A stretch of DNA of 64,000 bases, taken from the NCBI GenBank assembly GCA_963777585.1, contig CAVZRB010000017.1:21227-85226 (forward strand). The letters are read 5' to 3'. The DNA comes from an uncultured Gammaproteobacteria bacterium (GTDB taxonomy: Bacteria > Pseudomonadota > Gammaproteobacteria > Methylococcales > Methylomonadaceae). Of the stretch, positions 1-64,000 are shown piece by piece (the stretch's first letter is position 1; every line of letters begins with the position of its first letter). The notes beneath the pieces are model-generated. The model made no database searches. It saw only the letters and a program-made list of their open reading frames with translations, and was not told the DNA's origin. The translations under genes were made by a program, and so were the position numbers.

Positions 1-135
1 GTTGAGCAATGGGATCGATGCTCAATATTGTGATAATAGCGACGGCGACAACGGCTAAAATTATTTTCAGACGATTATCGTCGAGCATGTGATATTTTTC
101 ATGTTGGTTGCGCAAGCTTACATTGATCCAAGCTA

Positions 136-654
136 TTACTGCGTTGTTGCACTGAGCGTGTCATTGATTTTGACAGCCAGGCTTTCCACGCCTTTCAGGG
201 TTAATTTCTTTTCGCCTCCCTTGACTTCGGAAATGTAATCGCCGATTAGCTTGCCATTACTAACATCGATTAAATGAGCCATCAGATAGACAAACAGGAA
301 GCTGGGTTTATGCAGCCTTCCCACTATCACATAATCCGCCCCATATTTACTGGCGAGCTGAGCGGCAACATCATGGTGATCAAACAGATAACCGGTTCCG
401 GAAGTCGCCGAAAGTTGAGCATCACCAGGTATGGAAACGATGGTATAACCTGAATTCTTCAGCTCATTTTCCAGCAGCGGTTTGACTGTGGCGGTACGCT
501 CTATTTCTGCCGGTATGCGAGGGGCGAGCGTCAGGTCTTTCAGTTCAAAATCCAGAACAGCAATGCGCGTTTCTGCTGCCGCATTGGCGCAGCCAAGACT
601 CAGTAACAGTGCAAAAAATACGCTGTGAAATTTAGCGGTTTTATGTGTGTTCAT
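136..654 (-). CDS. Secreted DUF2380/DUF3280-family protein
   Basis: Signal peptide followed by RIAVLDFEL...GAD.VIVGRLHKPS.L pattern typical of this methylotroph-enriched family; recalled family resemblance only. Confidence 0.65.
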   Translation of the reverse strand: MNTHKTAKFHSVFFALLLSLGCANAAAETRIAVLDFELKDLTLAPRIPAEIERTATVKPLLENELKNSGYTIVSIPGDAQLSATSGTGYLFDHHDVAAQLASKYGADYVIVGRLHKPSFLFVYLMAHLIDVSNGKLIGDYISEVKGGEKKLTLKGVESLAVKINDTLSATTQ

Positions 655-1084
655 GGCTGCCCACCTGAAAAGTTCAAGTTAGTACTAATTTTATCATAAC
701 TAGACATTACCACGTGGTTTGTTGTTGGTGGGAAGTTTATTTCCTGAAGTTACACGCCCGCAATAAAAATCAATGAGTTACAGATTTTTAAATTCGCTAC
801 AGCCATTGATTCTTCTGAAGGCCTACGTAGCATCGATTATTTCCTTTGATTTTAGAGCGTTTTAGTAGAAAAGCTTTAAATGCAATCTACTGAGTAGAGA
901 ATAAATCCGTAGAGCTTGCCGATAAAGAAAACGATTTTACCAAGTGATAACGGCTCTGGAATATCATAAAAAACTATGGCAAATGACACACTTATTGTGT
1001 GATTTGCCGTATTTAATTTTTTTTAGAGTCCATAAGGCTTCGCAAATATTCATAACTTTTTGATAAATCATTAAATTTTATAGA

Positions 1085-1099
1085 TGGTCTGATTATTGC
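1085..1099 (+). promoter_or_regulatory. Candidate sigma54 (-24/-12) promoter for the multicopper oxidase
   Basis: TGGTCT-GATTA-TTGC has the exact GG-N10-GC spacing, lies about 95 bp before the ATG and follows an AT-rich IHF-like tract. Confidence 0.45.
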
Positions 1100-1193
1100 C
1101 TATTCTTTTCGTGTTCCTTGCCTGCTAATACCCGAAATTAGTTAGCCAGCAATGATCATTCAGTTATTTAATAATTATAAGAGAAGGGAAAAT

Positions 1194-2714
1194 ATGAAGA
1201 TATCTCAACGTTACGCAGCACCTTTTTTACTGGGGTTAGTTAGCACGTTATTATCAACGCACGCTGTTGCTATGGGCGGTATGGGTGGATGTATGATGGG
1301 CTGTACTACTACAACAACCGTCATTGATCCGCCACGCGGAGCGGCATTTCAAGACCCTGTGACCATGCCCAATATTTCGACTACACCTGGTATAGTCGAA
1401 GTCAATATGGAAGCCAAAGTTGCACCGATTAATATTAACGGTGTGACGGCTAATTTAATGACCTATAACGGTACTTATCCCGCACCGACTATTAAAGTAA
1501 AAAAAGGTGACATATTAAAAGTTCACTTTAAAAATTCGTTGCCTTATACGGGCTTAAATATGATGGGAGATCCTCGCGATTTGACTAATCTGCATACGCA
1601 CGGTTTGCATGTCTCCCCAGAAGGTAATTCGGATAATGGGATGCTCAGCTGGATGTCAGGTGATTTGTTCGATTATGAATTTGATTTATCCCTGCATCCA
1701 GGCGGCAATCTTAATTTTTACCATCCACATCGTCACGGTAATACCGCAGAACAAGTGTGGGGCGGTATGGCGGGCGCGTTAGAAGTTGCTGATGAAACAA
1801 CGGCTTTAGCGGGTTATGAAACGCATATCATGGTGCTAAAAGACATTAGTTTGGATGGCGCAGCCCCTGCCGCGCATACTATGGATGATTTCATGAATGG
1901 TAAGGAAGGCAATGTCATGATGGTCAACGGCAAGGTCAATCCGGTGCTGAACATGAAACCCGGGCAGGTACAACGCTGGAAAATCGTTAATGCCAGCAAT
2001 GCACGGTTTTATAAACTGAGCTTGGGCAGCCATACGTTACAGGTAATAGGCACAGACGGTGGTTTATTGAATAAGCCTTACGCGCAAAGCTCAATATTAT
2101 TATCACCGGGTGAACGTGTTGATGTCATGGTCAAAGCATCAACTACTAAAGGCTATTACAAATTATTGTCCAATCCTTATGACCGCGGTATGAGCATGAT
2201 GAGTGGTGGTGGCAGTCAACAAATTACCTTATTGACAGTCAACGTTACTGGTACGGCGGTAACTAATAGTATTCCTGCTACCATTAATGCTAATGCAGTA
2301 AGACTCGCTGTACCTGCAGGCACTCCGACGCGGCAGATTACCCTGAGTATGGGCATGATGAGCGGCATGGAAGCTTATGTTAATGGTATAGCGTTTTCAG
2401 AAACGAATGCTTATACCGCACATTCCAGTTTGAACACCTATGAAATATGGGAAGTTTTCAATCAGAGCATGATGGATCATCCTTTTCACCATCATGTCAA
2501 TCCGGCCCAGGTGATTTCGATTAGCGGCGGCGACAGCGCATATAAATCGCTTTATACCACTAGCCCTGCATGGAAAGACACGGTCATTGTTCCTAAAGGC
2601 GGCAGCATTAAACTGCTCGTGCCTATTAAAGATTATACGGGAACGACCATGTTCCATTGCCATATTCTCGAACATGAAGATATTGGCATGATGGGGCTTT
2701 GGGATATTCGGTAA
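1194..2714 (+). CDS. Three-domain multicopper oxidase (CueO/laccase-like)
   Basis: All four Cu motifs present: HTHG, YHPH, HPFHHH, HCHILEHEDIGMM. Probable start MKISQ at 1194 after GGGA RBS (ORF track starts at 1152). Confidence 0.92.
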   Translation: MKISQRYAAPFLLGLVSTLLSTHAVAMGGMGGCMMGCTTTTTVIDPPRGAAFQDPVTMPNISTTPGIVEVNMEAKVAPININGVTANLMTYNGTYPAPTIKVKKGDILKVHFKNSLPYTGLNMMGDPRDLTNLHTHGLHVSPEGNSDNGMLSWMSGDLFDYEFDLSLHPGGNLNFYHPHRHGNTAEQVWGGMAGALEVADETTALAGYETHIMVLKDISLDGAAPAAHTMDDFMNGKEGNVMMVNGKVNPVLNMKPGQVQRWKIVNASNARFYKLSLGSHTLQVIGTDGGLLNKPYAQSSILLSPGERVDVMVKASTTKGYYKLLSNPYDRGMSMMSGGGSQQITLLTVNVTGTAVTNSIPATINANAVRLAVPAGTPTRQITLSMGMMSGMEAYVNGIAFSETNAYTAHSSLNTYEIWEVFNQSMMDHPFHHHVNPAQVISISGGDSAYKSLYTTSPAWKDTVIVPKGGSIKLLVPIKDYTGTTMFHCHILEHEDIGMMGLWDIR

Positions 2715-3013
2715 TTCTTGATGATTTTGTAGTGGTCGACTTTTTTCGGATATCAAAAAGGTTGTTTGTCCTTATGGAAAAATTATCCGTTCTTAATTAG
2801 ACCACTACAAACTTTAAAAATAGGTGCAGATAACGTGTTTAATGAGATCACTAAACTTAAAGCTAATAATTTAAAAGGTCACATAAAGTTTGTTTGCGTT
2901 CGTATTCTCGTTGGAAAATGTGGTACGAATACCAGGAGTGGGCATGTTTTGCCCACTATTAATGTACCCAATGAACACAATCTTTTTATTGGTGGGCACA
3001 TATTTTTAAATTT

Positions 3014-3090
3014 GTAGGATGCGGTGAACACAGTGAACCGCATCAATCGAGTAACGCGAACGGTGCGGTTCGTTCCTCACCGCACCCTAC
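3014..3090. repeat. REP doublet (REPIN, GTAG family)
   Basis: GTAGGATGCGGTGAAC...GTGAACCGCATC followed by the inverted copy GGTGCGGTTC...CACCGCACCCTAC. Confidence 0.75.
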
Positions 3091-4147
3091 GGCCCTGTCG
3101 CCACGGATTATTTCGTTAATGGCATTTTGCAAATTTCAGATTACTTGTACGATGGGTAATATAAAGGCTACCATTTTTATCACTGATTCTTACCGCATTA
3201 TTAAGCATCTTCGAAGTTGGTGGTATTCTGGCATCTTAAGTCGTTTCGATCTGGTGCAAACTTGGCGTCCGGTGGACTTTTCGCGTAATTCTTCTCGCGA
3301 CTGGACTTTGTAGGATGTGTACTGTACGCTAGACCAGATCTTTAATTTTTGCAATTACCTCGAAGATCAACTTAGTGAATCCCATGACGGATTCCCTGTC
3401 GAAAGTGGCCGATCTGCCGTAACTAATTGAGCCATCCATCGTCTTGAACCATGTCTAAGAAATACAGCGCTGCTGTGAAGCGGGTATGAGCCTAAAAACT
3501 CAGCCGTCTAGATAGCGCCATCATTGACCATTAAACTGATGCAATTAATTTGTTGCGGCACGATAATCCTGAATCATTTAACGGGTTGGTATAGTTCATT
3601 AACTTGATTAGAGTTTAACATTATTAACGCTCCATTGGGTTAATTTGGGTCTGCGATTTTTATGCCGAGCTAAAGACTTCATTATAGGAATCGACATGCC
3701 TCAAAGTGATCATTTCGTAAAGTGTAGTTATCTAGTTCGTATATTCAAATGAGCTTATGTTTACAGTTGTGAATTTTGTCGCGTATTTGCGTGCACTATA
3801 TCCGGCTGTCGAAATATAACGCTGCGAACTCATTAGGATTAGTATTAAGCCACTCTCTGTATCCACTTTACTTTTTAGCAGAAAAGCCTCCACGATGGAG
3901 GATATACCCAAAAGACAATGTTGCTAGCGATATAAAATTTGTCTGGTATATCCCAATTGTAAAGTAGACACTTTGCAGTTGTATATTGAATTTCAACCGC
4001 AGATGTATAACGCAACCCTTGTACAACCGTTAGGCAAGAATGACTATGGATCTCAAGAGTTGCGAAGCAACCTGTTTACGGCAAATCGAAAGATGACTCA
4101 TCTCCAAAAGTTTTCGCTCGCTCAAACCGGTTATTCCGGCCTACGGG

Positions 4148-5008
4148 TTAACCAACAATCCTGCCAATCAACTCTCCCAACTTCACCGTCTTATCCGCTT
4201 TAAATTCAGCATCCCACTTCGCCTTATCCTTGCCGAATAAAACAATAATGGTAGAGCCCATATTAAAGCGTCCCATTTCTTCGCCGATTTTCAGCGTGGG
4301 TGCGTTGTCCTGATACTGCCAGCTTTTTACTGTGCTGATGCTCGGCGGTGTGACTACGCCGTGCCAGACGGTCTCGACGCTGGACACGAAGATTGCGCCG
4401 ACCAGTATCAAGGCCATCGGGCCTGCTTCGGTGTCAAACAAGCAGCAAACTCGCTCGTTTCTGGCGAATAATCCCGGAACGGAATTGGTGGTTCTGGTGT
4501 TCACGCTGAACAGGCGGCCGGGAACGTGCACCATTTCCCTTAAGGTGCCGGTCAACGGCATGTGCAGACGGTGATAGTCTTTGGGTGACAGGTAGATGGT
4601 GGAAAATACGCCGTTGTTAAAAGGTTCGGCGCGAGCTGCATCGCCGCCCAGCAAGTCAATCGCGGTAAAGCTTTTGCCTTTGGCCTGAAAGATTTTGCCG
4701 TCGGTAATATTGCCTGCCTGGCTGACTGCGCCGTCGGCAGGGCAGACGATGGCGTTTCTTTCCGTGCTGAGCGGTCTGACGCCGGGTTTTAGTTCGCGGG
4801 TAAAGAAGTCGTTAAAGCTTTTGTAGGCGTTGATGTCCTGCTCCAGCGCCTCATCCATGTTGACTCCGTAATGCTTGATGATCTGCTTGATAAACAGGTT
4901 TTTCCAGGCCTTGTTTTCGCAATGGGTCAATTTGCTCATCATGCTGGACAGGGCATGATGAGGCAAAACGTATTGGGGCAGGGTGGTGATGGCTTCTTTA
5001 ATGTTCAT
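4148..5008 (-). CDS. psd: Phosphatidylserine decarboxylase proenzyme
   Basis: FNDFFTRELK, YLSPKDYHRLHMP, ARNER and the self-cleavage motif FNMGST. Confidence 0.95.
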   Translation of the reverse strand: MNIKEAITTLPQYVLPHHALSSMMSKLTHCENKAWKNLFIKQIIKHYGVNMDEALEQDINAYKSFNDFFTRELKPGVRPLSTERNAIVCPADGAVSQAGNITDGKIFQAKGKSFTAIDLLGGDAARAEPFNNGVFSTIYLSPKDYHRLHMPLTGTLREMVHVPGRLFSVNTRTTNSVPGLFARNERVCCLFDTEAGPMALILVGAIFVSSVETVWHGVVTPPSISTVKSWQYQDNAPTLKIGEEMGRFNMGSTIIVLFGKDKAKWDAEFKADKTVKLGELIGRIVG

Positions 5009-5289
5009 GGATTGTGACTGTCGGGTGTTTTGCCGCTTAAGAAGTACGCAAATGCGATGACTTCAGTGACGGCAACATAGAGTTCATTGGGGATTTCATC
5101 GCTTAACGGAATTTGAGCCAGAATTCTTGCCAGTTCTTGCTCGGTTGCAGTTATATTCCATGTTGTTCGGCGATTTGTAAAATCAGTTCTGCCATAAGAC
5201 CTGTCCCCTTGGCGGGTAACCTTTGGCGCATTTTTGCCGTCGTATTTTAATGCGACGGCAAGATCGGTGGTTTAGTAGGTCTTAGGCAT
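5005..5289 (-). CDS. FlhB/EscU C-terminal-domain-only protein (YlqH-like), frameshifted; absent from ORF track
   Basis: Manual translation across indels: AVALKYDGKNAPKVTAKG.GLMAELILQIAEQHGI...LARILAQIPLSDEIPNELYVAVTEVIAFAY. Confidence 0.75.
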
Positions 5290-5295
5290 TAACCC

Positions 5296-5685
5296 TTATG
5301 GCAAAGTAACCAGTTCCGGTGCTTGCCACTTTGGATTTTTGTGTTCTACGACCACAGTGGTGTAGATGCCACCGCGCACGTTAAACTCGGCGCGAATGCG
5401 CATGAAATTGGGTGCTATGGCTTTAACGAGGTCATCGAGGATTTCATTGGTGACCGCTTCATGGAATGCGCCTTGATCGCGGAATGCCCACATGTACAGT
5501 TTAAGCGCTTTAAGTTCCACGCACAGCGCGTCGGGTATGTATTCAATCTGGATGGTGGCGAAATCCGGCTGGCCTGTTTTTGGGCACAGGCAGGTAAACT
5601 CCGGCACGTCGATGCGGATGGTGTAATCACGGCCTGGTTTTGGGTTGTCGAATGTTTCCAGATCTTTGCTTGGTTGTGTAGTCAT
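5296..5685 (-). CDS. queF: NADPH-dependent 7-cyano-7-deazaguanine (preQ0) reductase
   Basis: [32 protein letters not shown] motifs. Confidence 0.95.
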
Positions 5686-5816
5686 TTTCTGTTTATATAT
5701 AAAGTGAGATATATACCGAAAGTAGGCGCGTTAGGCGAAAAAGTTCGATACTTGGCTAATTATCGTTAATAATAGACGGTTATTTTAATTCAACTGCAGG
5801 GATATTCATACCTGTA

Positions 5817-8800
5817 ATGAAGCTGGAAAAAATCAAACTTTCGGGTTTTAAGTCCTTTGTTGATCACGACGGTAATCCCTATTACCGGCAATTTGACGGC
5901 AATTGTCGGGCCTAATGGTTGCGGTAAATCCAATATTATTGATGCTGTGCGCTGGGTAATGGGCGAAAGTTCAGCCAAACATCTGCGCGGCGGCAATATG
6001 GCTGATGTTATATTTAACGGCTCATCCGGACGCAAACCGGTCAGTACCGCTTCGGTAGAGCTGGTTTTTGATAACTCCGAAGGCAAGCTGGGCGGCGAAT
6101 ACGCCCAATACAATACCATTGCCATCAAACGACAGGTTAGCCGTGACGGCACGTCCCTGTTTTTACTGAATGGCTCGCGCTGCCGGCGCAAGGATATTAC
6201 CGACTTGTTTTTGGGTACGGGTCTGGGTTCAAGAAGTTATGCCATTATTGAGCAAGGCACCATCTCGCGGATGGTTGAAGCGAAGCCTGAAGATTTGAGA
6301 ATTCATATCGAAGAAGCGGCCGGTATTTCCAAATATAAAGAACGGCGCAGTGAAACCGAAACCCGGATGAAGACATACCCGGGAAAATCTGGAACGGCTC
6401 GATGATTTGCGCGAAGAAGTTGACAAGCAACTCAAGCATTTGCAAAAACAGGCAGAAAAAGCCGAAAAATATACCGAGCTTAAAAAGGCAGGAACGCCAG
6501 TTCAAGCTGGAGTTGCTGGCGATGCGCTGGAATACCTATCATCAGGCCGCAAAACAGCTGGAAACAAAACTCCAGGAAGTGGCTGCCGAACATAACCGCT
6601 TGTTTGTGGAGTTACGGGATATTGATAGCGCATATCGAAGCAAAACGTGCTGAACATAAAACCCAGCAACAGCAATTAAAAACGCTCAAGGCGATTATTA
6701 CACAGGTTGTTGCAGAAGTCAGCGGTCTTGAACAGGCGATCAAGCATCATGAAGCGAGCTCATGAAGAAACCGTTGCTTGAAATCAAGCGTACGTCAGCT
6801 CCAGGCCGACCAGTCATTAAGCCAGCTTGAGACTGATTTACAGCAGCTTGGAAGAAATAAAACAGGCTTTGCTGGAAGCGGAAGAAAGCTTTGGTTATTG
6901 CCCAGGAAAGACAGGAAGAGATTTTACAGCTACAGCAGGATACCCAGCAACAAAGGAGTTCCTGGCAGGCAGAATGGGAAGCGTACCGGACTGAGAGTTC
7001 AAAATACAAGGAACAGGCTCGAAGTGCACCGGGTAAAAGCCATACAACTGGAAAACCAGAATCGCCAATTGCAAATTCGCATGGATAAATTGCAACGCGA
7101 GCGCGACTGAACTGTCGTCCAGTCAATTGCAAATTGATATTGAAACACTGGATGCCGATATCGAAATCATCGAATTTCAGCGCGATAGTCATCAAGCCCA
7201 ACTGGAACAATTGCATCATCAGATACGCGAACAGCGCCAGCAGGTAAAACAGTTCCATGATTCATTGCATACACCGCCGTTCGGAAAGTCCATAGCATAA
7301 AAGGTAAAATCACTTCGCTGGAGTTATTGCAGCAACATGCCATGGGTAAAGATAATAAACATTTGAGTACCTGGCTGGAGTCCATGAATTTGGGCAATAA
7401 CCAACGCCTGGCTGAATTTCTGGAGGTGGAGTCAGGCTGGGATACGGCCGTTGAAACGGTTCTGGGCAGCTATTTGGAAGCGATTTGTGTGGCGAGCGCC
7501 GAGCCGGTTATTCCGGGCTTGAGCAGCTTGACTAACGAATCATTAACGCTGTTTGAAACCCAAGCCAAAATCGGCTCACAGTGATACTAATCCGTGCCTA
7601 GCTCAAACGTTACTGGATAAAGTCAATGCACCGTGGGATTTAAGCGCTTTATTGACCGGTGTTTATTGTGCCGATGATAACGAATCGGCCAGAGCTTTAT
7701 CAACTCAATACAAACCCGCATGAGTCGGTTATTACCCCGGACGGCACCTGGTTCGGGCCGGGTTGGCTAAAAATCAGCCATACCAAAGACAGTAAAGCCG
7801 GCGTTTTGCAGCGTGAGAAAGAATTGCGCCTGTTAAAACACCGGCAGGAAGAATTACATGTTGAAATTGCCACATTCGAGGATCAGTTGGCAGCTGACTG
7901 AAACCGAGTTAAAAGAAGCGGAAATTTTGCGCGAGTCTATTCAGCAGCAGGACAATAAACTGGGTTCCGAGTTATCGCTAAAGAGCGCGGAATTCAGCGC
8001 GTATTCGACTCGCTGGGAACATCAGCAACGTCGTCTGGAGCAAATTGCTAATGACCTTGAAGACATCATTCGTGAAACAGGCGAAAATGCCGAGATTATT
8101 GCCGAGTGCAGATTGTTGCAGGAAGAAGCTGAAGAAGTATTAGCGCAGCAGGAACAAAACAGGCAAAGTCTGGAAACATCCAATCAGCTTTTGCAGGCAC
8201 AGCATGACAATACCGAGCGATCCGTTAATGAAGCGAGACAACAGGTTTACAGCTTAAAGGCGCAGATTGAATCGTTACGCTCTTCTGAAGCGTTCAACCA
8301 GTAAACAGATTGATCGTCTGCAAATCCAGCATCAACACTCGATTGAACGGATTGCCGATCTGGAGAAAAAACTGCAACAAACACTCACGCCGCTGGATGA
8401 GGAAAAACAGCAGTTGGAGCAACGAATACTGGATAAGGATCAACTGGAAGCCACTTTAAAAAAACAACGCCAGTTGCAGGAAGCCATCGAAGCGGAAATA
8501 ACGCGAGTTGTCCGAAGAGCATACCCGCGCACAAAGGGCGTTGGAAAAACAAAAAGAGGCCCTGGATACGCTTCGTTTTGAATTGCAGGAAAGTAAAGTT
8601 CGCCAGCAGACCGTCAATGAACAACTTAAAGAAATCGATGCGGATGCTGAACAGGTACTGAAAATCCTTGCCCGATCAGGCCGAAGAGCCACGCTGGAAA
8701 AGTAAAGTTGACGATTTATCGGCGCAAATTGAACGCTTGGGCACTATTAACCTGACCGCCATAGAAGAATACAAGTCGCAATCCGAGCGCATGAACTTTC

Positions 8801-9351
8801 TTAATGAACAACATGCCGACCTGATTGAAGCATTGCAAATACTGGATCAGGCGATTAGTAAAATTGATAAAGAAAGTAGGCTGCGTTTTAAGGAAACATT
8901 CGATAAAATAAACAGCGGATTACAGGAAAAGTTTCCAAAATTATTTGGCGGCGGGCAGGCCTATCTGGAATTGACCGAGCAAGACTTGCTGGAATCGGGC
9001 GTTAATATTATTGCCAGACCGCCCGGCAAGCGAAATAGCTCCATTCATTTGTTGTCGGGTGGAGAGAAAGCATTAACGGCGGTAGCGCTGGTGTTTTCAA
9101 TTTTTGAACTCAATCCTGCACCTTTTTGCCTGTTGGATGAGGTCGATGCACCTCTGGATGATGCAAATGTCGGGCGGTTTTCAAAAATGGTAGAAGAGAT
9201 GTCGGCATCTGTGCAGTTTTTGTATATTTCTCATAACAAGGTAACTATGGAGATTGCAAAACAGCTGGCAGGTGTTACGATGAAAGAACCGGGCGTGTCC
9301 CGAATGGTCGCAGTTGATATTGAAGAAGCAGTGAGTCTGGCGGAAATCTAA
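5817..9351 (+). CDS. smc: Chromosome segregation protein SMC (multiple frameshifts)
   Basis: [14 protein letters not shown] start, Walker [10 protein letters not shown], long coiled coil and hinge, signature LSGGEKA, Walker B/D-loop [11 protein letters not shown]. Confidence 0.93.
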
Positions 9352-10057
9352 TGGATAAAGAACTATTAAGAATTGTAATTATCGCAACCGGTCTGATGAT
9401 CATCATGGGCATGTTGACATGGAGTTATTTAAAAAATAAAAAAGCTCAAGAAGACATGGATTTTATGATGACCTGATGCTAATGATGATGTAACTACGGG
9501 TGACGATGACTTTGATGTCGTGCCTATTGAGGATCGTCCAGTAGTGAAATTGATGCCGCGATCCTGATCACGACAAGGCAGATGAATCATCATTATGATT
9601 ATGATCAGGAAGACGACTATTTATGAACCAGAAGAAGATGACATTGAGCCGCCGCCGCGATTGTTACAGTTCCAGCCATTATCCAGTTCAGTCTTATCGC
9701 CAAGGCAGACGAAGGTTTTAATGGTATTGATTTGGTTAACGCCTTTGGAGATGTCGGGCTTGAATATGGCAGTTTGAAAATATTTGAACGGCTGGACGCT
9801 AATCGACTGGTCGATTTCGGTGTCGCCTGTATGGTTGAACCAGGCACTTTTCCGGATAGCAGATCTGGAAGATTTTTATTGCCCGGGACTGGTGTTTTTT
9901 ATGCAGCCTGGCGCATTGGATGATGCGCAAGCCGTTTTTGATGACTACATAGAAACAATTCAGCTATTAGCTGTAGAATTGGACGGTATCATTCTGGATC
10001 ATCACAGAGACACCGCTGACCGATGCCACAATTCAATCAATTCGGCAGAGTTTGTGA
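9351..10057 (+). CDS. zipA: Cell division protein ZipA (frameshifted)
   Basis: N-terminal TM ([22 protein letters not shown]), acidic linker, C-terminal GLEYGSLKIFER...VACMVEPGTF...GLVFFMQ; canonical smc-zipA-ligA order. Confidence 0.8.
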
Positions 10058-10188
10058 ATCTAAAACGGATGCAGAAAGCGGTAAAGTGCATTCCGGCTTC
10101 TTTCATTTACACTCTGTAGAACTTCGAAAAAGGAGCTAATCATTCATATCCTGTTTAGTCCACTTGTCCAAATCCGTGGAATCCAACT

Positions 10189-12211
<2,023 letters not shown>

Positions 12212-12236
12212 CTTGGTAACCTCTAAAAACACAGTT

Positions 12237-12260
12237 CTTCGACAGGCGCAGTACGAACAC
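12237..12260. repeat. Degenerate REP-like palindromic unit (TTCGACAGGCTCAGnACGAAC family)
   Basis: CTTCGACAGGCGCAGTACGAAC lies between convergent genes; resemblance from memory only. Confidence 0.35.
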
Positions 12261-12331
12261 GGTTGTAACATTATCAATATTAGTTAAGTTATGTGTGTTC
12301 CGAAATTTCCTGGGTTTGGACTTATACCCCC

Positions 12332-12694
12332 TTAATCAGTGCCCTGAAGGGGTTTCGGCGGTACCAACACCCGGGGATTTATCTTACCGTTTCCAGTATT
12401 CCCGGTAGAACTCCCAGGAATAGCTCGGGTTGGGTCAGAGGAGGGTGTTCCAGCTGGAGCCTCAAGATTCGGAGGGACTGGCACGGAAGGAAGGGGCATC
12501 GGTTTTGCGTTCTCGTAGTCTATTCCGCCGTCGACTTGCGGATTCTCGCCGGGCGATGATATGGTTTCCGATCCGTCCCCGTCATGGATGGTATTGGTTT
12601 GTTCAGGCGGCGAGTTGACCGCTTGGGTACAACCGAGGATGGTTACGAGTCCCATCAACAGGGTAGATTTCAACGTTAGATTTTTTCTCGTCAT
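12332..12694 (-). CDS. Small Pro/Gly-rich lipoprotein homologous to the pro-region of the upstream protease
   Basis: Lipobox ILGC; GGIDYENAKPMPLP aligns with protease GGIDYVNAQPLELP. Confidence 0.7.
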   Translation of the reverse strand: MTRKNLTLKSTLLMGLVTILGCTQAVNSPPEQTNTIHDGDGSETISSPGENPQVDGGIDYENAKPMPLPSVPVPPNLEAPAGTPSSDPTRAIPGSSTGNTGNGKINPRVLVPPKPLQGTD

Positions 12695-13060
12695 GGTATA
12701 TACAATTCTCTTGATTGAGGTCGGTTGATATTCACAACCGCCAATTTGCTAAACAGTTCTACTAAACCGCCTTCACGAGTCCACCGGCAATCCCTTGGCT
12801 TAGGCCCCGTCAGCAAAGTACACGCATTTACTTTTAGAATAGAACCACTTTAGATTCGCAAAAGAACTTTGCGATCTACCAGTTTCATTTCCTGCCGTGC
12901 AAAAAAGAAAACGGACCTAGCGCCCGTTTTCTTATTATCTCTGCTTCATTTACTGTCTCGCGTGCCGGGCATTCAAAATAAAATAACACCTATGCACACA
13001 GAGACAGCAAGTAAATCTGAGGGCGTATCAGTCGTCTTTGCCCTCAGACGCCGGACTCTT

Positions 13061-14239
13061 CTAACATTTCCCTGGAGTCGCAGCGCACTGGTCGTTTAGT
13101 AGTTTGACAATATTGCCGCTCAAAAAGGGGCTGGCGCCCTGCTCCTTGGCACTCGTACCGACATATCCCCAGCTGGTCACCCCAACCACGGTGTTGCGGC
13201 CAGGGGCAGTTCCCGCAGTGTTTCCGGTAAGAGCTGGTGGCCGCCCGAAATTGACCAACCATGGGCCACCGCTCGATCCGCCGCACATCTGTGATCCGAT
13301 GACGGTGTTGTTGGAAAGGTTGTCAGACGTAAAACCGTAGGAGTCGTTTCTCTCCATAAACTTAGCATTGTCGAGGCAGGCCGGATAACCTATCTGGGTG
13401 ATTTGGTTGAGCCCGCCGGCGAAGCCGTATCCATTCCAGCCAACACCGTACCATCCGGTGTTTGTACCCACGTTGACACCGTCTTGAGCCTTCAATGCAA
13501 GCACTGCGATATCGTCTCGGCAGACAATACCACTCACAGCACAAGGATCGGTGCCGTCGTAGTAGGCTGTGAGGACTCTGGCCTGACTAACAGACCAAGT
13601 TCCGTAGGGTGCAACGCCGTTCCTATATCCTGGAACGAACTGCCAGTTCGAATAATACTGACTTTTTCCAAAGTTTGCCACGCAGTGCGCAGCGGTTACG
13701 ACAATGCCCGGCTTGATCAAAGACGCGGAACAAATAAAAGTATTGGCACCGATATTAAAGAACAACTTCCCAGAAGCTCGATAAGGGTAGATTGTGTTGT
13801 TTTGCTGTCCATTTAGGTCGGCTCGAGCAGTGTTAAAGGGGTGGTTTTGGGTACCGAATTCCTGAGGCGCGACATCCCCGGAGTTGGTATTCGACACAGC
13901 TGGCACTCCTAGATTAACCGGGCTGGTTTTTCCGTCACCTTGTCCGCCCGGTGAATAACCACCGGCCTCGCCCAGAAGTGACTGAGACGTAAATGCGCTG
14001 ATGAGGTCGTCCTGAGCCTGCTTTGCAATGTCGCTTGGGGCGATGGGGAGTTCCAGCGGCTGGGCATTCACGTAGTCGATTCCACCACTCTTTTGAGTCT
14101 GCTCAAGCGGAACCGTAAGAACGGTAACAAGTCCCCGTTGCGAGACCCCAGTTTGACCAGCATAAGCGCCAGTCCACACCGAGCAACCGAGGACGCTTGC
14201 GATGCCAAATAGAGGTAATAAGGTTTTACTTTTTATCAT
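13061..14239 (-). CDS. Secreted trypsin-like (S1, V8/glutamyl-endopeptidase-like) serine protease
   Basis: Signal peptide, pro-region, CSASLI...TAAHC (His), DDIAVL (Asp), GGSSGGP (Ser). Confidence 0.9.
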   Translation of the reverse strand: MIKSKTLLPLFGIASVLGCSVWTGAYAGQTGVSQRGLVTVLTVPLEQTQKSGGIDYVNAQPLELPIAPSDIAKQAQDDLISAFTSQSLLGEAGGYSPGGQGDGKTSPVNLGVPAVSNTNSGDVAPQEFGTQNHPFNTARADLNGQQNNTIYPYRASGKLFFNIGANTFICSASLIKPGIVVTAAHCVANFGKSQYYSNWQFVPGYRNGVAPYGTWSVSQARVLTAYYDGTDPCAVSGIVCRDDIAVLALKAQDGVNVGTNTGWYGVGWNGYGFAGGLNQITQIGYPACLDNAKFMERNDSYGFTSDNLSNNTVIGSQMCGGSSGGPWLVNFGRPPALTGNTAGTAPGRNTVVGVTSWGYVGTSAKEQGASPFLSGNIVKLLNDQCAATPGKC

Positions 14240-14956
14240 GACTCTCCTTAATTTTTATATTGTAGGCGATATCGAATTATGAAATCCAACGGTACAAAAA
14301 GTAACGCTAACACCTATCATTATTCAATTTTAGCCGTTTTCTTCTGGTCACTAGTGAATACACTTGCGAACATTATGAGTATAGCAGTAGTTTTGATAGT
14401 GACAATAAACGTCCATCACTCGTCTTTTTTAATCGGATCGTACTCAATTTGCCGCGCGATTCCTCCAAAATACAAGAACCCGAAGTGACCAATATCTTTC
14501 CGGATGGGCTGAATACAGCTATGTCTCCTGTCTCCGCCTGCAGATTGGTAATTATTTTTTATAAGTGGGTTCCGATTGTAAAACAGACGCCGTTATTCAC
14601 TAAAGGGCGCCAAGTTCCCGCTATTAAGGTGTTTTATTTATTTTTCGGCAAGACTTGCCGACTAGAGGCTTCAAATCGAACGGAGTCCACAGCCAATCAA
14701 GTATGTGAATCTTGATGACTTAAAATAATACAACACATTGATAAATAAATATTATTTTTATAAAGGTCAAGGAAAGGCATCGACTAAAAAGCATGCGCTT
14801 CAAAAATAGTCCGCATTAGAACATATAGTAGTACTAATTAGGATTAGTTATGTTAAACTTTACCCAACTTAACGATTACTTGAATCTTTCTTAACCAAAA
14901 GCTCATTTTAATCGTTACGTAGAAATACTTTATTTATCAACTGTGAGGTTTATCCC

Positions 14957-15346
14957 ATGAACACATTCAACAAAATCCTGGTTTCTTCTGTTATGGCCGT
15001 ATCGATGGCGGCAATGTCATACAACGCTTCAGCTGTGGTGAATCCATCCTATGAAGATGTTAAAGCGGCTATCGTCAATACGAAGGCCAAAGTCGACGAG
15101 ACTATTACTGCACTGGACAATGGCACGGACAACGAAGTGGTGGCAGAGATGATCAGCGATGCCCGCCAATTGCAGAAAGATATTGCCAATAACGTGCTTG
15201 ATGTAAAACGTAATCAAGCCAGCAATGTGTTGAAGCAAGCGCGTACAGCGGTCAAGAACAATGATCGGGAATCGGCTAAAGAATCTTTAACGGATGCCGC
15301 AAACCGGTATAAAGAAATTGAACAACTTTACGCAGCGAATCACTAA
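14957..15346 (+). CDS. Secreted alpha-helical hypothetical protein
   Basis: GAGG RBS, signal peptide ending ASA, helical-bundle-like composition, own terminator. Confidence 0.75.
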   Translation: MNTFNKILVSSVMAVSMAAMSYNASAVVNPSYEDVKAAIVNTKAKVDETITALDNGTDNEVVAEMISDARQLQKDIANNVLDVKRNQASNVLKQARTAVKNNDRESAKESLTDAANRYKEIEQLYAANH

Positions 15347-15400
15347 GCGCTAAAGGTAGCTGCGCCGTCAGGCAAGCCACTTTAAACGAAGCTACCAACC

Positions 15401-15435
15401 AAACCCTTATTCGGAGTTTCGGGTAAGGGTTTTTT
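15401..15435 (+). terminator. Rho-independent terminator
   Basis: AAACCCTTATTCG...CGGGTAAGGGTTT hairpin plus T-run. Confidence 0.75.
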
Positions 15436-15718
15436 GCTGCATGTAACGTAAATACCGGGGACTTTCATCCTCGATTTCACAGCGCACTACGACGGACTGG
15501 CGAGAACTGGTTGGCGTCAAATGAAAAAAGATAGTTTCCAAGGCATGACACTAAATTCTAATATTGTTACTAAGTTTATATGAATGGTTTATGAACCTAT
15601 TGTATCCGATAAGGAAATAATCAATACATCAATAGTGTTATTGTCAACAATATTCGCCTACCGTATAGTTCAGTTGCAGTTTAACTAAACCTATTCAATT
15701 TAGTACGAGGACTTACTC

Positions 15719-15893
15719 ATGAGCGACTTTCATAAAGATATTTTAACGGGATTACTATTTATAACCGGCCTGCTGGGCTTTGTTTCATGGCGAATTCATC
15801 ATCTCATCCGCACTATTCGGAACGGCGGCCATTGCCAGCAATATTAACCTGAACCGTAAACGAGTCAAAGCCGGTCAATTTTCATGCGACTGA
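15719..15893 (+). CDS. Small (about 57 aa) membrane protein, one frameshift; absent from ORF track
   Basis: GAGGA RBS; MSDFHKDILTGLLFITGLLGFVS/GEFIISSALFGTAAIASNINLNRKRVK...; followed by a terminator. Confidence 0.6.
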
Positions 15894-15930
15894 TGCCCTT
15901 ACCTGAACGGCTTACCCAAGCGACCTGAAG

Positions 15931-15964
15931 ACTTCCAAGGCTTAACGGCCTTGGAAGTTTTTTT
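15931..15964 (+). terminator. Rho-independent terminator
   Basis: ACTTCCAAGGC-TTAACG-GCCTTGGAAGT plus T-run. Confidence 0.8.
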
Positions 15965-16124
15965 GTTTATCAATTTGCTTAAACCTCCTGACACAAAATC
16001 AGGTTGCTCCTTTTCTGAAAAATTTAGCTTCACGACTTCACCTCCTGACCGCAACCTAAACTCGGCTACCTACTACTATCCGATAGTGATCTACAGTGCG
16101 CGTGTAAATATAAAAAATTAAACC

Positions 16125-16154
16125 TTGACATCACTGTACTGAGAAGCCCATACT
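16125..16154 (+). promoter_or_regulatory. Sigma70 promoter of the cold-shock gene, giving a long (about 150 nt) 5' UTR
   Basis: Perfect TTGACA, 18 bp spacer, CATACT; a long UTR is typical of cspA-family genes. Confidence 0.55.
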
Positions 16155-16308
16155 GGCATCAGCTTAGAAATAAGATTTACCCTCTGCTTACCATTTCGAT
16201 GTATCTTCTGTAGTTCCTCGTCCTGTTTTTCATTTTGTAACTTCAAAATTTACCAGCTTAACCCGCCTTTTTAAGGCTTTATATACTCAAATATTTATAG
16301 GACTCATC

Positions 16309-16521
16309 ATGTCTACAATTACTACTGGCATCGTTAAATGGTTTAATTCTGATAAAGGCTTTGGCTTTATCGAGCAAGCATCAGGCCCCGATGTATTCGT
16401 ACATTTTCAACAAATCAATAACTCTGGTGGCTACAAATCACTGGATGAAGGCCAAAAAGTACAGTTCAGCGTAACGCAAGGCCAAAAAGGCCCGCAAGCT
16501 GAAAACGTAACGGTCATCTAA
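16309..16521 (+). CDS. cspA: Cold-shock protein (CspA family)
   Basis: KWFN...KGFGFI (RNP1), DVFVHF (RNP2), KGPQAENV. Confidence 0.93.
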
Positions 16522-16593
16522 AGACAAAACGCCCGCTGCAGTCGCATGCGGACGGGAGGTGGGGGAATTCCCCCGTCCTCACAAAATTCTAAG

Positions 16594-16631
16594 AACCGGC
16601 AGAGTCCCCCAAAAGGACTGCCGGTTTTTTT
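16594..16631 (+). terminator. Rho-independent terminator
   Basis: AACCGGCAG...CTGCCGGTT plus T-run. Confidence 0.7.
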
Positions 16632-16838
16632 ATGTCTGTCGAATGAGTTTTAATACTAGTGATGCGCCGCAGGACGGCAATCTCCCTAAAAGACACGGCT
16701 ACAGTAAAAGAGAAAGTTGTATTGGGGAGCGAAGTTATGATCAGTTTTTGTTGGTGTTCGCTAGTAACCATCCTATAAACTATGCTGACTTGGGTAATAA
16801 TTTTTCACGGTTAAATTCGAGAGTCTTTTGAAATAAAC

Positions 16839-17336
16839 ATGGCCAACAAAGCGCGAATTAAAATTAAGTTTTTTGTATCTTATGCGCACGCAGATGATGA
16901 ATATGCAAGTGCCTTTATTGATGAATTCAAGGAAATGTCTGCGCCATCAGAAAAATACGAATACGTATTTTGGCAAGATACAGAGATTCTACCCGGCGAA
17001 AATTGGCGGGATGAAATACGGGAAGCACTCATCAATTGCGAAGTTGGCTTGTTATTAATTAGCCCGGCATTTCTGGGGTCCAAATTCATTGATGCTGAGG
17101 AACTGCCAAGGCTTGTCGGCGATCAAAAAAAGCCCATCATTCCTATCATGCTCAAAATGGTCAATCTTAAGCGACACAACCTTAAGGGACTGGATGGTAA
17201 TCAGATCTTTCGCCTAAAAGTAGAAGGTGTCAAAGCATTAAAGTCTTTTGCGCAATGCAGCTTGTCTCAAAGAACCGATTTTGTATACGACCTATTTGAC
17301 AAGGTAGAAATCAGGCTCGACAAATTATACGGCTAA
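16839..17336 (+). CDS. Stand-alone TIR-domain protein (TIR_2)
   Basis: FFVSYAHAD, FWQDTEILPGENW..EI, LLISPAFLGS.FI..EEL. Confidence 0.85.
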   Translation: MANKARIKIKFFVSYAHADDEYASAFIDEFKEMSAPSEKYEYVFWQDTEILPGENWRDEIREALINCEVGLLLISPAFLGSKFIDAEELPRLVGDQKKPIIPIMLKMVNLKRHNLKGLDGNQIFRLKVEGVKALKSFAQCSLSQRTDFVYDLFDKVEIRLDKLYG

Positions 17337-17651
17337 CGCGTTAATTGTATTCGGATGCACCGCTATGCTCGGTTAATTCCTGGGTTATCTTGTCTCAAAA
17401 TACAAATTTGACTTGACGGAACGCGCACCGCTTGATGGCAGGAGAGCCCGAATTGGGACAGCATGGATGCGCAGAGCGCTTGGATAATACTCAGAAATTT
17501 GGGTAGCACTGGCGGGGAAGGCTCCTCACTGGTGCTTAGGTAGAGCAATTCGGGAGGGGGTGTTTAAAAGCGTACGGGGACGTATGCTTTAAAGCCGACC
17601 GGACGATTTGCGGATTAGAGCGATGAAGGTTATAGAATTAATTATATATGT

Positions 17652-18047
17652 CTATTTTGGTGTAACTGGTCGTGCTCGAATACGGTTATTTCTTAGGTTA
17701 TGTTCAACCTCTACAAATCCAAAATGCTCCAATATAGATGGTATGTAGGAGGCGAATTCACCTCTTAATCCTGGTGTTAAACCATAGAAGCCATTAACAG
17801 AATTTTGTTCGGACCTAGCCCATTGTTCAATAGTGCCAACATTTGGTGATTCCTCTTCCCCTTGTGCACCCAATAAAACCCAGTTTCCATCACAATCGTC
17901 TTTGAGCCATAGATAAAGATCTAACAACGAGCGTAGCATATACGCATGCTGACTACCGTTCTGCGTTGTTATAACAATTCTATCTTGATCAGTATCTACA
18001 TCAAACTCAAATGGTATTCCTGTTGGGGTATTTGTTTTAATACTCAT
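17652..18047 (-). CDS. Conserved hypothetical protein
   Basis: Clean ORF from MSIKTN with TIEQWARS...GFYGL..GLRGEFASYIPSILEHFGFVEVEHN.RNNRIRA; function not assignable. Confidence 0.6.
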   Translation of the reverse strand: MSIKTNTPTGIPFEFDVDTDQDRIVITTQNGSQHAYMLRSLLDLYLWLKDDCDGNWVLLGAQGEEESPNVGTIEQWARSEQNSVNGFYGLTPGLRGEFASYIPSILEHFGFVEVEHNLRNNRIRARPVTPK

Positions 18048-18169
18048 AAATGTTTCTTTCTTGGATGTGGCCTTGTTGTAACATTTCACGGAACCGTCTA
18101 CGAATGCAGCATAGCAACGAGGCGATTTTGAATAATTGAAAACTATCATAATCGCCATCTGATTAATGT

Positions 18170-18475
18170 GAGAGCTCTCGCATAATCGCCATTTAATTGA
18201 AGCCAATCTGCCCGAATAATTAGTCTTGCTGCATTATCAGGGTGTTCAATACCATACGATGCCAATAACTAACTCCACGATTTTTGCAATCCAAAAGCAT
18301 TCCGGATCGCCAAGCCTAGGCTAAAGTGCAAATTGATCAAGTCTTGTTCTTGCATTGTAGCAAGGGCGACTTTCTGTACATTGTCCAGGATCATCATCAG
18401 TTGCTCAGCAGCTTCATCAACGGTTTCTGGTACACTGGAATTTTTCTGAAAAAAGTTGACCAATTATTGATCAAT
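18170..18475 (-). pseudogene. DUF6794-like small protein, disrupted
   Basis: PETVDEA...LHFSLGLAIRNAFGL, then after a frameshift LLAS.GIEHPDNAARLIIRA. Confidence 0.5.
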
Positions 18476-18535
18476 CTAACGTAGCTTCAGTAGGGAAGGC
18501 GGGTTGAAGGAAAATATGACAAATTAAAGACAGGT

Positions 18536-18558
18536 TTATCCACAGATTTTGTGGATAA
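18536..18558. promoter_or_regulatory. Inverted pair of perfect DnaA boxes
   Basis: TTATCCACA-GATTT-TGTGGATAA. Confidence 0.55.
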
Positions 18559-18966
18559 CATAGAGAGCACATTTATAAGTCTAGTCGATGCTCTGGTTTC
18601 TATTATTACTGTTAAAACAATCACTTTAGTAATTTTAACTTCACTCCTGAGGGGAAGGGTGGTTAAAAGGAAATGAATTTAATAGGGAAACAATAGCACT
18701 AACGGCGGTTCCATAGGCTGACATCATAACGGACTACATAGCGGGAATGATGGTAAATAATGTCCTCGTTATCAGTAAAGCTGCATTTAACTTTGCGCTC
18801 CCCCGGACCTGGCGTTAAGCTACGTCCGCTGACCTTGATCGATGGGCGTTTTACAAGATGCGCAATAAGTTAACGATTGCAAATCAAACGCGCATCTCTG
18901 AAGACAGCAGATTGTGTCATCGCGAACTTATCACATGAATTTCTAAGGCGAAAATGGAGAACCTGT

Positions 18967-19711
18967 ATGCCTGTGCTAAAAACTTATTCTGTATGGGACG
19001 CCGGCACCCGCTGGCTTCACTGGATCAATGCGCTCTGTGTAGTCGCCTTGATGGTTGTCGGATTTATAATCCTTAACGCCGGCGCGCTCGATGTGTCCAC
19101 TACAGGCAAAGTGACCCTTAAAACGATCCACGTATGGATAGGCTATCTCTTAGTGCTGAGCCTGATCTGCCGCATTGTATGGGCTTTCATTGGCAACCGA
19201 TATGCCAGGTGGCATTCGATTCTTCCCGGCGGCAGAGGATATTTACAAGCGCTACGAAGCTATGTCGCGGCCTTCATAGCCGGCCATCCCGAACAGTATG
19301 TGGGACACAATCCAGTGGGGCGTCTGGGGATAGCCGCGATGCTTACTTCTTATCACTATTCAAGCGATTACCGGCTTGGTACTGGCGGGAACTGACCTGT
19401 TCTATCCACCCATCGGGCATTGGATCGCGCAGTGGGTGGCAGCGCCTGATGTTGCTCCTGGATCGCTAATACCCTATGCACCCGAGATGTACAATACGGC
19501 GGCCTATGAAAGCATGCGTGCTTTCCGTAAACCCGTTGAATTGGTGCACCTATACAGTTTTTATGTACTGGTTGTCGTCGTCGTTATGCACGTTGTGGCG
19601 GTAATCGTCACCGAGTTAAAGGAAGGTGGCAGCATCATTTCTGCAATGTTCACGGGACGTAAGATCATCAGCGAACGTCCGGTGGATGAAGAAGGTAGCA
19701 ACCATGACTGA
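18967..19711 (+). CDS. Cytochrome b/b6-domain membrane protein (Ni/Fe-hydrogenase cytochrome b type), one frameshift
   Basis: VWDAGTRWLHW, IHVWIG, GHNPVG, VHLY...MHV heme histidines, IISAMFTG. Confidence 0.85.
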
Positions 19712-19959
19712 TGCGAAGCACAGCAAAGCACACAAGCGGATGAACTTTGCGCGCCGCTGAGCTCCCGTTACCTTGTTACAAAATACAAATTTTTGACTGA
19801 CTGAAATGGATCATTAGCTACAGCAGTTGAATGGTAGTCAAACATTTCTGGATAAATTTTAAGTGCCTCTGTCTTTCTTGACTTATGTAAATAGACTTGA
19901 GAAGCTGAAACTATTCGATAAAACCGAGTTCAAAAGATCATCAAATTTAAGGAGATGCC

Positions 19960-21288
19960 ATGCTAACACGACGTCGCTTTCTAGGTTATGGCGGGGCAGG
20001 GATTCTGGCCCTTACCGCTGGTTGTAGACCTGAAAATTTCAATTGGCTGCCAAATCAGGAAGAGGCATCTTCAACTATAAACCTTTCGCTGGCAGACAAG
20101 GCAAAGTTCAAGAAGCTGAAAAATCTTCTCTTAGGGTATCCAATCAATATGAATACTCCACCCGAGGATTTTTTTGCCTGGCGGAGACAACTACTCGATG
20201 CGGGAATCAATACTTTTGCCTACAATAATGTGGGAAACCCGTTCAAAGACAGTTCTATCCCATTCAATACCCACGATTTTGAACGTGAACTCATCCTGAG
20301 ATTTGGCAAGTTATATGCCTTTCCTCCAAACAACACATGGGGCTTTCTTTCAAACAGCGGTACTGACAGTAATATGCATGGCATGTACATGGGGCGGACC
20401 ATTTTAAAAGGACGTACCGGAGTGTTGCCGAAAGCTTATTTCACCAAAGAAGCACATTATTCGATGCAGATTTTACGGGACTTGCTGGGGCTTGAAACAG
20501 TTTTTGTGGAAACACTTCCGGATGGCGGCATGGATCCCAATGACCTAAGGCAGAAGCTAGCCGATAACTCATCTCATCCGGCATTAGTGATAGCGACGAT
20601 CGGGACCACCTTTAAAGGCGCTATTGATCAGGTTGATGGTATTCAGGAAGTGTTAAAAGGCTATTCAAGTTATCTGCATTTGGATGCGGCATTATTTGGC
20701 GGTTACCTGCCATTTACCGCCCATGCCGGGGAAGTGATCATACCAATCCAAGAGCACACCCAGCTCTAGCTCGATATGATTCGATAGCTGTTTCCTGCCA
20801 TAAATTTTTCGGTTTTCCATCGCCTGCCGGTTTATTCATTACCACAAAAAGCCATTTTGATGAGTTTAATGAACTTTTTAGTCAAATTCATAATCCTGAA
20901 TATATCCATCATGTGCCGGGAACGATAACCTGCTCCAGAGATGCCGTAAAACCGGCGGAATTTTATTTCTTTTCAACGCCCATCGTCCATGGCCAAGCTA
21001 GCTAAAGACGCGCAGTCTATGTTGCAAAACACGGTTTACCTGATGGAACAAATGCAAGCCCACTTTTCCCATTTACAACCCACACGTGCTAACGATCTTT
21101 CTAATACCATTTTTTTTAGAAAGCCCAGCGACCGGATTGTGAAAAAATATTCACTGGCAACCATGCATTTGGAGATAAATCATCAAAAACAGGATTATGC
21201 GCATGTTGTGGTGATGCCGCATGCAAACCGGGACGTATTAACAGAATTTCTGACCGATCTGGATAAAGATTCGATTACCAGATTATGA
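19960..21288 (+). CDS. Group II PLP-dependent decarboxylase (histidine/serine decarboxylase clade) with Tat-lipoprotein signal; frameshifted
   Basis: TRRRFLG...LTAGC signal; GYPIN, NNVGNPF, GTDSN, HYS, GTTFKGAID, HLDAAL, DSIAVSCHKFFG (PLP Lys), TITCSR. Confidence 0.85.
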
Positions 21289-21558
21289 CGGATTAAAAAA
21301 TAGAATTGTTAGGACCGATGATTTTGATATTTAATCATTTAAAGCCAATTCAAATTAAGCCGGAATCTGGCTGACTAGTGTTGTTTTGGTTCAGAACACA
21401 AATAATACTCAGTTTCTCAACTCATATTCTGATCAAAATTCAACCGGCGCCAACAAAAGAGGACTATATTGCAGGTGAAAAGCTCAGGATTTCACTCTAT
21501 TAATAATCAGAATTCAGAATCAGATGTTTTTTTACTCATTCAACCGGGAATTAACGCC

Positions 21559-21867
21559 ATGACCAAAGATGAATTATTAGCAAAAACGAAAGCCACCATT
21601 TACGAACAACAAGCAAAACTCGAATCACTTAAAGAAAAAGCATTAGATGAGTCGCAAGAAGCGATTGATGATGTTAGAGCTGCAATTGCCGATTTGGAAC
21701 CCAAGTTAGAGCAAGCAAAAGCTAAAGCTAAGGAAATAGCAGAAGCAGCTGATGATAAGTGGGATGATATGAAAGAGTCGTTGGAGTCAGGATGGGACGA
21801 AGCATCATCAAAATTGGAAGAAGGCTGGAATAGCTTAACCTCATCCGTAAAATCATTTTTCTCTTAA
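21559..21867 (+). CDS. Small coiled-coil stress-response-like protein (sll1863-like)
   Basis: Charged coiled coil with ...ADDKWDDMKESLESGW pattern. Confidence 0.6.
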   Translation: MTKDELLAKTKATIYEQQAKLESLKEKALDESQEAIDDVRAAIADLEPKLEQAKAKAKEIAEAADDKWDDMKESLESGWDEASSKLEEGWNSLTSSVKSFFS

Positions 21868-22016
21868 AAATAAGAACAAACACTAATGACTCGGGTAACT
21901 TCCATGTTTCATTGGTAAAGTAAGGTTATGAAAAACTCAGAAGTATCTGCAAACGTTTATCTTGCAGATACTTCTGGGTTACATAATCAACACCGATTTA
22001 ACATTAGACCTCGAGT

Positions 22017-22880
22017 TTATTTTTTTGCCGCAGCTGAAAAGGTATCGCAAGTCGCTATATCTCCACTTTCCAATCCTTTACGAAGCCAAAAAGTGCGTTG
22101 CTCCGATGATCCGTGGGTAAATGATTCCGGGCTTATTCTTTTCCCGGCGCGTTTCAATAGGCGGTCATCTCCTATTGCGGAGGCGGCCCTGAGTCCTTCA
22201 TCGACATCTCCTGGTTCCAAAAGACTGCGATATTTATCGGCATAGTGAGCCCATACCCCCGCAAAACAATCCGCTTGCAATTCTAATAAGACCGATAAAG
22301 CATTGGCCTGAGTCGCACCGCTACGACTTTGCAAATCATGGACTTTGCCGGAAATCCCCAAGAGGTTTTGCACATGATGACCGACTTCGTGTCCAATGAC
22401 ATACGCTTGAGCGAAATCGCCCGGGGCGCCCAAGTGATCCAATTCCCGGAAAAACCCCAGATCGAGGTAAACTTTTCTATCGCCAGGACAATAGAAAGGC
22501 CCCGTAGCTGCGGAATTATATCCGCATGCGGATGAAACTTGATCGGAAAACAAAACCAGTTTCGGCACTTGATATTGCATGCCCATGCGAGGGAAAATCG
22601 TGGCCCAGGTATCTTCGGTATCCGCCAATATGGCGGATACAAATTGAGCGGATTCATCGTTGCCAGGCGTTTGTCGAGGGGAGACCGCAGTTGTCGAACC
22701 GCCCTCAAGGAACCCTTGCGATAGCATAGCTAATAGCTCCAAAGGGTTTTCTCCCAATGCGACTCCTATTAGCATTACGACCACCAGCAGACCACCGCTC
22801 AGTTTAATCGATGACCCGCCGATACGCGCACCACGGCGATCCTCAACGTTATCGCTTTGTCTACCTTTTTTCCACAACAT
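22017..22880 (-). CDS. ypfJ: Neutral zinc metallopeptidase (YpfJ/KPN_02809 family)
   Basis: RQSDNVEDRRG, GPFYCPGD, HEVGHHVQ, ELQADC, IGDD, SFTHG. Confidence 0.92.
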   Translation of the reverse strand: MLWKKGRQSDNVEDRRGARIGGSSIKLSGGLLVVVMLIGVALGENPLELLAMLSQGFLEGGSTTAVSPRQTPGNDESAQFVSAILADTEDTWATIFPRMGMQYQVPKLVLFSDQVSSACGYNSAATGPFYCPGDRKVYLDLGFFRELDHLGAPGDFAQAYVIGHEVGHHVQNLLGISGKVHDLQSRSGATQANALSVLLELQADCFAGVWAHYADKYRSLLEPGDVDEGLRAASAIGDDRLLKRAGKRISPESFTHGSSEQRTFWLRKGLESGDIATCDTFSAAAKK

Positions 22881-23005
22881 GATGTTTACACGCCAAACCC
22901 GGTGGTCAAAAATAATAAATATTCAATTTGATCTGTTAAGTTACACTGAAAGCCTCAAAGAGTTTGCTTGTTTCAATTTTGGAGCGGCTTTAAGTGCGCT
23001 TAAGT

Positions 23006-23713
23006 TTAAGGGATACGTAAATGTTGGCCCGGAAATATGCGATCCGGGTTGCTTAAAATATCCCGATTCGCATCAAAAATACGTTGCCATTGATTAGCAT
23101 CGTTGTAGAACTGTTTGGAAATCTTAGACAGCGTATCGCCACTGGCTACAGTGTAGGTTCGAACGTTTGCAGTCGCCGAACCCATGCCTGTATCAACAGA
23201 GCCGGCGCTTGTGATTGTTGTTTGTTGCTCTGGATTGGGCGATTGTTCCTCATCTTCTTTATTGCCAAAATAGGATGCCGCCACTTTCGCTGCAACCGCG
23301 GCCCCCACTCCACCAAGAAGCACTTTGCCCCATGTCGGGAAACTGCTTGATTCGGGTACCTTGCCGTCTGGCGTCAGTTTATCGACCATAGCGGGTAAAA
23401 CCTGCGAGAGCACTGATGCGCCTTGAGACTCAGGGATGCCTGCCTGTTGAGCCAGAGCAGCAATCTGGTCTTTGCCCAATACATTGGCCAATTGATCGGG
23501 GTTTATGCTCTTGTTTTCTCCCGTACCAACCCAGGACGCGGCAAGATCACCCAAGCCTGATTGTTGAAATTTATTAACCAACCCGTCTATGCCGCCCATT
23601 GTCTGCAGCATTCCCAATGCGCCATTCAATAAATTTTGGCTTTGGTTTTCAGTTTGTCCTGAAGAATTACTTGCTCCGATGGCGGATTTAACTATTTCTG
23701 TGAAAAGGCTCAT
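23006..23713 (-). CDS. YidB (DUF937)-LysM fusion protein
   Basis: YidB motifs [22 protein letters not shown]...[11 protein letters not shown]; C-terminal Lys[14 protein letters not shown]...[10 protein letters not shown]; start MSLFTE after GGAG. Confidence 0.85.
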
Positions 23714-24148
23714 AAGGTTTCTCCTCGTGAAATTAGCATAAGATAAAAAGCATTCAGACACTAAAGTCTTCAAGAAATCGCAGAAAAAACTTTCAGTGGC
23801 TTGAAAGCCAATTTATCGCATTATTGCTTGAAAAGATAGAAAATTTATACTGCTCAAATGCTTAAAAGTATTGAGTTTTAGCTTTAGAAAAACACTCATT
23901 CAAAACATAAATGTAACATTCGGTAGTGGCGGTATTTAACATGGCTATCTCCAATAATCCCATGGCCTCCATGATTCATTGGCAAGAAGGCTATGCCCAT
24001 AGAGGCATAAAAAAGCGAAGAAACTTTCAAAAAAGAGTGGTTTGGGATTGGCATTAACCCCAGAACCAAGGGCTGCATAGTGTTGGCAACTCGTTGCAGC
24101 ATGGTTCTGGTTTTAAGTAGAAATTAATGAGGTTCCCCAATGTGCTAT

Positions 24149-24523
24149 TTAGTTCAACAATTCTGGCGGGATATTACCACCGTTCTGTGCGAGTTTTTGC
24201 AATACGGTTTTATGCAGCCAAATATTCATTTGGGCTGAGTCTCCCATTGCTTGGGCTGGACAACCCAATTCTGTCGCAAGTTCTTTACGCGCGGTTAAAC
24301 TGCTGTCAAGCCCAAGTAATTTTAACAAATCGACAATCGAAACTTTCCAGTTAAGCTTTTCTGCACTGGAAGCGGCTAATCCTTCCAATTTTGTTACGAC
24401 ATCGACCACAGCAATTGCAGCAGCAGGGGCAGAAGCTGTTGCTGGTTGGCTTGCATCAGGTGCTTCCGCAGCGGCAGCATTACGAATGCCCAGTTTTTCA
24501 AGAATGGAATTAAAGAGACTCAT
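24149..24523 (-). CDS. DUF3597 family protein
   Basis: LNWKVSIVDLLKLLGLDSSL.ARKELA.ELG...SA.MNIWLHK.V...LA.NGG. Confidence 0.9.
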   Translation of the reverse strand: MSLFNSILEKLGIRNAAAAEAPDASQPATASAPAAAIAVVDVVTKLEGLAASSAEKLNWKVSIVDLLKLLGLDSSLTARKELATELGCPAQAMGDSAQMNIWLHKTVLQKLAQNGGNIPPELLN

Positions 24524-24871
24524 GGTTGATCCTTAAATAGTATAGTTGAGTTGTAGTGGTAATTTTGCATGACTGAAATAAGCAATTCAACTCATACAAA
24601 AATTGTGAATAATTACTTTAGCACTATATCTAACGTTAGTCATTCATGTGCAAAATATTTTGACTTTGGAAAAGCTTAATACTTAAATCCTGCAATCTGG
24701 AAAATAGTGGACTCTGTTTGACAGGAATGAGGTTTGAAATACACGTGAGGCATTGGGGAAGGCGGGTTACGACGGGCGGATAATCCAGATGATGACGGAT
24801 GACATGTTTTTTGCGCGTCTAACTCATCTACGCTTTTAGTGAAAAATTAACTGAATCAGTTGCAAACTTAC

Positions 24872-24904
24872 AAGAAAACGGGGCAAGGATTTGTCCTTGC
24901 CCCG
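24872..24904 (-). terminator. Rho-independent terminator of the secreted protein gene
   Basis: CGGGGCAAGGA-N4-TCCTTGCCCCG hairpin, with T-rich tail on the minus strand. Confidence 0.75.
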
Positions 24905-24942
24905 TCGATTTGACTACCGGCTAACGCGGGATTACCCGAACG

Positions 24943-25947
24943 TTATTGTTGCGGCAGAACCTTGCATGACAAGGCATGCGCAATCAGCCAAATACCGTCA
25001 CTGTTCGTGTCGGACACCGAGAAGGTGGCAGTGTGGCTTTGGACTTCTGGATCGAAATACCGGGTATACCCGTACTGACCCGGCGCGGTTGTAGTCGGCT
25101 TGTAGTCACCCGCGTAGATGTGCAGTTCCTTCATCACGTCGCTGGGTAGGTTATACGTCACCGTTACTTCCGATCCGGTCCAGTTTACCGTTAGAGTCCC
25201 GACCAATTCCCCGTTGGAAGTTTTGTTCAAACCGGCACCCTTCCAAATCTGGTAGGTCGTTTCGCCTGGGGTCGCCAGATTAATGGCCCAGCCCCACCGA
25301 TTTTTGATCAGATTGAGCGACAGCAGTTTCTCAGGGTTGCTCTTCGGATCAGTGGTGAATACATAGCTACCCTTGGCGAACGCCGTTTCGCACTCACCCA
25401 CTTGTGGCGGTACGGTAGTATCGCAGCACAGGTTGTATTCACTATAGAACCACCAACGCGGCCCGGTTCCGGGTTTGTCGCCACCCCATGCTGTCTCGTG
25501 ACTGGTATTCCCTTGTCCGTCGTCCATATTAACCTCGGCGTGGGTCGCTACATAAAGCTTCAGTGGACACGCCAGCGCAATATCCGTAATGCTTAGTGTG
25601 CTCAACGGAACTATGACCGTGTAGGAAGTTAATCCAGTTGCATCCGGTTTGTACGGAAACTGGCCGGGGACAGGAATACCTTGCTTATTCTTGGGTATAA
25701 GCGCCAAGTCAGTACCCGCCCATAGATGTAGGGTTCCAAACGTGGCACCCGGGTAGTCCAGATCGTATTTCACATAAAGATTTTCGGCGTCATTAGAGAC
25801 GGTAACTGAACCCACATCCATGTTTTGGCCAGCGGTGAGATTCCAGGTCGTGGTCCCGCATGCCGTCTCGCTGGACGCCAATGCTGATCCCCCTGTCAGG
25901 AATACCCCAACCAGTGCGATGAATCGAATTAGTTTTAAAAAAGTCAT
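24943..25947 (-). CDS. Secreted protein of unknown function with two related beta-rich domains
   Basis: Signal peptide ending ALA; duplicated motifs AG..VG.(V/L)TV, LH(L/I)(W/Y)AG, PGQ(F/Y).Y, HA, ETA(W/F), RW. Confidence 0.8.
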   Translation of the reverse strand: MTFLKLIRFIALVGVFLTGGSALASSETACGTTTWNLTAGQNMDVGSVTVSNDAENLYVKYDLDYPGATFGTLHLWAGTDLALIPKNKQGIPVPGQFPYKPDATGLTSYTVIVPLSTLSITDIALACPLKLYVATHAEVNMDDGQGNTSHETAWGGDKPGTGPRWWFYSEYNLCCDTTVPPQVGECETAFAKGSYVFTTDPKSNPEKLLSLNLIKNRWGWAINLATPGETTYQIWKGAGLNKTSNGELVGTLTVNWTGSEVTVTYNLPSDVMKELHIYAGDYKPTTTAPGQYGYTRYFDPEVQSHTATFSVSDTNSDGIWLIAHALSCKVLPQQ

Positions 25948-26129
25948 ATGTATAACCTATGTTCAATGAATCTATTAACGTATCAGGCTTTTACGCCTGA
26001 TCCAGTTTCAACCAGAAGACTTCAATCGTCTTATTTAAATTCACATAAACACTCTGATTCATGTGAACACTCTGGGTCGGTTGATTTGCTGTCTTATTCA
26101 GTCAGCAATCCCAGTTGCTAATATTGCAA

Positions 26130-26145
26130 CCAAGAACCGTGCCAA
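26130..26145 (-). promoter_or_regulatory. Sigma54 -24/-12 promoter
   Basis: Minus strand TTGGCACGGTTCTTGG: perfect -24 TGGCACG, -12 TTGG (one mismatch to TTGC); faces the 24943-25947 gene. Confidence 0.7.
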
Positions 26146-26173
26146 TTTTGTATAGATTAAAAAATATAATTAA

Positions 26174-26186
26174 TTTCAATGGGTTA
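26174..26186. promoter_or_regulatory. IHF-like site between enhancer and promoter
   Basis: TTTCAATGGGTTA versus consensus WATCAANNNNTTR, preceded by an AT tract. Confidence 0.5.
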
Positions 26187-26230
26187 ATTATCTTTTGCTT
26201 GTGAGGCGAGTTGAGAGGCTCGCGTGAGCG

Positions 26231-26293
26231 TGAGACATATGTGCGGCATCACAATTGTCTCACTATCTGTCTCATGAGACAGCATATGAGACA
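26231..26293. promoter_or_regulatory. Upstream activator (enhancer) array of five TGAGACA/TGTCTCA heptamers
   Basis: Heptamers at 26231, 26256, 26268, 26275 and 26287; 26256-26293 forms TGTCTCA-N5-TGTCTCA|TGAGACA-N5-TGAGACA. Confidence 0.7.
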
Positions 26294-26386
26294 GTATTTA
26301 GGCAAAGTCTGGGATTATAGGATTTTGCGTGCTAGGTAGGGAGCGGATGGGTATTGAAAAAGTGCCCGGCACGGCTGGCAGCTGGC

Positions 26387-28905
26387 TTATCGATCCTGGG
26401 AAATGTCCAGTTCAGCCAAACGCCGGTAGAAAGTGGCCCGGCTGATACCGAGCAGTTTGGCGGCTTGTTGGCGGTTGCCGCCCGTTTTTTCTAGGGCAGC
26501 CAGAATGCGGCCCCGCTCGTCTCCCGCGGCGGCCATGGGTTCGACAACGGCGGACACTGCGCCCCGGCTGAATTCGGGCGGCAGGTCCTGGGGATTGATG
26601 CGCTCGCCTTTGCTGTGGATGACCGCGTAGTCCACGCAGGCTTTCAGCTCGCGCACATTGCCCGGCCAGTCGTAATTCAGCAGGCATTGCATGGCTTCGG
26701 TACCGAACCGGGGCTGAGTCCGGCTGGAAAAGTGATGGCTCTGGCTGAGGAATGCTTCCACCAGAAGCGGAATGTCAGTTTTGCGTTCCCGAAGGGCCGG
26801 CACATAAAGCCGTGCCACTCGAAGCCGATAGAGCAAGTCCTCGCGGAAGCGGCCTTCACGGGCCTCGTTGGCCAGATCCTTGTGCGTGGCTACCAGGATC
26901 CGTACATCCACCTTGCGTGTGCGGGTTTCTCCAAGACGGGTTATTTCTTTTTCCTGCAGCACGCGCAGCAGGCTGGCCTGCATGCTCAGGGGCAGGTCGC
27001 CGATCTCGTCCAGAAACAGGGTGCCTCCGTGAGCGGCCTCGAAAAAGCCCTCCTGATCCTTGACGGCGCCCGTAAACGCGCCCTTGCGGTGGCCGAAGAG
27101 CTGGCTGGTCAGCAGCGACTCGCTAAGGCCGGCGGAGTTAACGGCGATGAAGGCCCCGTCCTTGCGCGGACTGGCCGCATGGATGCTGTGGGCGACCAGT
27201 TCCTTGCCGACACCGGTTTCGCCATCGATCAGCACCGTCCAGTCGCCGCGCGCCACATCATCGATGAGCCGGTAAAGCTCCCGCATGGGCTCTGAGTTGC
27301 CGAGCATCCGGCCGTAGCGGCTCTCTTCGATGGCTTGCCGCAGTTGATGGATTTCGGTGACGTCGTAGAGCAGCAGAATGTGGCGGTCGGGGTCCTGGGG
27401 ATCGTCGCGTACATCGCATTCCACCCAGTATTCTTTCCGATCCGCTCCCTGCCAATGCAGGGTGATTCGATGGCGTTCGGCGGGCGGGAGGTCCAGCAAC
27501 TGCTGCAATTGCAATTTCGACTGTATCCCGAAGGGCAACACCTGATCCCAGGGCCGGCCCATGGCGGTGTTGCGGTCGATGCCGGTAAAATGTTCACAGG
27601 ATTCGCTGACAAATTCCACGCGATGATCGGCGTCCAGCATCAGGGTGCCCACCCGGAATTGATTGAGGAGAACCAACAGATTTTCCTGGCTTTTCTTGAG
27701 TTCGGCCAGTGTATGCTCGGCCAGCGCCTCGGCTGCCTTGCGCTCGGAAATGTCGCGCACGATACCCTTGAACAAGCTGCCCCGAGGGAGTTTCACCTCG
27801 GTCACAGCGAGCTCGACGGGGAATACGGTTCCGTCCTTCCGCCGCGCCGATATTTCCCGGACGGTTCCGAGCATTTTGGCTCGCCCGGTTTTCAGGTAGT
27901 TCTCAAGGTAGCGGTCATGCTGGCTGTGGTACGGCTCAGGCATCAGCAGCTTGACGTTATGGCCCAGCAGTTCTTCCGGGCTGTAGCCGAACATGCGCTC
28001 CGTCGCAGGGTTGACGGATTGGATTGTTCCGGACGTGTCGATGGTGATGATGGCATCGAGGGAGCTGTTCAGAAGGGCGCGATGGCGCGCTTCCTCTTCC
28101 TTCAGCTTGTTTTCCTTTTCCCTGATCTCGGAGATATCGGCAAAAATCGCAACCGCATGGGTGACATTGCCTTGCAGGTTATAGTATCGGAGACGCGCTG
28201 AAATGGAGCGGGATGATCCGGCCATCGCGCCGAATCTCCATGTCGGTCACGGCCACCGTGTCGCCCGCCAGGGCACGCATGATCGGCATGGCTTCAAGCG
28301 GATAGGGCTGATCGGTGCCGGCCACGGTAACCTGGCAATACGCCGCCAGATCCCCAATCATCGCGCCCGGCTCGAATATTTTTCCCGTAATGGCAGCTGG
28401 CCGCTTTGTTGGCATAGAAGTTCCGGCCCTGCGCATCCAGAACCAGTACGCCGAAAGGGATGGTTTCGAGGCATTCGTAAAATTGCCGGGCTTGCCTTTG
28501 TACTTCGGCCTGGGCTTCCCTTTGCGCCGTGACATCCGTTTGGATGCCCACGTAATGGGAGAGCTGGCCCTGGTCATCGAAAACCGGAGCCAGGCGCAGT
28601 TCATTCCAGAACAACGTCCCGTCCTTGCGGTAATTCCTGAGGACGACCGCCACTTCCCGGCGCTCGTCCAGCGCCCGACGGAGGTGATCCAAGTCGGGCT
28701 GGTCATGGTCCTCGCCTTGAAGGAACCGGCAGTTCCGGCCCAGGATTTCGTCCTTCGCGTAGCCCGTCATGACTTCAAATGCCCGGTTCACATAGACGAG
28801 AGGCGTATCGACCTGTGTCGCGTCAGCTACAGTGATGCCACAACTGGCGGAGTCCAGCGCTTTGACGATCCAGTCTGGAATTTCTTGGTGGTTAGTTACG
28901 TGCAC
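26387..28905 (-). CDS. Sigma54 enhancer-binding protein: LOV-PAS-hemePAS-PAS-AAA+-Fis HTH (two frameshifts join ORFs 28294-28905, 28179-28706 and 26387-28225)
   Basis: LOV GRNCRFLQG/NYRKDG/FWNEL/GIQ; FixL-like LMPEPYHSQHDRY; GETGVGKE, GAFTGA, LFLDEIG, FREDLLYRL, WPGNVREL; HTH AAKLLGISRATFYRRL. Confidence 0.88.
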
Positions 28906-29476
28906 AATGACTCCATTTTTTCATCAACTCAGGTTGGCAAAAAGAAACTATATTTCTGTCCTTTGGTTGACGATTCTAGTTCCCGGAAAATTCCAGTGCT
29001 GTTTTAATGCCTGAAAAATAAGTCCAGACTCTACTGGCCGTTTACGGCCAAGTACGGATATTCGGTATACGTTTTATCCAGCGAGCCGAACGAGTCTGCG
29101 ATATTTGAAACAAAACGGCATCCAATATGTACCACTTCCAGCGTTCGTTTTACAAGTTTACGGTCACATAAATACTAAAAAACAATGCGATGATGAATTT
29201 ACAGGGTCAATTTTGACTTTGTTTGCCGGTTAATATTCGATGTAAGTAACCCATTTCCTCCCTGCAGGGCTTTTCATGTAACCTGGTTTTGTTCACACAT
29301 AATATTTATGCAACAAAGCCAGTTTGACTAATGAGGAAACTGCTGAATACAGCGTCCACTGAGATTCTTGTTATCAAACCTTTACCCCATCACAAATTTA
29401 TTCCCGCTGACTTATTTGGCTGAAGGGGGATAAGTGGTCAACAAGGCCATGCCGCATTGATAACAACGATAGGCCG

Positions 29477-31250
29477 TTATCCCTTATTGCCTGCAGCCAT
29501 TTCCAGCAGCCGTTCTACACCAACCGGCTCTTCCTTAAGCAGCGGAACAACCGCATAACGTTGGGCATGCAACGTGGCGACGGCATTGATCTCGCGCAGT
29601 TCGTTGGCGGCGCGCTGGCGCAGCAAGGGCGATTTGGAAGTGGCTGCGGCAACACTGGTATTGATGATCCAGGCCCAGGGTTCGATGCCGGCACGTCGCA
29701 AGTCGGCTTGCAGGTTCGCGGCCTCCAGAACCGGCGTGGTTTCGGCCAGTGTGACAATCAGCACCTTGGTCTGTTTAGGGTCCTGCAATTGCATCATCGG
29801 CGTGGTGTAGTGCAGCCCGGAGCTGCCCATCTGGCGCGACACTTCACGGTGATAAGCGCCGGTCGCATCCAGCAGCAGCAAGGTGTGTCCGGTGGGCGCG
29901 GTATCCATCACCACGAACTTCTTGCCGGCTTCGCGGATGATGCGGGAAAACGCCTGGAATACGGCAATTTCCTCGGTACAGGGCGAGCGCAGGTCTTCTT
30001 CCAGCAGCGCACGGCCTTGCGCATCGAGCTTTGCGCCTTTGGTCTCCAAAACATGTTGACGGTAGCGCTCGGTTTCGGCTGCCGGGTCGATGCGGCTTAC
30101 GGTCAGGTTGTCGAGAGCGCCATTCAGCGTTTCGGTCAAGTGTGCCGCCGGGTCGGAGGTGGTGAGATGCACCGGCAGTCCGCGATGCGCCAGCTCGACG
30201 GCGACCGCGGCCGCCAGCGTGGTTTTGCCGACGCCGCCTTTGCCCATCAGCATCACCAGGCCATGACCGTCTTTGGCAATGTCATCGACCAGTTCGGAAA
30301 GACTGGGTTCGTCGAGCTCGATGGGGGAATCCACCCTGACGTGCCCTTGCACAGGTGTGTCAACCAGCAGTTGGCGCAGGGCATCCAGTCCGACCAGATT
30401 GAATGGCTTAAGCATGACCTCATCACAGGGCAGTCTCTTCAACACTTCGGGAATGTCGTTGAGGGCGGATCTGCTCACGTTCGTGAATGGCGGCGACCAA
30501 CGGATCATTGTCGGCTTCAGTGCGAGGCAGGATGCCGTTGATGACCAGATACTGATGCTGAAAGCCAATCGCCGCCAGTTCTTCATGCGTGCGGGCGACT
30601 TCGCGCAAGGTGGCTTGCTGGGCACGGGCCACCAGAATCAGCCGGGTACGGGTCGCATCGGCCAGCGCATCCACTGCCGCCTTGTATTGCTCCCGCTGCT
30701 TTTCCAGGCCGGCCAACGGGCCGAGACAGGACGCATCGCCTTTGCCTTCTTCAAGAAAGCCGCTCCAGGCGCCGGGCAGTTGCAACAGGCGAATGGTATG
30801 GCCGGTGGGTGCCGTATCGAAAACGATGTGATCGTAGCCGGCGGTCAGCGCCGAATCGGTCAGCAGCGCGGTGAATTCGTCAAACGCCGCAATTTCGGTG
30901 GTGCAGGCGCCGGACAGTTGTTCTTCGATGCCTTTCACCACCGCTTCCGGCAACACGCCGCGCACCGGGCCGACGATGCGGTCGCGGTAGGCCTGGGCCG
31001 CGGCTTGCGGATCGATTTCCAGCGCCGCCAAACCCGGCACGGCCGGAATGGCGGTGATCTGGTTGCCGATGCTGATGCCGAACACCTGGCCGACGTTGGA
31101 GGCCGGGTCGGTGCTGACCAGCAGCACCTGCTGCCCGGCATCCGCCAGCTGTATCGCCGTGGCGCAGGCAATCGAGGTCTTGCCTACGCCGCCCTTGCCG
31201 GTAAAAAACAGAAAGCGCGGCGGCTGGTCGAGAAATTTCATGTCAGTCAT
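29477..31250 (-). CDS. arsA: Arsenical pump-driving ATPase (frameshift near 30470)
   Basis: Two GKGGVGKT P-loops, two DTAPTGHT motifs, SGACTTE, SPCTEE. Confidence 0.93.
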
Positions 31251-31272
31251 GATGACATCTCCAAAGGATTGT

Positions 31273-31630
31273 TTAACAGCAGCTGCTGCCGCCACAGCAA
31301 CCGGATTCTGGCTTTTTCTTCACGCTTGGGCAATCCCGGCCCAACGTGCCAGTTCGTCGCGATTCGGATAGCGCCCGCCAACGCGACTTCGCCATCGACC
31401 AGAATCAACGGCAGCGCTTCCGCGCCGGAACGCTCCAGAAAACCTTTCACGACCGGGTTTTCGGCAAAAGCCATCGGTTGCTGGGCCAGATTGAAGCGCT
31501 CGATCTGCGCGCCGTTTTGCTTGGCCCAATCGACATCGGCAGAAAAGCCGACCAATTGTTGATCGACGTCCACACCGCAGACGCCGGTGCTGCAACACAA
31601 GGCGGGGTCAAATACTTGAATGCTTGTCAT
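31273..31630 (-). CDS. arsD: Arsenic metallochaperone (frameshift near 3' end)
   Basis: FDPALCCSTGVCG, RFNLAQQP, LPLILVDG, C-terminal CC pairs. Confidence 0.92.
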
Positions 31631-31648
31631 GATGTATCTCCTTAAAGT

Positions 31649-31830
31649 TTAGGGTAACAAAGTGCCGATGCGGTCCAGCTCCGCTTTTTTAGGATTGCCC
31701 AATATCGCGGACTTGCTGTTCAAGCGCCAGCCGTTCCAGACTTTCTGGGTGCAAACTTGTTAACAGCGCGATTCACCGTTCCAGAACGGCGAACGCCATG
31801 CACATGAATGCGTTTCATAAAACAGATTCC
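31649..31830 (-). pseudogene. arsC: Remnant C-termini of arsenate reductase(s) (LMW-PTP-type ArsC)
   Basis: AFAVLER*IALLTSLHPESLERLALEQQVRDIGQS* followed by a second tail KAELDRIGTLLP*; no N-terminal catalytic motif. Confidence 0.55.
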
Positions 31831-31834
31831 ATCA

Positions 31835-32182
31835 TTAAGGGTAAACGGCCAGAGGTTGGGGCTTCTTCGTCACAACACCCCATGACCGCCCCACAGGGGT
31901 TCCTGCGCAACAATTTTCGGTCAGGAATCCCAGCAACTCATTCATGGCCGCAAAATGCGCGGCGTAGTAAATGAAGCGGCTTTCCTGCCGTGCGGTAATC
32001 AGTCCCGCATTTGTCAGTTCTTTCAGATGGAAAGACAGGGTTGCATTTGGGATGCTCAATGCCTTCGCTATTTGGCCAGCCGAAAGGCCAGTTTCCCCCG
32101 TTTGAACCAGAATTCGGAAGATTGAGAGACGGGTTTCCTGCGCTAAGGCGCCAAGAGCTTTGACGGCTGAATTTATTTTCAT
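31835..32182 (-). CDS. arsR: ArsR/SmtB repressor (C-terminal CC type)
   Basis: ALAQETRLSIFR.L, ATLSFHLKEL..AGLI, FLTENCC. Confidence 0.9.
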   Translation of the reverse strand: MKINSAVKALGALAQETRLSIFRILVQTGETGLSAGQIAKALSIPNATLSFHLKELTNAGLITARQESRFIYYAAHFAAMNELLGFLTENCCAGTPVGRSWGVVTKKPQPLAVYP

Positions 32183-32428
32183 ATTTCCAGAGTAATGGAA
32201 CTATTAGGCTATGTCAAACTCTGTGCAGTGTTCGGATGAACACATTTGTATTTCGATGGCTCGGTAACTATCTGGGGCAGTTTTACCATACCCGGAGTAC
32301 GCTCAGCGATGCCGAAAAGAATACGCCGGATTGTCTTATAGTATTGCAAGGATTAACTCCTAAGCTAAACTCTGAATACCTTCGATGCGTCCTGCTCTGG
32401 TGTCGCTAGAGTCTGTAGCCTAAATTGT

Positions 32429-32450
32429 AAATACGCAATATTACGTATTT
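32429..32450. promoter_or_regulatory. Near-perfect palindromic operator upstream of cydA
   Basis: AAATACGCAAT/ATTACGTATTT, about 100 bp before the cydA ATG. Confidence 0.5.
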
Positions 32451-32547
32451 CTATTTCTTGCAAAAGGATTAGCATAATAATCCTGATCAACGACGTGAAA
32501 TTTCTTTTTCTGAGTCGTTTGATGTAGCCAGCCAAAAAAGGATACCT

Positions 32548-33994
32548 ATGGAAATTCTTCAGGATCCGATATTTTTATCGCGGTTACAATTTTCTGTAAC
32601 GGCGATGTTTCACATCTTGTGGCCGCTCATGTCAGTCGGCATGTCCCTGGTTCTGGTTGTCTTTGAAGTGCTATGGTTAAAAACCAGGGATGCTGATTAT
32701 TATCGGCATGCGCATTTCTGGTCTAAATTATTTCTGCTTAATTTCTCGGTCGGCGTTGTTACCGGCATTCCTTTGGAATTTGAGTTCGGCACTAACTGGT
32801 CACGTTTTTCCATGATGACGGGCGAGTTTTTAGGAAATATTCTGGGCTTCGAAGGCGCCATGGCTTTCATGTTGGAAGCCGGTTTTCTGGGAATCATGCT
32901 TTTTGGATGGATGCGCGTACCCCCTGTCATTCATTTGTTTGCTACCTGTATGGTGGCTTTGGGGGCATCACTTTCCGTATTCTGGATTCTGGTTGCCAAT
33001 GCATGGATGCAGAGCCCGGCAGGCGGTCATATGGAAAAAGACAGGTTTGTGGTGGACAGCTATTCCCAGGCGATTTTTAACTCGGATACATTTTGGGCGG
33101 TGTCTCATATGTGGGTTGCCTGCCTGGAAACAAGTCTCTTTGTTATGGGCGGCTTGTCTGCATGGTACTTGCTGAAAGAACGGCATACGGATTTCTTTTT
33201 AAAGTCTTTTAAACTGGCTGTAATCATTGCGGTGTTTGCCGCGCCTGTTCAAATATTTCTGGGCCACGGCAATGGCCATGAGGTGTTTGAAAATCAACCG
33301 GCAAAAGGAGCTGCCATTGAAGCGCACTGGGAAACCAATCAAGCTGGAACGGGGGCGAACTGGAATGTTCTGTCATGGCCAAATAAGGCAGCCCAGAAAA
33401 ATGACTGGTCTATTTCTGTTCCAAACATATTGAGTGTTCTGGCTACCGGAAAGTTGGATGGACGAGTCATTGGCTTAAAGTCATTTCCTCCGGCAGATCA
33501 GCCTCCTGCGATTCCACTGATTTTTTATTCTTTCCGTATCATGGTCGGCGATTGGATTTGGTTTGTTTGCGCTGATAGTGTGGACGTTAGTGTGCTGGCT
33601 TAAAGGTCAATTAACGCCCCAGCATATTGCTAAAAACCGGATGCTGCTCTATGCATGGATGGCTTCTCTACCTCTTGGCTATCTGGCAACAGAATGCGGC
33701 TGGATAGTCAGGGAGGTTGGTCGTCAGCCCTGGGTGATCTATGGCATGTTGCGCACCCGTGATGTTGCATCTGCCTTGCCTGCTTCTGCAGTGTTCACCA
33801 CTCTTATTAGTTTTGTCATTGTTTATACGCTGCTTTTTATGGTGTTTGTGGTTTTTGCAGCCAGAATTATCCGGAAGGGACCTGATATGGCCGACGCGCC
33901 ATTAAATAACCCGCTATCAAAAATTATTGGCGGGGAAAGGAGAGTCATCAGGAAAGGCCTTGACAAGAATAAAGGAGGTGAACCTCATGTTTAA
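32548..33994 (+). CDS. cydA: Cytochrome bd ubiquinol oxidase subunit I (frameshift near 33550)
   Basis: LSRLQF...MFH, GVVTG..LEFEFGTNW, AFMLEAGF, ANAWMQ.P, QPAK.AAIE, GWIVREVGRQPW. Confidence 0.93.
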
Positions 33995-35003
33995 TGAGCT
34001 TCATGTTTTTCTGGCCAATATCTGGTTTTTTATAATTTGGCTGATATTCTTTATATATATAGTTGTGGATGGCTTTGATCTGGGTGTGGGAATTCTTTTC
34101 CTGCTAAACCGTGATGAAAAGCAGCGCACGATTATGATGGCCAGTCTGGGTTCGGTATGGGATGCCAACGAGACCTGGTTGGTGCTGCTGATTGGCGCGC
34201 TCTTTGGTGCATTTCCGCTGGTTTATGCAATCGTGCTGCATGCGCTTTATATTCCGGTTATGCTGATGATATTTGCGCTTATTTTTCGTGGTGTTGCCTT
34301 TGAATTTCGCAGTCATGCGCACAATAAAGTGCTTTGGAATATGGCGTTTGGAGGAGGCAGCTTGTTGGCCGCCATCGCTCAGGGGCTTGCGTTTGGCGGG
34401 TTGATCAGCGGACTGAATGTGAACGGTACGGGATTGGACGGAGGCTGGGCTTGGCTCACGCCATTTTCCTTGTTAGTCGCTGTCGGAGTAGTTGTCGGCT
34501 ATGGGTTGCTGGGAGCGACTTATTTAATAATAAAAACGGAAGGTGAGTTGCAGCAAATCAGTATCCGCCACGCTTATGTTACCGCCATTTTTGGTATATC
34601 GATTGGTATAGCGGTCATCATCTGGACGCTACAGTTCAATCCTTATGTTGCAGCGCGCTGGGATGATTTTGCATCGCGACTTTCTTTGGATTTCTTTCTA
34701 GGCTTGATCAGCTTTGCTTTTTTTATGTTAATACGGGCATTGCGACGAGGGTTTGAAACAAGTCCTTTTTTCTGGAGTATCTTTTTTTTCTTTGCCTCGT
34801 TTATGGGAATGACGATAGGGTACTATCCTTATATGATCCCATCGTCGATAACACTAATTGAAGCGGCATCTTCCAATAAGACCTTGATATTCATGCTCAC
34901 AGGTATCGGTTTTCTAGTTCCGGTAATGCTTGTTTATAACGGTTATCAGTATCTGGTTTTTTGGGGCAAAGTGCGAATGGATGAAGATACCGACGCAAGC
35001 TAG
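33987..35003 (+). CDS. cydB: Cytochrome bd ubiquinol oxidase subunit II
   Basis: DGFDLGVG, WDANETWLV, GAFP, FRGVAFEFR; GGAGG RBS. Confidence 0.93.
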   Translation: MFNELHVFLANIWFFIIWLIFFIYIVVDGFDLGVGILFLLNRDEKQRTIMMASLGSVWDANETWLVLLIGALFGAFPLVYAIVLHALYIPVMLMIFALIFRGVAFEFRSHAHNKVLWNMAFGGGSLLAAIAQGLAFGGLISGLNVNGTGLDGGWAWLTPFSLLVAVGVVVGYGLLGATYLIIKTEGELQQISIRHAYVTAIFGISIGIAVIIWTLQFNPYVAARWDDFASRLSLDFFLGLISFAFFMLIRALRRGFETSPFFWSIFFFFASFMGMTIGYYPYMIPSSITLIEAASSNKTLIFMLTGIGFLVPVMLVYNGYQYLVFWGKVRMDEDTDAS

Positions 35004-35205
35004 TGATGTTGTCCAGCCTGTGTTTTTGATCTGTTTAACCAACGCGTATTAGGTTGATTCAAAAAGAGAATTAGTACCTAAACAACAATCCGATTGACGA
35101 CAGCTAACAAGATAGAGTAAAAGAAAATTATCCTGCGTTGCAATGTTCCAATGGAGTGGTAATTTTTTCACTGGAATACGCAGGATTACTTATCAGGAGA
35201 ACATC

Positions 35206-35757
35206 ATGATAAATAAAAAAAGCTATTTAGAAGATCAGTTTGATAATGCTGTTTCAGCCATTGTCAAGGGTATTGATCGAGATGTAGAGCGGGGAGAAGA
35301 CGCTCTTATGTTAGGGCTTTGCGTGGTCATGTTATCTTCTACTTTCGCGCCTCTGGCCCCGCCGACCGTTATTCTGCCCTTAGTAGCGCTTACTTTTGCT
35401 CTTTCATCGAGCTTTGCACGGAGAAATTACCATAACATGGAGCGAAAACTCCTGAAATCCATGGCGCAGCTTGAAGAACATGAAAAAGCAATTTTGTACC
35501 CGATTGCCGCTGTTTTTGTCGAGTGTCCTATGTGTGCTCTGACAGAGTCTTTTAATCCTTTCAAAAACTTGAAACGGACATGGAAGAGTATACTCGGGGG
35601 GATTTTAATCAATCCGTTATGGATGCCTATTTTTTATGTGATGGGCATGCAAATCAACGAGGAAAAGAACCTTGGCATTTTGAACAGGGCCATCATGGGT
35701 GTTGAACAGAAAATATATCCTTCACCTGCTCGAAAAGAGACTAACAGTATCTGGTAA
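35206..35757 (+). CDS. Hypothetical membrane protein
   Basis: AGGAG RBS before MINKK; two or three hydrophobic segments. Confidence 0.65.
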   Translation: MINKKSYLEDQFDNAVSAIVKGIDRDVERGEDALMLGLCVVMLSSTFAPLAPPTVILPLVALTFALSSSFARRNYHNMERKLLKSMAQLEEHEKAILYPIAAVFVECPMCALTESFNPFKNLKRTWKSILGGILINPLWMPIFYVMGMQINEEKNLGILNRAIMGVEQKIYPSPARKETNSIW

Positions 35758-35901
35758 GTTGAGTTAGCTTCCAAGTTGCGCCGCAGCTCACTTCTCGGGC
35801 TGCCGTTTTTTTCTCTGTGTTTTCCAGTCCTATACTTAATATTCCATAAGTTGCTGTTTCCCCCGAATGATTTTTTATATTTTGTTTTGAATAAAGTCGT
35901 T

Positions 35902-36714
35902 TTACCAAATATAAGCACTCGCCATTTTTCCCATTATTTCAAATTCAAACACTTTCTTTGCCGCAGTGCCGGCGACTCCATAGCAAACGTGTAGGGGCAA
36001 CAAATGTTCTGCTCTTGGATGGCAGTATCTTGCAGCAGGGGCGCTATCCCAATTTTTCAACCTTTGCTCCCGCTCCTCTTCGGTAAGCAGACTATTGGAA
36101 CAGGTCTCAATAAGCCATTGCTCGAAGGACTCATTCATGGAACGGGCTTCTTTTGTCGACGGCACAAAAAATTCTTTGAGATTATGGAATGAAAACCCGG
36201 AACCAATAACAAGAACATTATCTTTTCTCAAATCCGCTAAGGCCTTGCCAATCCGGATATGCTCTTCGGGCTGCAAGCTGTTGACCAGAGACAATTGAAC
36301 ACAGGGAATGTTTGCCTCCGGATACATAAGCTTTAATGGCACAAACAAACCGTGATCAAAACCTCGCTGGTCATCAAGTTTTGCTTCAATACCAGAACTC
36401 GCCAATAGATTAAAAATCTTATTCGCCAGTTCAGGCGAGCCTGATGCGGGATACTCAATTTCATAGGATTCTTTAGGAAAGCCATAATAATCATATATCA
36501 ATGAAGGAGATGCCCCGCTGGTAATGGTTGGCTTGCTCTCTTCCCAATGCGCGCTAATGACTAGAATTGCGCTGGGCTTTGCGAGAGTTCTCGTAATCTC
36601 TCTAATAACATTGATCATGTTCTGGTGGCGTTTATCTCCAAGCAAGGGTAAAGGACCTCCTCCATGAGAAAGGTACACAACAGGACTTGGTAAAATAGCT
36701 GATTCGCTGTTCAT
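35902..36714 (-). CDS. DODA-type extradiol ring-cleavage dioxygenase (LigB/YgiD family)
   Basis: YLSHGGGP, ISAHW, YDYYGFP, RGFDHG, GSG.SFHN, HPRAEHLLPL. Confidence 0.9.
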   Translation of the reverse strand: MNSESAILPSPVVYLSHGGGPLPLLGDKRHQNMINVIREITRTLAKPSAILVISAHWEESKPTITSGASPSLIYDYYGFPKESYEIEYPASGSPELANKIFNLLASSGIEAKLDDQRGFDHGLFVPLKLMYPEANIPCVQLSLVNSLQPEEHIRIGKALADLRKDNVLVIGSGFSFHNLKEFFVPSTKEARSMNESFEQWLIETCSNSLLTEEEREQRLKNWDSAPAARYCHPRAEHLLPLHVCYGVAGTAAKKVFEFEIMGKMASAYIW

Positions 36715-36831
36715 GATTGCTTGGCCAATAGTTGCGTATTCCAGTAGGCAACCATCTCGAAACCACGATGAGGGTTGTCATGGAAAGTCGGCGATGGTTC
36801 TTGTCATTTGTTGTAACGTGTGGGTGCGCAT
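36715..36831 (-). pseudogene. Possible collapsed DoxX-family gene remnant
   Basis: Strong AAGGAG RBS plus MRTHTLQQMTRT.ADF*...SWF.DG.LLE..T.GQ, resembling a DoxX N-terminus; doxX commonly precedes DODA genes. Confidence 0.3.
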
Positions 36832-36980
36832 GTCGTACTCCTTAATAACGGTAACGGAAATTCAAGGGACGGTATTAGCCTAAAGCTTATTCCTTAGCGG
36901 CTTCAACGGCAATGGTGAGGGTAACTTTCATCTGACGCCTAAAAGGTGAGAGCTTAATTGGTAAACCGTTAAAAAACAGA

Positions 36981-39900
36981 TCAAACCGGCAGGCGGGAAG
37001 TGTGCTGGTAAGCTGTTAACGTTGATTTACGCAGCAACGCATTTCTGATCTGCCATTCATCTTGCAGTTCAACATGTTCAAGAAAACTGATTTTACCTTG
37101 CGCGCTGTTGGCAATGGGAATTCCGTCACGGTATAAAATGCGCTGACCAGGCTGACTCGGCACGCGTTGTCCCGGCGTAACCAGGCCGGTTAAATTCAAC
37201 GGATCGGCAGCGCTGATGGCAACGAGATCGCCCTGTCTTGGATTGCTTGCGGATTTCTCTCAGGGCGCTTAACCGCTTCGGGCAAGGCATATTGCTCGCC
37301 GGCGAAGCCCTGCACGAAGCGGCCGCCGCGCAGCTCGCCCCGCGCCTCCATGCGCCGGAAGACATATAACAATTCCCGCCACGGGGGCAGAATGTCTTCC
37401 TGATCCAGCAGCTTACGAAAGACAATGCCGTAACGGCGCAGCAGGACTCGCGCGATGTGTTCGCAGTGTTGATAGCGGTCGGTTTCGACGGGCTGGTTTG
37501 ACCGGTTTAGCGACCAGCGGCCGGAGGCGGCGAACGGATCATGATGCGGATATTTTTTGCTGCGGCGTTGCTGGACTTTCTGCGTCGTGATCAGCGTGCG
37601 CAAGCCCTGAAAACTGTCAGCCGTAACCAGTCCCCAGGCGGCCAGTTCTGCCAGCGCTTCTTCCAGTTGCGATTTGAGCAGGCCGGTTTCTGCCAGCAGG
37701 TCTTCGAAGAAACTGGCGCCCCATTGCTTGAGCGCATCGTAGACTTTTTGCCCTTTGCCTGACAAATCCAGCGCCTCATTGGCCGGCAGCGGCGCATAGG
37801 CGCGCCAGTGCGGAAGATTGGGCCGGCTGATAAAGCTGATTGAGGTGGATTTTCCGGCAGGGTTTTTACGTTTGTTCAAGGCCATGCCGGCAGGGGGTTG
37901 TAAACGCAGCCAGGTGATTTTGCCGGAGCTGCACAATTTATCCAGATCGGAAGACAGATAGAAACGCATTCTGGCCGGCAGAATATCGGCCTCCCAGCTT
38001 ACGGCCGGAAGACAGAGGCCTTCCAGCTGCAATAAACGCTGTTGCAGGGCGGCTTCTCCTTCGCCCGGATCATCCAGACCGTGCCAGCGAAACAGGAAGC
38101 GCATGAAATCCGCCGGCGCAACCGGCTCGATTTCAGTGCGCAATTGCTTGAGCGTATAGCGATGAATACGCGCCAGTAAGCCGCGTTCACACCATTCAGT
38201 CGCATCGCCCTGCGTAAACTTTCCCTGAATCACGAAGCCTTCCTGTTGCAAGGCGGCCAAGGCGCGGTCAATAGTGGCGATGTCCAATGCCAGCGAGCCG
38301 GCCAGTTGCGCGGCGGTGACCGGCCCCAAACCTTCCAGGCGGCTGCGGATGATTTCCCTTACGGCGCTCTCCGGATCGCTTGCTTCACCAGCGGCAACCG
38401 GTTCGATGGCAGGATGAATCGGGGCCTTCGGAAACAGCAGTTGCAGGACCTCCAGGCGTTCGGCCGCAATCCACAGGCGCGTGTCATTCGGCAAGGGTCA
38501 TGACGGTTGCGCGTTTGCTCTTTTGCAGGCTTTCCATCAGGGTGGGCCAGCCGTGGGCAAGATTGTCATGCAAGTTCGAAAGCGGGCCGCGTTCTCCCTC
38601 GGTTTCGGTCAGAAACCCCAGAACCACCAGGGCATCGTGAAGTTCATCCGGGGTATGGGCTTCCGGCCAGGCTTCGATGCGCACCCTTTCGATGGCCTCG
38701 GGGTTCAGGCGGCCGATGTCGGCAGCGCTTTGCGGGTCCATGAAGCGCCGTTGCTGTACCGCCAGGGTTCTGCGTTCCTCGGCCGGGGCATCGTCTAAAA
38801 AGGCATAGGGCCGGGCGTTCAGTATTTCCAGGGCCAGCGGGGAAGGGCTGGCCAAATCCCGGGCAATGACGGTGATCGTTCCCCGTTCGATGCCGGTTAA
38901 CAAGCGTTCCAGGCCGTCGATGTCCATCAGCTCATGCAAGCAGTCGGATAAGGTCTGATTGACCAGCGGGTGATCGGGAATCTCCCGGTTTCCGGCGATG
39001 TTTTCCTGACAGGCGAGCTGATCCGGAAAGATCAGGGCGATAAGGTCTTCGGCATCGTTGCGCTGAAAATAGGCCGGGACTTTCTTGCCGGCGCGGTTGC
39101 GCGGCACGGCCAGCGCGGTGTTGGCAACCCAGCGCCAGCGCGACGGAAACATCGGGGCGGCTAACAGCGCCTGAATCAGAATGTCTTTGACCGTAGCCGC
39201 CTTGAGGTACTGTGCGGGTTCATCCAGCGGAAAACTGTGGGTTGGACCGAGCGACAGCACAATGGTGTCTTCGCTGGCGGCGGCCTGTAGTTCGAAGTTG
39301 AAGCGGCGGCAGAAGCGTTTTCGCAGTGCGAGGCCCCAGGCCCGGTTAATCCGGGAGCCGTAAGCCGAGTGGATGACGAAATGCATATCGCCGGTTTCAT
39401 CGAAAAAGCGTTCGAACACGATTTTCTGCTGCGTAGGCAATACCGTCAAAGCCGCCTTGGCCGCGGCCAGATATTGCGCCAGTTGTTCCGCGGCGGCATG
39501 GGGAAGCTGCAGGTCCTCTTTGAGATAACGGTAAGCCGCATCTTCTCCCTGTTCGAGCTTGGCATCCACGGTTGCGCGTAAATTCGATACGGCAAGCGAC
39601 AGTTCATCGCTACGGCCGGGCGCTTCACCGATCCAGAACGGGATATTGGGCGGCTGTCCGTGGGCATCTTCAACATAGACGCGGCCCTGTTCGATCTTGA
39701 GCATCCGATACGAGCTGTTGCCCAGTTGAAATATATCGCCCGGCAGGCTTTCAAAAGCGAAGTCTTCATTCAAGGTGCCGACAAAAATGCCTTCCGGCTG
39801 CAAGATCACATCGTAATCGAATTGATCGGGAATCGCCCCGCCGTTGATCAGCGCGGTCAGCCGCGCGCCCTTGCGCGGCCGCAGCATGCCGTGAACGGCA

Positions 39901-41309
39901 TCCCGGTGCAGATAGGCACCGCGCCGTCCGCGCCGCGTATGAAAGCCGTCGCTGAGCATTTTGACGACGTCTATAAACTGCTCGTGCGTCAGTTCCCGGT
40001 AAGGCCAGGCAGCGGAAAAGGCCTGATAAAGGTCGTTTTCGTGCCACTCGCGGCAGGCAATTTCGGCTACGATTTGCTGCGCCAGTACATCCAGCGGATG
40101 ATCAGGAATCGAAATGTGGTCCAGTTCATCCCGTTGAATCGCTGCCAGCATGGCCGTGCATTCCACCAGATCATCACGCGACAGCGGAAACAGGCGTCCT
40201 TTGGGCGTAGCGCCAAGTTGGTGGCCGGAACGCCCGACCCGTTGCAGAAAGGTTGATATCGCATGCGGCGAGGCCAGCTGGCAAACCAGATCCACTTCGC
40301 CGATATCGATACCGAGTTCGAGTGAAGCCGTCGCCACCAGGGCTTTGAGTGTGCCCTGTTTTAAGCGCTGTTCCGCTGCCAGCCGGTGTTCCTTGGCCAG
40401 GCTGCCGTGATGGGAAGTGACATATTCTTCGCCCAAGCGTTCGGCCAGCGCCGCAGCCACGCGTTCGGCCAGACGGCGGGTGTTCACAAAAATCAGTGTC
40501 GTGCGGTGTTGCTCGATCAACTGTTCAAGACGATTGTAGATTTCGCCCCAGACTTCTGCCGCCATGACCGCTTCCAGCGGCGAGCCGGTGACTTCTATCT
40601 CCAAATCACGCTGCCGTTTATGACCGGTATCGATAATCGTGCAATGCGTTGCCTGGATTCCGGTCAGAAAGTGCGCCATCAGTTCGACCGGTTTTTGCGT
40701 GGCGGATAAACCGATGCGCACCGGCGGCGTTGCTGTCAGTTGTGCCAGGCGTTCCAGAGAGAGCGAAAGATGCGCGCCACGCTTGTTGCCTGCCAGCGCA
40801 TGAATCTCATCGACGATAACGCTGCGCACCGAACTCAACATCTCGCGTCCTGAATCCGAGGTGAGCAAAATATAAAGCGATTCCGGCGTGGTGACCAGAA
40901 TATGCGGCGGATGGCGCTTCATGGCCGCGCGTTCTGCCGTCGAGGTATCGCCGGTGCGGGTTTGGGCACGGATAGCGACATCGGGCAGACCGTTTTCCAG
41001 CAATGCAAGGCGAATGCCGTTCAGCGGCAGTTCCAGGTTTTTGTGAATGTCGTTAGACAGCGCCTTGAGCGGCGATACATAGAGAATCCGGGTTTCATCC
41101 GGTAACGGCGATTCCAGTCCCTGTTGCACCAACTGGTCGATGGCCGCAAGAAATGCCGCCAGGGTTTTACCCGAGCCGGTAGGGGCTGCGATCAGCGTGG
41201 ATTCGCCCGCACGAATTGCAGGCCAAGCCTGGCGTTGAACGTCCGAGGGTGCGTCAAAATGGGTATTGAACCACTGGGCGACGATAGGATGAAACGATGT
41301 TAACGGCAT
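36981..41309 (-). CDS. lhr: Long-form Lhr ATP-dependent helicase (frameshifts near 38485 and 37200-37270)
   Basis: [45 protein letters not shown]; C-terminal LLRRYG...[15 protein letters not shown]. Confidence 0.9.
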
Positions 41310-41480
41310 GGCATCGGTAAGTCAGCTTGAGAATACGAGGGCAGTATATAGGGAATCAGAGGCTCAATTCACCCTATACTTAGATTTTCTGTCATCCCTG
41401 TAAATCAGCATCCATTTTTCAGGCAAGTAAGATGGCAGGCTATTTTAAAAACAACAAGATAGAAAGCAGTGCAGCTCAAC

Positions 41481-41993
41481 TCAACCTTGCTTTTTAGCGA
41501 ACGGGGACAATGTACCATCCTCAACATTAATTGTGTAGGCCCGGCCAAAACCCGCAACATATCGGCCGCTTTCCGGGCGTAAGGCAAATAAGTGAAAATC
41601 GGATAACGACCGTAATAAACTGACAACCTCGCCAAATTTATCCTGCAACGCGTGCAACTGTGTAGTGTAAATTGGATCATCGCGCTCCAGTTCTTTGACA
41701 CAACAGTTGAATACCGCACGTTCGCGCGCAAAAAGATTACGGGTCTCGGATTCCTGGCGAATAAACATGACCGAGGCCTGCGGGTTATTCAATAAGTTGG
41801 GAGTATGGCCAGCAAGCTCGCTGACAAAGATATAGAAACACCCCGCCTGGTCTCGTACAAAGGGAGCGTAGCTAAGATCTGGCACGCAGTTTGCCGAAGC
41901 CGTCGATAGCAACAGTGTTTGCTGTGTGGCAAGCAGTTCCTGTAAATCGATTGCCCTTTCTGTCAGGTTGTCTGTTTCGTTCATTTTATGCAT
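41481..41993 (-). CDS. Pyridoxamine 5'-phosphate oxidase-like / HugZ(HutZ)-like split-barrel protein
   Basis: SYAPFV, YIFVSELA.HT.NL, FARER, DFHLF...GRYVAGFGRAY. Confidence 0.8.
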   Translation of the reverse strand: MHKMNETDNLTERAIDLQELLATQQTLLLSTASANCVPDLSYAPFVRDQAGCFYIFVSELAGHTPNLLNNPQASVMFIRQESETRNLFARERAVFNCCVKELERDDPIYTTQLHALQDKFGEVVSLLRSLSDFHLFALRPESGRYVAGFGRAYTINVEDGTLSPFAKKQG

Positions 41994-42101
41994 ACCATTT
42001 ATGTTAGGCTCATTATCTTAATTGAGATCAGCAACCTTTAAAAATCGATATACTGATTTCGCGATGCCTGAACACATTGCTGTCATTGGGTTGCATTTGA
42101 A

Positions 42102-43241
42102 TCAGTGACCACCGCACAAGTCCGAATCCTTCGGCCTCAGTACCAGTATTTTCCCGATGGATTGAAGGCCTACCTCCTCCTCAAGCGCCAATCCGGATTG
42201 GTCGAAAAGGTTCTGCCATTCAGGAAGCGTTCTTTCCCTGCCTCGGGTAGCCATGAACATCTGCATATCGAAAGCAGCACTGGAAAAATCGGCCTTCAAT
42301 TCCGAAACAACCAATTCCATTAGCGCAATGCGGGCACCGGTACCAGCACTTGCGGTGGTCAGATTGCGCAGCACTTTGACGCAATTCTCGTCATCCATGC
42401 CATGCAGGACTGCGCTCAACAAGTAGATGTCTTTGTCGTTTTTGGCTGTGGGAACCGATTCGAGCAAATCCCCAGCTTGGTAAGTTAATCGGGAAAGAAG
42501 GGCTGGCGATTCTTTGCCAGTCCAGTATGTTGCCGCTGTTTGAATAACCTGATTACGGTCAACCACTAAAGCCGTAAGATGTGAATACCGCTTTAATATT
42601 GCTAATGATTTACTTCCCTTCGAGCCGCCAACATCGATGATTCGATCAAATCGTCCCCAATCGAAGTCGGTGGCAAAACTGTCGCCCATCAATGCCTCCA
42701 CACTGTCCATGGCGCGGGCAAACAGCGAATCGAATTCGGCATGGTCGTCCATGTAGGAATAAAGTTCCCGACCGTGAGAGAGATGGAATGGAACTTCCCC
42801 GCTACGCACCCCCTGTTCCAGTTGCTCATACCAAGGCTGGCTCATCTCAATCGAGTTGTGCATCAAGATCATTGCTCTGACGTTTTTTGGGTTATCTTCA
42901 CGCAAGTGAGTGGATAGCGTATTGTTCTTGAAGACCCGAGGCGACACTTCTTCGAATATACCCATCGCTGCCAGCATGCGTAGCAGACGGTAAACGGCGT
43001 CCGCTTGAGCCGAGACTCGTACCGCAATGACTTCAACCGCGAGAGACTCATCCCCCAGAATGGATGCAATGTCCAAGTGTGTAGCGACATGAAGCACACG
43101 TGACTGCCAAAACGCTGAGCCGATCTGGATGAGGCGGAATGGTGGCGGTGTAACCTTGTTGGGAATGTTCTGTAGCCAAGCGGCAAACTTCATCAGCATT
43201 GCAAAGCGGCGAACTGCACCTGAATTTTTTTGTAACGACAT
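42102..43241 (-). CDS. SAM-dependent O-methyltransferase (methyltransf_2, COMT/ASMT-like)
   Basis: N-terminal dimerisation domain, IIDVGGSKG, GDLL, VLHG..DE, GRERT. Confidence 0.88.
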   Translation of the reverse strand: MSLQKNSGAVRRFAMLMKFAAWLQNIPNKVTPPPFRLIQIGSAFWQSRVLHVATHLDIASILGDESLAVEVIAVRVSAQADAVYRLLRMLAAMGIFEEVSPRVFKNNTLSTHLREDNPKNVRAMILMHNSIEMSQPWYEQLEQGVRSGEVPFHLSHGRELYSYMDDHAEFDSLFARAMDSVEALMGDSFATDFDWGRFDRIIDVGGSKGSKSLAILKRYSHLTALVVDRNQVIQTAATYWTGKESPALLSRLTYQAGDLLESVPTAKNDKDIYLLSAVLHGMDDENCVKVLRNLTTASAGTGARIALMELVVSELKADFSSAAFDMQMFMATRGRERTLPEWQNLFDQSGLALEEEVGLQSIGKILVLRPKDSDLCGGH

Positions 43242-43254
43242 CGCGAGTCTCCTG

Positions 43255-43892
43255 TTATTCCGTCCTTGTCGGCGTCAAGCCTGTGGAAAATAGATGGCCA
43301 TTGAACGCGGCCAATTTTTCGAGGAATGCTGCATCCATTGTTCGCCCCATCTGCTCCTCAAAAATATCTTTCAGCAGCATGGGCATCATTGCCAGACTGA
43401 CAAATGCCATCCTGAACGATGTCAGGGTCTAATGAAGGAGTGACTTGCCCGGCTGACTTCAAATCTTCGACCTTCCTGGCGCCGCGTGTGCGCCCGCGTT
43501 CCAATAGCTGTTGGATAAAGCGCCGACCTGGTCCTTGGTTAAGCGCCAGTACTTTCAAAATCAGCTTCGGAAATTCAGGTCGTTTGGACATCGTTTCGTA
43601 ATACAGATATGAGGAAGTCCTTAAATCCATCAACGGACTCCAACATCTGTCCGTCCAGCACGTTAAGCAGCGGGTTCATGGTGTCGCGGATCATCTCCTC
43701 GTATAACCCCTCCTTGTTGCCAAAGTAGTAACGGATCATTGAGATGTTGGCGTCGGCCTTTTCTGCGATCAGACGGGTCGTGACCTTGTGGTATTCGTCG
43801 GACAGAAAACTGTCGAGAGCGGCTTTGAGCAGCCGTTCACGTACAGGATCAGGAGCAATCTCCTCAGGGGCGCTAATCATCATTTCCTCCAA
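43255..43892 (-). CDS. TetR/AcrR family regulator (frameshifted)
   Basis: RERLLKAA...TTR.IAEKA.AN..MIRYYFGNKEGLY. Confidence 0.85.
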
Positions 43893-44441
43893 TATCAGAT
43901 AGTGAAAGCTAGATTAGCAATTGCAAGTCGATGTCACCAGAAGTTTCGTCAATCAAATTAGGTGGTTTGATTGACGAAACTTCACTGTTCAGGAATGCGA
44001 ATGAGTTCTGAATTGGGGGGTACAGTGAACCGGGAGAACGACCGCTTGCAGTTTTGCAGCAGGAATTCGACGGCACAATCTCTAATTTCAGATGTTGGTC
44101 GAGCTGTGACATTTATTACAGGCTGGTTCTGACCCAGACTGATAGATGCCTGTCAATGTCAGATTAAATATAGGTTTTTTATATTAAATTCATGAGGATT
44201 TTTTGTTAAACGCTTTTGGTATGAAACTTTGTTACTTAATGACAATATCGAAAAAATCAACAACCGTTAGTATTGAAAAAACAATTTACCCAGAAAACTC
44301 AAGTAGAGTTAAGATTCAGCTTCAACCATTTGCAATACGTTAAACCGTATTTCTTTCCTAAGGCCGTGCAACAAAGAAACCGGTTTGGATTGTTGGTTGC
44401 AACAGCTATAAAACCGGATCTTTAGCCCACAAACGAAAAGG

Positions 44442-45504
44442 ATGAATCTTATGAATAACAGAACGAAGCTACGCTGGGGTATTTTAGGCGCAGCGCGCGT
44501 AAACGAGCGCTTGCTGCCCGCGATAGTCGAAGCGTCGAATGCGGAACTGGTTGCCATTGCCAGTCGTCGTCCTGGCGCCGCTGCTCAAACGCTGGCGCAG
44601 TATGCGCCGCAGCAGCAGAATGTACGGACTTACGACAATCTCGACGCGTTGCTCGACGATGCTGAAGTTGATGCCGTGTACCTGCCTCTGGCCAATCACG
44701 AACATGCCGAATGGGCGTTGCGTGCCATTGAATGCGGCAAGCATGTGTTGTGCGAAAAACCGATGGCACTGACTGTGGCTGACATCGAAGCCATCGAAAA
44801 CTGCCGCACGCCAGCATAAGGTAACCGTCATGGAAGGCTTTATGTACCGCTTCCATCCGCAACACGCACGCGTGCAGGAATTGATTCGTTCGGGAACGAT
44901 AGGTGAAGTAAGGTCGGTGCGCGCCAGTTATTCCTTTATGATGAGACCCGCCCGAATGTACCGTCTGACTGAAAGCGTCGAAAATGGCGGCGGCGCCATG
45001 TGGGACATCGGTTGTTACGCAATCCATTCAGCGCGGATGTTTTTCGACGAAGCTCCTGTCGCAGTGACGGCTATGTCCAAGTATGTCGAGAGCGGCGCTG
45101 ATATTACCACCAGCGGCATCATTGATTTCGGCGCAGGGAAATTTGCGCATTTCGATTTCAGCTTTGAGCGTGCGAGGCGATGTGAATACGAAATCATCGG
45201 CACCAAGGGCGGCATTAAATGCCACACCGTATGGCAATTGCCCGGCGATGTTCCGGTGATTTCATGGTGGACTGAAGACGGTCGGCAATGTGAAGAGCGG
45301 TTGCCGGCAGACAATCACTTTCGGCTGGAAATCGAGCATTTCAGTGATTGCGTATTAAACGGCAAAGCACCTTTGCTGTCGCTGGACGATGCAAAAGCCA
45401 ACTGCCAAATCATTGTTGCCGCCTTGCAGTCTGCCAGCTCAAGGCCGACTGGTCAAGCTAACTTAAGGTCGTTTTTGATGGGAAATAACAATGTCCGATT
45501 TTAA
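44442..45504 (+). CDS. Gfo/Idh/MocA oxidoreductase (frameshifted)
   Basis: WGILGAA, VYLPLAN..H, GKHVLCEKP, MEGFMYRFHP, GGGAMWDIGCY. Confidence 0.9.
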
Positions 45505-45701
45505 AAAATACCACTGTCTGGAATGCGAGCACATCTATGATGAAGCTAAAGGTGATCCGGACAGCGGTATTGCACCCGGAACCCTTTGGGCAGATATTCC
45601 TGACAGCTGGGATTGTCCTATCTGCGGGGCGCCAAAAAGTTTTTTTAAGTTGATGGAATAGTGATGTTTTTCCAATTCTACCCCGTTGATAGAGAGTTAA
45701 T

Positions 45702-46592
45702 ATGACAGAGAAGCAGGTCTGCATATTCGGTGAAGTACTGTTTGATCAATTTCCTGATGGTCAGAAGGTGTTGGGAGGCGCGCCTTTTAATGTTGCATGG
45801 CATCTTCAGGCTTTTGATCAGAACCCGTGCTTTGTCAGCCGGGTTGGCAGTGATCCGATGGGCGACAGTATCCGGCAATCCATGCTGAATTGGGGGATGA
45901 ATGTTGATAACGTGCAAACGGATCCGGATTATCCTACCGGCGTTGTTAAAGTTAATATTCACAATGGCGAACCGGACTATGAAATTTTAGCAAACCAGGC
46001 CTACGATTTTATAGCTGCGAATCAGCTGAGACTTGCCAATGAAATCAGTGTCATTTATCACGGAACCTTGGCGTTGCGGCATCACGTTTCAAAAAAAGCA
46101 CTTTTTGATTTAAAAGCGCATCATCTGGGCAAGGTTTTTGTTGATGTTAATTTAAGGGATCCCTGGTGGCAAGCCGAGTCGGTTAACCAGTATGTATCCA
46201 AGGCAGATTGGGTCAAACTCAATCATCATGAGTTAATGCGATTAGCGCCGCAGCAGGGTGGTATTATCAAGGACAAAATGCGTTTGTTTCGGGCGCAACA
46301 TAATCTTGAAGTTCTGGTTGTTACGTGCGGGAGTCAGGGAGCCATGGCAGTGAACAATGCCGGGCAATTTGCCAAAGTTGAACCTGTCAGGAATTTATCA
46401 ATAGTCGATACGGTGGGAGCAGGGGATGCTTTTGCAGCGGTTCTTTTGCTTGGTTTACAACATGACTGGTCATTGCAATTGACCATGGACAGAGCGCAGT
46501 CATTTGCATCTGCCCTGGTAACACGGCAAGGGGCAACTGTTCAGGATTTAGGCTTTTATCAGGCATTCAAGAATGCGTGGAACCTCGATTAA
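45702..46592 (+). CDS. PfkB-family carbohydrate kinase (fructokinase-like)
   Basis: GEVLFD, GGAPFNVA, DVNLR, VKLN..E, DTVGAGDAF. Confidence 0.9.
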   Translation: MTEKQVCIFGEVLFDQFPDGQKVLGGAPFNVAWHLQAFDQNPCFVSRVGSDPMGDSIRQSMLNWGMNVDNVQTDPDYPTGVVKVNIHNGEPDYEILANQAYDFIAANQLRLANEISVIYHGTLALRHHVSKKALFDLKAHHLGKVFVDVNLRDPWWQAESVNQYVSKADWVKLNHHELMRLAPQQGGIIKDKMRLFRAQHNLEVLVVTCGSQGAMAVNNAGQFAKVEPVRNLSIVDTVGAGDAFAAVLLLGLQHDWSLQLTMDRAQSFASALVTRQGATVQDLGFYQAFKNAWNLD

Positions 46593-46639
46593 CTGTCGTA
46601 TCATGGTAGATTGTTAATATCGGAAAAGGTTGGATAAAA

Positions 46640-46900
46640 ATGACAAAGTTAAAAAATGAAGTTCAGCTGTTAAAAAAAGCCATAGAGGTTGCTGAAAATT
46701 ACGCAAAAAATCGTGGGTACGCGGAATTTGCAGCGACGGATTCGGCAAAGGATAAAGTTGAATGCATTTATCGTTTGTTGGTAAAGGATAAACTTATTCA
46801 ACCGTTAGCAAGTGATCAGGAAAACGGGGTGAATATGAAACATAAATTGGCGTTATGGATATCGCGGCAATTACCGAAAGATCATATTCTGTTGAAGTAA
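46640..46900 (+). CDS. DUF5062 family protein
   Basis: KLKNE..LLKKA..V...YA..RGY..F..TDS...KVE.IYRLLV.DKLIQPL. Confidence 0.75.
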   Translation: MTKLKNEVQLLKKAIEVAENYAKNRGYAEFAATDSAKDKVECIYRLLVKDKLIQPLASDQENGVNMKHKLALWISRQLPKDHILLK

Positions 46901-47135
46901 TATGGCTGGGTATTCTATGGGTGATAAGCGCCGGTTATTTTTCCATTGCCCAATTAGATTTAACGGCGGTTTACACGGATTTTTTTACAGTCTCACAATC
47001 CACCATTAGGCCTTCATTAGTTTGACGAAAAACAAGCTTTTGATGGATTGTTATCGATCTATAGAAACTGATTGTAGCGGTGCCATTCCGGTAACGGCGC
47101 TGATTTGCGCGCATTACCGGAACAGTCACTCAGTA

Positions 47136-48032
47136 TCAGTGATCCCGCTGAATGATATAAAGCGACAAGTCACGCAACAAGTCGGCTTCGCTGCCGAAAA
47201 TGCTCAGGCTGTCCAGCGCTTGCTCGTGCAGTTCCTGCGCCTTTTGTTTGGCTCCGGCCAGACCTAAAAGAGCAGGGTAGGTGGGTTTGTCGTTATCCTT
47301 GTCTTTGCCCTGAGTTTTGCCCAGCGTTGCGGTATCGCTTTCTTCGTCGAGAATGTCATCTTTAACCTGAAACGATAAGCCGATGCACTTGGCGTAGTGG
47401 TCCAGTTTTTTGGCGACATTCGGGTCTATATCCGCTTTCGCCAGAGTAGCCATATTGACGCTGGCACGAATCAACGCGCCGGTCTTATGGATGTGCATGT
47501 TTTCCAGTTCAGGCAGGGTCAATCTTGTTCCTACCGATTCCAGGTCGATGGCCTGACCGCCTACCATGCCCTGAGAGCCACTGGCTTTGGTTAACGCGGT
47601 GATCATTTTCAGGCGGCCTTCAGCGGTTGCCGTAATGCTGGGATCATTGGCCAGTATTTCAAAAGCCAAAGCCTGCAGGGCATCGCCGGTTAAAATGGCG
47701 GTTGCTTCATCAAAAGCCACATGGCAGGTGGCTTTGCCGCGTCTGAGATCATCATCATCCATCGCTGGAAGATCATCATGTATCAAAGAATAAACGTGTA
47801 TGAATTCGACAGCGCAAGCCGGGCCATCCAGTGCTTCCGGTGCAATGCCCAGTGTTTTTCCAGTGCAATAGGTGAGCATCGGGCGCATACGTTTGCCGCC
47901 ATCCAGTACGCTGTAACGCATTGCCCGGTGCAGTTTTTGCGGCAGTATGTTTTCACCGGGCAGACGAGCCTCCAAAGCTCTTTCCACACGGTTTTGACAA
48001 AAATCAATATATTCTTTTAACGCATTACTCAT
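47136..48032 (-). CDS. ispA: Farnesyl diphosphate synthase
   Basis: [40 protein letters not shown]; start MSNAL overlaps the xseB stop. Confidence 0.93.
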
Positions 48033-48258
48033 CAGTAAATGGCTCCAGGGTTTGAGTGCCGTTTTTTTCAATTAGAATTTGAACTTTCTGCTCTGCTTCC
48101 TGCAAGGCTTTTTGACAGGTTCGGGTAAGATTAACCCCGCGTTCAAACGACTTTAATGATTCTTCAAGTGAAATGTCACCCTGTTCAAGTTGGCTAACCA
48201 ATTGCTCAAGTTCGGCGAGTGAATCTTCGAATAAAGTCGTGGTTTTCTTTTTCGGCAT
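48025..48258 (-). CDS. xseB: Exodeoxyribonuclease VII small subunit
   Basis: [26 protein letters not shown]; canonical xseB-ispA pair. Confidence 0.93.
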
Positions 48259-48341
48259 GAGATAAAAATATTTTTAGTGATACGATGTATAGATAAACCG
48301 GAACATTATATATGAAATTGGATAGTGAGTGATTAGGAAGT

Positions 48342-50234
48342 ATGAGTAACGAATATAACGCGTCGGCAATTGAGGTTTTAAGCGGACTTGAGCCGGTAAG
48401 AAAGCGTCCCGGCATGTACACGGACACCACCCGACCCAACCATCTGGTGCAGGAAGTCGTTGATAACAGTGTTGATGAGGCGATGGCAGGCCACGCCACG
48501 GCAATTGATGTGGTTTTGTATAAGGATGGCTCGGTGCTGGTCAGCGATAATGGCCGCGGCATGCCGGTCGATATTCATCCCGAGCAAGGCATTCCCGGCG
48601 TCGAGGTGATTCTGACGCAGCTGCATGCGGGCGGAAAGTTTTCCAATAAAAACTACCAGTTTTCCGGCGGTCTGCATGGTGTGGGGGTCTCTGTCGTTAA
48701 CGCATTGTCGGCAAAGCTGGAGATAGAGGTTAAGAGGAACGGCAAGGTTTATTACATGGAGTATGCCGATGGCGAAAAGCAGACTGAACTGGCTGAGACC
48801 GGAACGGTCGGCAAGAATAATACCGGAACGGCTATCCGGTTCTGGCCGAATGAAAAATATTTTGATTCCAATAAGGTATCGGTTTTAAAGCTGAAACACG
48901 TCTTGCGCGCCAAGGCGGTTTTATGCCCCGGCTTGAAAATTTCGCTGAAAATCGATCAAACCGACGAAGAATATTTCTGGTGTTATCAGAATGGCCTCAA
49001 GGAATATTTGCTCGACCGCATCGGCGATATTGACTATTGTCCGGAACAGCCTTTTATGGGCAACATGGCTGCCAACCATGAAGCCGTTGAATGGGGCATC
49101 GTCTGGGCTATTGAAAATCCCGCGGAAGTGCTGACTGAAAGCTACGTTAACCTGGTGCCGACTGCGCAAGGCGGAACCCACGTCAACGGCTTGCGTGCAG
49201 GTCTGACCGAAGCGATGCGCGAGTTTTGCGATATCAGGAATATTCTGCCGCGCGGCGTTAAGGTCGCACCGGAAGATGTCTGGGAAAATTGCCATTTTGT
49301 GCTGTCGGTCAAGTTGGAAGATCCGCAGTTTTCAGGGCAAACCAAGGAACGACTCAGTTCCCGCGAATGCGTGGCCTTTGTGTCCGGTGTGGCGAAAGAC
49401 AGCTTCAGTCTGTGGTTAAACCAGAATCCCGCGGAAGGCGAGAAAATCGCTGAAATCATCATTTCCAGCGCGCAAAAGCGGTTGCGTTCCAATAAAAAAA
49501 TAATTCGCAAGAAAATCACCTCAGGCCCCGCATTGCCGGGCAAACTGGCCGATTGTTCGGCGCAGGATATCGCCCGTACCGAATTATTTCTGGTGGAAGG
49601 GGATTCGGCGGGTGGTTCGGCCAAACAAGCCAGGGAGCGGGATTTCCAGGCCATTATGCCGTTGCGCGGCAAGATTCTTAATACCTGGGAAGTCGAGTCC
49701 AATCAGGTGATGGCGTCGCAGGAAGTCCATGATATTGCTGTCGCCCTGGGCATAGAGCCGGGTTCCAGCGATTTGCAGAACCTGCGTTACGGCAAGGTGT
49801 GCATTTTGGCGGATGCCGACTCGGACGGCAATCACATCGCCACCCTGATCTGTGCCTTGTTTTACCAGCATTTCAATGCGCTGGTTGTAGCAGGTCACGT
49901 CTTTGTCGCCATGCCGCCCTTGTATCGGATTGATGTCGGCAAACGGGTGTTTTATGCCTTGGATGAATCCGAGCGCCAAGGTGTTCTGGATCGAATTAAA
50001 GCCGAGAACCTCAAAGGACAGATTAATGTGCAGCGCTTTAAAGGTCTGGGTGAAATGAATCCGAGTCAGCTTCGGGAAACCACCATGAACCCGGATACCC
50101 GCAGACTGGTTCAGTTAACGGTTGAGGAGAATGACGATACCACCGGGCAACTTGATCTGCTGCTGGCCAAGAAACGTTCGCAGGACCGGAAAATCTGGCT
50201 GGAAACCAAAGGGAATCTGGCGGATATAGCCTGA
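48342..50234 (+). CDS. parE: DNA topoisomerase IV subunit B
   Basis: GLEPVRKRPGMYTD, EVVDNSVDE, SGGLHGVG, EGDSAGG, PLRGKILN, ADADSDG. Confidence 0.95.
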   Translation: MSNEYNASAIEVLSGLEPVRKRPGMYTDTTRPNHLVQEVVDNSVDEAMAGHATAIDVVLYKDGSVLVSDNGRGMPVDIHPEQGIPGVEVILTQLHAGGKFSNKNYQFSGGLHGVGVSVVNALSAKLEIEVKRNGKVYYMEYADGEKQTELAETGTVGKNNTGTAIRFWPNEKYFDSNKVSVLKLKHVLRAKAVLCPGLKISLKIDQTDEEYFWCYQNGLKEYLLDRIGDIDYCPEQPFMGNMAANHEAVEWGIVWAIENPAEVLTESYVNLVPTAQGGTHVNGLRAGLTEAMREFCDIRNILPRGVKVAPEDVWENCHFVLSVKLEDPQFSGQTKERLSSRECVAFVSGVAKDSFSLWLNQNPAEGEKIAEIIISSAQKRLRSNKKIIRKKITSGPALPGKLADCSAQDIARTELFLVEGDSAGGSAKQARERDFQAIMPLRGKILNTWEVESNQVMASQEVHDIAVALGIEPGSSDLQNLRYGKVCILADADSDGNHIATLICALFYQHFNALVVAGHVFVAMPPLYRIDVGKRVFYALDESERQGVLDRIKAENLKGQINVQRFKGLGEMNPSQLRETTMNPDTRRLVQLTVEENDDTTGQLDLLLAKKRSQDRKIWLETKGNLADIA

Positions 50235-50731
50235 TGAGTAAACAGGAAAAATCATTAACCATGACGGTGCTGATGACGCCGGACATGGCGAATTTTACCG
50301 GCCATGTGCATGGCGGTTCCTTGTTGAAATTGCTTGATCAGGTGGCTTATGCCTGTGCGGCAAAATATTCCAAAAGTTATGTGGTAACAGCATCGCTGGA
50401 TCAGGTTTTCTTTAAAAAGCATGTGAATGTTGGCGAGCTGGTTACTTTTTATGCCAACGTCAATTATGTCGGCCGCACATCAATGGAAATTGGCGTGAAA
50501 GTGGTCGCCGAGAATCTAAGAACGGATGAAAAAAGGCATACTAATTCCTGTTACTTTACGATGGTCGCTGTTGATGAACAGGGGCAGCCTGTTGAAGTCC
50601 CAAGATTGGAGCTAAATACCGAAGTGGAAAAAAAATTATTTGAAGCGGCAGAAATGCGCAAAAAAATGCGCCAGGAAATCCTGGAAAAGAATCGCGCATT
50701 GCACGTTGATATACCAAAGGATGAGTTGTAA
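50234..50731 (+). CDS. Hotdog-fold acyl-CoA thioesterase
   Basis: [32 protein letters not shown]. Confidence 0.88.
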
Positions 50732-50733
50732 TT

Positions 50734-52971
50734 GTGAAAGTGAAAGTACAAGAAAATTTTGAACAACTGCCATTAAAGGATTTTGCTGAAAAAGCCTACC
50801 TGGATTATTCCATGTATGTGATTTTGGACAGAGCCTTGCCGCATATCGCGGATGGCTTAAAACCGGTGCAGCGGCGTATTGTTTATGCGATGTCAGAGCT
50901 GGGCTTGACTTCGGTTGCCAAGTTTAAAAAATCGGCCAGAACCGTCGGTGACGTGCTGGGTAAATATCATCCGCACGGTGACTCTGCCTGCTATGAAGCC
51001 ATGGTGCTGATGGCGCAGGATTTTTCTTACCGTTATCCATTGGTTGACGGGCAGGGCAACTGGGGTTCTCCGGACGACCCTAAATCCTTTGCCGCCATGC
51101 GTTATACCGAATCGCGTTTGACCGGTTATGCTCAAACCTTGTTAAGTGAATTGGGACAGGGCACGGTTGAGTGGTCGGATAATTTTGACGGCACCTTAAA
51201 AGAGCCGGAACTATTGCCGGCAAGACTGCCGAATATACTGCTGAACGGCACCATGGGTATCGCTGTCGGCATGGCAACCGATATACCGCCGCACAATTTG
51301 CGGGAAGTCGCTCATGCCTGCATACAGCTATTGGATGAACCAAACAGTACGCTGGAAACCCTTTTCACCCATATCAAAGGCCCCGATTACCCGACTGATG
51401 CCGAAATCATCACCTCGGCTGATGAAATCCAGAAAATGTATATCAGCGGCGGCGGCTCGATAAAAATGCGTGCCAAATATGAGCAGGAAGACGGCAATAT
51501 CGTCATCACTGCGCTGCCGCATCAGGTTTCCGGCGCTAAGTTGATGGAGCAGATCGCTGCGCAAATGCTGGCGAAGAAACTGCCGATGATTGAAGATTTA
51601 CGGGATGAATCGGATCATGAAAATCCAACCCGCTTGTTGGTAATTCCAAGGTCAAAACGGATTGATGTGGATGAGGTGATGTCGCATCTGTTTGCCACCA
51701 CCGATCTTGAGAAAAGCTATCGCGTCAACATGAACATGATAGGTATGGATGGCAGGCCCAAGGTTAAAGGCCTCAGAGACATACTGGTTGAATGGTTGTC
51801 GTTCCGTACCGAGACTGTGCGACGGCGCTTGCAATATCGTCTGGACAAGGTGCTGGCAAGGCTGCATATTCTGGATGGCTTGCTGATTGCCTATCTGAAT
51901 ATCGATGAAGTCATCGCCATTATTCGCAGTGAGGATCGCCCTAAACCGGTGCTGATGGAGCGCTTCGGTATCACCGACATTCAGGCTGAAGCGATACTGG
52001 AGTTAAAGTTAAGAAATCTGGCCAAGCTTGAAGAAATGAAAATTCGCGGCGAGCAGGATGAACTGGAACTGGAGCGTGCCGCGCTGGAAAAAACCCTGGG
52101 TTCCAAAGCCCTGTTAAATCGGCTGATCAGAAAAGAAATCGAGCGCGATGCAGAGAAATACGGCGATGATCGCCGCTCGCCGATTATTGCGAGAGAGGCA
52201 GCACAGGCATTGGATACAACCGCGTTAATAAGCAACGAGCCATTAACTGTTATCCTGTCGGATAAAGGCTGGATAAGGGCGGCGAAAGGTCATGATATTG
52301 ATGTCGCAAGTCTAAGCTACCGCTCCGGCGACAGCTTTCTGGACGCGGTTAAATGTAGGACGACCCAGCCGGTTTACATACTCGACTCCACCGGACGGGC
52401 TTACAGTACCTCTGCTCACGACCTGCCGTCGGCCAGAAGTCAGGGCGAACCGTTAACCGGGCGTCTCAATCCACCGGCAGGGTCATTATTCCTCCATCTT
52501 TTGGCAGGCCAGCCGGATGACTGGTATTTGCTGGCCAGCAATGCGGGCTATGGTTTCAGGGTTCAGCTTAAGGAATTATTGAGCAAAAACAAGGCCGGTA
52601 AACAGCTTATCTCGCTGCCGGATGGCGCAAAAGTCTTAAAGCCTACTCCTATCCACAGCGAATCAGATTTGCTCGCGGTTGCTACCTTGCAAGGTCGCCT
52701 GCTGATTTTCCCCGTGGCTGATTTACCCGCCTTGTTGAAAGGCAAAGGTAACAAGCTGATACAGATCCCGTCAGCTGATCTGGTCGCAGGGAAAGATTGC
52801 GTTGTCGCGATGGTGTCGATGCCGGAAAACAGCCAGTTAAAAGTCATATCCGGCAAACGCCATATACGCCTGGCTGGATCAGATATAGAGCATTATTCCG
52901 GCAGTCGCGCAAAAAGAGGTTCTGCCTTACCCAGAGGCTTTCAGCGGGTTGATGAGTTGGAGTATGAGTAG
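50734..52971 (+). CDS. parC: DNA topoisomerase IV subunit A
   Basis: [38 protein letters not shown]. Confidence 0.95.
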
Positions 52972-53311
52972 TATTTGAAGATGAGTTCGTGAAACGCAAT
53001 GCGACTGCCGAGCGTGAGTTGTATTGTGTCAATTTTATTAGTTGTTTAAAAAAGACCCGGCGAATTACGCGTACACCATTGGAGATAAGATCAGCGAAAA
53101 TACTTGGGCATGAAGCAAAGCGCCAATAATTCTACTGAGTTGGCAATGCCGGGCGGTTTTACCAAAGCCGCCGGTTTTGCTAAAGTAGCGATTGATTTAT
53201 TGAAGTTGGCAGGATGTAGTCGGATTTTAGCGTTGAAATCATAACGTAGAATTACCTCATTTAATTTATACTCGGCTAGATTAAGTATCCGAATCAAATA
53301 GCTCAATCGAC

Positions 53312-55518
53312 ATGGTCAACCTCACATCCAGAACTAACGACGAACCTTCAGAGCATATCGAGAAACTTCTGGAAGCAGCCAACTCTGCATCTCAGACGGT
53401 GGCGGCGCTACATGTCGCATTTGTGGCGTTCGTTGCGTATCTCGGCGTCATCGTCTGGGGCACAACGCACGATGACCTGCTGCGCATCAGCCCGGTCAAA
53501 CTGCCGATTCTGGATGTGGAACTGCCGCTTACCACTTTTTACTCCTTCGTGCCGTGGATGGTAGTCCTGCTGCATTTCAATCTGCTCATGCAATTGGAGT
53601 TGCTCTCTTGCAAACTTTGGAATCTGGACCGCGACCTTCCTGATACGCCAGCCGGGCAACAAGTACGCGACCGCTTGTTTATCTTTCCCTTCACTCACCT
53701 CATCGTAGGGCGTTCCGAAGTCTGGCTGATCCGCTGGCTGCTATCCTTGGTAGTTGGTATTACTGTCATCGCTTTACCCTTATTAATGTTGCTGGCAGCA
53801 CAAATCCGCTTTCTACCGTTTCACGACGAAGCCATCACCTGGTCGCAGCGCCTCGCGGTTTGGTTCGATGCAGCCATGCTGATTACCTTGTGGCCGTTGA
53901 TCGCCTCGCCCCAAGACCGGGCACGGGAATGGTGGCGGAACTTTAGCTTTCAGTTGCTTGGTTATTGGCCTGCTTGGCTCCGGTATTTGAGTACACTCGG
54001 ATGGAACCGGCTAACGCGATCGATTCAGCGTCGCTGGCCGAACCTGCCCGAGCGTGAAATCACCCCCAGGCCTATGTTGCAACCCGGAACTGAACCCAAG
54101 GGTATGATTTTCTTGCTGGTCTCTGTGCCGGTGATTGTTCTGATCAGTATCATCGCAGTCATACCTGGCAGTATTACCGTACAAACTTATTACGCCCCGG
54201 AAGACCTATGACATGCCTGAGGATACTCCCAACTACTTCGAGGATTGGTTGATCCGCAGAGTGCCTGAGGCATGGCTGAGTGTTGCCGCCCATAAATATG
54301 ATATGGTTTCTTGTACCTCGCTAGCAGATGGCTGAAAAGTCGGAAGCATCTATTCTTCAGGTTATGCTCGGTCCCTGCTCATGGTTCAATTTGGGCTTTT
54401 TTCCACGCAACCTAAACCTCAGAGAAGCCAGGCTGGTACCCAAAGAGGTGTCATTGTCGCTATTGACCCGGGCAATAGACCCTGATAAACAGGTACGTGA
54501 CGCTGCTTTCAAGGAATTCGACGGACTCAATTTACAAAACCGCGATCTGCGCTTTGCCAATTTGTTCGGGGCCGTGTTACCCAAAGCCGATCTTCGCCAT
54601 GTCCAGTTGCAGGGCGCGGTCCTGTTAAAAGCGAAGCTGCAGGGCGTGGTCGGTTGGGACAAAACACAATTGCAGGGCGCGATTTTGGGTGGGACTCAGC
54701 TACAGAGTGCGGGTCTGATCGAGGCGGATCTGCAGGGCGCGGATTTGCGCGGCGCGAATCTGCAGGGCGCTGCCCTGGGCTGGGCAAAACTGCAGAGCGC
54801 GGATCTACGCGGAGCGGATTTGCAGGGTGCAGACCTGAACGGGGCGAAACTTCAGGGCGCGGACCTACGCGGGGCGAAATTGCAGGGTGCGAACTTGCGC
54901 GAGACGAATTTTCAAGGTGCGAATTTGGTCTATGCGAAACTGCAGGGCTCGGACTTGGACCTTGGCGAATTACAGGGTGCAGAACTACGTGAAGCGGAAC
55001 TGCTGGGGGTTGACTGGTCACAAGCCAATCTCGATGGCATATTTATTACCGAAAGCTTGATGTCGGATTGGAACGAGCACCAACAGCGCAAGCTGGAATC
55101 AACACTCAAGCCGATACTGGATAGTGAAAAATTCAGCGCATTTCAGACACGTATGAGTTCTGCCAGTACGGGATTACCGTCGGGAAAACCGATCAGTCGA
55201 ACAGGCTGCTACAGCGATAATCCAGCCTTACTGGAATGCGAATACCGTGATCCGTTGCAACTGGATGTTTACCGTACTGACGTGCTACACCCGAAACTGA
55301 TCGAACTGGCTTGTTCGGATGCGGCAATTGCTGCCGGCATTGCAAGACGTGGTTTAAATAAGTCCACAAACAATGACCCCGATTTTGGCCTGGCAGCGGC
55401 CTTACTTAAAGCACTAGACACCCAAAATCCCTGCTCTGGCTTGACCGCACTGTCGGAACAAACTCGACAAAAATTACGGAAAACAGCAGAACAACAGGAA
55501 AGAGCCAAGCCGAAATGA
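53312..55518 (+). CDS. Membrane-anchored pentapeptide-repeat protein (frameshifts near 54205 and 54325)
   Basis: About five N-terminal hydrophobic segments, then a long run of A(D/N/K)L(R/Q)G pentapeptide repeats (about 54530-55035) and a Cys-containing C-terminal domain. Confidence 0.8.
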
Positions 55519-55663
55519 CGCAGTCTGCCGGTCATCTCGTATGGGGCGCAACTGTCCTTTGAGTTTCAAGAAAAAGATTGTCTGAGCCGAAGGCCGATTT
55601 CCGGCCAAGTGCGGAAATTCGGTATACATTTGATCAGCAACAGCGACCGGTGTGAGTCAATGA

Positions 55664-56632
55664 TTATTGGGGCTGTGCATTCAGAATCTGTATTAACTCA
55701 GCGGCGATACTGACGGCAATTTCAGCCGGTGTATGACTTTTTATCGGTAGCCCCATCGGGCCATGTATGCGCCGCAGAGATTCAACCGGGAGTCGATGCG
55801 CAAGATTGGCTTTAAGTTGTTCGATTTTCTTCAGGCTGCCTAGTACACCTAAATAACGTACACGTTTATCGGCCAGTTGTTCGGCTACTTTTTCATCGGC
55901 TTTATGACTGTGAGTCATGATAAATACAAAAACCTGATTGCCTTCAGGAATGGTGTTACCGATTTCCTGGTAGGGAATCCTCAGCTTTCTGTGCGCATAG
56001 TGGTTGTGCGCTAAGGTGTCGGGGTTATCTCGTTCATCTATGACGGTAATGTCGAAATCAAGGGTTGCGAGAATTTTTGACAAGGCCAGGCTGACATGGC
56101 CGCCGCCGATCAGATAAGCCTGCTTATAAAAGCCCACCGATTCTTGGTAAAGCCAATCATTTTCGGACTGCAGGTGGAATTGCGTTTGCTGAGGTAATGT
56201 CTGCTGCAGTTGGAGTTGAAAGCCATTTGGCGTCACGCTGATGACCCCCGGTGTTTTGTTTAGATAGATTTCAGCAAATTGCCGGTATAGCTTAATATCG
56301 GTTTTATGGCTTCGGTAAAGTAAAACGGTTTGTTTTCCGCCACAGGTCATACCGGAATCATCATTGGCTATAGATAAATTGTGTTGAAACCGACATAAAA
56401 TAGGCATAACCGATTCTGTCGCCATTAAGGAATGAGCTTTTTTGATCAAGCTGCATTCAAGAGCACCACCACCGATAGTTCCAAAACTCTCGCCTTGAGA
56501 GGTGACAGCCATTTTGGTTCCGGCTTTGCTGGGTGTGCTGCCTTCGCTGCTAACTACTATCATCAGTATTGCATCATTATTATCTTCCAGGACATCAACC
56601 ATCCATTGCCAAATATTTGCTGGTTCAGACAA
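55664..56632 (-). CDS. xdhC: Xanthine dehydrogenase accessory protein XdhC
   Basis: GSTP, GTIGGG.LE, CGG, GGGHVS, MTHSH, YLGVLGS, PMGL...TPAEIAVSIAAE. Confidence 0.9.
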   Translation of the reverse strand: MSEPANIWQWMVDVLEDNNDAILMIVVSSEGSTPSKAGTKMAVTSQGESFGTIGGGALECSLIKKAHSLMATESVMPILCRFQHNLSIANDDSGMTCGGKQTVLLYRSHKTDIKLYRQFAEIYLNKTPGVISVTPNGFQLQLQQTLPQQTQFHLQSENDWLYQESVGFYKQAYLIGGGHVSLALSKILATLDFDITVIDERDNPDTLAHNHYAHRKLRIPYQEIGNTIPEGNQVFVFIMTHSHKADEKVAEQLADKRVRYLGVLGSLKKIEQLKANLAHRLPVESLRRIHGPMGLPIKSHTPAEIAVSIAAELIQILNAQPQ

Positions 56633-57111
56633 ACAACACCTCGCTTAAGGAATAATAAACAGCCATCAAAGTCGAGAAAACGGCATTTGCTAAAAAACGC
56701 CAGGGGTAAGGAATAAAATTTTGAATTGTATAATTAACCAACAGCGAGAAGGGAGCGATTTGCACAAAAGAATCCAGGCCAATACCGATTAAACTCCACT
56801 GTATAGATGCAAACTGCCCCGAAAAACATTTAATAAAGGCAATGTGGCGGGCAATCCATAATGGATTAAAAAAAGCCTGCGCTATTAGAGCTCGTTTTAT
56901 TCCGTTCACAATACCCTGTTTTTTAAAATGGCGTTCTATCCAGGCGAAATAACAGGGAATCTCGATTGCATAAAGGGTTCCGCCCAAAAACATCATGCCG
57001 ACCAAACGCGAAATTTGAAATTCATCGGTCAGCAAGGCTGCGCAACTATCCCCTAAATGCATAAACAACAGCGCCGTGAAAGCTGTCGCGCTTGGTTAAA
57101 AGAGGCTTCAT
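56625..57111 (-). CDS. Mpv17/PMP22-like four-TM membrane protein (frameshift near 57057; true start overlaps the xdhB stop, ATGA)
   Basis: Reconstructed MKPLLTKRDSFHGAVVYALGDSCAALL...RLVGMMFLGG...KRALIAQAFFNP...NYTIQNFIPYPWRFLANAVFS..MAVYYSL follows the Mpv17/PMP22 motif order. Confidence 0.6.
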
Positions 57112-59361
57112 TTTTTATACAATGCCAGCAACACTTTCTCCGGCGTCATGGGCGCGCAGAAGTCGGGTTGCCAGTTCGGGTTGAAGGCTTGTATGGCTTT
57201 AACCAGTGCAAAGTAAGCGCCTATTCCATACATCAAAGGCGGTTCGCCGATGGCTTTGGAATGCATGACAGCAGGTGATTCTTCATGTGATAAAAGCTCG
57301 ATTTCAATCTCAGGCGCGAAATAAAGGTCCGGTATTTTGTAATTGGTCAGGTTATCGGTTTTTAAGCGGCCTTGTTGATCATAAATAATTTCTTCCATCG
57401 TCATCCAGCCCAGGCCTTGAACCACGCCGCCTTCAATTTGACCGCGGTCTACCATCGGAGTCAGGCTTTTACCCATATCATGCACCAGGCTGACCCGGTC
57501 GATGCTATAAATGCCGCGCAGGCAATCGACAGTCACTTCCACCGAGGCACAACCGTAGACATGGTAAGCGAACGGGTTGCCTTTTTCCTGGCTCCGGTCA
57601 AAAAACACGCCGGGGGTTGCGTAGTGGGCATGGGCTGATAGCGCCGTTCTGGATAGATAAGCCTGGCTGATCAATTTTCTCCAGTCAATCGCCGTGGCTT
57701 CGCCGTTTAAGTAGACTTTTTCCTGTTTGAAAGTGATTTGTTCAGCGTTGGCATCGTTGCCTAACAGTTTGGCGGCCACCGCTTTCAGGTTTTGCAGAAT
57801 TTGCTGGCAGGCCAGTAACGTGGCCGCGCCGTTAAGATCGGAACCCACACTGGCAGCAGTCGGCGACATATTGGCAATGCGTGAGGTGTTGGTGCTTTCT
57901 ACCTTGACGCGGGCTTCATCAATGGCAAACGTTACTGCGGCGATATTTCGGATTTTTTCTTTAACCCCTTGCCCCATTTCAACGGCCCCCATACTGACGC
58001 TGACCGAGCCGTCCGTATAAATATGCACCAGCGCTCCGGCTTGGTTGAGAAAGGTTGCGGTAAAAGAAATGCCAAAACAGATCGGCATCAGCGCCAAGGC
58101 TTTTTTGCTTAAAGGATGCTGGGCATTGTAGGCGTCGATAGCTTGTTGCCGGTCTTGAATGGCATAGTGTGTTTGCACAGTCTGCCAGCTGGTTTGCGCA
58201 TGACATCGCTGTGTTTGCATGCCATAAGGGAAATGATCGCCTTCTTTGAGCAAGTTTTTTTGCTGAATCTCGGCAGGGTCAAGATGCATGGTCTGAGCGG
58301 CTTTAAAAATAGCCGATTCCAATACGAACATGGCTTGCGGGCCGCCGAAGCCTCGAAAAGCCGTATTCGGCGGCAGATGCGTCCGACAGCTGTTGGCGGT
58401 GGCGCGAACATTGGGAATGAAATAACTGTTGCCGGTGTGAAACAGCGTCCGTTCCAGTATGGCCAGCGACAAGATCGGCAACCGCGCCGGCATTTTGAAA
58501 AAATTCGACTTGATAGGCCAGGATTTTACCGGTTTGGTCCAGGCCGATTTTGAAGTCGGCATCATAGGGATGGCGTTTGCCGGTCAGACGCATGTCTTCG
58601 TCACGGTTTAATTTTATTTTGACCGGTTTTTTAAGCAGAAAAGCGGCCAGCGCAACCAAAGCCGCCCATAGCGTGGCTTGTTCTTCCTTGCCGCCAAAGC
58701 CGCCGCCCAGGCGCAAAACGTCGACTTCAATCCGGTGCATCGGGCAGTTCAGCACTCTGGCACAGGCCCGTTGCACCAAGCCCGGCGACTGTGTGGCAGA
58801 AAACAACTTTAAACCGTTATTTTCCAGCGGAATGGCTAACGCGGTTTGGGTTTCCAGATAGACATGCTCCGCAGCTCCCGTACTGGCCGAGCCTTCAATG
58901 ATAAAGTCACACGCCTGCCAGGCCTTATCGACATCGCCCAGCGAGAAAATCCGCGGAGGGGCGATATGCAAGCCTTGAGCATGCGCCGTTCTGGCATCGA
59001 AAACAGCCGGTAATTCCTGGTATTCAATGTTGACCAATGCGGCCGCTTGCCGGGCGATGGTTTCGGTTTCGGCGATGACCAGCGCGATGGGTTGGCCCTG
59101 ATACATGGCTATCTGATCGGCCAGCAATACTTCTTCGGCTTCGATATTGCCGATGTTGTTAATCCCGGGAATATCCTGAGCCGATAAAATTTGCACGACG
59201 CCGGGACAAGCCATTGCGGCACGGGTATCGATGGCTAAAATCTTGCCGTGGGCGATGGTCGATACGACCGGAAAAGCATGGAGAGTCCCTTGCGGCAGCG
59301 GGATGTCGTCGGTAAATGTCGATGCACCCTGAGCGTGCAGCTCAATGTCGTTAATCTGCAT
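57108..59361 (-). CDS. xdhB: Xanthine dehydrogenase molybdopterin-binding subunit (frameshift near 58470)
   Basis: HVYLET, RLGGGFGGKE, GKRH, AFRGFGGPQ, FGISF, EMGQG, SPTAAS, SKAIGEPP. Confidence 0.92.
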
Positions 59362-60771
59362 TGAACATCTCTCCTTTAAAAGATTCAGGAAATAGTTTAA
59401 CAAAATGGGCGTAAAGCAATTGCTGCAACAACAGGCGTTTGTATTGGGCTGAACCGCGAGTATCTGAAATCGGCGCTATTTCACTTTGGGCAATTTCGGC
59501 GGCTGTTTTGACGGTTTCCAGGCACACCTTTTGGCCGACTAAATAGGCGCAGGTTTTGGCGAGATAAAGCGGAAAAGGCGCGACACCGCCGGCAGACAAT
59601 ATGCACTTTGGTTATTTTTCCAGCCTGTTCCTGAATAAGCATCGCTGAATTGACTGCGGCAATATCCAGATGCATGCGTTTGCTGACTTTTTCATAGCTA
59701 AACCGGTCAACTTGAGTTGGGATTTCGAACCTGATTTCCAATAGGCGTTCGCCCGGTTTTAAGTCGATTTGTTTATAGCCCTGAAAGAACTGCTGCAATG
59801 GGACTGTGCGCGTTTGAGAGCCTGATAGTAAGGTTAATTGGGCATCCAGCGCTAAAAAGAATACGGCCAAATCAGCAATGGGAGAGGCATTAATCAAATT
59901 GCCGCCCAACGTTGCACGCTGGCGAATCGGCGCCGAGCAGATCAATTTAAAATCTTCTGCCAGCCGGGGAAAACAGGATTGCAGCAATGGCGAGGTTCTG
60001 ATTTGCTCGATGGTGGTCAGCGCATTAATGATGCAATCACTGTTTTCCTTGCGAATAAGGGGGTGTAGTGACTCGTTTGATAAAAAATGCAGCGGTTGCG
60101 AGTGCAGCTTTTCAGGCTTTTGCACAAAAAGATCCGTGCCGCCGGCAATGAGTACGGCATTATCAAGCGGCTCGGAAGTTTTGCCAGCTGAATATTGGCT
60201 TAGCATCTCCGGCACAGTGGCAAAATAAGCGGGCAGAATTTGCCAGGCAATTAAATCTTCAATTCTGCGTTCAAGCGGCGAAGCCGACAGATCGAATTGC
60301 AGGCAAAGCGCACTGACCGCCCGTTTAATGCCGGCATACCCGGTACAACGGCATAAGTTACCCGCTATCGAATCCAGTGCGGCGCTTTCGTCCGACAGTG
60401 TGCTGTTAAGAAAAAAGCCGGTCAACGCCATGACCAGGCCGGGCGTACAAAACCCGCATTGAATGGCCCCGTTTTCCACCAACGCACGTTGAATCGGATT
60501 GAGTTGCTCGCTGTTTAGACCCTCTATCGTCACCACATGATGACCTGAAATCGCACCTACCGGCAGCAAGCAGGCATTGACTGCCTGATAGCGGATGCGA
60601 TTGTTAATGAGTTCGCCCACCAGTATCTGGCAAGCGCCGCAATCGCCTTCACGGCAGGCTTCCTTGGTGCCGGTCAAGCCCCGGTTATGGCGAATAATAT
60701 CCAGTAAAAGTTCGTCCGGGGGAACGTTTTCTTCGACACTATTGCGGTTTAATAAGAATCTGATAGGTCAT
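59351..60771 (-). CDS. xdhA: Xanthine dehydrogenase small subunit (2x[2Fe-2S] + FAD; frameshifted)
   Basis: GTKEACREGDCGAC, QCGFCTPG, GNLCRCTGY, AGGTDL, ATLGGN.INASP. Confidence 0.92.
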
Positions 60772-60776
60772 GGCAA

Positions 60777-62421
60777 TTACACTGTCAGGGAGGTGAATTG
60801 AAAGGTTCTGCTATCAAATAATCCTTGATCGCTTAATTTTAAATTCGGAATCACCAGCAGCGCCATAAAGGACAAGCGTCATAAAAGGTGCATGCAGATT
60901 GGAGCCCATTTGCTTGGCAAGTCGATCGAGTTCGGCATAACGGTTTGGCAACCCAATCGCCATCAAAATCGCTCATGAGTCCGGCAATAGGTAAGGGCAG
61001 TAATTCAACCCCTTTGAGAGAAGCTGCGGCAATCCCGCCTTTTGCCGTGATGACGCTGTTGACCGCCTTGCAAATCAAATCGGCATCGGTGCCAACTGCG
61101 ATAATGTTATGGGAATCATGCGCCACACTGGATGCCAGTGCGCCTTGTTGCAGGCCGAAGCCTTGAATAAAAGCCAATGCCGGTTTGGCCGGTCGATAGC
61201 GATTGACGACCGTCAATAGCAAAATATCGCGGTCAGGGTCGGCTACGATTTTTTGATTCTGTACTTTCGGAATTTGCAGGATTTCTTCGGTGAGCAATTC
61301 ACCGTCCAAGGCTTTAATGACCCGAATTTTTTGACCAACATGCTCAACGTCAAGATCGCCGGGCGTTATTGTCCGGGCATTAAATAAATTGATCGGCGCC
61401 GGTTTAACACTAGGTAACAGACTCTTATTGTTTTCCGCGACTTTACGTCCCGCTATCCAGGTTCTGAGCGGAGCAAAGTTTTGTAGATTATCGACTTCCA
61501 CGGCATCCATGCGGTCGCCGACTCTTAATTGGCCGAGCGGTAAATGGTAGTGGATTGATCGGATTGATACACGCACAGCGTAATACGTTGAAAATATCAT
61601 GACCTTCGGCAACAGCTCGCGCCACCAAACGATTGATATGACCTGCAATGAGATCGTCCGGATGCTTGTCATCGCTGCAGAACATGACTTTGTCCGGATG
61701 ACTGCTGATTAAAGGATGCAAGGCGTCAAAATTGCGTGCTGCCGAACCTTCCCTGATCAAAATATGCATCCCGGCGGCCAATTTCGCTTCGGCTTCAGCC
61801 AGCGTGCTGCACTCATGGTCGGTAGAAATGCCTGCTTGCGCATAGTGAGTCACATCCTGTCCGGTCAAGCCGGGCGCATGCCCATCAATCGGGCAATCGA
61901 AGCGCTGAGCTAATTGCAGTTTGGCGATGATGTCCGGGGCATTATTCAAGACGCCCGGGTAGTTCATCATTTCCGACAAATAGGTGACGGACTTGGTTTG
62001 CGAACAGACATTCCAGCTGCTCGCTTTCCAGGCGCGCCCCTGCTGTTTCGAAGGGCGTAGCAGGCACACAAGCGGGGGCGCCGAAAAAAATCGGCATAGG
62101 TGTTAATGCTGCATTTTCGATCATAAACTCGATGCCTTTAAGTCCCAGGATATTGGCAATCTCATGCGGATCGGAAATCGTCGCAACCGTGCCGTGTCGA
62201 CAAGCGATACGGGCAAATTCGGCGGGCGTCAGCATCGAGCTTTCGATGTGGACGTGGGCATCAATAAAACCGGGCAGCAGGTAGGTTGAAGCCGATTTCG
62301 GCTTATCCAGTTCGCAAAGTCGGGTAATGATGCCGTCCTCCCAAGTGATTTCCCCTGGAAAAATGCGTCGTTCATCAATTTGAACAATATAAGCGATAAC
62401 ACTGCCGTGATTAACATTCAT
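60777..62421 (-). CDS. ade: Adenine deaminase (frameshifted)
   Basis: [61 protein letters not shown]. Confidence 0.92.
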
Positions 62422-62609
62422 GGTTATTAGAGATGATCAGAATCAAAAACTATACCGGATGGTATCAATAAAAGTTCAGATGAGCGATAGCTTAAATCAG
62501 TCTTGGAGCTTGTCCGCAAATAAGTTCATAAAAAACATTATCTACCAAGACTCAAAAACTTTGGTATTAGTCCGGAAGCAGACGTTGAATCGACTTAGCA
62601 TTACCTAAT

Positions 62610-62876
62610 TCAAGTTGAGGACAATGGGCTGCCATCATACTTCCCGCTTTGGAACATTGTCAGCTCCCATCGATGCGCTAATTCATCATGCCGCAGTATG
62701 TAAATATCGTTTTCGCCTCCACGCACTTTAAAATAACGGTATTCGGGAGCTAGCCAACGGTCGATTACTTCTTCAATTTCAATAGATTTATCGCCCATAA
62801 AAAAACGTCGTGGTGTTTCCTCTCCCTTGTAACCGGCATAACATTCCACACGAATTGTTAACGGATCCGTATTCAT
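62610..62876 (-). CDS. Conserved small hypothetical protein
   Basis: IRVECYAGYKGEETPRRF...IDRWL....YFKV.....YILRHD....WEL. Confidence 0.7.
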   Translation of the reverse strand: MNTDPLTIRVECYAGYKGEETPRRFFMGDKSIEIEEVIDRWLAPEYRYFKVRGGENDIYILRHDELAHRWELTMFQSGKYDGSPLSST

Positions 62877-63005
62877 AGAATTTTTAACCTATGTTGATGC
62901 ACTATATAGCCTATGGTAATTTTATTGCTTGTTCGAGCTTATTAAAGAGTGGCACCTTCTCTGACATCGGGAACGAAAAAGCGGCAGACGGTGGTATACC
63001 CACAA

Positions 63006-63027
63006 TTTTTACAGTTTTTTTATAACA
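63006..63027 (+). promoter_or_regulatory. KdpE-binding site
   Basis: TTTTTACAGTTTTTTTATAAC resembles the T-rich KdpE box directly upstream of kdpF. Confidence 0.6.
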
Positions 63028-63074
63028 ACTGCGTTACATTAACCTCTCGGAATATCCATAAAAGAGAGGTAATC

Positions 63075-63164
63075 ATGACCTTTATCTACGGCTTGAGCGG
63101 CTTGCTCGCATTCGCATTATTCATTTATCTGCTGGTGGCGTTATTTTACCCGGAGAAATTCTAA
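63075..63164 (+). CDS. kdpF: K+-transporting ATPase subunit F
   Basis: 29 aa MTFIYGLSGLLAFALFIYLLVALFYPEKF; GAGG RBS; TAATG overlap with kdpA. Confidence 0.92.
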   Translation: MTFIYGLSGLLAFALFIYLLVALFYPEKF

Positions 63165-64000
63165 TGACTGCAAACGGCTTATTGCAAATCACTTTATATT
63201 TTGTCGCCCTGTTGCTGCTGGCTAAGCCTTTGGGCGTTTATATGGCGGCGGTGTATGAAAATCGCCCGGTATTTCTTAATCGCATCTTGGCGCCTTTGGA
63301 AGCAGGGTTTTATCGTTTGAGCGGCGTTAAGCCGGAACAAGAGATGCGCTGGAGTGAATACGCAGCAGCGCTGCTCTGGTTTAATCTGTTCGGCGGACTG
63401 GCGGTATTTGCATTGCAAATGCTGCAAGCCTATTTGCCGCTGAACCCGCAACAGCTGGGCAATGTCACTGTCGATTCGGCATTCAACACGGCGGTCAGTT
63501 TTGCCACTAACACCAATTGGCAGGGTTACGGCGGCGAAACGACGATGAGTTATCTGACCCAGATGCTGGGGCTGAGTGTGCAAAACTTTGTTTCGGCGGC
63601 CACCGGCATGGCGGTTTTGGTTGCGATGATACGCGGCTTTCAGCGCACTCATGCGGACGGCATCGGCAACTTCTGGGCGGATCTGACGCGCGGCACTTTG
63701 TATATCCTTCTGCCGCTGTCGTTTGTGCTGGCGTTGGTGTTGGTTGGGCAAGGCGTGGTGCAAACCTTCAAACCTTACCAAACCATTCCGTTAGTTGAGC
63801 AGGTCAGCACGGCAACGGAAAATACTACGCAAACCTTGGCAGTAGGGCCTGCCGCTTCGCAAATCGCCATCAAACAACTGGGTACCAACGGCGGCGGTTT
63901 TTTTAACGCCAATTCGGCGCATCCTTTCGAAAACCCGACGCCGTTGTCCAATTTTCTGGAAATGCTGGCTATCTTGCTGATACCGGCGGCGCTGTGCCAT
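63164..64000 (+). CDS. kdpA: K+-transporting ATPase subunit A (5' part; runs off window; absent from ORF track)
   Basis: MTANGLLQI..., LPLNPQ, FNTAVSFATNTNWQGYGGE, QNFVSAATG, IKQLGTNGGGFFNANSAHPFENPT. Confidence 0.95.
   Translation, partial: MTANGLLQITLYFVALLLLAKPLGVYMAAVYENRPVFLNRILAPLEAGFYRLSGVKPEQEMRWSEYAAALLWFNLFGGLAVFALQMLQAYLPLNPQQLGNVTVDSAFNTAVSFATNTNWQGYGGETTMSYLTQMLGLSVQNFVSAATGMAVLVAMIRGFQRTHADGIGNFWADLTRGTLYILLPLSFVLALVLVGQGVVQTFKPYQTIPLVEQVSTATENTTQTLAVGPAASQIAIKQLGTNGGGFFNANSAHPFENPTPLSNFLEMLAILLIPAALCH

Follow-up and report, generated by a model that had tools for sequence, protein, structure and literature searches.

A candidate Tat-exported lipoprotein decarboxylase of the group II PLP family in methane, ammonia and nitrite oxidisers and planctomycetes

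Decarboxylases of the group II PLP family are generally regarded as enzymes of the cytoplasm, and the Tat system is associated with proteins that contain redox cofactors. A locus in the DNA analysed here, a stretch of 64,000 nucleotides from an uncultured gammaproteobacterium of the family Methylomonadaceae (the window), raises the question whether a decarboxylase of this group can be exported by the Tat system and act outside the cytoplasm. The initial annotation had read nucleotides 19960-21288 as one gene, in which a Tat lipoprotein signal is fused to a group II decarboxylase with an intact PLP-lysine region. This reading stood in part: the N-terminal signal, the PF00282 domain and the SCHKFFG block are all present, but the 443-codon reading crosses three frame shifts, which were not mentioned. 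The start codon is the ATG at 19960 and the N-terminus reads MLTRRRFLGYGGAGILALTAGC. The frame is broken: the signal peptide and the first 259 residues are encoded in frame 1, which ends at a stop at 20769, after 269 codons; the SCHKFFG block is in a different frame (stop-to-stop 20637-21005), and the C-terminal 112 residues are back in frame 1 (20950-21288). DNA alignment with the orthologs of four congeneric genomes (83-93% nucleotide identity) revealed exactly three 1-bp insertions (Table 1). When the three bases are omitted, the sequence encodes 441 amino acids with no stop, of which 428 (97%) are identical to those of P0002, an intact Methylobacter protein. In the most distant of the four ortholog alignments there were a few further gaps besides the three insertions.

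It must be decided whether the three shifts are real. If they were, the source strain would carry a true pseudogene and make no functional enzyme, even if the family works elsewhere. The breaks do lie inside the catalytic core, including the surroundings of the PLP lysine, and within the genus the gene has a scattered distribution: only 5 of the 19 Methylobacter genomes searched contained a full-length ortholog, thus the gene is dispensable. However, the essential rpoB and rpoC genes of the same assembly are also broken, into at least four and into five frame pieces, respectively. Comparison of 8.2 kb of rpoC-rpoB with three congeners showed 14 single-base insertions and no single-base deletion that recurred across the comparisons. 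The resulting rate is about 1.7 insertions per kb, sometimes in clusters (e.g. rpoB 5330/5342/5351), and predicts about 2.3 insertions in a gene of 1.33 kb. One of the three rpoC-rpoB alignments contained, in divergent stretches, a few compensating indels in addition. Two neighbours, the upstream cytochrome b561 gene (split at 19342) and the sigma54 activator gene, are disrupted likewise. Once the three bases are set aside, the decarboxylase gene, 97% identical to the intact ortholog, shows no stop and no other sign of decay. Because rpoB and rpoC carry the same type of insertion and the corrected reading is intact, the three frame breaks are assembly artefacts, and we consider a genuine pseudogene very unlikely. 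The assembly (2.68 Mb, 23 contigs, 71% complete) has a median ORF length of 207 amino acids, compared with 265-438 amino acids in the loci of the relatives, and with about 1.7 spurious insertions per kb its apparent pseudogenes are not to be trusted. Programmed frameshifting or recoding was also considered and rejected: rpoB and rpoC are full of insertions of the same sort, and in the orthologs the frame is plainly open. Three insertions within 240 nt which jointly restore the frame make a somewhat tidy pattern; similar clusters occur in rpoB.

Table 1. Features of the decarboxylase locus, with positions in the window and, for the protein, residue numbers in the corrected 441-residue reading
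Feature	Residues	Position (nt)	Strand	Basis or remark
Shine-Dalgarno sequence AAGGAG		19949..19954	+	5 nt before start codon; read from sequence
Predicted signal peptide	1-22	19960..20025	+	TIGR01409, lipobox rule, homolog conservation
Twin-arginine motif T-R-R-R-F-L	3-8	19966-19983	+	within signal peptide
Lipobox L-T-A-G-C	Cys22	20023-20025 (Cys22 codon)	+	after Gly/Ala-rich hydrophobic region
Predicted flexible tether	~23-42	20026..20085	+	low AF2 pLDDT; sequence variable among homologs
Group II PLP decarboxylase catalytic domain		20086..21285	+	read across three spurious bases; PF00282, PDB matches, AF2/Foldseek
SCHKFFG PLP-lysine block	K281	20802-20804 (Lys codon)	+	within catalytic domain
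Spurious inserted base 1 (A)		20737	+	+1 shift; gap vs orthologs of G007, G017, G004, G012
Spurious inserted base 2 (C)		20757	+	second +1 shift; ortholog alignment
Spurious inserted base 3 (G)		20978	+	third +1 shift, restores original frame; ortholog alignment
Stop codon TGA		21286..21288	+	read from sequence
Phosphate-binding Gly-Thr	G134, T135
Stacking His	H166			= AtSerDC His201
Thr to PLP O3	T217
Asp to pyridine N1	D242			= AtSerDC Asp282
Ala facing ring	A244
His-Lys, Schiff-base lysine in SCHK	H280, K281			K281 = AtSerDC Lys314
Catalytic-loop Tyr	Y314			= AtSerDC Tyr341
Ser from partner subunit	S325			S325/R326 present in catalytic domain
PAS/sigma54 activator gene		26387-28905

The assignment of the protein to the group II decarboxylases is consistent at the levels of sequence and predicted structure. 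The first frame piece alone scored 40.7 bits against PF00282 (cut-off 27 bits), and this domain was present in all full-length homologs. A search of the ESM Atlas returned generic decarboxylase clusters only. The best sequence matches in the PDB were the SerDC structure 8jg7 (E value 1e-48) and the HDC structure 7erv (9e-39). With a shallow alignment of 10 sequences AF2 reached a pLDDT of 41, thus an alignment of 100 sequences was used instead, which gave a model with a pLDDT of 92.3. In this model residues 1-40 had pLDDT values of 51-59, as expected for a signal and a tether, and the values exceeded 85 from about residue 41. The top Foldseek matches were all group II decarboxylases (AlaDC, SerDC, HDC and MetDC; TM scores 0.74-0.87). 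The roles of individual residues (Table 1) were assigned from the published work on AtSerDC (PMC11407765) by HMMER alignment. G134/T135, H166, T217, D242, A244, H280-K281, Y314 and S325 are invariant across the family, and K281, H166, D242 and Y314 are encoded in the frame pieces of the window itself. Such an invariant set of PLP-binding and catalytic residues argues that the family protein should be a true decarboxylase.

The more unusual part of the protein is its N-terminus. A start downstream of the signal, which would have refuted the initial annotation, is not what is seen: there is a strong Shine-Dalgarno sequence at the proper place, and even relatives with only about 55% identity conserve residues 1-22 at the protein level, therefore translation begins upstream of the signal. 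The N-terminus scored 20.1 bits with TIGR01409 (cut-off 16.7), and the L-T-A-G-C22 sequence satisfies a PROSITE-style lipobox rule. The expectation that homologs keep the signal was borne out in 108 full-length homologs, drawn from a set of 5.8 billion proteins: 98 of them have an RRxF[L/F/I] motif, 92 a lipobox and 89 both. The signal was retained in every major lineage, including Planctomycetes, Nitrosomonas, Nitrotoga, Cyclobacteriaceae and Puniceicoccaceae, whereas the stretch of 20 residues behind it is free to change. Variants of the Nitrosomonas type, with ATC or AVC, also keep the Cys. A point against the assignment is that the residue at lipobox position -3 is Thr, Ser or Ala, not Leu. 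The genome encodes TatC (239.7 bits, contig C19) and LspA (PF01252, 158.9 bits).

It is possible to read the N-terminus differently, as something other than a cleaved Tat/lipoprotein signal; the enzyme would then be cytoplasmic, or it would be held by an uncleaved inner-membrane anchor with its catalytic domain in the cytoplasm. Every group II decarboxylase so far characterised, as far as we know, is cytoplasmic. The hydrophobic region is short and Gly-rich, and the score with the Pfam model TAT_signal (PF10518) was 15.8 bits, under the cut-off of 22.7. Moreover, a small subclade (P0086, P0104, P0113 and L041) tolerates loss of the RR pair and has acidic residues in the hydrophobic region, yet retains the enzyme, which means that export is not a requirement for every member of the family. 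Proteins of this subclade may have reverted to the cytoplasm. Against this reading, Tat signals typically have a Gly-rich region of low hydrophobicity, and the TIGR01409 score is above its cut-off. The pattern S/T-R-R-x-F-L, with an invariant Cys about 15 residues further on, was kept in at least five phyla in spite of the free variation of the 20 residues that follow. In addition, Sec signal peptides of the classical kind, with AxA sites, are found in related clades, and a predicted location outside the cytoplasm thus recurs. Judged from the TIGR01409 score and this conservation, the export signal is real and preserved beyond what chance would allow, and we regard a cytoplasmic location of the catalytic domain as quite improbable. 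The central proposal of the initial annotation, an exported PLP decarboxylase, is supported by the sequence and met no refutation in the in silico checks, which address export through the sequence only.

The Sec-type relatives deserve a closer description. P0127 and P0129, which fall in the same superclade as the Tat-signal proteins, lead to at least 2840 proteins at E<=1e-40, with sources such as Desulfonatronum, Omnitrophota and MAGs of Nitrosomonadales. Among the 118 best hits of these, 108 have a hydrophobic Sec-type N-terminus with sites such as ALA or AQA, and only six have a lipobox. This HDC-like family (P0127, P0271-P0389) is about 38% identical to the Tat family and, like the latter, is uncharacterised and predicted to be extracytoplasmic. 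The two also share a similar YP[V/I]N pocket motif, but it continues as YP[V/I]NQ in the Sec-signal proteins and ends with M in the Tat family; the lysine block is SGHK in the former and SCHK in the latter. Given the Sec-type signals of this family, a predicted place outside the cytoplasm is a recurrent trait of this part of the superfamily. When genomes were searched at class level with P0297, the matches were all at about 35% identity.

How widely is the Tat family distributed? The scan of genome contigs identified 73 loci, of which 72 encode family members (52-92% identity) and one (L092, Dehalococcoidia, 32% identity) is an outgroup. Among the Methylococcales, carriers are found in Methylobacter, Methylomicrobium, Methylomarinum, Crenothrix, Methylohalobius and Methylotetracoccus. 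Others are several species of Nitrosomonas, Ca. Nitrotoga, Nitrospira, Pirellulaceae and other Planctomycetes, Cyclobacteriaceae, Puniceicoccaceae, and MAGs named Burkholderiales. In an exhaustive profile search the family collapsed to one full-length representative at 50% identity. Maximum-likelihood analysis recovered the Tat-signal proteins as a monophyletic clade (SH-aLRT 99) within a superclade of 26 sequences, apart from the SDC (YPY) and from the HDC-type (YPE, P0210) sequences. Within the clade the taxa are intermixed: planctomycetal sequences are found inside the Methylococcales, and the sequence of M. marinus clusters with those of Thermoguttaceae. Such a mixed-taxon topology indicates that the gene was transferred horizontally among these lineages.

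We turn now to the substrate. The initial annotation had named histamine and ethanolamine among the possible products, and on this view the protein would be an ordinary histidine or serine decarboxylase which happens to be exported. The HDC family NF002748, whose fold and catalytic residues are those of the family protein, is indeed the best NCBIfam match and the best-scoring named family; in the PDB, plant SerDC/AlaDC and the Photobacterium HDC match best, and many members are annotated as "histidine decarboxylase" at JGI. The score, however, is 247.3 bits, under the equivalog cut-off of 305 bits. The Gram-negative PLP-dependent HDCs (NF002748; 7ERV from Photobacterium phosphoreum) are about 28% identical to the family protein; they are cytoplasmic proteins of about 375 amino acids, which do not have the 45-residue N-terminal extension. 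The pocket motif near residue 60 also differs. It reads YP-I-N-M in the window, and at position X of YPX there is Ile in 71, Val in 44 and Leu in five family sequences, in contrast to YPE in the Gram-negative HDCs. The HDC-type sequence of our representative set, P0210, has YPE at this site; going by the Morganella enzyme, we take P0210 to be a classical HDC.

The same position bears on serine as a substrate. The closest solved structures are those of the plant enzymes AtSerDC (8JG7) and CsAlaDC (8JIK) (PMC11407765), with a Foldseek E value of about 1e-31 and 30% identity. They share with the family protein the group II fold, the PLP contacts (His stack, Asp-N1, Thr-O3, S-x-H-K), the catalytic-loop Tyr and the YPX motif itself. 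In the plant enzymes X determines the specificity for Ser or Ala, being Tyr111 in AtSerDC and Phe106 in AlaDC, and the Y111I replacement abolished more than 95% of the SDC activity of AtSerDC (PMC11407765). The family has Ile or Val in place of the Ser-specific Tyr or the Ala-specific Phe. The plant enzymes also differ from it in having no signal peptide and in belonging to separate phylogenetic groups, and the Tat clade is split with strong support from the SDC and HDC groups alike. Because the NF002748 score is below the cut-off and the Tyr is replaced by Ile/Val, the family belongs, by these sequence comparisons, neither to the canonical HDCs nor to the canonical SDCs. Histamine and ethanolamine are thus disfavoured as products, and we think it unlikely that the protein is an ordinary histidine or serine decarboxylase. 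Ile or Val in the pocket is a weak argument against Ser and His as substrates, and with low confidence we would predict an amino acid other than these two, possibly an aliphatic or a larger one.

The gene neighbourhood offered little further guidance. In the window the decarboxylase gene is preceded by genes for a TIR protein, a DUF6855 protein and cytochrome b561, and followed by those for a YpfJ-like Zn peptidase, a YidB-LysM protein, a DUF3597 protein, an unknown protein of 334 amino acids and the PAS/sigma54 activator. Relative to the closest relative, G007, the window contains an extra 3.4 kb at 21349-24723. The statement of the initial annotation that no antiporter is adjacent proved correct, and it could be extended: no transporter or antiporter gene was found within about 10 kb of the gene in the window, and no amino-acid permease or antiporter among 128 immediate neighbours in the 73 loci (Pfam scan, 109 families). 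The antiporter or siderophore context of the Gram-negative HDC genes is not seen here. All-against-all clustering of 904 ORFs did not reveal a conserved partner either, no gene family being present in more than seven of the 73 loci. The commonest neighbour was a multicopper oxidase gene, which in the Nitrosomonas clade is located directly upstream and in the same direction. Three loci have a di-haem peroxidase/MauG-like gene, and Methylohalobius has Mdh. These are the only local themes, and we rejected them as grounds for assigning a function. A promoter/terminator scan of 19650-21500 yielded nothing useful, and no sigma54 -24/-12 site was seen by eye upstream of the gene. The gene has the character of an accessory unit that is complete in itself. 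Neither the neighbours nor the literature pointed to a physiological role, and they spoke neither for nor against the pH control, signalling or lipid head-group supply suggested in the initial annotation.

Putting these observations together, we consider it probable that the family protein is a Tat-exported, PLP-loaded dimer which is lipidated at Cys22, tethered in the periplasm, and turns free L-amino acid into the corresponding amine. The steps of this model are inferred from sequence, whereas the fold, the complete set of catalytic residues, the retention of the signal in homologs, the distribution of the family with its intermixed tree, and the artefactual origin of the frame breaks are shown directly. 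In this model the enzyme would fold, dimerise and take up PLP in the cytoplasm, and its TRRRFL signal would then direct export by the Tat system. Lgt and LspA would lipidate and cleave the protein at Cys22. The residue following the Cys (+2) is mostly Arg and never Asp in the 108 homologs, and in a proteobacterium the protein would therefore be sorted to the outer membrane, where a tether of some 20 residues would hold it on the periplasmic side. The +2 sorting rule was established for enterobacteria and is only extrapolated to the source organism; the outer membrane is thus the probable site of anchoring. There the free L-amino acid would be decarboxylated to amine and CO2. The enzyme would act by itself, unaided by a transporter of its own or by the product of a partner gene.

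It is useful to compare this model with known systems. Cofactor-containing Tat lipoproteins resemble the family protein in having an S/T-RRxFL motif followed by a lipobox Cys, and in being pre-folded, cofactor-loaded and probably oligomeric cargo. They differ in the nature of the cofactor: known Tat cargo mostly contains redox cofactors (molybdopterin, Fe-S, Cu, FAD, NADP), and we know of no characterised Tat substrate with PLP. Searches of the literature found no Tat substrates with a PLP cofactor, and no exported (Tat, periplasmic or lipoprotein) group II decarboxylases, those of methanotrophs and nitrifiers included. The nearest precedent for PLP chemistry in the periplasm is provided by broad-spectrum racemases. 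These have the alanine racemase fold, a different PLP fold type, and use Sec-type signals; they catalyse racemisation rather than decarboxylation and have no Tat motif. BsrV of Vibrio cholerae is a PLP enzyme of this kind, which acts on free amino acids in the Gram-negative periplasm (PMC7890096).

A conserved and horizontally shared family in which a complete decarboxylase active site is joined to a Tat signal and a lipid anchor would imply that amines are formed outside the cytoplasm. The carriers, i.e. Methylococcales, Nitrosomonas, Nitrotoga, Nitrospira and Pirellulaceae, are organisms that drive the methane and nitrogen cycles, and the related Sec-signal family suggests that the choice of an extracytoplasmic compartment is widespread. 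The family also raises the question by which route PLP enters the periplasm. We advance a broader interpretation only tentatively, as a possibility that we ourselves hold to be rather doubtful: the protein would be the first Tat cargo with a PLP cofactor, and it would found a widespread class of amino-acid decarboxylases that work outside the cytoplasm, with a Tat-lipoprotein and a Sec branch. The gene would have passed horizontally among co-occurring methane, ammonia and nitrite oxidisers and planctomycetes, in which it would provide for periplasmic amine formation; the product, a specific amine, might have a part in the handling of metal (copper), in modifying the envelope or in signalling between species. 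Several carriers are in culture, namely Methylobacter tundripaludum, Methylomicrobium lacus, Nitrosomonas nitrosa, N. aestuarii, N. halophila and Aporhodopirellula aestuarii, which makes the family directly accessible to experiment.

Alignment of the rpoC-rpoB locus of the window's own assembly (G000:C19:42300-50700, L093) with three congeners revealed 14 spurious single-base insertions and, in the same region and comparison, no recurring single-base deletions. Spurious single-base insertions occur in the assembly at a rate of about 1.7 per kb, and any gene of G000 that looks like a pseudogene must be viewed with caution. Many genes of the window are split likewise by single extra bases (see the table). 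The nearest database homolog of the window decarboxylase, P0001 (434 aa, ENA; 98% identity), ends in ...ANRERINRISDRSG, which equals the second-frame reading of the window at the C-terminus of the gene (compare 21120-21266), therefore the P0001 record is frameshifted, too. It probably stems from the same assembly or from a similarly error-prone one.

Features in the window and at other loci
Feature	Position	Strand	Remark
LigA and SMC fragments	window 8.6-11.9 kb		extra-base type break
Stand-alone TIR-domain protein, 165 aa	window 16839-17336	+	PF13676, 51 bits
DUF6855 gene	window 17652-18206	-	adjoins TIR-domain gene
Cytochrome b561	window 19342 (split site)		extra-base type break
YpfJ-like Zn metallopeptidase	window 22017-22880	-	within 3.4-kb segment
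YidB-LysM protein	window 23006-23773	-	within 3.4-kb segment
DUF3597 protein	window 24149-24523	-	within 3.4-kb segment
PAS/LOV sigma54 enhancer-binding protein	window 26387-28905	-	split by extra bases of same kind
Multicopper oxidase fragment	L039:9414-10037		adjoins decarboxylase gene
Locus with upstream multicopper oxidase, Nitrosomonas clade	L074:6340-7956

Within the Tat family, a subclade consisting of P0086, P0104, P0113 and the locus L041:2497-3819 has a decayed signal: the RR is gone and Asp/Glu residues stand inside the hydrophobic region, with the enzyme part intact. It is possible that this subclade represents a natural return to a cytoplasmic location.

Related to the Tat family is a far larger group of PLP decarboxylases that resemble HDC, with at least 2840 matches at E<=1e-40. 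Classical Sec-type signal peptides were found in 108 of the 118 members examined. This Sec-signal family, represented here by P0127, P0129 and P0271-P0389, none of them from the window, has the pocket motif YP[V/I]NQ, is carried by Desulfonatronum, Omnitrophota and Nitrosomonadales MAGs, and appears to be without prior characterisation.

In the Nitrosomonas clade a co-directional multicopper oxidase gene, itself preceded by a metallo-beta-lactamase-fold gene, lies immediately upstream of the decarboxylase gene (L074, L077, L078, L080, L081, L083), and a fragment of such an oxidase gene adjoins the decarboxylase gene in one Methylomicrobium MAG. At L026, L060 and L082 the upstream gene is di-haem cytochrome c peroxidase/MauG-like. 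As for the window, the closest relative, G007, lacks a 3.4-kb segment (21349-24723) in its syntenic region (L019), and the TIR-domain protein may have a defence role.

Follow-up and report, generated by a model that had tools for sequence, protein, structure and literature searches.

Within the 64-kb window (the whole stretch of DNA that was analysed), a Methylobacter methanotroph carries a module that comprises a gene for a predicted enhancer-binding protein (bEBP), its own conserved candidate binding sites, a promoter, and the gene of a putative secreted protein. The initial annotation had listed an activator, an enhancer, an IHF site, a promoter, a secreted-protein gene and a terminator at this locus, and all of these were recovered at their assigned positions, with activator, promoter, target gene and terminator on the minus strand:

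26387–28905, minus strand: activator (bEBP) gene, ~838 aa, three ORFs read through two +1 insertions
28516–28857, minus strand: LOV domain (NCBIfam YtvA family, 163.7 bits), with the codon of the predicted photoactive Cys at 28729–28731 within GRNCRFLQG
27737–28090, minus strand: FixL-type heme PAS (NCBIfam FixL, 122 bits), predicted proximal His in PEPYHSQHDRY
26807–27304, minus strand: sigma-54 interaction AAA+ domain (PF00158, 225 bits), with GETGVGKE, LFLDEIG and GAFTGA in the translation
26411–26518, minus strand: Fis-type HTH_8 DNA-binding domain (PF02954, 52.6 bits)
26231–26293, unstranded: enhancer (UAS) of five exact TGTCTCA/TGAGACA heptamers including a 14-bp palindrome, TGTCTCATGAGACA
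26174–26186, plus strand: IHF-like site between enhancer and promoter, reading TTTCAATGGGTTA, a 12/13 match to WATCAANNNNTTR
26130–26145, minus strand: sigma-54-type promoter, TTGGCACGGTTCTTGG, TTGGCAC-N5-TTGG, with a perfect –24 element and a –12 element without the C
25948–26118, minus strand: 5′ leader of ~171 nt, hairpin-rich and unusually conserved, with a predicted 5′ end
24943–25947, minus strand: target gene X, an ORF for a 334-aa putative exported protein with a signal-peptide-like N-terminus
24877–24906, minus strand: intrinsic terminator after X, with a 13-bp stem (8 GC pairs), a 4-nt loop and a T-rich tail

Enhancer, leader and target gene

The clustering in the enhancer array far exceeds what chance would give. 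Its five heptamers fall within 63 bp, while the whole window contains eight (5.7 expected), and clusters of at least three TGTCTC/GAGACA within 90 bp occur only twice in the 2.68-Mb genome, both times in homologous cassettes. The array lies 88–150 bp upstream of the –24 GG, in line with the enhancer-promoter distance noted initially. Comparing orthologous loci (71–95% identity) showed that heptamers and TGGCAC were kept and the spacers had diverged in G007, L090, L095, and L096. The last heptamer was found 91–94 bp upstream of TGG in five orthologous loci and 90–93 bp upstream in another four, with the M. marinus locus as an exception (106 bp); at the G099 orthologue locus, neither array nor promoter was detected by the patterns used. 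At the corresponding position, G007 and L095 have a 13/13 IHF match; none was found at the L096, L009, and G009 loci, which are GC-rich. To our knowledge, the UAS motifs of NtrC and NifA differ from TGTCTCA/TGAGACA. No promoter lies near two extra TGAGACA copies at window positions 17263 and 17391. A match to symR (Rfam) over the palindromic array, scoring 25.7 bits against a cut-off of 61, was discarded as a chance match.

In G007 and L090, the leader retains ~97% identity despite divergence of the enhancer-promoter spacer, and it is also kept in L095. RNAalifold predicted hairpins with two compensatory pairs, and no Rfam family was found for the leader. Metatranscriptome contigs with 96–100% identity, from freshwater-sediment libraries, span positions 25064–26089 and thus X plus 142 nt of leader (contig ends at 26070 and 26089); they are of low depth, and the libraries may hold DNA. 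None of these contigs lies on the activator gene, which at this depth is no evidence of activator silence, and none extends past the promoter.

An AF2 model of X (pLDDT 82.6) contains two beta-sandwiches, and hhalign detected an internal duplication (probability 98%, E 2e-13). X is a predicted exported protein of two homologous beta-sandwich domains. Its 651 relatives are spread over many phyla and are all unnamed. X has no family in Pfam or NCBIfam, its family profile retrieved nothing among PDB sequences (best E 0.11, an antibody scaffold), Foldseek on PDB gave nothing specific (TM 0.22 or lower), and the ESM Atlas, searched by features and by shape, returned unnamed clusters only. VIA-align matches were to generic beta-sandwiches, CBM and FN3 (Z up to 7.4), with CrdA and PmoD at noise level (Z 6.0–6.1), and were rejected. 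CHRD (PF07452) matched two of 24 X-family members at E 0.005, below the cut-off, and did not match the window gene even at E 10. In 79 gene neighbourhoods across phyla, X had no conserved partner, and synteny was lineage-specific only (RND efflux, bestrophin, PheT).

In orthologous loci, activator, enhancer, IHF site, –24/–12 promoter and secreted gene are conserved together as a unit. The linkage of activator and secreted gene proposed initially held in a subset of these loci and broke down in the M. marinus group, where an unrelated secreted protein is encoded downstream of the same enhancer geometry and a canonical promoter. The module also proved not to be self-contained with a single target, as had been assumed: a second enhancer-promoter-leader cassette is located on contig C4, upstream of a conserved membrane peptide of 31–35 aa (31 aa here). 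This cassette contains the other of the two hexamer clusters in the genome and includes the first ~130 nt of the leader. Paralogous systems with REC or PAS input were found to share the motifs as well as the family of the target. In G009, a bEBP with REC input, 51% identical over PAS-D, AAA+, and HTH, and, in a Polyangiales MAG, a PAS-input bEBP paralogue both adjoin homologues of the 334-aa protein, together with TGAGACA/TGTCTCA and TGGCA(C/T)-N5-(T/G)TG(T/C). Comparative genomics supports a putative regulatory link between activator, enhancer and target.

Domain architecture and composition of the activator

The activator has the domain order LOV (GRNCRFLQG), second PAS, FixL-like heme PAS, fourth PAS, sigma-54 AAA+, and HTH_8. 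The LOV and FixL-type heme-PAS identities assigned in the initial annotation are well supported by homology in both NCBIfam and PDB matches. The LOV domain aligned with short-LOV proteins in PDB (E 5e-37) over CRFLQGEDHDQP, NYRKDG, FWNEL, and GIQ(T/R)DVT (GIQTDVT in the window copy), and contains GXNCRFLQ with the predicted adduct-forming Cys as well as the flavin-contacting Asn/Gln/Arg motifs. For the heme PAS, E-values against FixL heme domains in PDB ranged from 2e-30 (8js5) to 7e-30 (1d06), and the equivalents of the proximal His200 and the distal Arg220 of BjFixL were found in HSQHDRY and GTVREIS, respectively. Walker A, Walker B and the GAFTGA loop of a bEBP are all present in the AAA+ domain. 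The C-terminal Fis-type HTH, predicted to bind the nearby UAS, has a recognition-helix region that is conserved in the REC-input paralogue sharing the TGAGACA motif.

Of the 120 closest LOV relatives listed, only members of the activator's orthologous family carry PF00158, the others being kinases, GGDEF/EAL proteins, and phototropins. LOV and FixL-type heme PAS on a sigma-54 activator are a new combination of known parts. The literature searched, with few subscription journals covered, contained no light-sensing LOV-sigma-54 activator, which is weak evidence of novelty. Both light and O2 sensing by the activator would be predicted from homology only.

With 60.0% GC, the activator gene ranks among the highest 1.4% of 2.5-kb segments genome-wide (mean 47.2%), confirming the earlier impression that it is GC-richer. 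GC excess, patchy distribution and variable flanks all fit the horizontal acquisition hinted at initially.

Reading frame, promoter and signals

We consider it likely that the locus is a working sigma-54 module overall, made up of activator, array, IHF site, promoter, leader, target and terminator, that it drives C4 as well and that the frameshifts are errors. A quite improbable alternative is that the activator is a true pseudogene here, with two real frameshifts, which would leave the circuit dead or the target under another activator. The two +1 insertions, located at window positions 28394 and 28182 against the intact orthologue L090/P0121, are both outside homopolymer runs, as this reading would have it; both inserted bases, however, are absent from Illumina contigs of two other metagenomes, all orthologues are open frames of 838–878 aa, and the gene carries no other lesions (80 substitutions in 2534 aligned columns, no further indels). 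Moreover, rpoN, present on G000:C7 with its Sigma54_AID, CBD, and DBD domains, is itself split into three ORFs, and neighbouring genes in the same MAG are also truncated, which indicates pervasive assembly indels. Because rpoN is also split, all orthologues are open and the Illumina contigs lack both bases, the two frameshifts are most likely assembly errors. The promoter raises a separate doubt. Two conserved elements, GG and GC, are regarded as defining a sigma-54 promoter (PMC2831329). With GG expected at –24/–25 and GC at –12/–13, exactly 10 bp apart, the –24 element of the annotated promoter was upheld and the –12 element was not, as it reads TTGG here instead of TTGC. At canonical spacing, the –12 element is also GTGA in G007, TTGA in L096 and TTGT in G009. 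This would be expected if TGGCAC were non-functional as a sigma-54 promoter, an unrecognised promoter drove the target and the heptamers served autoregulation or as the operator of another factor, a view to which we give little credence. TGGCAC/TGGCCC followed by [T/G]TG-N at the exact canonical spacing, with [T/G]TG retained at –14/–13, was found in 8/8 related loci compared, and canonical –12 elements (TTGC, TTGCG or GTGC) occur with the same enhancer geometry both in the Polyangiales paralogue and in M. marinus-group orthologues, which have the same array and a different downstream gene (TGGCACGGAGGTTGCT, TGGCATAGGAGTTGCT, TGGCCCGGCAGTTGCT). In addition, no sigma-70-like site was found in the intergenic region, and the RNA contigs stop 29–48 nt downstream of the predicted start without any crossing the promoter. 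Since orthologues and paralogues with the canonical GC exist, the window promoter appears to work like a sigma-54 promoter but is non-canonical. The possibility that a conserved TTGCA, located 4 bp farther downstream, supplies the –12 register was dismissed, since this does not hold in L088 and the spacing of sigma-54 promoters is strict. Elsewhere in the window, TGGCACGCAGTTTGC at position 41880 lies within an apparent coding sequence.

The module might also work as described and respond to signals other than light and O2, with LOV sensing redox through its flavin, as NifL does, and a heme PAS that senses NO, CO or redox, or that carries no heme. We judge this unlikely, though it draws on several observations: the adduct-forming Cys is replaced by Pro or Gly in two orthologues, many orthologues have NCRFLR instead of NCRFLQ, the BjFixL Arg206 equivalent is Asn in the window protein, and the RNA of the target comes from freshwater sediment, a habitat taken to be dark. 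Yet, Cys and flavin-contacting motifs are intact in the window copy and in most orthologues, bona fide short-LOV photoreceptors are the closest solved relatives (E 5e-37), and the alignment of the heme PAS with FixL extends over its whole length, with both the proximal His and the equivalent of Arg220 retained.

Proposed circuit and comparison with known systems

In the working module that we favour, the activator would be a one-component enhancer-binding protein of ~838 aa with a four-PAS array consisting of LOV/FMN, PAS-B, FixL-type heme PAS, and PAS-D. An oligomer of the activator would bind via its Fis-type HTH to the five heptamers at 26231–26293, IHF would bend the DNA at 26174–26186, and the AAA+ domain with its GAFTGA loop would remodel E-sigma54 at TTGGCAC-N5-TTGG (26130–26145). 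The transcript, initiated near 26118, would be a monocistronic mRNA whose ~171-nt leader is structured; it would encode the exported tandem beta-sandwich protein and end at the terminator (24877–24906). Assembly of the ATPase would be gated by the sensory array in response to blue light and to O2 or redox state, and the same activator would most likely also drive the C4 cassette ahead of the 31-aa membrane peptide. Of this scheme, the sequence anatomy with its conservation and geometry, the presence of rpoN and the occurrence of the target in RNA libraries are observed; we infer that the activator binds DNA and cofactors and that transcription depends on sigma-54, as well as which signals act, with what sign, and what the target does. 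Because deoxy-FixL is the active state, our guess is that the response is ON at low O2; that it is probably ON in the dark is likewise a guess.

In its common plan, the module resembles NtrC/NifA-class bEBPs (XylR/DmpR, NorR, PAS-containing TyrR, and DhaR), which combine an AAA+ domain with GAFTGA, a Fis-type HTH, a palindromic UAS, IHF, a –24/–12 promoter and an activator gene beside its target. It differs from these by the LOV and FixL-type heme PAS on the activator and by a –12 element without C in this lineage. FixL/FixJ share the heme PAS (~1e-30, with proximal His and Arg220 equivalent kept), whereas here the AAA+ output is directly fused rather than reached through a histidine kinase and phosphorelay, and the Arg206 equivalent is Asn. 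The GXNCRFLQ core and flavin-binding motifs are those of bacterial LOV photoreceptors (PpSB1-LOV, YtvA, EL222), with short-LOV as the nearest solved proteins, and EL222 (LOV-HTH) is likewise a one-component light-sensor transcription factor; in contrast, the effector here is a sigma-54 AAA+ ATPase. As in NifL-NifA, a flavin-PAS redox/O2 input would control a sigma-54 activator. However, NifL is a separate anti-activator with FAD, whereas the PAS sensors here are in cis and one of them is LOV-type with an adduct-forming Cys. AlgB is a regulator of the NtrC family. In the BphP-AlgB two-component system of Pseudomonas aeruginosa, the photoreceptor is a separate protein (PMC6932827), while here the predicted photosensor is fused to the activator together with the heme PAS.

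Whether this is the first natural light-gated sigma-54 activator is, in our judgement, evenly balanced. In such a system, blue light, sensed by LOV, and O2, sensed by the heme PAS, would both be coupled directly, within a single polypeptide, to the remodelling of E-sigma54 by the AAA+ domain. The polypeptide would act on a portable cassette (UAS, IHF, structured leader, and a –24/–12 promoter whose –12 is weak on purpose), and duplication would have allowed this cassette to be re-used before different exported cargo, namely X, protein Y and the 31-aa membrane peptide, as a dedicated envelope response for methanotrophs at oxic-anoxic and light-dark interfaces. If this holds, the module would represent a compact natural circuit in which sensor, DNA motif, promoter and output are defined to the base, and light and oxygen act directly on a sigma-54 AAA+ activator. 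Photobiology and optogenetics would gain a tightly off, enhancer-dependent output class for LOV sensors, for methanotroph ecology, both light and O2 would count as oxycline cues, and the secreted tandem beta-sandwich proteins, a family that is widespread and unnamed (651 relatives, many phyla), would acquire a regulatory handle. Members of the M. marinus/whittenburyi group are culturable and carry an intact activator gene and a canonical promoter, so the hypothesis is directly testable.

Enhancer, promoter and their conservation

All features that the initial annotation had placed on the minus strand beside the gene for a sigma-54 enhancer-binding protein (the activator), i.e. an ORF, a terminator, a promoter, an IHF-like site and five heptamers, were found.

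24877-24906, minus strand: strong terminator
24943-25947, minus strand: ORF of protein X, 334 aa, signal-peptide-like N-terminus
26130-26145, minus strand: sigma-54-type promoter TTGGCACGGTTCTTGG
26174-26186, plus strand: IHF-like site, 12 of 13 positions matching WATCAANNNNTTR
26231-26293: enhancer of five exact TGTCTCA/TGAGACA heptamers (h1 to h5)

The whole window holds eight such heptamers (5.7 expected), and the hexamers TGTCTC/GAGACA occur 539 times genome-wide (0.2 per kb). Clusters of at least three hexamers within 90 bp are found only twice in the genome; about 0.1 would be expected by chance (Poisson estimate), which rules out a chance origin of the array. No sigma-70-like promoter was found in the activator-target intergenic region. 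The sequence TTTGAGACAAG occurs twice on the minus strand, at 17263-17269 and 17391-17397 (128 bp apart), with no sigma-54-like promoter nearby.

Comparison with the related genome G007 and locus L090, whose proteins are 93-95% identical, revealed that heptamers, TTGGCAC and IHF site are kept while the intervening sequence diverges. The h1-h2-h3-h4-h5 layout recurs in loci L095 (83%) and L096 (71%), the latter from a GC-rich host and with an otherwise unalignable intergenic region, and the last heptamer lies 91-94 bp upstream of the TGG of the -24 element in all five loci (window, G007, L090, L095, L096). Four genomes of the M. marinus group carry the same arrays (distance 106 bp in M. marinus itself, 91-93 bp in the other three), together with canonical or near-canonical promoters (TGGCACGGAGGTTGCT, TGGCACGGGCGTTGCG, TGGCATAGGAGTTGCT, TGGCCCGGCAGTTGCT). 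In genome G009, a REC-PAS-D-AAA+-HTH protein (51% identical over residues 176-606) is encoded divergently to an adjoining protein X homologue (36% identical), with TGAGACA-N9-TGTCTCA and TTGGCATGGTTGTTGT ~100 bp apart. A PAS-input paralogue in a Polyangiales MAG likewise adjoins a protein X homologue (59% identical), and a canonical CTGGCACCCCGCGTGCT is found there together with four TGTCTC/GAGACA hexamers. Three independent input variants thus share the DNA motif, the class of promoter and the family of the target. Comparative evidence for the predicted regulatory link of activator, enhancer and sigma-54-type promoter, as originally proposed, is strong, with motifs that outlast their spacers and recur with other inputs.

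At canonical spacing, the -12 element reads TTGG in the window, L090, L095, genome G207 and a paralogous copy on contig C4, GTGA in G007, TTGA in L096, TTGT in G009, and TTGC or GTGC in the remaining loci; TG at -14/-13 does not vary among the loci compared. The C is replaced in lineages carrying protein X or a small peptide as cargo. Spacing of sigma-54 promoter elements is strict, and moving the -12 register by 4 bp onto a conserved TTGCA was rejected, as it breaks this spacing and fails in locus L088. We treat the -12 as a putatively genuine non-canonical element, through which basal activity or the dependence on the enhancer could be tuned. The C of the sigma-54 -12 element is regarded as conserved (PMC2831329).

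Second cassette and variable cargo

The module had been described as self-contained, which was not borne out: a second enhancer-promoter-leader copy precedes a small ORF on contig C4 of the source MAG.

G000:C4:52150-52620 (L099:6040-6600, minus strand): paralogous copy
G000:C4:52371-52424: second hexamer cluster, within this ~450-bp copy, 82% identical

In this copy, ~100 nt from the 3' end of the activator gene are combined with four heptamers, an IHF-like site, a promoter identical to that of the window (TTGGCACGGTTCTTGG) and the 5'-most ~130 nt of the leader; a hydrophobic ORF of 31 aa comes next. G007 has both cassette and ORF (35 aa) at the orthologous position (C431, L102). The C4 cassette is probably a second target of the activator, which gives the regulon at least two promoters.

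The proposed adjacency of activator and protein X gene held in the source MAG, G007, L090 and L096 (G207 has a fragment of the X gene) but not in the M. marinus group or L095, which carry Y-type cargo. Protein Y of the M. marinus group (L088:7885-8646, L110-L112, L114) is a ~251-aa secreted protein unrelated to X, with a WCSPGYW motif and no Pfam family, and its gene lies behind the same enhancer geometry and a canonical -12; in L095 (7071-7862), a 263-aa distant relative of Y lies behind a retained window-type promoter and leader. A fragment of an IS240-family transposase is located near this Y-relative gene. The constant unit is activator plus cis cassette, with varying cargo. All cargoes are predicted exported or membrane proteins, in agreement with the proposed sigma-54 control of the cell exterior (PMC3162934).

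A protein search returned 651 relatives of protein X, none of them named and typically 50-60% identical, from Acidobacteriota, cyanobacteria, Bacteroidota, Myxococcota, Planctomycetota and Proteobacteria according to genome records; the family has no conserved neighbourhood outside sigma-54 loci. Protein X consists of two homologous beta-sandwich domains (colinear hhalign alignment, 98% probability), its AF2 model is confident (pLDDT 82.6), and invariant residues of the family include His136, His276, His324, Cys127, Cys175 and several Trp and Gly. Fold searches returned generic sandwich and CBM-like matches only. Our best guess, made with little confidence, is that protein X binds a glycan or a metal outside the cell or in the periplasm.

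Activator gene and sensor domains

As assembled, the activator region (26387-28905) consists of three ORFs. Alignment to the intact 838-aa orthologue P0121 (L090) shows 80 substitutions, plus one inserted base each at 28394 and 28182. We read these insertions as assembly errors because rpoN is similarly broken in the same MAG, all orthologues in relatives are open (838-878 aa), the N-terminal piece in G007 is open across both positions, and both bases are absent from Illumina-derived contigs of one landfill and one groundwater metagenome. The three rpoN ORFs encode the AID, the beginning of the CBD, and the remainder of the CBD with the DBD, respectively.

G000:C7:76400-78200 (L091): rpoN region, three ORFs; RapZ-like and ABC ATPase neighbours look truncated

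The source MAG (G000; 2.68 Mb, 23 contigs, 71% complete), in which the window occupies C17:21227-85226, is indel-rich, with frequent single-base indels, so that any broken gene in it should be checked before being called a pseudogene. Contigs C11 and C21 have 72-78% GC (genome mean 47%) and are probably contaminants in the bin. The host was correctly called a probable methanotroph, since its closest relative G007 is a Methylobacter sp. and the source MAG carries pmoA/amoA.

Intact activator, by residue: LOV 17-130; PAS-B; heme PAS 272-385; PAS-D; AAA+ 534-699; lid; HTH_8 796-831

The LOV domain contains GRNCRFLQG with the adduct-forming Cys as well as flavin-contacting motifs, and its nearest solved structures are short-LOV photoreceptors (E 5e-37). 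Two orthologues, P0131 and P0141, have this Cys replaced (NPRFLQ and NGRFLQ), and many others read NCRFLR in place of NCRFLQ. The third PAS aligns full-length to FixL heme domains (E 2e-30), keeping the proximal His and the Arg220 equivalent, with Asn at the Arg206 equivalent. Walker motifs and GAFTGA are present in the AAA+ domain. Taken singly, multi-PAS enhancer-binding proteins, LOV and FixL heme PAS domains are all well known, and the novelty lies in their combination. Among the 120 nearest LOV relatives listed from a search of 5.8 billion proteins, only this orthologous family has a sigma-54 domain, and no LOV enhancer-binding protein was found in the literature searched; the nearest described photosensing feeding into such a regulator is BphP/KinB-AlgB (PMC6932827).

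Leader, expression and origin

The ~171-nt leader (25948-26118, minus strand) is ~97% conserved among close relatives, more than the enhancer-promoter spacer, and accompanies the promoter in the C4 copy and L095, where the downstream gene differs. RNAalifold predicted several hairpins with two compensatory pairs, one hairpin being a 12-bp stem from an apparent 18-nt direct repeat; Rfam gave no match. Contigs from two freshwater-sediment metatranscriptome libraries, 96-100% identical to the window and several with zero mismatches, cover 25064-26089, which comprises coding sequence and 142 nt of the leader. Between their ends and the start predicted near 26118, 29-48 nt are left uncovered, and in contrast to DNA contigs none of them spans the promoter or covers the activator gene. 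Weakly but consistently, this hints at an mRNA start at the proposed promoter and at expression of the protein X gene in sediment. This habitat is presumably dark and O2-poor, and because deoxy-FixL is the active state, we guess that the circuit would be ON at low O2.

The earlier suggestion of horizontal acquisition fits three observations: GC excess, patchy distribution and differing flanks. The activator has 60.0% GC (genome 47.2%), and in all hosts examined its GC content exceeds that of the flanks. Sampling of the family (251 genomes, 36 genera) found it in nine genomes and five genera (one find being a distant, 41%-identical protein of 1309 aa), and within the genus only in the source MAG and G007 among 43 genomes. 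Even relatives that are nearly identical have different flanks: L090 departs from the window upstream of position 29300, and an indel directly downstream of the module terminator leaves G007 without ~3.4 kb (window 21349-24723; a PF04228 Zn-metallopeptidase and a YidB/LysM protein), with synteny resuming at window 19813-21349. An intrinsic compositional bias of the gene may also account for its GC excess. The upstream neighbour (an ArsA/ParA-like ATPase, PF02374) and adjacent sequence, together 29477-31700, also have ~60% GC. This stretch is syntenic in G007 to at least window 30399, whereas L090 lacks the synteny; the block of high GC may extend beyond the activator gene.

What the first reader, a model, noticed from the sequence alone, without database searches (positions are those of the whole stretch)
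26387..28905. Activator architecture: canonical LOV photosensor and FixL-like heme PAS in one sigma54 EBP
The ORF track splits this into three pieces, but they join into about 840 aa. PAS1 has every photoactive LOV residue: GRNCRFLQG (encoded about 28714-28740), NYRKDG, FWNEL and GIQ. PAS3 aligns with the FixL heme domain: LMPEPYHSQHDRY (proximal His) and LGTVREI (distal Arg equivalent). PAS2 and PAS4 have no recognisable ligand. The AAA+ domain keeps GAFTGA, with an atypical TSQLFGH in place of ESELFGH. LOV domains are usually coupled to kinases, GGDEF/EAL, STAS or HTH outputs; a LOV plus heme-PAS sigma54 activator is an unusual combination and a possible optogenetic part.
Basis: partly seen in the sequence, partly recalled or inferred. 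Interest (0 to 1): 0.78.

Follow-up and report, generated by a model that had tools for sequence, protein, structure and literature searches.

The report
LOV plus heme-PAS sigma54 activator gene
This is one gene for a transcription activator that carries both a blue-light sensor and a FixL-type oxygen/heme sensor. It looks broken here only because the draft assembly probably has two spurious extra bases, and intact copies exist in other Methylobacter genomes but have never been studied.

Summary
On the minus strand, 26387-28905 is one gene read in three frames. Two single extra bases, at 28394 and 28182, split it. Three close relatives lack both bases and encode an intact 838-aa protein.

The assembly is a 71%-complete MAG with genome-wide gene fragmentation. 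Frame shifts run 384:143 towards +1 insertions, and three other genes in the window are split the same way. The breaks are therefore most likely assembly errors (about 80%).

The intact protein reads LOV, PAS, FixL-like PAS, PAS, sigma54 AAA+ and Fis-type HTH.
- The LOV domain has the adduct Cys and all flavin-contact residues. Its best solved relatives are photoactive LOV proteins (E 1e-37).
- PAS3 matches FixL heme domains (E 1.7e-29). It keeps the proximal His and distal Arg, but FixL Arg206 is Asn.

Directly downstream lie a TGTCTCA-repeat enhancer and a -24/-12 promoter, conserved in seven of eight related loci. They precede a gene for a secreted protein of unknown fold.

Canonical LOV-sigma54 activators appear confined to a small Methylobacter group. 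The M. marinus ortholog was listed in a 2014 LOV census, but its architecture was never filled in. Photocycle, heme binding and light/O2 control of transcription are untested.

The parts
26387..28905 (-). Whole activator gene (GTG start at 28905, stop at 26387-26389). It reads as 838 aa once two extra bases are removed.
   Evidence: GGAG lies 5 nt before the GTG.
28531..28863 (-). LOV domain (residues about 15-125). Cys59 codon is 28729-28731. Also present: N58, R60, Q63, R76, N91, N101 and Q122.
   Evidence: Pfam PAS_9 E 1.6e-24. PDB LOV proteins E 1e-37. Motif positions.
28462..28530 (-). J-alpha-like helical linker from LOV to PAS2 (residues 126-148).
   Evidence: AF2 model of the intact ortholog shows helix 126-148.
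28394..28394 (-). First extra base (AGCT[G]CCATT). It shifts the frame inside PAS2.
   Evidence: Absent in L010, G007:C304 and L031.
28133..28458 (-). PAS2 (residues about 150-257), with no recognisable cofactor signature.
   Evidence: Pfam PAS_9 E 1e-10 in the intact ortholog. No PDB hit below E 0.03.
28182..28182 (-). Second extra base (ATACT[A]TAAC). It shifts the frame at the end of PAS2.
   Evidence: Absent in L010, G007:C304 and L031.
27749..28057 (-). PAS3, a FixL-type putative heme domain. His codon is 27917-27919, matching BjFixL His200. Arg codon is 27857-27859, matching Arg220.
   Evidence: PDB FixL 1d06 E 1.7e-29, 1dp6 E 5.6e-26, DosP E 1e-14. Positions.
27359..27652 (-). PAS4, ligand unknown. 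It is conserved across the wider family of heme-PAS activators.
   Evidence: Pfam PAS_4 E 2.8e-7. No PDB relative. Alignment.
26789..27295 (-). Sigma54-interaction AAA+ domain with Walker A (GETGVGKE), SQLFGH, GAFTGA (27065-27082) and Walker B (DEIGD).
   Evidence: Pfam PF00158 E 5.6e-67. Motifs.
26411..26791 (-). AAA+ lid domain and the C-terminal Fis-type helix-turn-helix.
   Evidence: PF25601 E 1e-23 and PF02954 E 3.8e-14.
26231..26293 (-). Putative enhancer: five TGTCTCA/TGAGACA heptamers around the palindrome GTCTCATGAGAC.
   Evidence: Five of the eight heptamers in the 64-kb window fall here. The arrangement is conserved in seven of the eight related loci aligned or scanned.
26129..26144 (-). 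Sigma54-type promoter TGGCACGGTTCTTGGT, with a canonical -24 element and an atypical -12 (GG instead of GC).
   Evidence: It sits at the same position in orthologous loci, four of which have a GC at -12.
24943..25947 (-). Probable target gene: a 334-aa signal-peptide protein of a widespread unnamed family.
   Evidence: Same order of gene, enhancer, promoter and target in L010, G007 and L031, and partly in L024. No Pfam family. Homologs in several phyla.

Best explanation
The stretch is one gene for a one-component sigma54 enhancer-binding protein of a Methylobacter-related methanotroph. The two frame breaks are most likely single-base insertion errors of the assembly.

The intact protein is built, from the N-terminus, as follows:
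1. a LOV domain that should bind FMN and form the Cys59 adduct in blue light;
2. a PAS domain of unknown ligand;
3. a FixL-type PAS that should hold heme on His329 (intact-ortholog numbering) and bind O2 or another diatomic gas near the distal Arg;
4. a fourth PAS domain;
5. the AAA+ motor with GAFTGA;
6. a Fis-type HTH.

Long helices join the sensor domains. Inferred mechanism: light and gas or redox state alter the sensor dimer through these helices. That change permits or blocks assembly of the ATPase ring, as in other activators with N-terminal sensor domains.

The HTH would bind the TGTCTCA repeats about 100-160 nt past its own stop codon. The ATPase would then open the sigma54 promoter about 140 nt further on, which drives a secreted protein gene.

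Shown here: the domain identities, the key residues, the intact relatives, and the conserved enhancer and promoter. Inferred: cofactor binding, the sign of regulation, and how the two inputs combine.
For: Gene unity:
- Alignment to intact 833-852-aa homologs.
- Exactly two 1-nt insertions relative to three relatives.
- Substitutions favour third codon positions (21/14/44), as expected for a gene under selection.

Assembly error:
- The genome is a 2.68-Mb, 23-contig MAG, 71% complete.
- Mean ORF length is 205 aa against 281 aa in control loci. Overlapping different-frame ORF pairs on the same strand number 19.6 per 100 kb against 5 in controls.
- The direction of shift is 384 (+1) to 143 (-1) genome-wide and 9:1 in the window.
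- arsA, a xanthine-dehydrogenase subunit and adenine deaminase are also split in the window.
- Against L031 there are ten 1-nt insertions and three deletions over 6.9 kb.

Domains. The AF2 model shows four PAS folds joined by helices 126-148, 258-279, 386-413 and 516-529.

Sigma54 system:
- rpoN is present in the genome.
- The enhancer and the -24/-12 promoter keep their positions in seven of eight loci, even where the downstream gene is unrelated.
Against: - No reads were available, so real frameshifts cannot be excluded.
- The two insertions lie only 212 nt apart. A 4.46-kb stretch elsewhere in the window shows no indel against a relative, so any errors are patchy.
- The enhancer in this window also carries 1-nt spacing changes that the other loci lack. 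That would equally fit real decay of the whole system.
- FixL Arg206 is Asn here.
- The -12 element is TTGG, not TTGC.
- Two orthologs have lost the LOV Cys and one lacks PAS3 altogether. Neither input is therefore indispensable to the family.
- No experiment exists on any member.
Confidence: 0.6

Rival explanations
1. The gene is a true pseudogene in this strain. Two real +1 frameshifts inactivated the activator, and the enhancer is decaying with it.
For: - There are two breaks within 212 nt, neither in a homopolymer run.
- The enhancer has extra bases at spacer positions that are constant in the other loci.
- The gene is patchily distributed in the family and therefore dispensable.
- Other parts of the window show no indels against a relative.
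Against: - Gene fragmentation is genome-wide with a strong +1 bias, which real mutation does not predict.
- Unrelated metabolic genes in the same window are split in the same direction.
- The substitution pattern still shows purifying selection.
- The target gene is intact.
Confidence: 0.18
2. The gene is an intact activator, but the sensors do not report light and O2. The LOV-type flavin domain would act as a redox sensor in dark sediment or water, or as a structural dimerisation module. PAS3 would bind heme as a redox, NO or CO sensor, or bind no heme at all.
For: - Flavin PAS domains such as NifL and MmoS sense redox rather than light (established knowledge).
- Arg206 of FixL is not conserved.
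- Some orthologs replace the adduct Cys with Gly or Pro.
- Many methanotroph habitats are dim.
Against: - The adduct Cys and the full set of LOV flavin contacts are kept in 13 of 15 orthologs that include the N-terminus.
- Identity to proven photoactive LOV proteins is about 50%.
- The His and distal Arg of O2-sensing FixL are kept.
Confidence: 0.2
3. The three frames are decoded as one protein by programmed ribosomal frameshifting or transcriptional slippage.
For: Only that the three frames join cleanly.
Against: - Neither site has a slippery sequence or homopolymer.
- Three close relatives encode the same protein in one frame without the extra bases.
- The same kind of break occurs all over the genome.
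Confidence: 0.01

Closest known systems
Methylobacter marinus WP_020158844.1 (846 aa) and the other intact orthologs (838-852 aa)
   Same: Same domain order, LOV Cys, FixL-type His and Arg, GAFTGA and HTH. Identity is 82-96%. The same enhancer and sigma54 promoter follow the gene.
   Different: These are uninterrupted. The M. marinus group drives an unrelated 251-306-aa secreted protein and has a canonical TTGC at -12. Databases name them only 'PAS domain S-box protein'. The 2014 LOV census lists this accession with the placeholder 'CONTROLLO' in place of an architecture (PMC4844311 supplement).
Short LOV proteins of Pseudomonas (PpSB1-LOV type, PDB 3sw1, 7a6p) and B. subtilis YtvA (2pr5)
   Same: LOV core with NCRFLQ, the flavin-contact Arg, Asn and Gln residues, and a C-terminal helical extension. 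E 1e-37 to 1e-32.
   Different: Those have no effector domain, or a STAS domain. Here the LOV heads a four-PAS array that ends in a sigma54 AAA+ motor.
FixL heme-PAS domain (S. meliloti 1d06, B. japonicum 1dp6)
   Same: About 45% identity over 116 residues. The proximal His, distal Arg220 equivalent, Tyr203/Tyr207 and Leu236 equivalents are kept.
   Different: Arg206 is Asn, and His214 and Ile215 are Lys and Met. The output is an AAA+ activator rather than a histidine kinase.
NorR, and other sensor-domain sigma54 activators such as DmpR/XylR and NifA
   Same: One polypeptide joins an N-terminal sensor to the GAFTGA AAA+ motor and an HTH. NorR senses a gas directly (established knowledge).
   Different: NorR uses a non-heme iron GAF domain. 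No characterised activator is known to me with a LOV or FixL-type heme PAS input, and none turned up in the literature searches.
EL222 (LOV-HTH light-activated transcription factor)
   Same: A one-component LOV transcription factor (PDB 8a5r hit, E 1.9e-25).
   Different: EL222 acts by light-driven dimerisation of a LuxR-type HTH at sigma70 promoters. It has no ATPase, no sigma54 and no second sensor.

Membership tests
LOV photosensor domain | PAS fold of the PAS_9 type | tested here: met
   PF13426 E 1.6e-24, residues 24-127. The AF2 model gives a PAS fold for residues 11-124.
LOV photosensor domain | GXNCRFLQ motif with the adduct-forming cysteine | tested here: met
   GRNCRFLQG at residues 56-64, Cys59 codon 28729-28731. 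The Cys is kept in 13 of 15 orthologs that include the N-terminus.
LOV photosensor domain | Flavin-contact residues (YtvA R63, Q66, R79, N94, N104, Q123 equivalents) | tested here: met
   R60, Q63, R76, N91, N101 and Q122 are present. The mapping to YtvA numbering comes from established knowledge, not from a tool.
LOV photosensor domain | Closest solved relatives are photoactive LOV proteins | tested here: met
   7a6p, 3sw1, 2pr5, phototropin and aureochrome, E 1e-37 to 1e-25.
LOV photosensor domain | FMN binding and the reversible 450-to-390 nm photocycle | not testable with these tools
   Needs purified protein.
FixL-type heme-PAS sensor | Sequence homology to the FixL heme domain | tested here: met
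   1d06 E 1.7e-29, 1dp6 E 5.6e-26. DosP is next at E 1e-14.
FixL-type heme-PAS sensor | Proximal histidine on the F helix (BjFixL His200) | tested here: met
   The His in SQHDRY aligns with it, codon 27917-27919. It matches in 15 of the 18 ortholog clusters; P0018 lacks PAS3, and P0007 and P0009 did not match the pattern and were not examined.
FixL-type heme-PAS sensor | Distal arginine that contacts bound O2 (BjFixL Arg220) | tested here: met
   The Arg in GTVRE aligns with it, codon 27857-27859.
FixL-type heme-PAS sensor | Propionate-binding arginine (BjFixL Arg206) | tested here: not met
   Asn in LENY. Some wider-family members keep the Arg. This lowers confidence in an identical switching mechanism, not in heme binding.
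FixL-type heme-PAS sensor | Heme binding and a ligand-dependent signal | not testable with these tools
   Needs spectroscopy.
Bacterial sigma54 enhancer-binding protein | Sigma54-interaction AAA+ domain with Walker A and Walker B | tested here: met
   PF00158 E 5.6e-67. GETGVGKE and DEIGD are present.
Bacterial sigma54 enhancer-binding protein | GAFTGA loop | tested here: met
   Residues 382-387 of the 612-aa ORF, coordinates 27065-27082.
Bacterial sigma54 enhancer-binding protein | C-terminal DNA-binding HTH | tested here: met
   PF02954 E 3.8e-14.
Bacterial sigma54 enhancer-binding protein | Sigma54 gene in the same genome | tested here: met
   PF04552 match at 225 bits on contig C7. Its open frame is only 278 aa and may itself be split.
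Bacterial sigma54 enhancer-binding protein | Cognate enhancer plus -24/-12 promoter | tested here: met
   A heptamer array and TGGCAC-N5-TTGG/TTGC sit at conserved positions in seven of eight loci. The -12 GC is replaced by GG in this window.
Bacterial sigma54 enhancer-binding protein | Uninterrupted reading frame in this record | tested here: not met
   Two 1-nt insertions, judged to be probable assembly errors.

The most novel reading that the evidence does not exclude
This would be a natural single-protein, two-input switch. A LOV blue-light sensor and a FixL-type heme O2 sensor would jointly gate a sigma54 AAA+ activator. The switch would travel as a portable cassette with its own enhancer and promoter, placed in front of different secreted-protein genes. 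That would make it the first photoreceptor shown to act directly on sigma54 transcription. It would also give oxic-anoxic-interface methanotrophs a way to read light together with oxygen.
Probability: 0.4. Interest if true: 0.75.

Novelty: new variant of a known kind. Interest (0 to 1): 0.6.

Why it matters
Sigma54 promoters are silent without their activator. A light-gated activator would therefore be a tight optogenetic switch of a kind not yet available. The cassette of gene, enhancer and promoter is compact and already defined by comparison across genomes.

Biologically, Methylobacter lives at oxic-anoxic boundaries of lakes and wetlands, where light-driven oxygen production is thought to fuel methane oxidation (general knowledge, not checked here). 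A regulator that reads both light and O2 would be a concrete handle on that link.

The wider family of FixL-type heme-PAS sigma54 activators also appears unstudied. In one search, 42 of the 120 best hits carry the heme-pocket motif.

For annotation, the public record splits this gene and names only a 612-aa fragment. That is probably an assembly artefact.

Tried and rejected
- **Programmed frameshifting.** Rejected: there is no slippery site, and relatives lack the extra bases.
- **Uniform error rate.** Not supported: 4.46 kb at 48000-52461 shows no indel against G007, so errors are patchy.
- **Window-wide sigma54 promoter scan.** It gave fewer matches than chance (29 against 43 expected). Only the positionally conserved site at 26129-26144 is used.
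- **TGTCTCA count in the whole window.** Not above chance (8 against 5.2). The signal lies in the clustering and in conservation across loci.
- **Ligand clues for PAS2 and PAS4.** PDB sequence searches found nothing significant.
- **Function of the 334-aa target.**
  - No Pfam family matched.
  - Foldseek gave TM-scores of 0.2 or less.
  - VIA-align gave a best Z of 7.4 to generic beta-sandwich modules, which is within the tool's noise range.
- **Homology between the two kinds of downstream gene.** None detected.
- **A second LOV-sigma54 lineage.** The 715-aa P0082/P0111 type has an NCRF motif but lacks both flavin-binding Asn, so it is not counted as canonical LOV.
- **Literature.** Searches for a described LOV or heme-PAS sigma54 activator found none. 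Two LOV censuses could not be opened: Glantz 2016 and a J Bacteriol 2009 census, whose PMC id was given from memory. An earlier mention therefore cannot be excluded.
- **Exact look-up of the window's own 612-aa product.** Nothing was returned.

Full report
**What is in the sequence.** Three minus-strand ORFs lie in three different frames: 28294-28905 (203 aa), 28179-28706 (only its last ~70 residues are real) and 26387-28225 (612 aa). The first is a PAS_9 domain. The last carries two PAS domains, a sigma54-interaction domain (E 5.6e-67), an AAA+ lid and a Fis-type HTH. A search with the 612-aa piece returned uninterrupted proteins of 833-852 aa at 66-96% identity. These include a 838-aa protein from a Methylobacter MAG and the 846-aa M. 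marinus protein. In the alignment the three window pieces tile one such protein end to end. GRNCRFLQG lies exactly at 28714-28740.

**The two breaks.** Nucleotide alignment to the 96.8%-identical intact gene (L010) and to a second relative (G007) shows exactly two differences in length. One is an extra G at 28394 (AGCT[G]CCATT). The other is an extra A at 28182 (ATACT[A]TAAC). A third intact copy, on a 118-kb contig with the same downstream gene order, also lacks both. Neither site is a homopolymer or slippery sequence. Substitutions between the window and L010 fall 21/14/44 on codon positions 1/2/3, the pattern of a gene under selection.

**Artefact or pseudogene.**
- The genome is a 2.68-Mb MAG in 23 contigs, 71% complete.
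- In the same window arsA is split in two, a xanthine-dehydrogenase molybdenum subunit in two, and adenine deaminase in three, with Pfam matches continuing across the breaks.
- Genome-wide, a greedy ORF cover gives a mean ORF of 205 aa. The figure is 281 aa in 80 kb taken from complete genomes of the same family.
- Overlapping different-frame ORF pairs on the same strand number 19.6 per 100 kb, against 5 in those controls.
- The direction of those shifts is strongly biased: 384 of the +1 kind against 143 of the -1 kind genome-wide, and 9:1 in the window.
- Over 6.9 kb against L031 the window has ten 1-nt insertions and three 1-nt deletions.

A systematic excess of single-base insertions across unrelated genes is what an unpolished assembly produces. 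It is not what mutation produces. I put about 80% on assembly error.

The case is not closed. A 4.46-kb stretch elsewhere shows no indel against a relative. The two breaks are close together. The enhancer downstream also carries spacing changes. Real decay of the locus keeps about 18%.

**The LOV domain.** Against all PDB sequences, the best matches are Pseudomonas short LOV proteins (7a6p E 4.6e-37, 3sw1), YF1/YtvA, phototropin, aureochrome and EL222. The adduct cysteine is Cys59. The residues that hold the flavin in YtvA have their equivalents here: R60, Q63, R76, N91, N101 and Q122 (the numbering map rests on established knowledge). Among orthologs that include the N-terminus, 13 of 15 keep the Cys, one has Gly and one has Pro.

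**The heme-type PAS.** PAS3 matches the FixL heme domains of S. meliloti (1d06, E 1.7e-29) and B. japonicum (1dp6, E 5.6e-26), and then DosP (E 1e-14). In those alignments the His of SQHDRY falls on the proximal His. The Arg of GTVRE falls on the distal Arg that contacts bound O2 in FixL. Two Tyr and the distal Leu are kept as well. Arg206 of B. japonicum FixL, which holds a heme propionate, is Asn here. Heme binding is therefore likely, but the switching details may differ.

**PAS2, PAS4 and the overall build.** Both score as PAS domains in the intact ortholog but have no significant solved relative. An AlphaFold model of the intact ortholog has a mean pLDDT of 80. It shows four PAS folds linked by long helices at 126-148, 258-279, 386-413 and 516-529, followed by the AAA+ domain, lid and HTH.

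**The motor.** Walker A, Walker B, GAFTGA and the HTH are intact. The genome has an rpoN gene.

**What it controls.** About 100-160 nt past the stop codon lie five TGTCTCA/TGAGACA heptamers around the palindrome GTCTCATGAGAC (26231-26293). An AT-rich tract follows, and then TGGCACGGTTCTTGGT at 26129-26144. The same layout, at the same distances, follows the orthologous gene in seven of eight loci from several genera. Four of them have a GC at -12 (TTGC).

The gene behind the promoter always encodes a signal-peptide protein, but not always the same one. The window's lineage has a 334-aa type. The M. marinus group has an unrelated 251-306-aa type. The conserved unit is thus activator, enhancer and promoter. 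The 334-aa protein belongs to a widespread unnamed family found in several phyla. Its model is two beta-sandwich domains with no convincing solved relative.

**How rare, and how new.**
- In a sample of 251 species genomes of the family, full-length orthologs were found in seven others, in three genera. One more turned up in the window's own genus.
- Among the 120 best longer proteins that share the LOV domain, those with a sigma54 domain are this ortholog group plus one 715-aa type. That type lacks both flavin-binding Asn residues.
- The C-terminal core (FixL-type PAS, PAS4, AAA+, HTH) is much more widespread, usually behind a GAF domain. The heme-pocket motif occurs in 42 of the 120 best activator hits.
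- LOV and a FixL-type motif also co-occur in at least one histidine kinase.
- Literature searches found no described LOV-linked or heme-PAS-linked sigma54 activator.
- The supplement of a 2014 LOV census lists the M. marinus ortholog WP_020158844.1, 846 aa, with 'CONTROLLO' in the architecture column. That accession is the protein found here.

The protein has therefore been seen as a LOV protein, but not described. Two other censuses could not be read.

**Verdict.** The split into three ORFs is most likely an artefact. The thing itself is a new variant of known kinds (LOV photoreceptors, FixL-type heme sensors and sensor-domain sigma54 activators) with a well-defined promoter cassette. Nothing about cofactors, light or oxygen has been tested.

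Noticed in passing
window 29477-31295, 57108-59403 and 60851-62421 (all minus strand): arsA, a xanthine-dehydrogenase molybdenum subunit and adenine deaminase are each split into two or three overlapping ORFs. Pfam matches continue across the breaks, and all shifts run in the +1 direction.
   Followed up: partly
G000 contig C4, locus L030 about 6040-6620 (minus strand): A ~95-nt remnant of the activator's 3' end carries an in-frame stop. A near-identical copy of the enhancer, the TGGCACGGTTCTTGGT promoter and the 5' leader follows. After that comes only a 31-aa hydrophobic ORF before a convergent 532-aa multi-pass membrane protein gene (family not checked). G007 has the same remnant. The regulatory cassette has been duplicated, which may mean a second target or a relic.
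   Followed up: partly
window 24943-25947 (minus strand): The 334-aa secreted protein belongs to a well-conserved family (50-60% identity) with no Pfam model. Members occur in Acidobacteriota, Cyanobacteria, Bacteroidota and Alphaproteobacteria. The AF2 model is two beta-sandwich domains (pLDDT 84.5) with no clear PDB match.
   Followed up: partly
L021 9495-10415; L022 9685-10440: In the M. marinus group the same enhancer and promoter drive a different, unnamed 251-306-aa secreted protein with conserved Cys and Trp residues. The two copies compared are 58% identical to each other. This protein is unrelated to the window's target.
   Followed up: partly
proteins P0018, P0016 and P0014 (orthologs from metagenomes): These are natural variants. 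P0018 (712 aa) lacks the heme-type PAS3 entirely. P0016 has Gly and P0014 has Pro in place of the LOV adduct Cys.
   Followed up: no
window 26387-31500: The activator gene and the arsA gene upstream have about 60% G+C, in a genome of about 47%. The genes upstream of the activator differ between this window (arsA) and its closest relatives (a histidine kinase and response regulators). Both points suggest recent transfer or rearrangement.
   Followed up: partly
G000 contig C7 76410-76880: The rpoN DNA-binding domain lies in an open frame of only 278 aa, so rpoN may also be split in this assembly.
   Followed up: no
window 26231-26293: The enhancer in this window has single extra bases in spacers whose length is constant in the other loci aligned. 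These may be further assembly errors or real changes in half-site spacing.
   Followed up: partly

Follow-up and report, generated by a model that had tools for sequence, protein, structure and literature searches.

Combining profile comparison, structure prediction and a survey of gene neighbourhoods, our work here firmly supports, from sequence and modelled fold, the assignment of a small membrane protein encoded between xdhB and xdhC in a purine-catabolism operon as a genuine bacterial member of the kinship of eukaryotic MPV17 and PXMP2. The analysed DNA, a stretch of 64,000 nucleotides from an uncultured member of the Methylomonadaceae (the window), carries this gene, here called X, on its minus strand. 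By analogy with the eukaryotic proteins, we suggest that X is a putative conduit serving as the outlet for the operon's end product, urate or a related oxopurine, a proposal to which we give about an even chance. Homology and gene linkage thus lend contextual support to the reading of X as a purine or urate channel that a preliminary description of this DNA had put forward, with transport as its putative element.

The order ade-xdhA-xdhB-X-xdhC given in that description is borne out by Pfam (Table 1), and both of the overlaps it named were verified. The ATG of X (57111-57109, minus strand) overlaps the TGA of xdhB (57110-57108), forming ATGA at 57108-57111, and the TGA of X (56627-56625) overlaps the TTG start of xdhC at 56632 by 8 nt, so that X is translationally coupled to both neighbours; an identical 8-nt X/xdhC overlap is present in Methylobacter sp. 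YRD-M1 (L001), and the operon also occurs in Methylotuvimicrobium buryatense 5G (L036). XdhA carries Fer2_2, FAD_binding_5 and CO_deh_flav_C domains and XdhB carries Ald_Xan_dh_C, MoCoBD_1 and MoCoBD_2, and the three proteins together show the domain make-up of a Rhodobacter-type XdhA/XdhB/XdhC enzyme. Xanthine dehydrogenase (XDH) models are the best NCBIfam matches for all three, each under its equivalog cut-off (TIGR02963 for XdhA, 325 bits against 467; TIGR02965 for XdhB, 773 against 849.5; TIGR02964 for XdhC, 138 against 161.6), and the substrate of the enzyme is therefore taken from its context, namely the linked adenine deaminase and guanine deaminases. An intact orthologue of ade exceeds the TIGR01178 cut-off.

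Table 1. Genes of the operon, in positions of the window
Gene	Product	Position	Strand	Basis or remark
xdhC	Moco-insertion chaperone (XdhC_CoxI + XdhC_C)	55664..56632	-	Pfam; TTG start
X	Mpv17/PMP22-superfamily membrane protein	56625..57111	-	161 aa; frame broken as assembled
xdhB	Molybdopterin subunit	57108..59403	-	Pfam; tblastn against intact L001 gene
xdhA	[2Fe-2S]/FAD subunit	59481..60677	-	Pfam; L001 orthologue
ade	Adenine deaminase	60851..62421	-	Pfam; three ORF pieces

Read from its ATG, X meets a stop after 21 codons, and its long ORF of 147 aa (56625-57068) lies in a different frame. Intact homologues are 160-161 aa long and begin MKPLLTKR..GAVVYALGDSCAA, a length and start that imply one T too many in the TTT run of the window (57055-57057). 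At 57055, exactly one base is missing from matching contigs (97-99% identity) of three other studies. Similar lesions run through the operon: xdhB falls into two ORFs (58303-59403 and 57108-58565) through a 1-nt insertion at 58470, a base missing from the contigs of the three other studies; the xdhA ORF as read, with 398 aa, falls short of the 467-aa L001 orthologue at either end; and the ade pieces (60851-61672, 61488-62069 and 61942-62421) are parted by 1-nt insertions, with bases missing in the other-study contigs at 60874-60877, 60947, 61557 and 61992-61996. Because these near-identical contigs are free of the extra bases, we regard the breaks in X and in the rest of the operon as probably assembly errors and not gene decay. 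That the copy in the window, X included, is a decaying pseudogene would fit at least seven frame-breaking single-base differences within 7 kb (in X, in xdhB, in the three pieces of ade and in the truncated xdhA) in a 71%-complete MAG, but it seems to us quite improbable, since every difference is a single-base insertion relative to contigs that otherwise match closely and the insertion at 57055 sits within a run of three T. The pattern fits consensus errors, whereas decay would add deletions, stops and larger lesions, and other parts of the window also hold pairs of overlapping ORFs on one strand, which suggests an assembly-wide problem. An intact homologue, P0002, 92% identical, stood in as proxy for the broken gene.

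The membership of X in the Mpv17/PMP22 superfamily, as claimed from the letters alone, was upheld by three lines of comparison. HHalign matched 114 X sequences to PF04117-type proteins with a probability of 99.2% (E 2.8e-19, 147 columns), the Mpv17 side being an alignment of six rows (a homologue search from P0239 yielded two proteins). An hmmsearch of 1.84e9 proteins with the X profile reached P0235, P0236, P0239 and P0241 at E 1.6e-4 to 5.9e-4, proteins that themselves score 56.6-77.5 bits against PF04117. The AF2 model of X (pLDDT 92.8, pTM 0.84) superposes on an ESM Atlas cluster of plant peroxisomal membrane proteins, 97% of whose members carry PF04117, with a TM-score of 0.80 and an rmsd of 3.0 over 160 residues; other named or unrelated folds gave 0.50 or less, an ESM feature search with X returned 0.90 to a PF04117 cluster, and Foldseek against the PDB, which holds no solved family member, returned nothing at E <= 0.001. 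The PF04117 model itself, by which the preliminary description had proposed to check the assignment, does not match: a Pfam search at E <= 10 with the 147-aa ORF, which includes the C-terminal part that PF04117 models, gave no hit, so that X stays below the gathering score of 27 bits, and PF04117 found nothing at E <= 1 across the genome to which the window belongs. NCBIfam likewise holds no family for X, and precomputed Pfam annotation is blank for the homologues. The relatives detected, at 359 loci, are like X itself all bacterial (Methylococcales, Bacteroidota, Fermentibacterota, Ignavibacteria and Chlorobiaceae), and the clade, residing in bacterial genomes, does not share the organellar location of the eukaryotic proteins; it is a bacterial branch overlooked by current family models.

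The residues that are invariant or nearly so in X (G20, D21, R35, E50, F81, N82, P83, W85, R88, N126, Q130 and R138) fall, in the HHalign alignment, on the PF04117 columns for GD..AQ, R, DQ..P and NF..P..R. X thus displays the family's motif series, GD..AQ in helix 1, a conserved Arg behind it, (K/R).L.DQ..F.P and, towards the C terminus, W/N..Q..NF..P...R, with the DQ that PF04117 proteins have in the third motif appearing as AQ or A; the series described earlier was real in substance and aligns with the PF04117 motifs, its exact spacings being slightly off. Polar conserved residues (D21, R35, E50, N82, R88, H89, N126, Q130 and R138) lie inside the predicted helices, in a number more in line with a solute pathway than with a passive anchor.

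The linkage of X to purine genes is strong and crosses phyla, taking in adenine deaminase, two kinds of guanine deaminase and XDH, as the preliminary description would lead one to expect. Relatives of X are encoded at 359 loci in species-representative genomes, of which the best 80, those most like the query, were inspected. In this set xdhB lies directly upstream of X on the same strand at 61 of the 76 testable loci, which belong to at least four major lineages (Methylococcales 15/19, Bacteroidota 38/48, Fermentibacterota 6/6 and Ignavibacteria 2/2), and a CDA-fold deaminase occurs at 28 loci; the full order xdhB-X-xdhC is found in 18 of 20 other Methylococcales carriers. Purine connections extend to loci of other composition, with a CDA-fold deaminase directly before X and no xdh in one (L068), a family member of 33% identity overlapping a TIGR02967 guanine deaminase, and X adjoining a protein of the Ham1 family (L066), which we take to include ITP/XTP pyrophosphatases. 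Several family members stand alone beside unrelated genes. Where X occurs as a stand-alone gene it is intact and shows purifying selection (dN/dS 0.12), and one such copy lies amid remnants of xdhA, xdhB and xdhC. In one methanotroph operon that lacks X, xdhB and xdhC are separated by YdcZ, a 'putative inner membrane exporter'.

A pointer to function comes from what takes the place of X in sister operons. Of 301 Flavobacteriaceae genomes, 16 have X, 31 have an XdhB of this clade and 14 have OHCU decarboxylase, and the XdhB-positive genomes contain X only (15), OHCU decarboxylase only (14) or neither (2), but never both. The two operon types have CDAdeam-xdhA-xdhB in common, and the slot between xdhB and xdhC is filled either by X or by a cassette for urate degradation (allantoinase-like, allantoicase, PuuD urate oxidase, OHCUdc-HIUase and DUF6986), the two being mutually exclusive at this one operon position. 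On the XdhB tree the types are interleaved, with seven changes, at least four of them forced by supported branches, and an X-bearing genome (G337) and a cassette-bearing one (G540) are sisters with 99% support. A naive Fisher test (p 5e-7) overstates the association, since kin are not independent; by independent pairs, four were opposite, one unchanged and none the same, a sign test p of 0.125 from too few pairs for significance. The alternation is documented in one bacterial family, the Flavobacteriaceae.

Canonical urate catabolism is absent from X carriers. With positive controls included, neither uricase nor OHCU decarboxylase was found in any of ten X genomes from several major lineages, and HIUase was not found in five of five complete methanotroph genomes, in a screen of canonical genes that sits beside the existence of non-canonical urate pathways in anaerobes. 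Two genomes (G010 and G178) encode a partial Urate_ox_N-like ORF of 237 aa elsewhere, and the allantoicase model PF03561 matched neither the carriers nor the control genomes, so that its silence carries no information. Three XdhB-positive Methylococcales (G247, G259 and G117) have neither X nor OHCU decarboxylase, which shows that a genome can do without X even when it apparently does not degrade urate.

We propose that X is a small polytopic protein of the inner membrane that would act as a passive conduit or facilitator for oxopurines and would most likely export urate, the product of the XDH with which it is co-translated. A purine base would first lose ammonia, by adenine deaminase in methanotrophs or by the CDA-fold deaminase in Bacteroidota, after which XdhAB would oxidise hypoxanthine and xanthine to urate with a gain of reducing power. 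Given that the urate-degradation pathway is absent from these genomes, urate would be a dead end and would leave the cell through X. That X conducts solutes at all is suggested by PXMP2, MPV17 and Sym1, while the choice of urate or xanthine as the solute, and the direction of flow, is what we infer from the operon context; the mutual exclusivity of X and the cassette in one slot favours handling of the XDH product, by urate efflux, over uptake of its substrates.

An uptake channel or facilitator for adenine, guanine, hypoxanthine and xanthine, standing in for absent NCS1 and NCS2 permeases, would account for the linkage of X to deaminases that act on imported bases. The preliminary description had built on this absence, and it is correct that the operon and its immediate flanks contain neither an NCS1 nor an NCS2 gene and that no permease recurs among the neighbours of X; NCS2 was not found in five of five complete methanotroph carriers and four of five others (9/10 tested), and NCS1 was not found in three methanotrophs nor in G302. 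As evidence, the argument is weak, because the absence is a trait of the whole lineage and not of X carriers: NCS2 occurs in 14 of 182 genomes of the methanotroph family and in none of 16 of genus g1, and is rare with or without X, so that we dropped its genome-wide absence as specific support for transport. Complete urate degraders, moreover, would need an importer equally or more, yet the cassette-type Flavobacteriaceae operons (14/14) are without X, and we consider uptake improbable. A role as a membrane partner that tethers XdhAB, or XdhC during maturation, and offers no solute pathway seems to us highly improbable. Its attractions are the fixed place of X right after xdhB, with the ATGA coupling and the xdhC overlap, and an operon composition that, as we read it, resembles that of narGHJI-type operons, which likewise combine catalytic subunits, a membrane protein and a chaperone. 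Against it, operons without X have functioning XdhB proteins whose identity to the L049 query (72-79%) is in the range seen in X carriers; X stays intact, with purifying selection acting on it, where xdh has been lost, and it can be paired with deaminases and no xdh; conserved-residue analysis of X reveals no conserved pair of heme or metal ligands; and we know of no eukaryotic relative of X that serves as an enzyme anchor. An obligate XDH subunit is ruled out on the same grounds, namely that XdhB of this identity range occurs without X and that X outlasts the loss of xdh. Prediction of an XdhB-X complex with alignments scored 0.00 and gave no answer, which is evidence neither way.

The remaining alternative is that X is a general channel for small solutes or ions, or a protein of membrane homeostasis, which has no purine specificity and travels with a mobile xdh operon. 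MPV17, Sym1 and PXMP2 have all been reported as non-selective (PMC2662417; PMC12493167), several family members adjoin unrelated genes, and the Methylococcales and Bacteroidota versions share about 50% identity in X and likewise in XdhB, a parallel which suggests that the operon may have moved as a unit. Hitch-hiking, however, leaves unexplained both the replacement of X by the cassette at least four times at one slot with zero co-occurrence and the independent pairings of X with two unrelated kinds of guanine deaminase, and we judge this reading quite unlikely. Release of urate thus remains the explanation that we prefer.

Co-translated with the enzyme that makes urate and alternating with the genes that destroy it, X offers a specific and falsifiable substrate hypothesis, in hosts that lend themselves readily to knock-outs, flux assays and structural work. 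A search of the accessible literature found no paper tying Mpv17 to xdh operons of bacteria. In humans, MPV17 is the gene of a disease, hepatocerebral mtDNA depletion. Extending the proposal, we can conceive that the Mpv17/PMP22 superfamily is at its root a set of oxopurine (urate or xanthine) conduits with a bacterial origin as the 'release' partner of XDH, an idea we hold to be doubtful as it stands. If it were true, the urate role of PXMP2 and the purine- and nucleotide-related effects of losing MPV17 (mtDNA depletion and missing guanine-crystal iridophores) would be inherited from oxopurine conduction, MPV17 would have a purine base or an oxopurine as its substrate, and the bacterial protein would be a simple system for proof. 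The operon also hints at a little-noticed strategy of methanotrophs and marine Bacteroidota, which may keep the amino nitrogen and electrons of purines and shed the ring in the form of urate, in which case they would supply urate to the environment.

Among known systems, MPV17 and Sym1 of the mitochondrial inner membrane are homologous to X, with GD..A(Q), Arg, (D/A)Q..F.P and N(F/Y)..P..R aligning at pairwise identities of about 17-30%. MPV17 loss is linked to dNTP insufficiency, as cited in PMC12493167, and in zebrafish to a loss of guanine-crystal iridophores (PMC3711038). Its molecular function is still termed enigmatic, with no demonstrated substrate and a channel activity reported as non-selective (PMC12493167), whereas X has an explicit metabolic context in its co-translation with XDH. 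Mouse Pxmp2 forms a channel whose loss raises urate in blood and urine and restricts the access of urate to peroxisomal urate oxidase, which makes urate the best physiological clue for PXMP2 (PMC2662417). This mammalian peroxisomal protein (PMP22) has superfamily, fold, similar size and several membrane helices in common with X, but it is organellar and within PF04117, whereas X is bacterial and missed by that model. PXMP2 brings urate to its oxidase, while X occurs only where no urate oxidase was found; and PXMP2 is described as a wide, size-selective pore that, if open, would be intolerable in the energy-conserving membrane that houses X, so that the mode of conduction by X must differ, as a wide non-selective pore would dissipate the bacterial proton-motive force. 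The bacterial transporters of purine bases and urate in the inner membrane, NCS2 proteins such as E. coli UacT/YgfU and XanQ and the B. subtilis efflux pump PbuE, are often encoded with purine-catabolic genes and are large secondary carriers of 12-14 helices, to whose fold that of the 161-aa X is unrelated. A further system comparable to X is the cassette that takes its slot in sister operons: PuuD-type membrane urate oxidase, HIUase/OHCU decarboxylase, allantoinase and allantoicase are non-homologous to X and deal with the same XDH product, degrading enzymatically the urate that X is proposed to release.

Gene X, the unannotated membrane protein gene between xdhB and xdhC, belongs on sequence and modelled structure to the Mpv17/PMP22 superfamily, as four independent lines (profile, profile–profile, fold and language-model features) agree. 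Pfam itself is silent: a threshold as loose as E <= 10 brings up no family for the ORF as read (147 aa). NCBIfam likewise has no match to P0002 or P0147, two intact homologues, and the databases call X homologues ‘hypothetical protein’. A profile of 114 homologues, run against 1.84 billion representative proteins, yielded 120 matches, the remotest of which align over nearly full length (E 1.6e-4 to 5.9e-4). PF04117 gives four of these a score of 57-78 bits, and HHalign joins the 114-homologue alignment to such PF04117-type proteins over 147 columns (probability 99.2%, E 2.8e-19). The AlphaFold2 model (pLDDT 92.8) aligns with a plant cluster labelled ‘peroxisomal membrane protein’, 97% of whose members carry PF04117, at TM 0.80 over 160 residues, against 0.50 or less for other named families, and an ESM feature search gives 0.90 to a PF04117 cluster. 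The preliminary description, which had claimed this identity, had also claimed a motif series; it answers to the invariant or near-invariant G20, D21, R35, E50, F81, N82, P83, W85, R88, H89, N126, Q130 and R138, many of them polar and within predicted helices. In bacteria, then, the superfamily has a divergent branch, X, which escapes the short C-terminal model of Pfam. The profile search also found stretches like the N-terminal third of X in P0186 (5253 aa, five stretches, E 1.5e-16) and P0219 (1593 aa, nine, E 3.8e-8), which may be repeat proteins or artefacts.

The window comes from contig C17 of a 2.68-Mb MAG (23 contigs, 71% complete) whose relatives are Methylobacter-like methanotrophs. 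Pfam identifies the operon genes around X in the order first proposed (adenine deaminase, xdhA, xdhB, X, xdhC), and both proposed overlaps are present: the ATG of X overlaps the xdhB stop in an ATGA at 57108-57111, and the X stop shares 8 nt with the TTG start of xdhC. Methylobacter sp. YRD-M1 has the latter overlap too, in an operon whose five genes are unbroken (544, 467, 752, 160 and 318 aa). XdhA, XdhB and XdhC fall below NCBIfam equivalog cut-offs, with XDH models still their best matches; by this measure the XDH of this operon type is a divergent clade.

Coordinates of the operon genes and of other features discussed in the text
Feature	Position	Strand	Basis
Adenine deaminase, three ORF pieces	60851-62421	-	Pfam
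xdhA, truncated	59481-60677	-	Pfam
xdhB, split over two frames	57108-59403	-	Pfam
X	ATG at 57111; ORF as read 56625-57068 (147 aa)	-	sequence
xdhC	55664-56632	-	Pfam
Pentapeptide-repeat protein, 396 aa, convergent to xdh operon	54328-55518	+	
ORF, no Pfam match	53312-54211	+	
ORF, no Pfam match	62610-62876	-	
XDH genes, Methylobacter sp. YRD-M1	L001:4362-9432		
XdhB–X fusion (P0129)	L026:1865-2611		
Intact X with xdh remnants (G243)	L117:4634-5996		
DUF523-like slot region (G247)	L113:4202-5273		
DUF523-like slot region (G259)	L114:1239-1841		
DUF523-like slot region (G117)	L115:3359-4045		
Urate_ox_N-like ORF	G010:C1:3899111-3899377		
Urate_ox_N-like ORF	G178:C1:4642546-4643049		
DUF6986	L130:1273-2706		

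From its ATG the frame of X closes after 21 codons, and the 147-aa ORF lies in a different frame; because intact homologues of 160-161 aa begin MKPLLTKR...GAVVYALGDSCAA, the window copy carries one extra T in the run 57055-57057. Logan contigs from landfill and groundwater metagenomes of three studies, placed on 55600-62500 at 97-99% identity, lack one base at 57055 (X), at 58470 (xdhB) and, in ade, at each of 60874-60877, 60947, 61557 and 61992-61996. Had the genes decayed, deletions, stops and larger lesions would be expected as well; all these differences are single-base insertions in the window, a pattern that argues for consensus error. The operon frameshifts are therefore probably assembly errors, and the proper reading of X is an unbroken protein of 161 aa. 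At least seven single-base insertions separate this region of the MAG from near-identical contigs of other studies; elsewhere in the window, ORFs overlap in pairs on one strand (26387-28905 and 29477-31295), which suggests that the problem extends across the assembly, and broken genes may have lowered its 71% completeness estimate.

Relatives of X are encoded at 359 loci in all species-representative genomes. Within Methylococcales the gene is patchy (21 of 301 genomes and 11 of 63 genera, all in one family), with the order xdhB-X-xdhC in 18 of the 20 other carriers. We surveyed the neighbourhoods of the 80 loci, of 359, most similar to the query; they lie in Methylococcales, Bacteroidota (Flavobacteriaceae, Saprospiraceae, Lewinellaceae, Cryomorphaceae, Cyclobacteriaceae), Fermentibacterota, Ignavibacteria and Chlorobiaceae. 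Among these best 80, the linkage proposed from a single operon recurs: at 61 of 76 testable loci xdhB is encoded on the strand of X and stops no more than a few tens of bases upstream of it, and xdhC follows directly at 47 of 79. A CDA-fold deaminase of 158 aa, probably a B. subtilis-type guanine deaminase, is found at 28 loci. ModABC-like genes for molybdate uptake and a purine nucleoside phosphorylase also recur; no permease is among the recurrent neighbours of these 80. Downstream of xdhC, X-type Flavobacteriaceae loci (L128, L122, L127 and others) carry CMD, radical-SAM DUF3641, DUF2064/CofC-like, rhodanese and PNP_UDP_1 phosphorylase genes, replaced at Aquimarina loci by ModABC-like genes (SBP_bac_11, BPD_transp_1, TOBE, ABC_tran).

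X also occurs apart from xdh. One family member, at 33% identity, overlaps a gene for guanine deaminase (above the TIGR02967 cut-off), a CDA deaminase directly precedes X without xdh in a Fluviicola MAG, and in a Chlorobiaceae MAG X adjoins a protein of the Ham1 family, which includes ITP/XTP pyrophosphatases. Some copies, solitary beside unrelated genes, remain unbroken and evolve under purifying selection (dN/dS 0.12). These copies and the purine links without xdh rule out an obligate XDH subunit and give X a function of its own. In genome G243 short remnants of xdhA, xdhB and xdhC surround an intact X, and at locus L026 an in-frame fusion joins the final 88 residues of XdhB to X; in both, most of xdhAB is deleted and X retained. 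Conversely, X is not indispensable, since three XdhB-positive Methylococcales genomes (G247, G259, G117) have neither X nor OHCU decarboxylase. Their xdhB-xdhC slot holds a 200-aa DUF523/2-thiouracil-desulfurase-like gene (PF04463, below cut-off), alone in two and followed in G247 by a DMT_YdcZ ‘putative inner membrane exporter’.

Our search was directed to canonical markers of urate degradation, beside which anaerobes have non-canonical urate pathways. Neither uricase (PF01014) nor OHCU decarboxylase (PF09349) was found in ten of ten X carriers (five complete methanotroph genomes, Aquimarina, Winogradskyella, Lewinellaceae, Ignavibacteriales and Fermentibacteraceae), nor HIUase in the five methanotrophs; control genomes were positive. 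Two complete methanotroph genomes that carry X (G010, G178) encode, far from the xdh operon, a 237-aa ORF partly like Urate_ox_N of PuuD (45-65 bits), which could be a shortened relative of membrane urate oxidase.

The decisive contrast lies within 301 Flavobacteriaceae, of which 16 have X, 31 have an XdhB of this clade and 14 have OHCU decarboxylase. The XdhB-positive genomes divide into 15 with X only, 14 with OHCU decarboxylase only, two with neither and none with both; one ‘neither’ genome resembles an X-type operon that lost X, the other is a contig fragment. Both operon types share the CDA-deaminase, xdhA and xdhB, whereas the insert before xdhC is either X alone or a five-gene cassette: allantoinase-like amidohydrolase, allantoicase, PuuD-type membrane urate oxidase (PF06181), OHCU-decarboxylase/HIUase fusion and DUF6986. 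Direct contrasts are G382 versus G596 and G337 (X) versus G540 (cassette), the latter pair sisters with 99% support in the XdhB tree. There the types interleave, with seven changes by parsimony (bootstrap range 7-7), at least four forced by well-supported branches. A naive Fisher test gives p 5e-7, an overstatement given the kinship among the genomes; the supported branches provide five independent contrasts (four opposite, one unchanged, none in the same direction), for a sign-test p of 0.125, too few pairs for significance to be reachable. DUF6986 (477 aa, weak HpcH/HpaI aldolase similarity), the constant last cassette gene after the fusion at L130 and ten other Flavobacteriaceae loci, may act on ureidoglycolate or glyoxylate and so fill a late gap in the pathway of these bacteria.

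We posit that X is an efflux route for urate or another oxopurine, the best-supported reading, to which we give about an even chance. Urate would be a dead end without canonical degradation, and X would dispose of it from the cell; once the cassette degrades urate, such a device would become superfluous and wasteful, which fits the absence of X whenever the cassette is present. Xanthine may be a second solute of X, to judge from the loci that pair it with guanine deaminase alone. Import of purine bases would fit less well, since operons burning urate completely would want an importer at least as much, yet X is lost with the cassette. The preliminary description had taken the missing permease as a hint of transport. 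None recurs near X and NCS2 was not found in nine of ten carriers tested, but NCS2 is rare in the whole methanotroph family and we do not count its absence as support. The putative YdcZ exporter in the slot of one X-less methanotroph operon does fit efflux. Homology, coupling, synteny and alternation with the cassette are observed; we infer conduction, substrate and direction.

Within the library searched, we found no paper joining Mpv17 with xanthine dehydrogenase operons, and the X clade is a newly recognised bacterial variant of a known superfamily. MPV17 is still called enigmatic, with no demonstrated transport, in the 2025 literature (PMC12493167); the genomic context of X allows the question of the superfamily's substrate to be put to a simple test in bacteria. 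By analogy, the channel-forming nature of the family is consistent with efflux, as is the mouse phenotype, in which loss of Pxmp2 hinders the passage of urate and body urate rises (PMC2662417). A wide open pore like that of PXMP2 is, however, incompatible with the energy-conserving membrane of a bacterium, so the gating or selectivity of X must differ.
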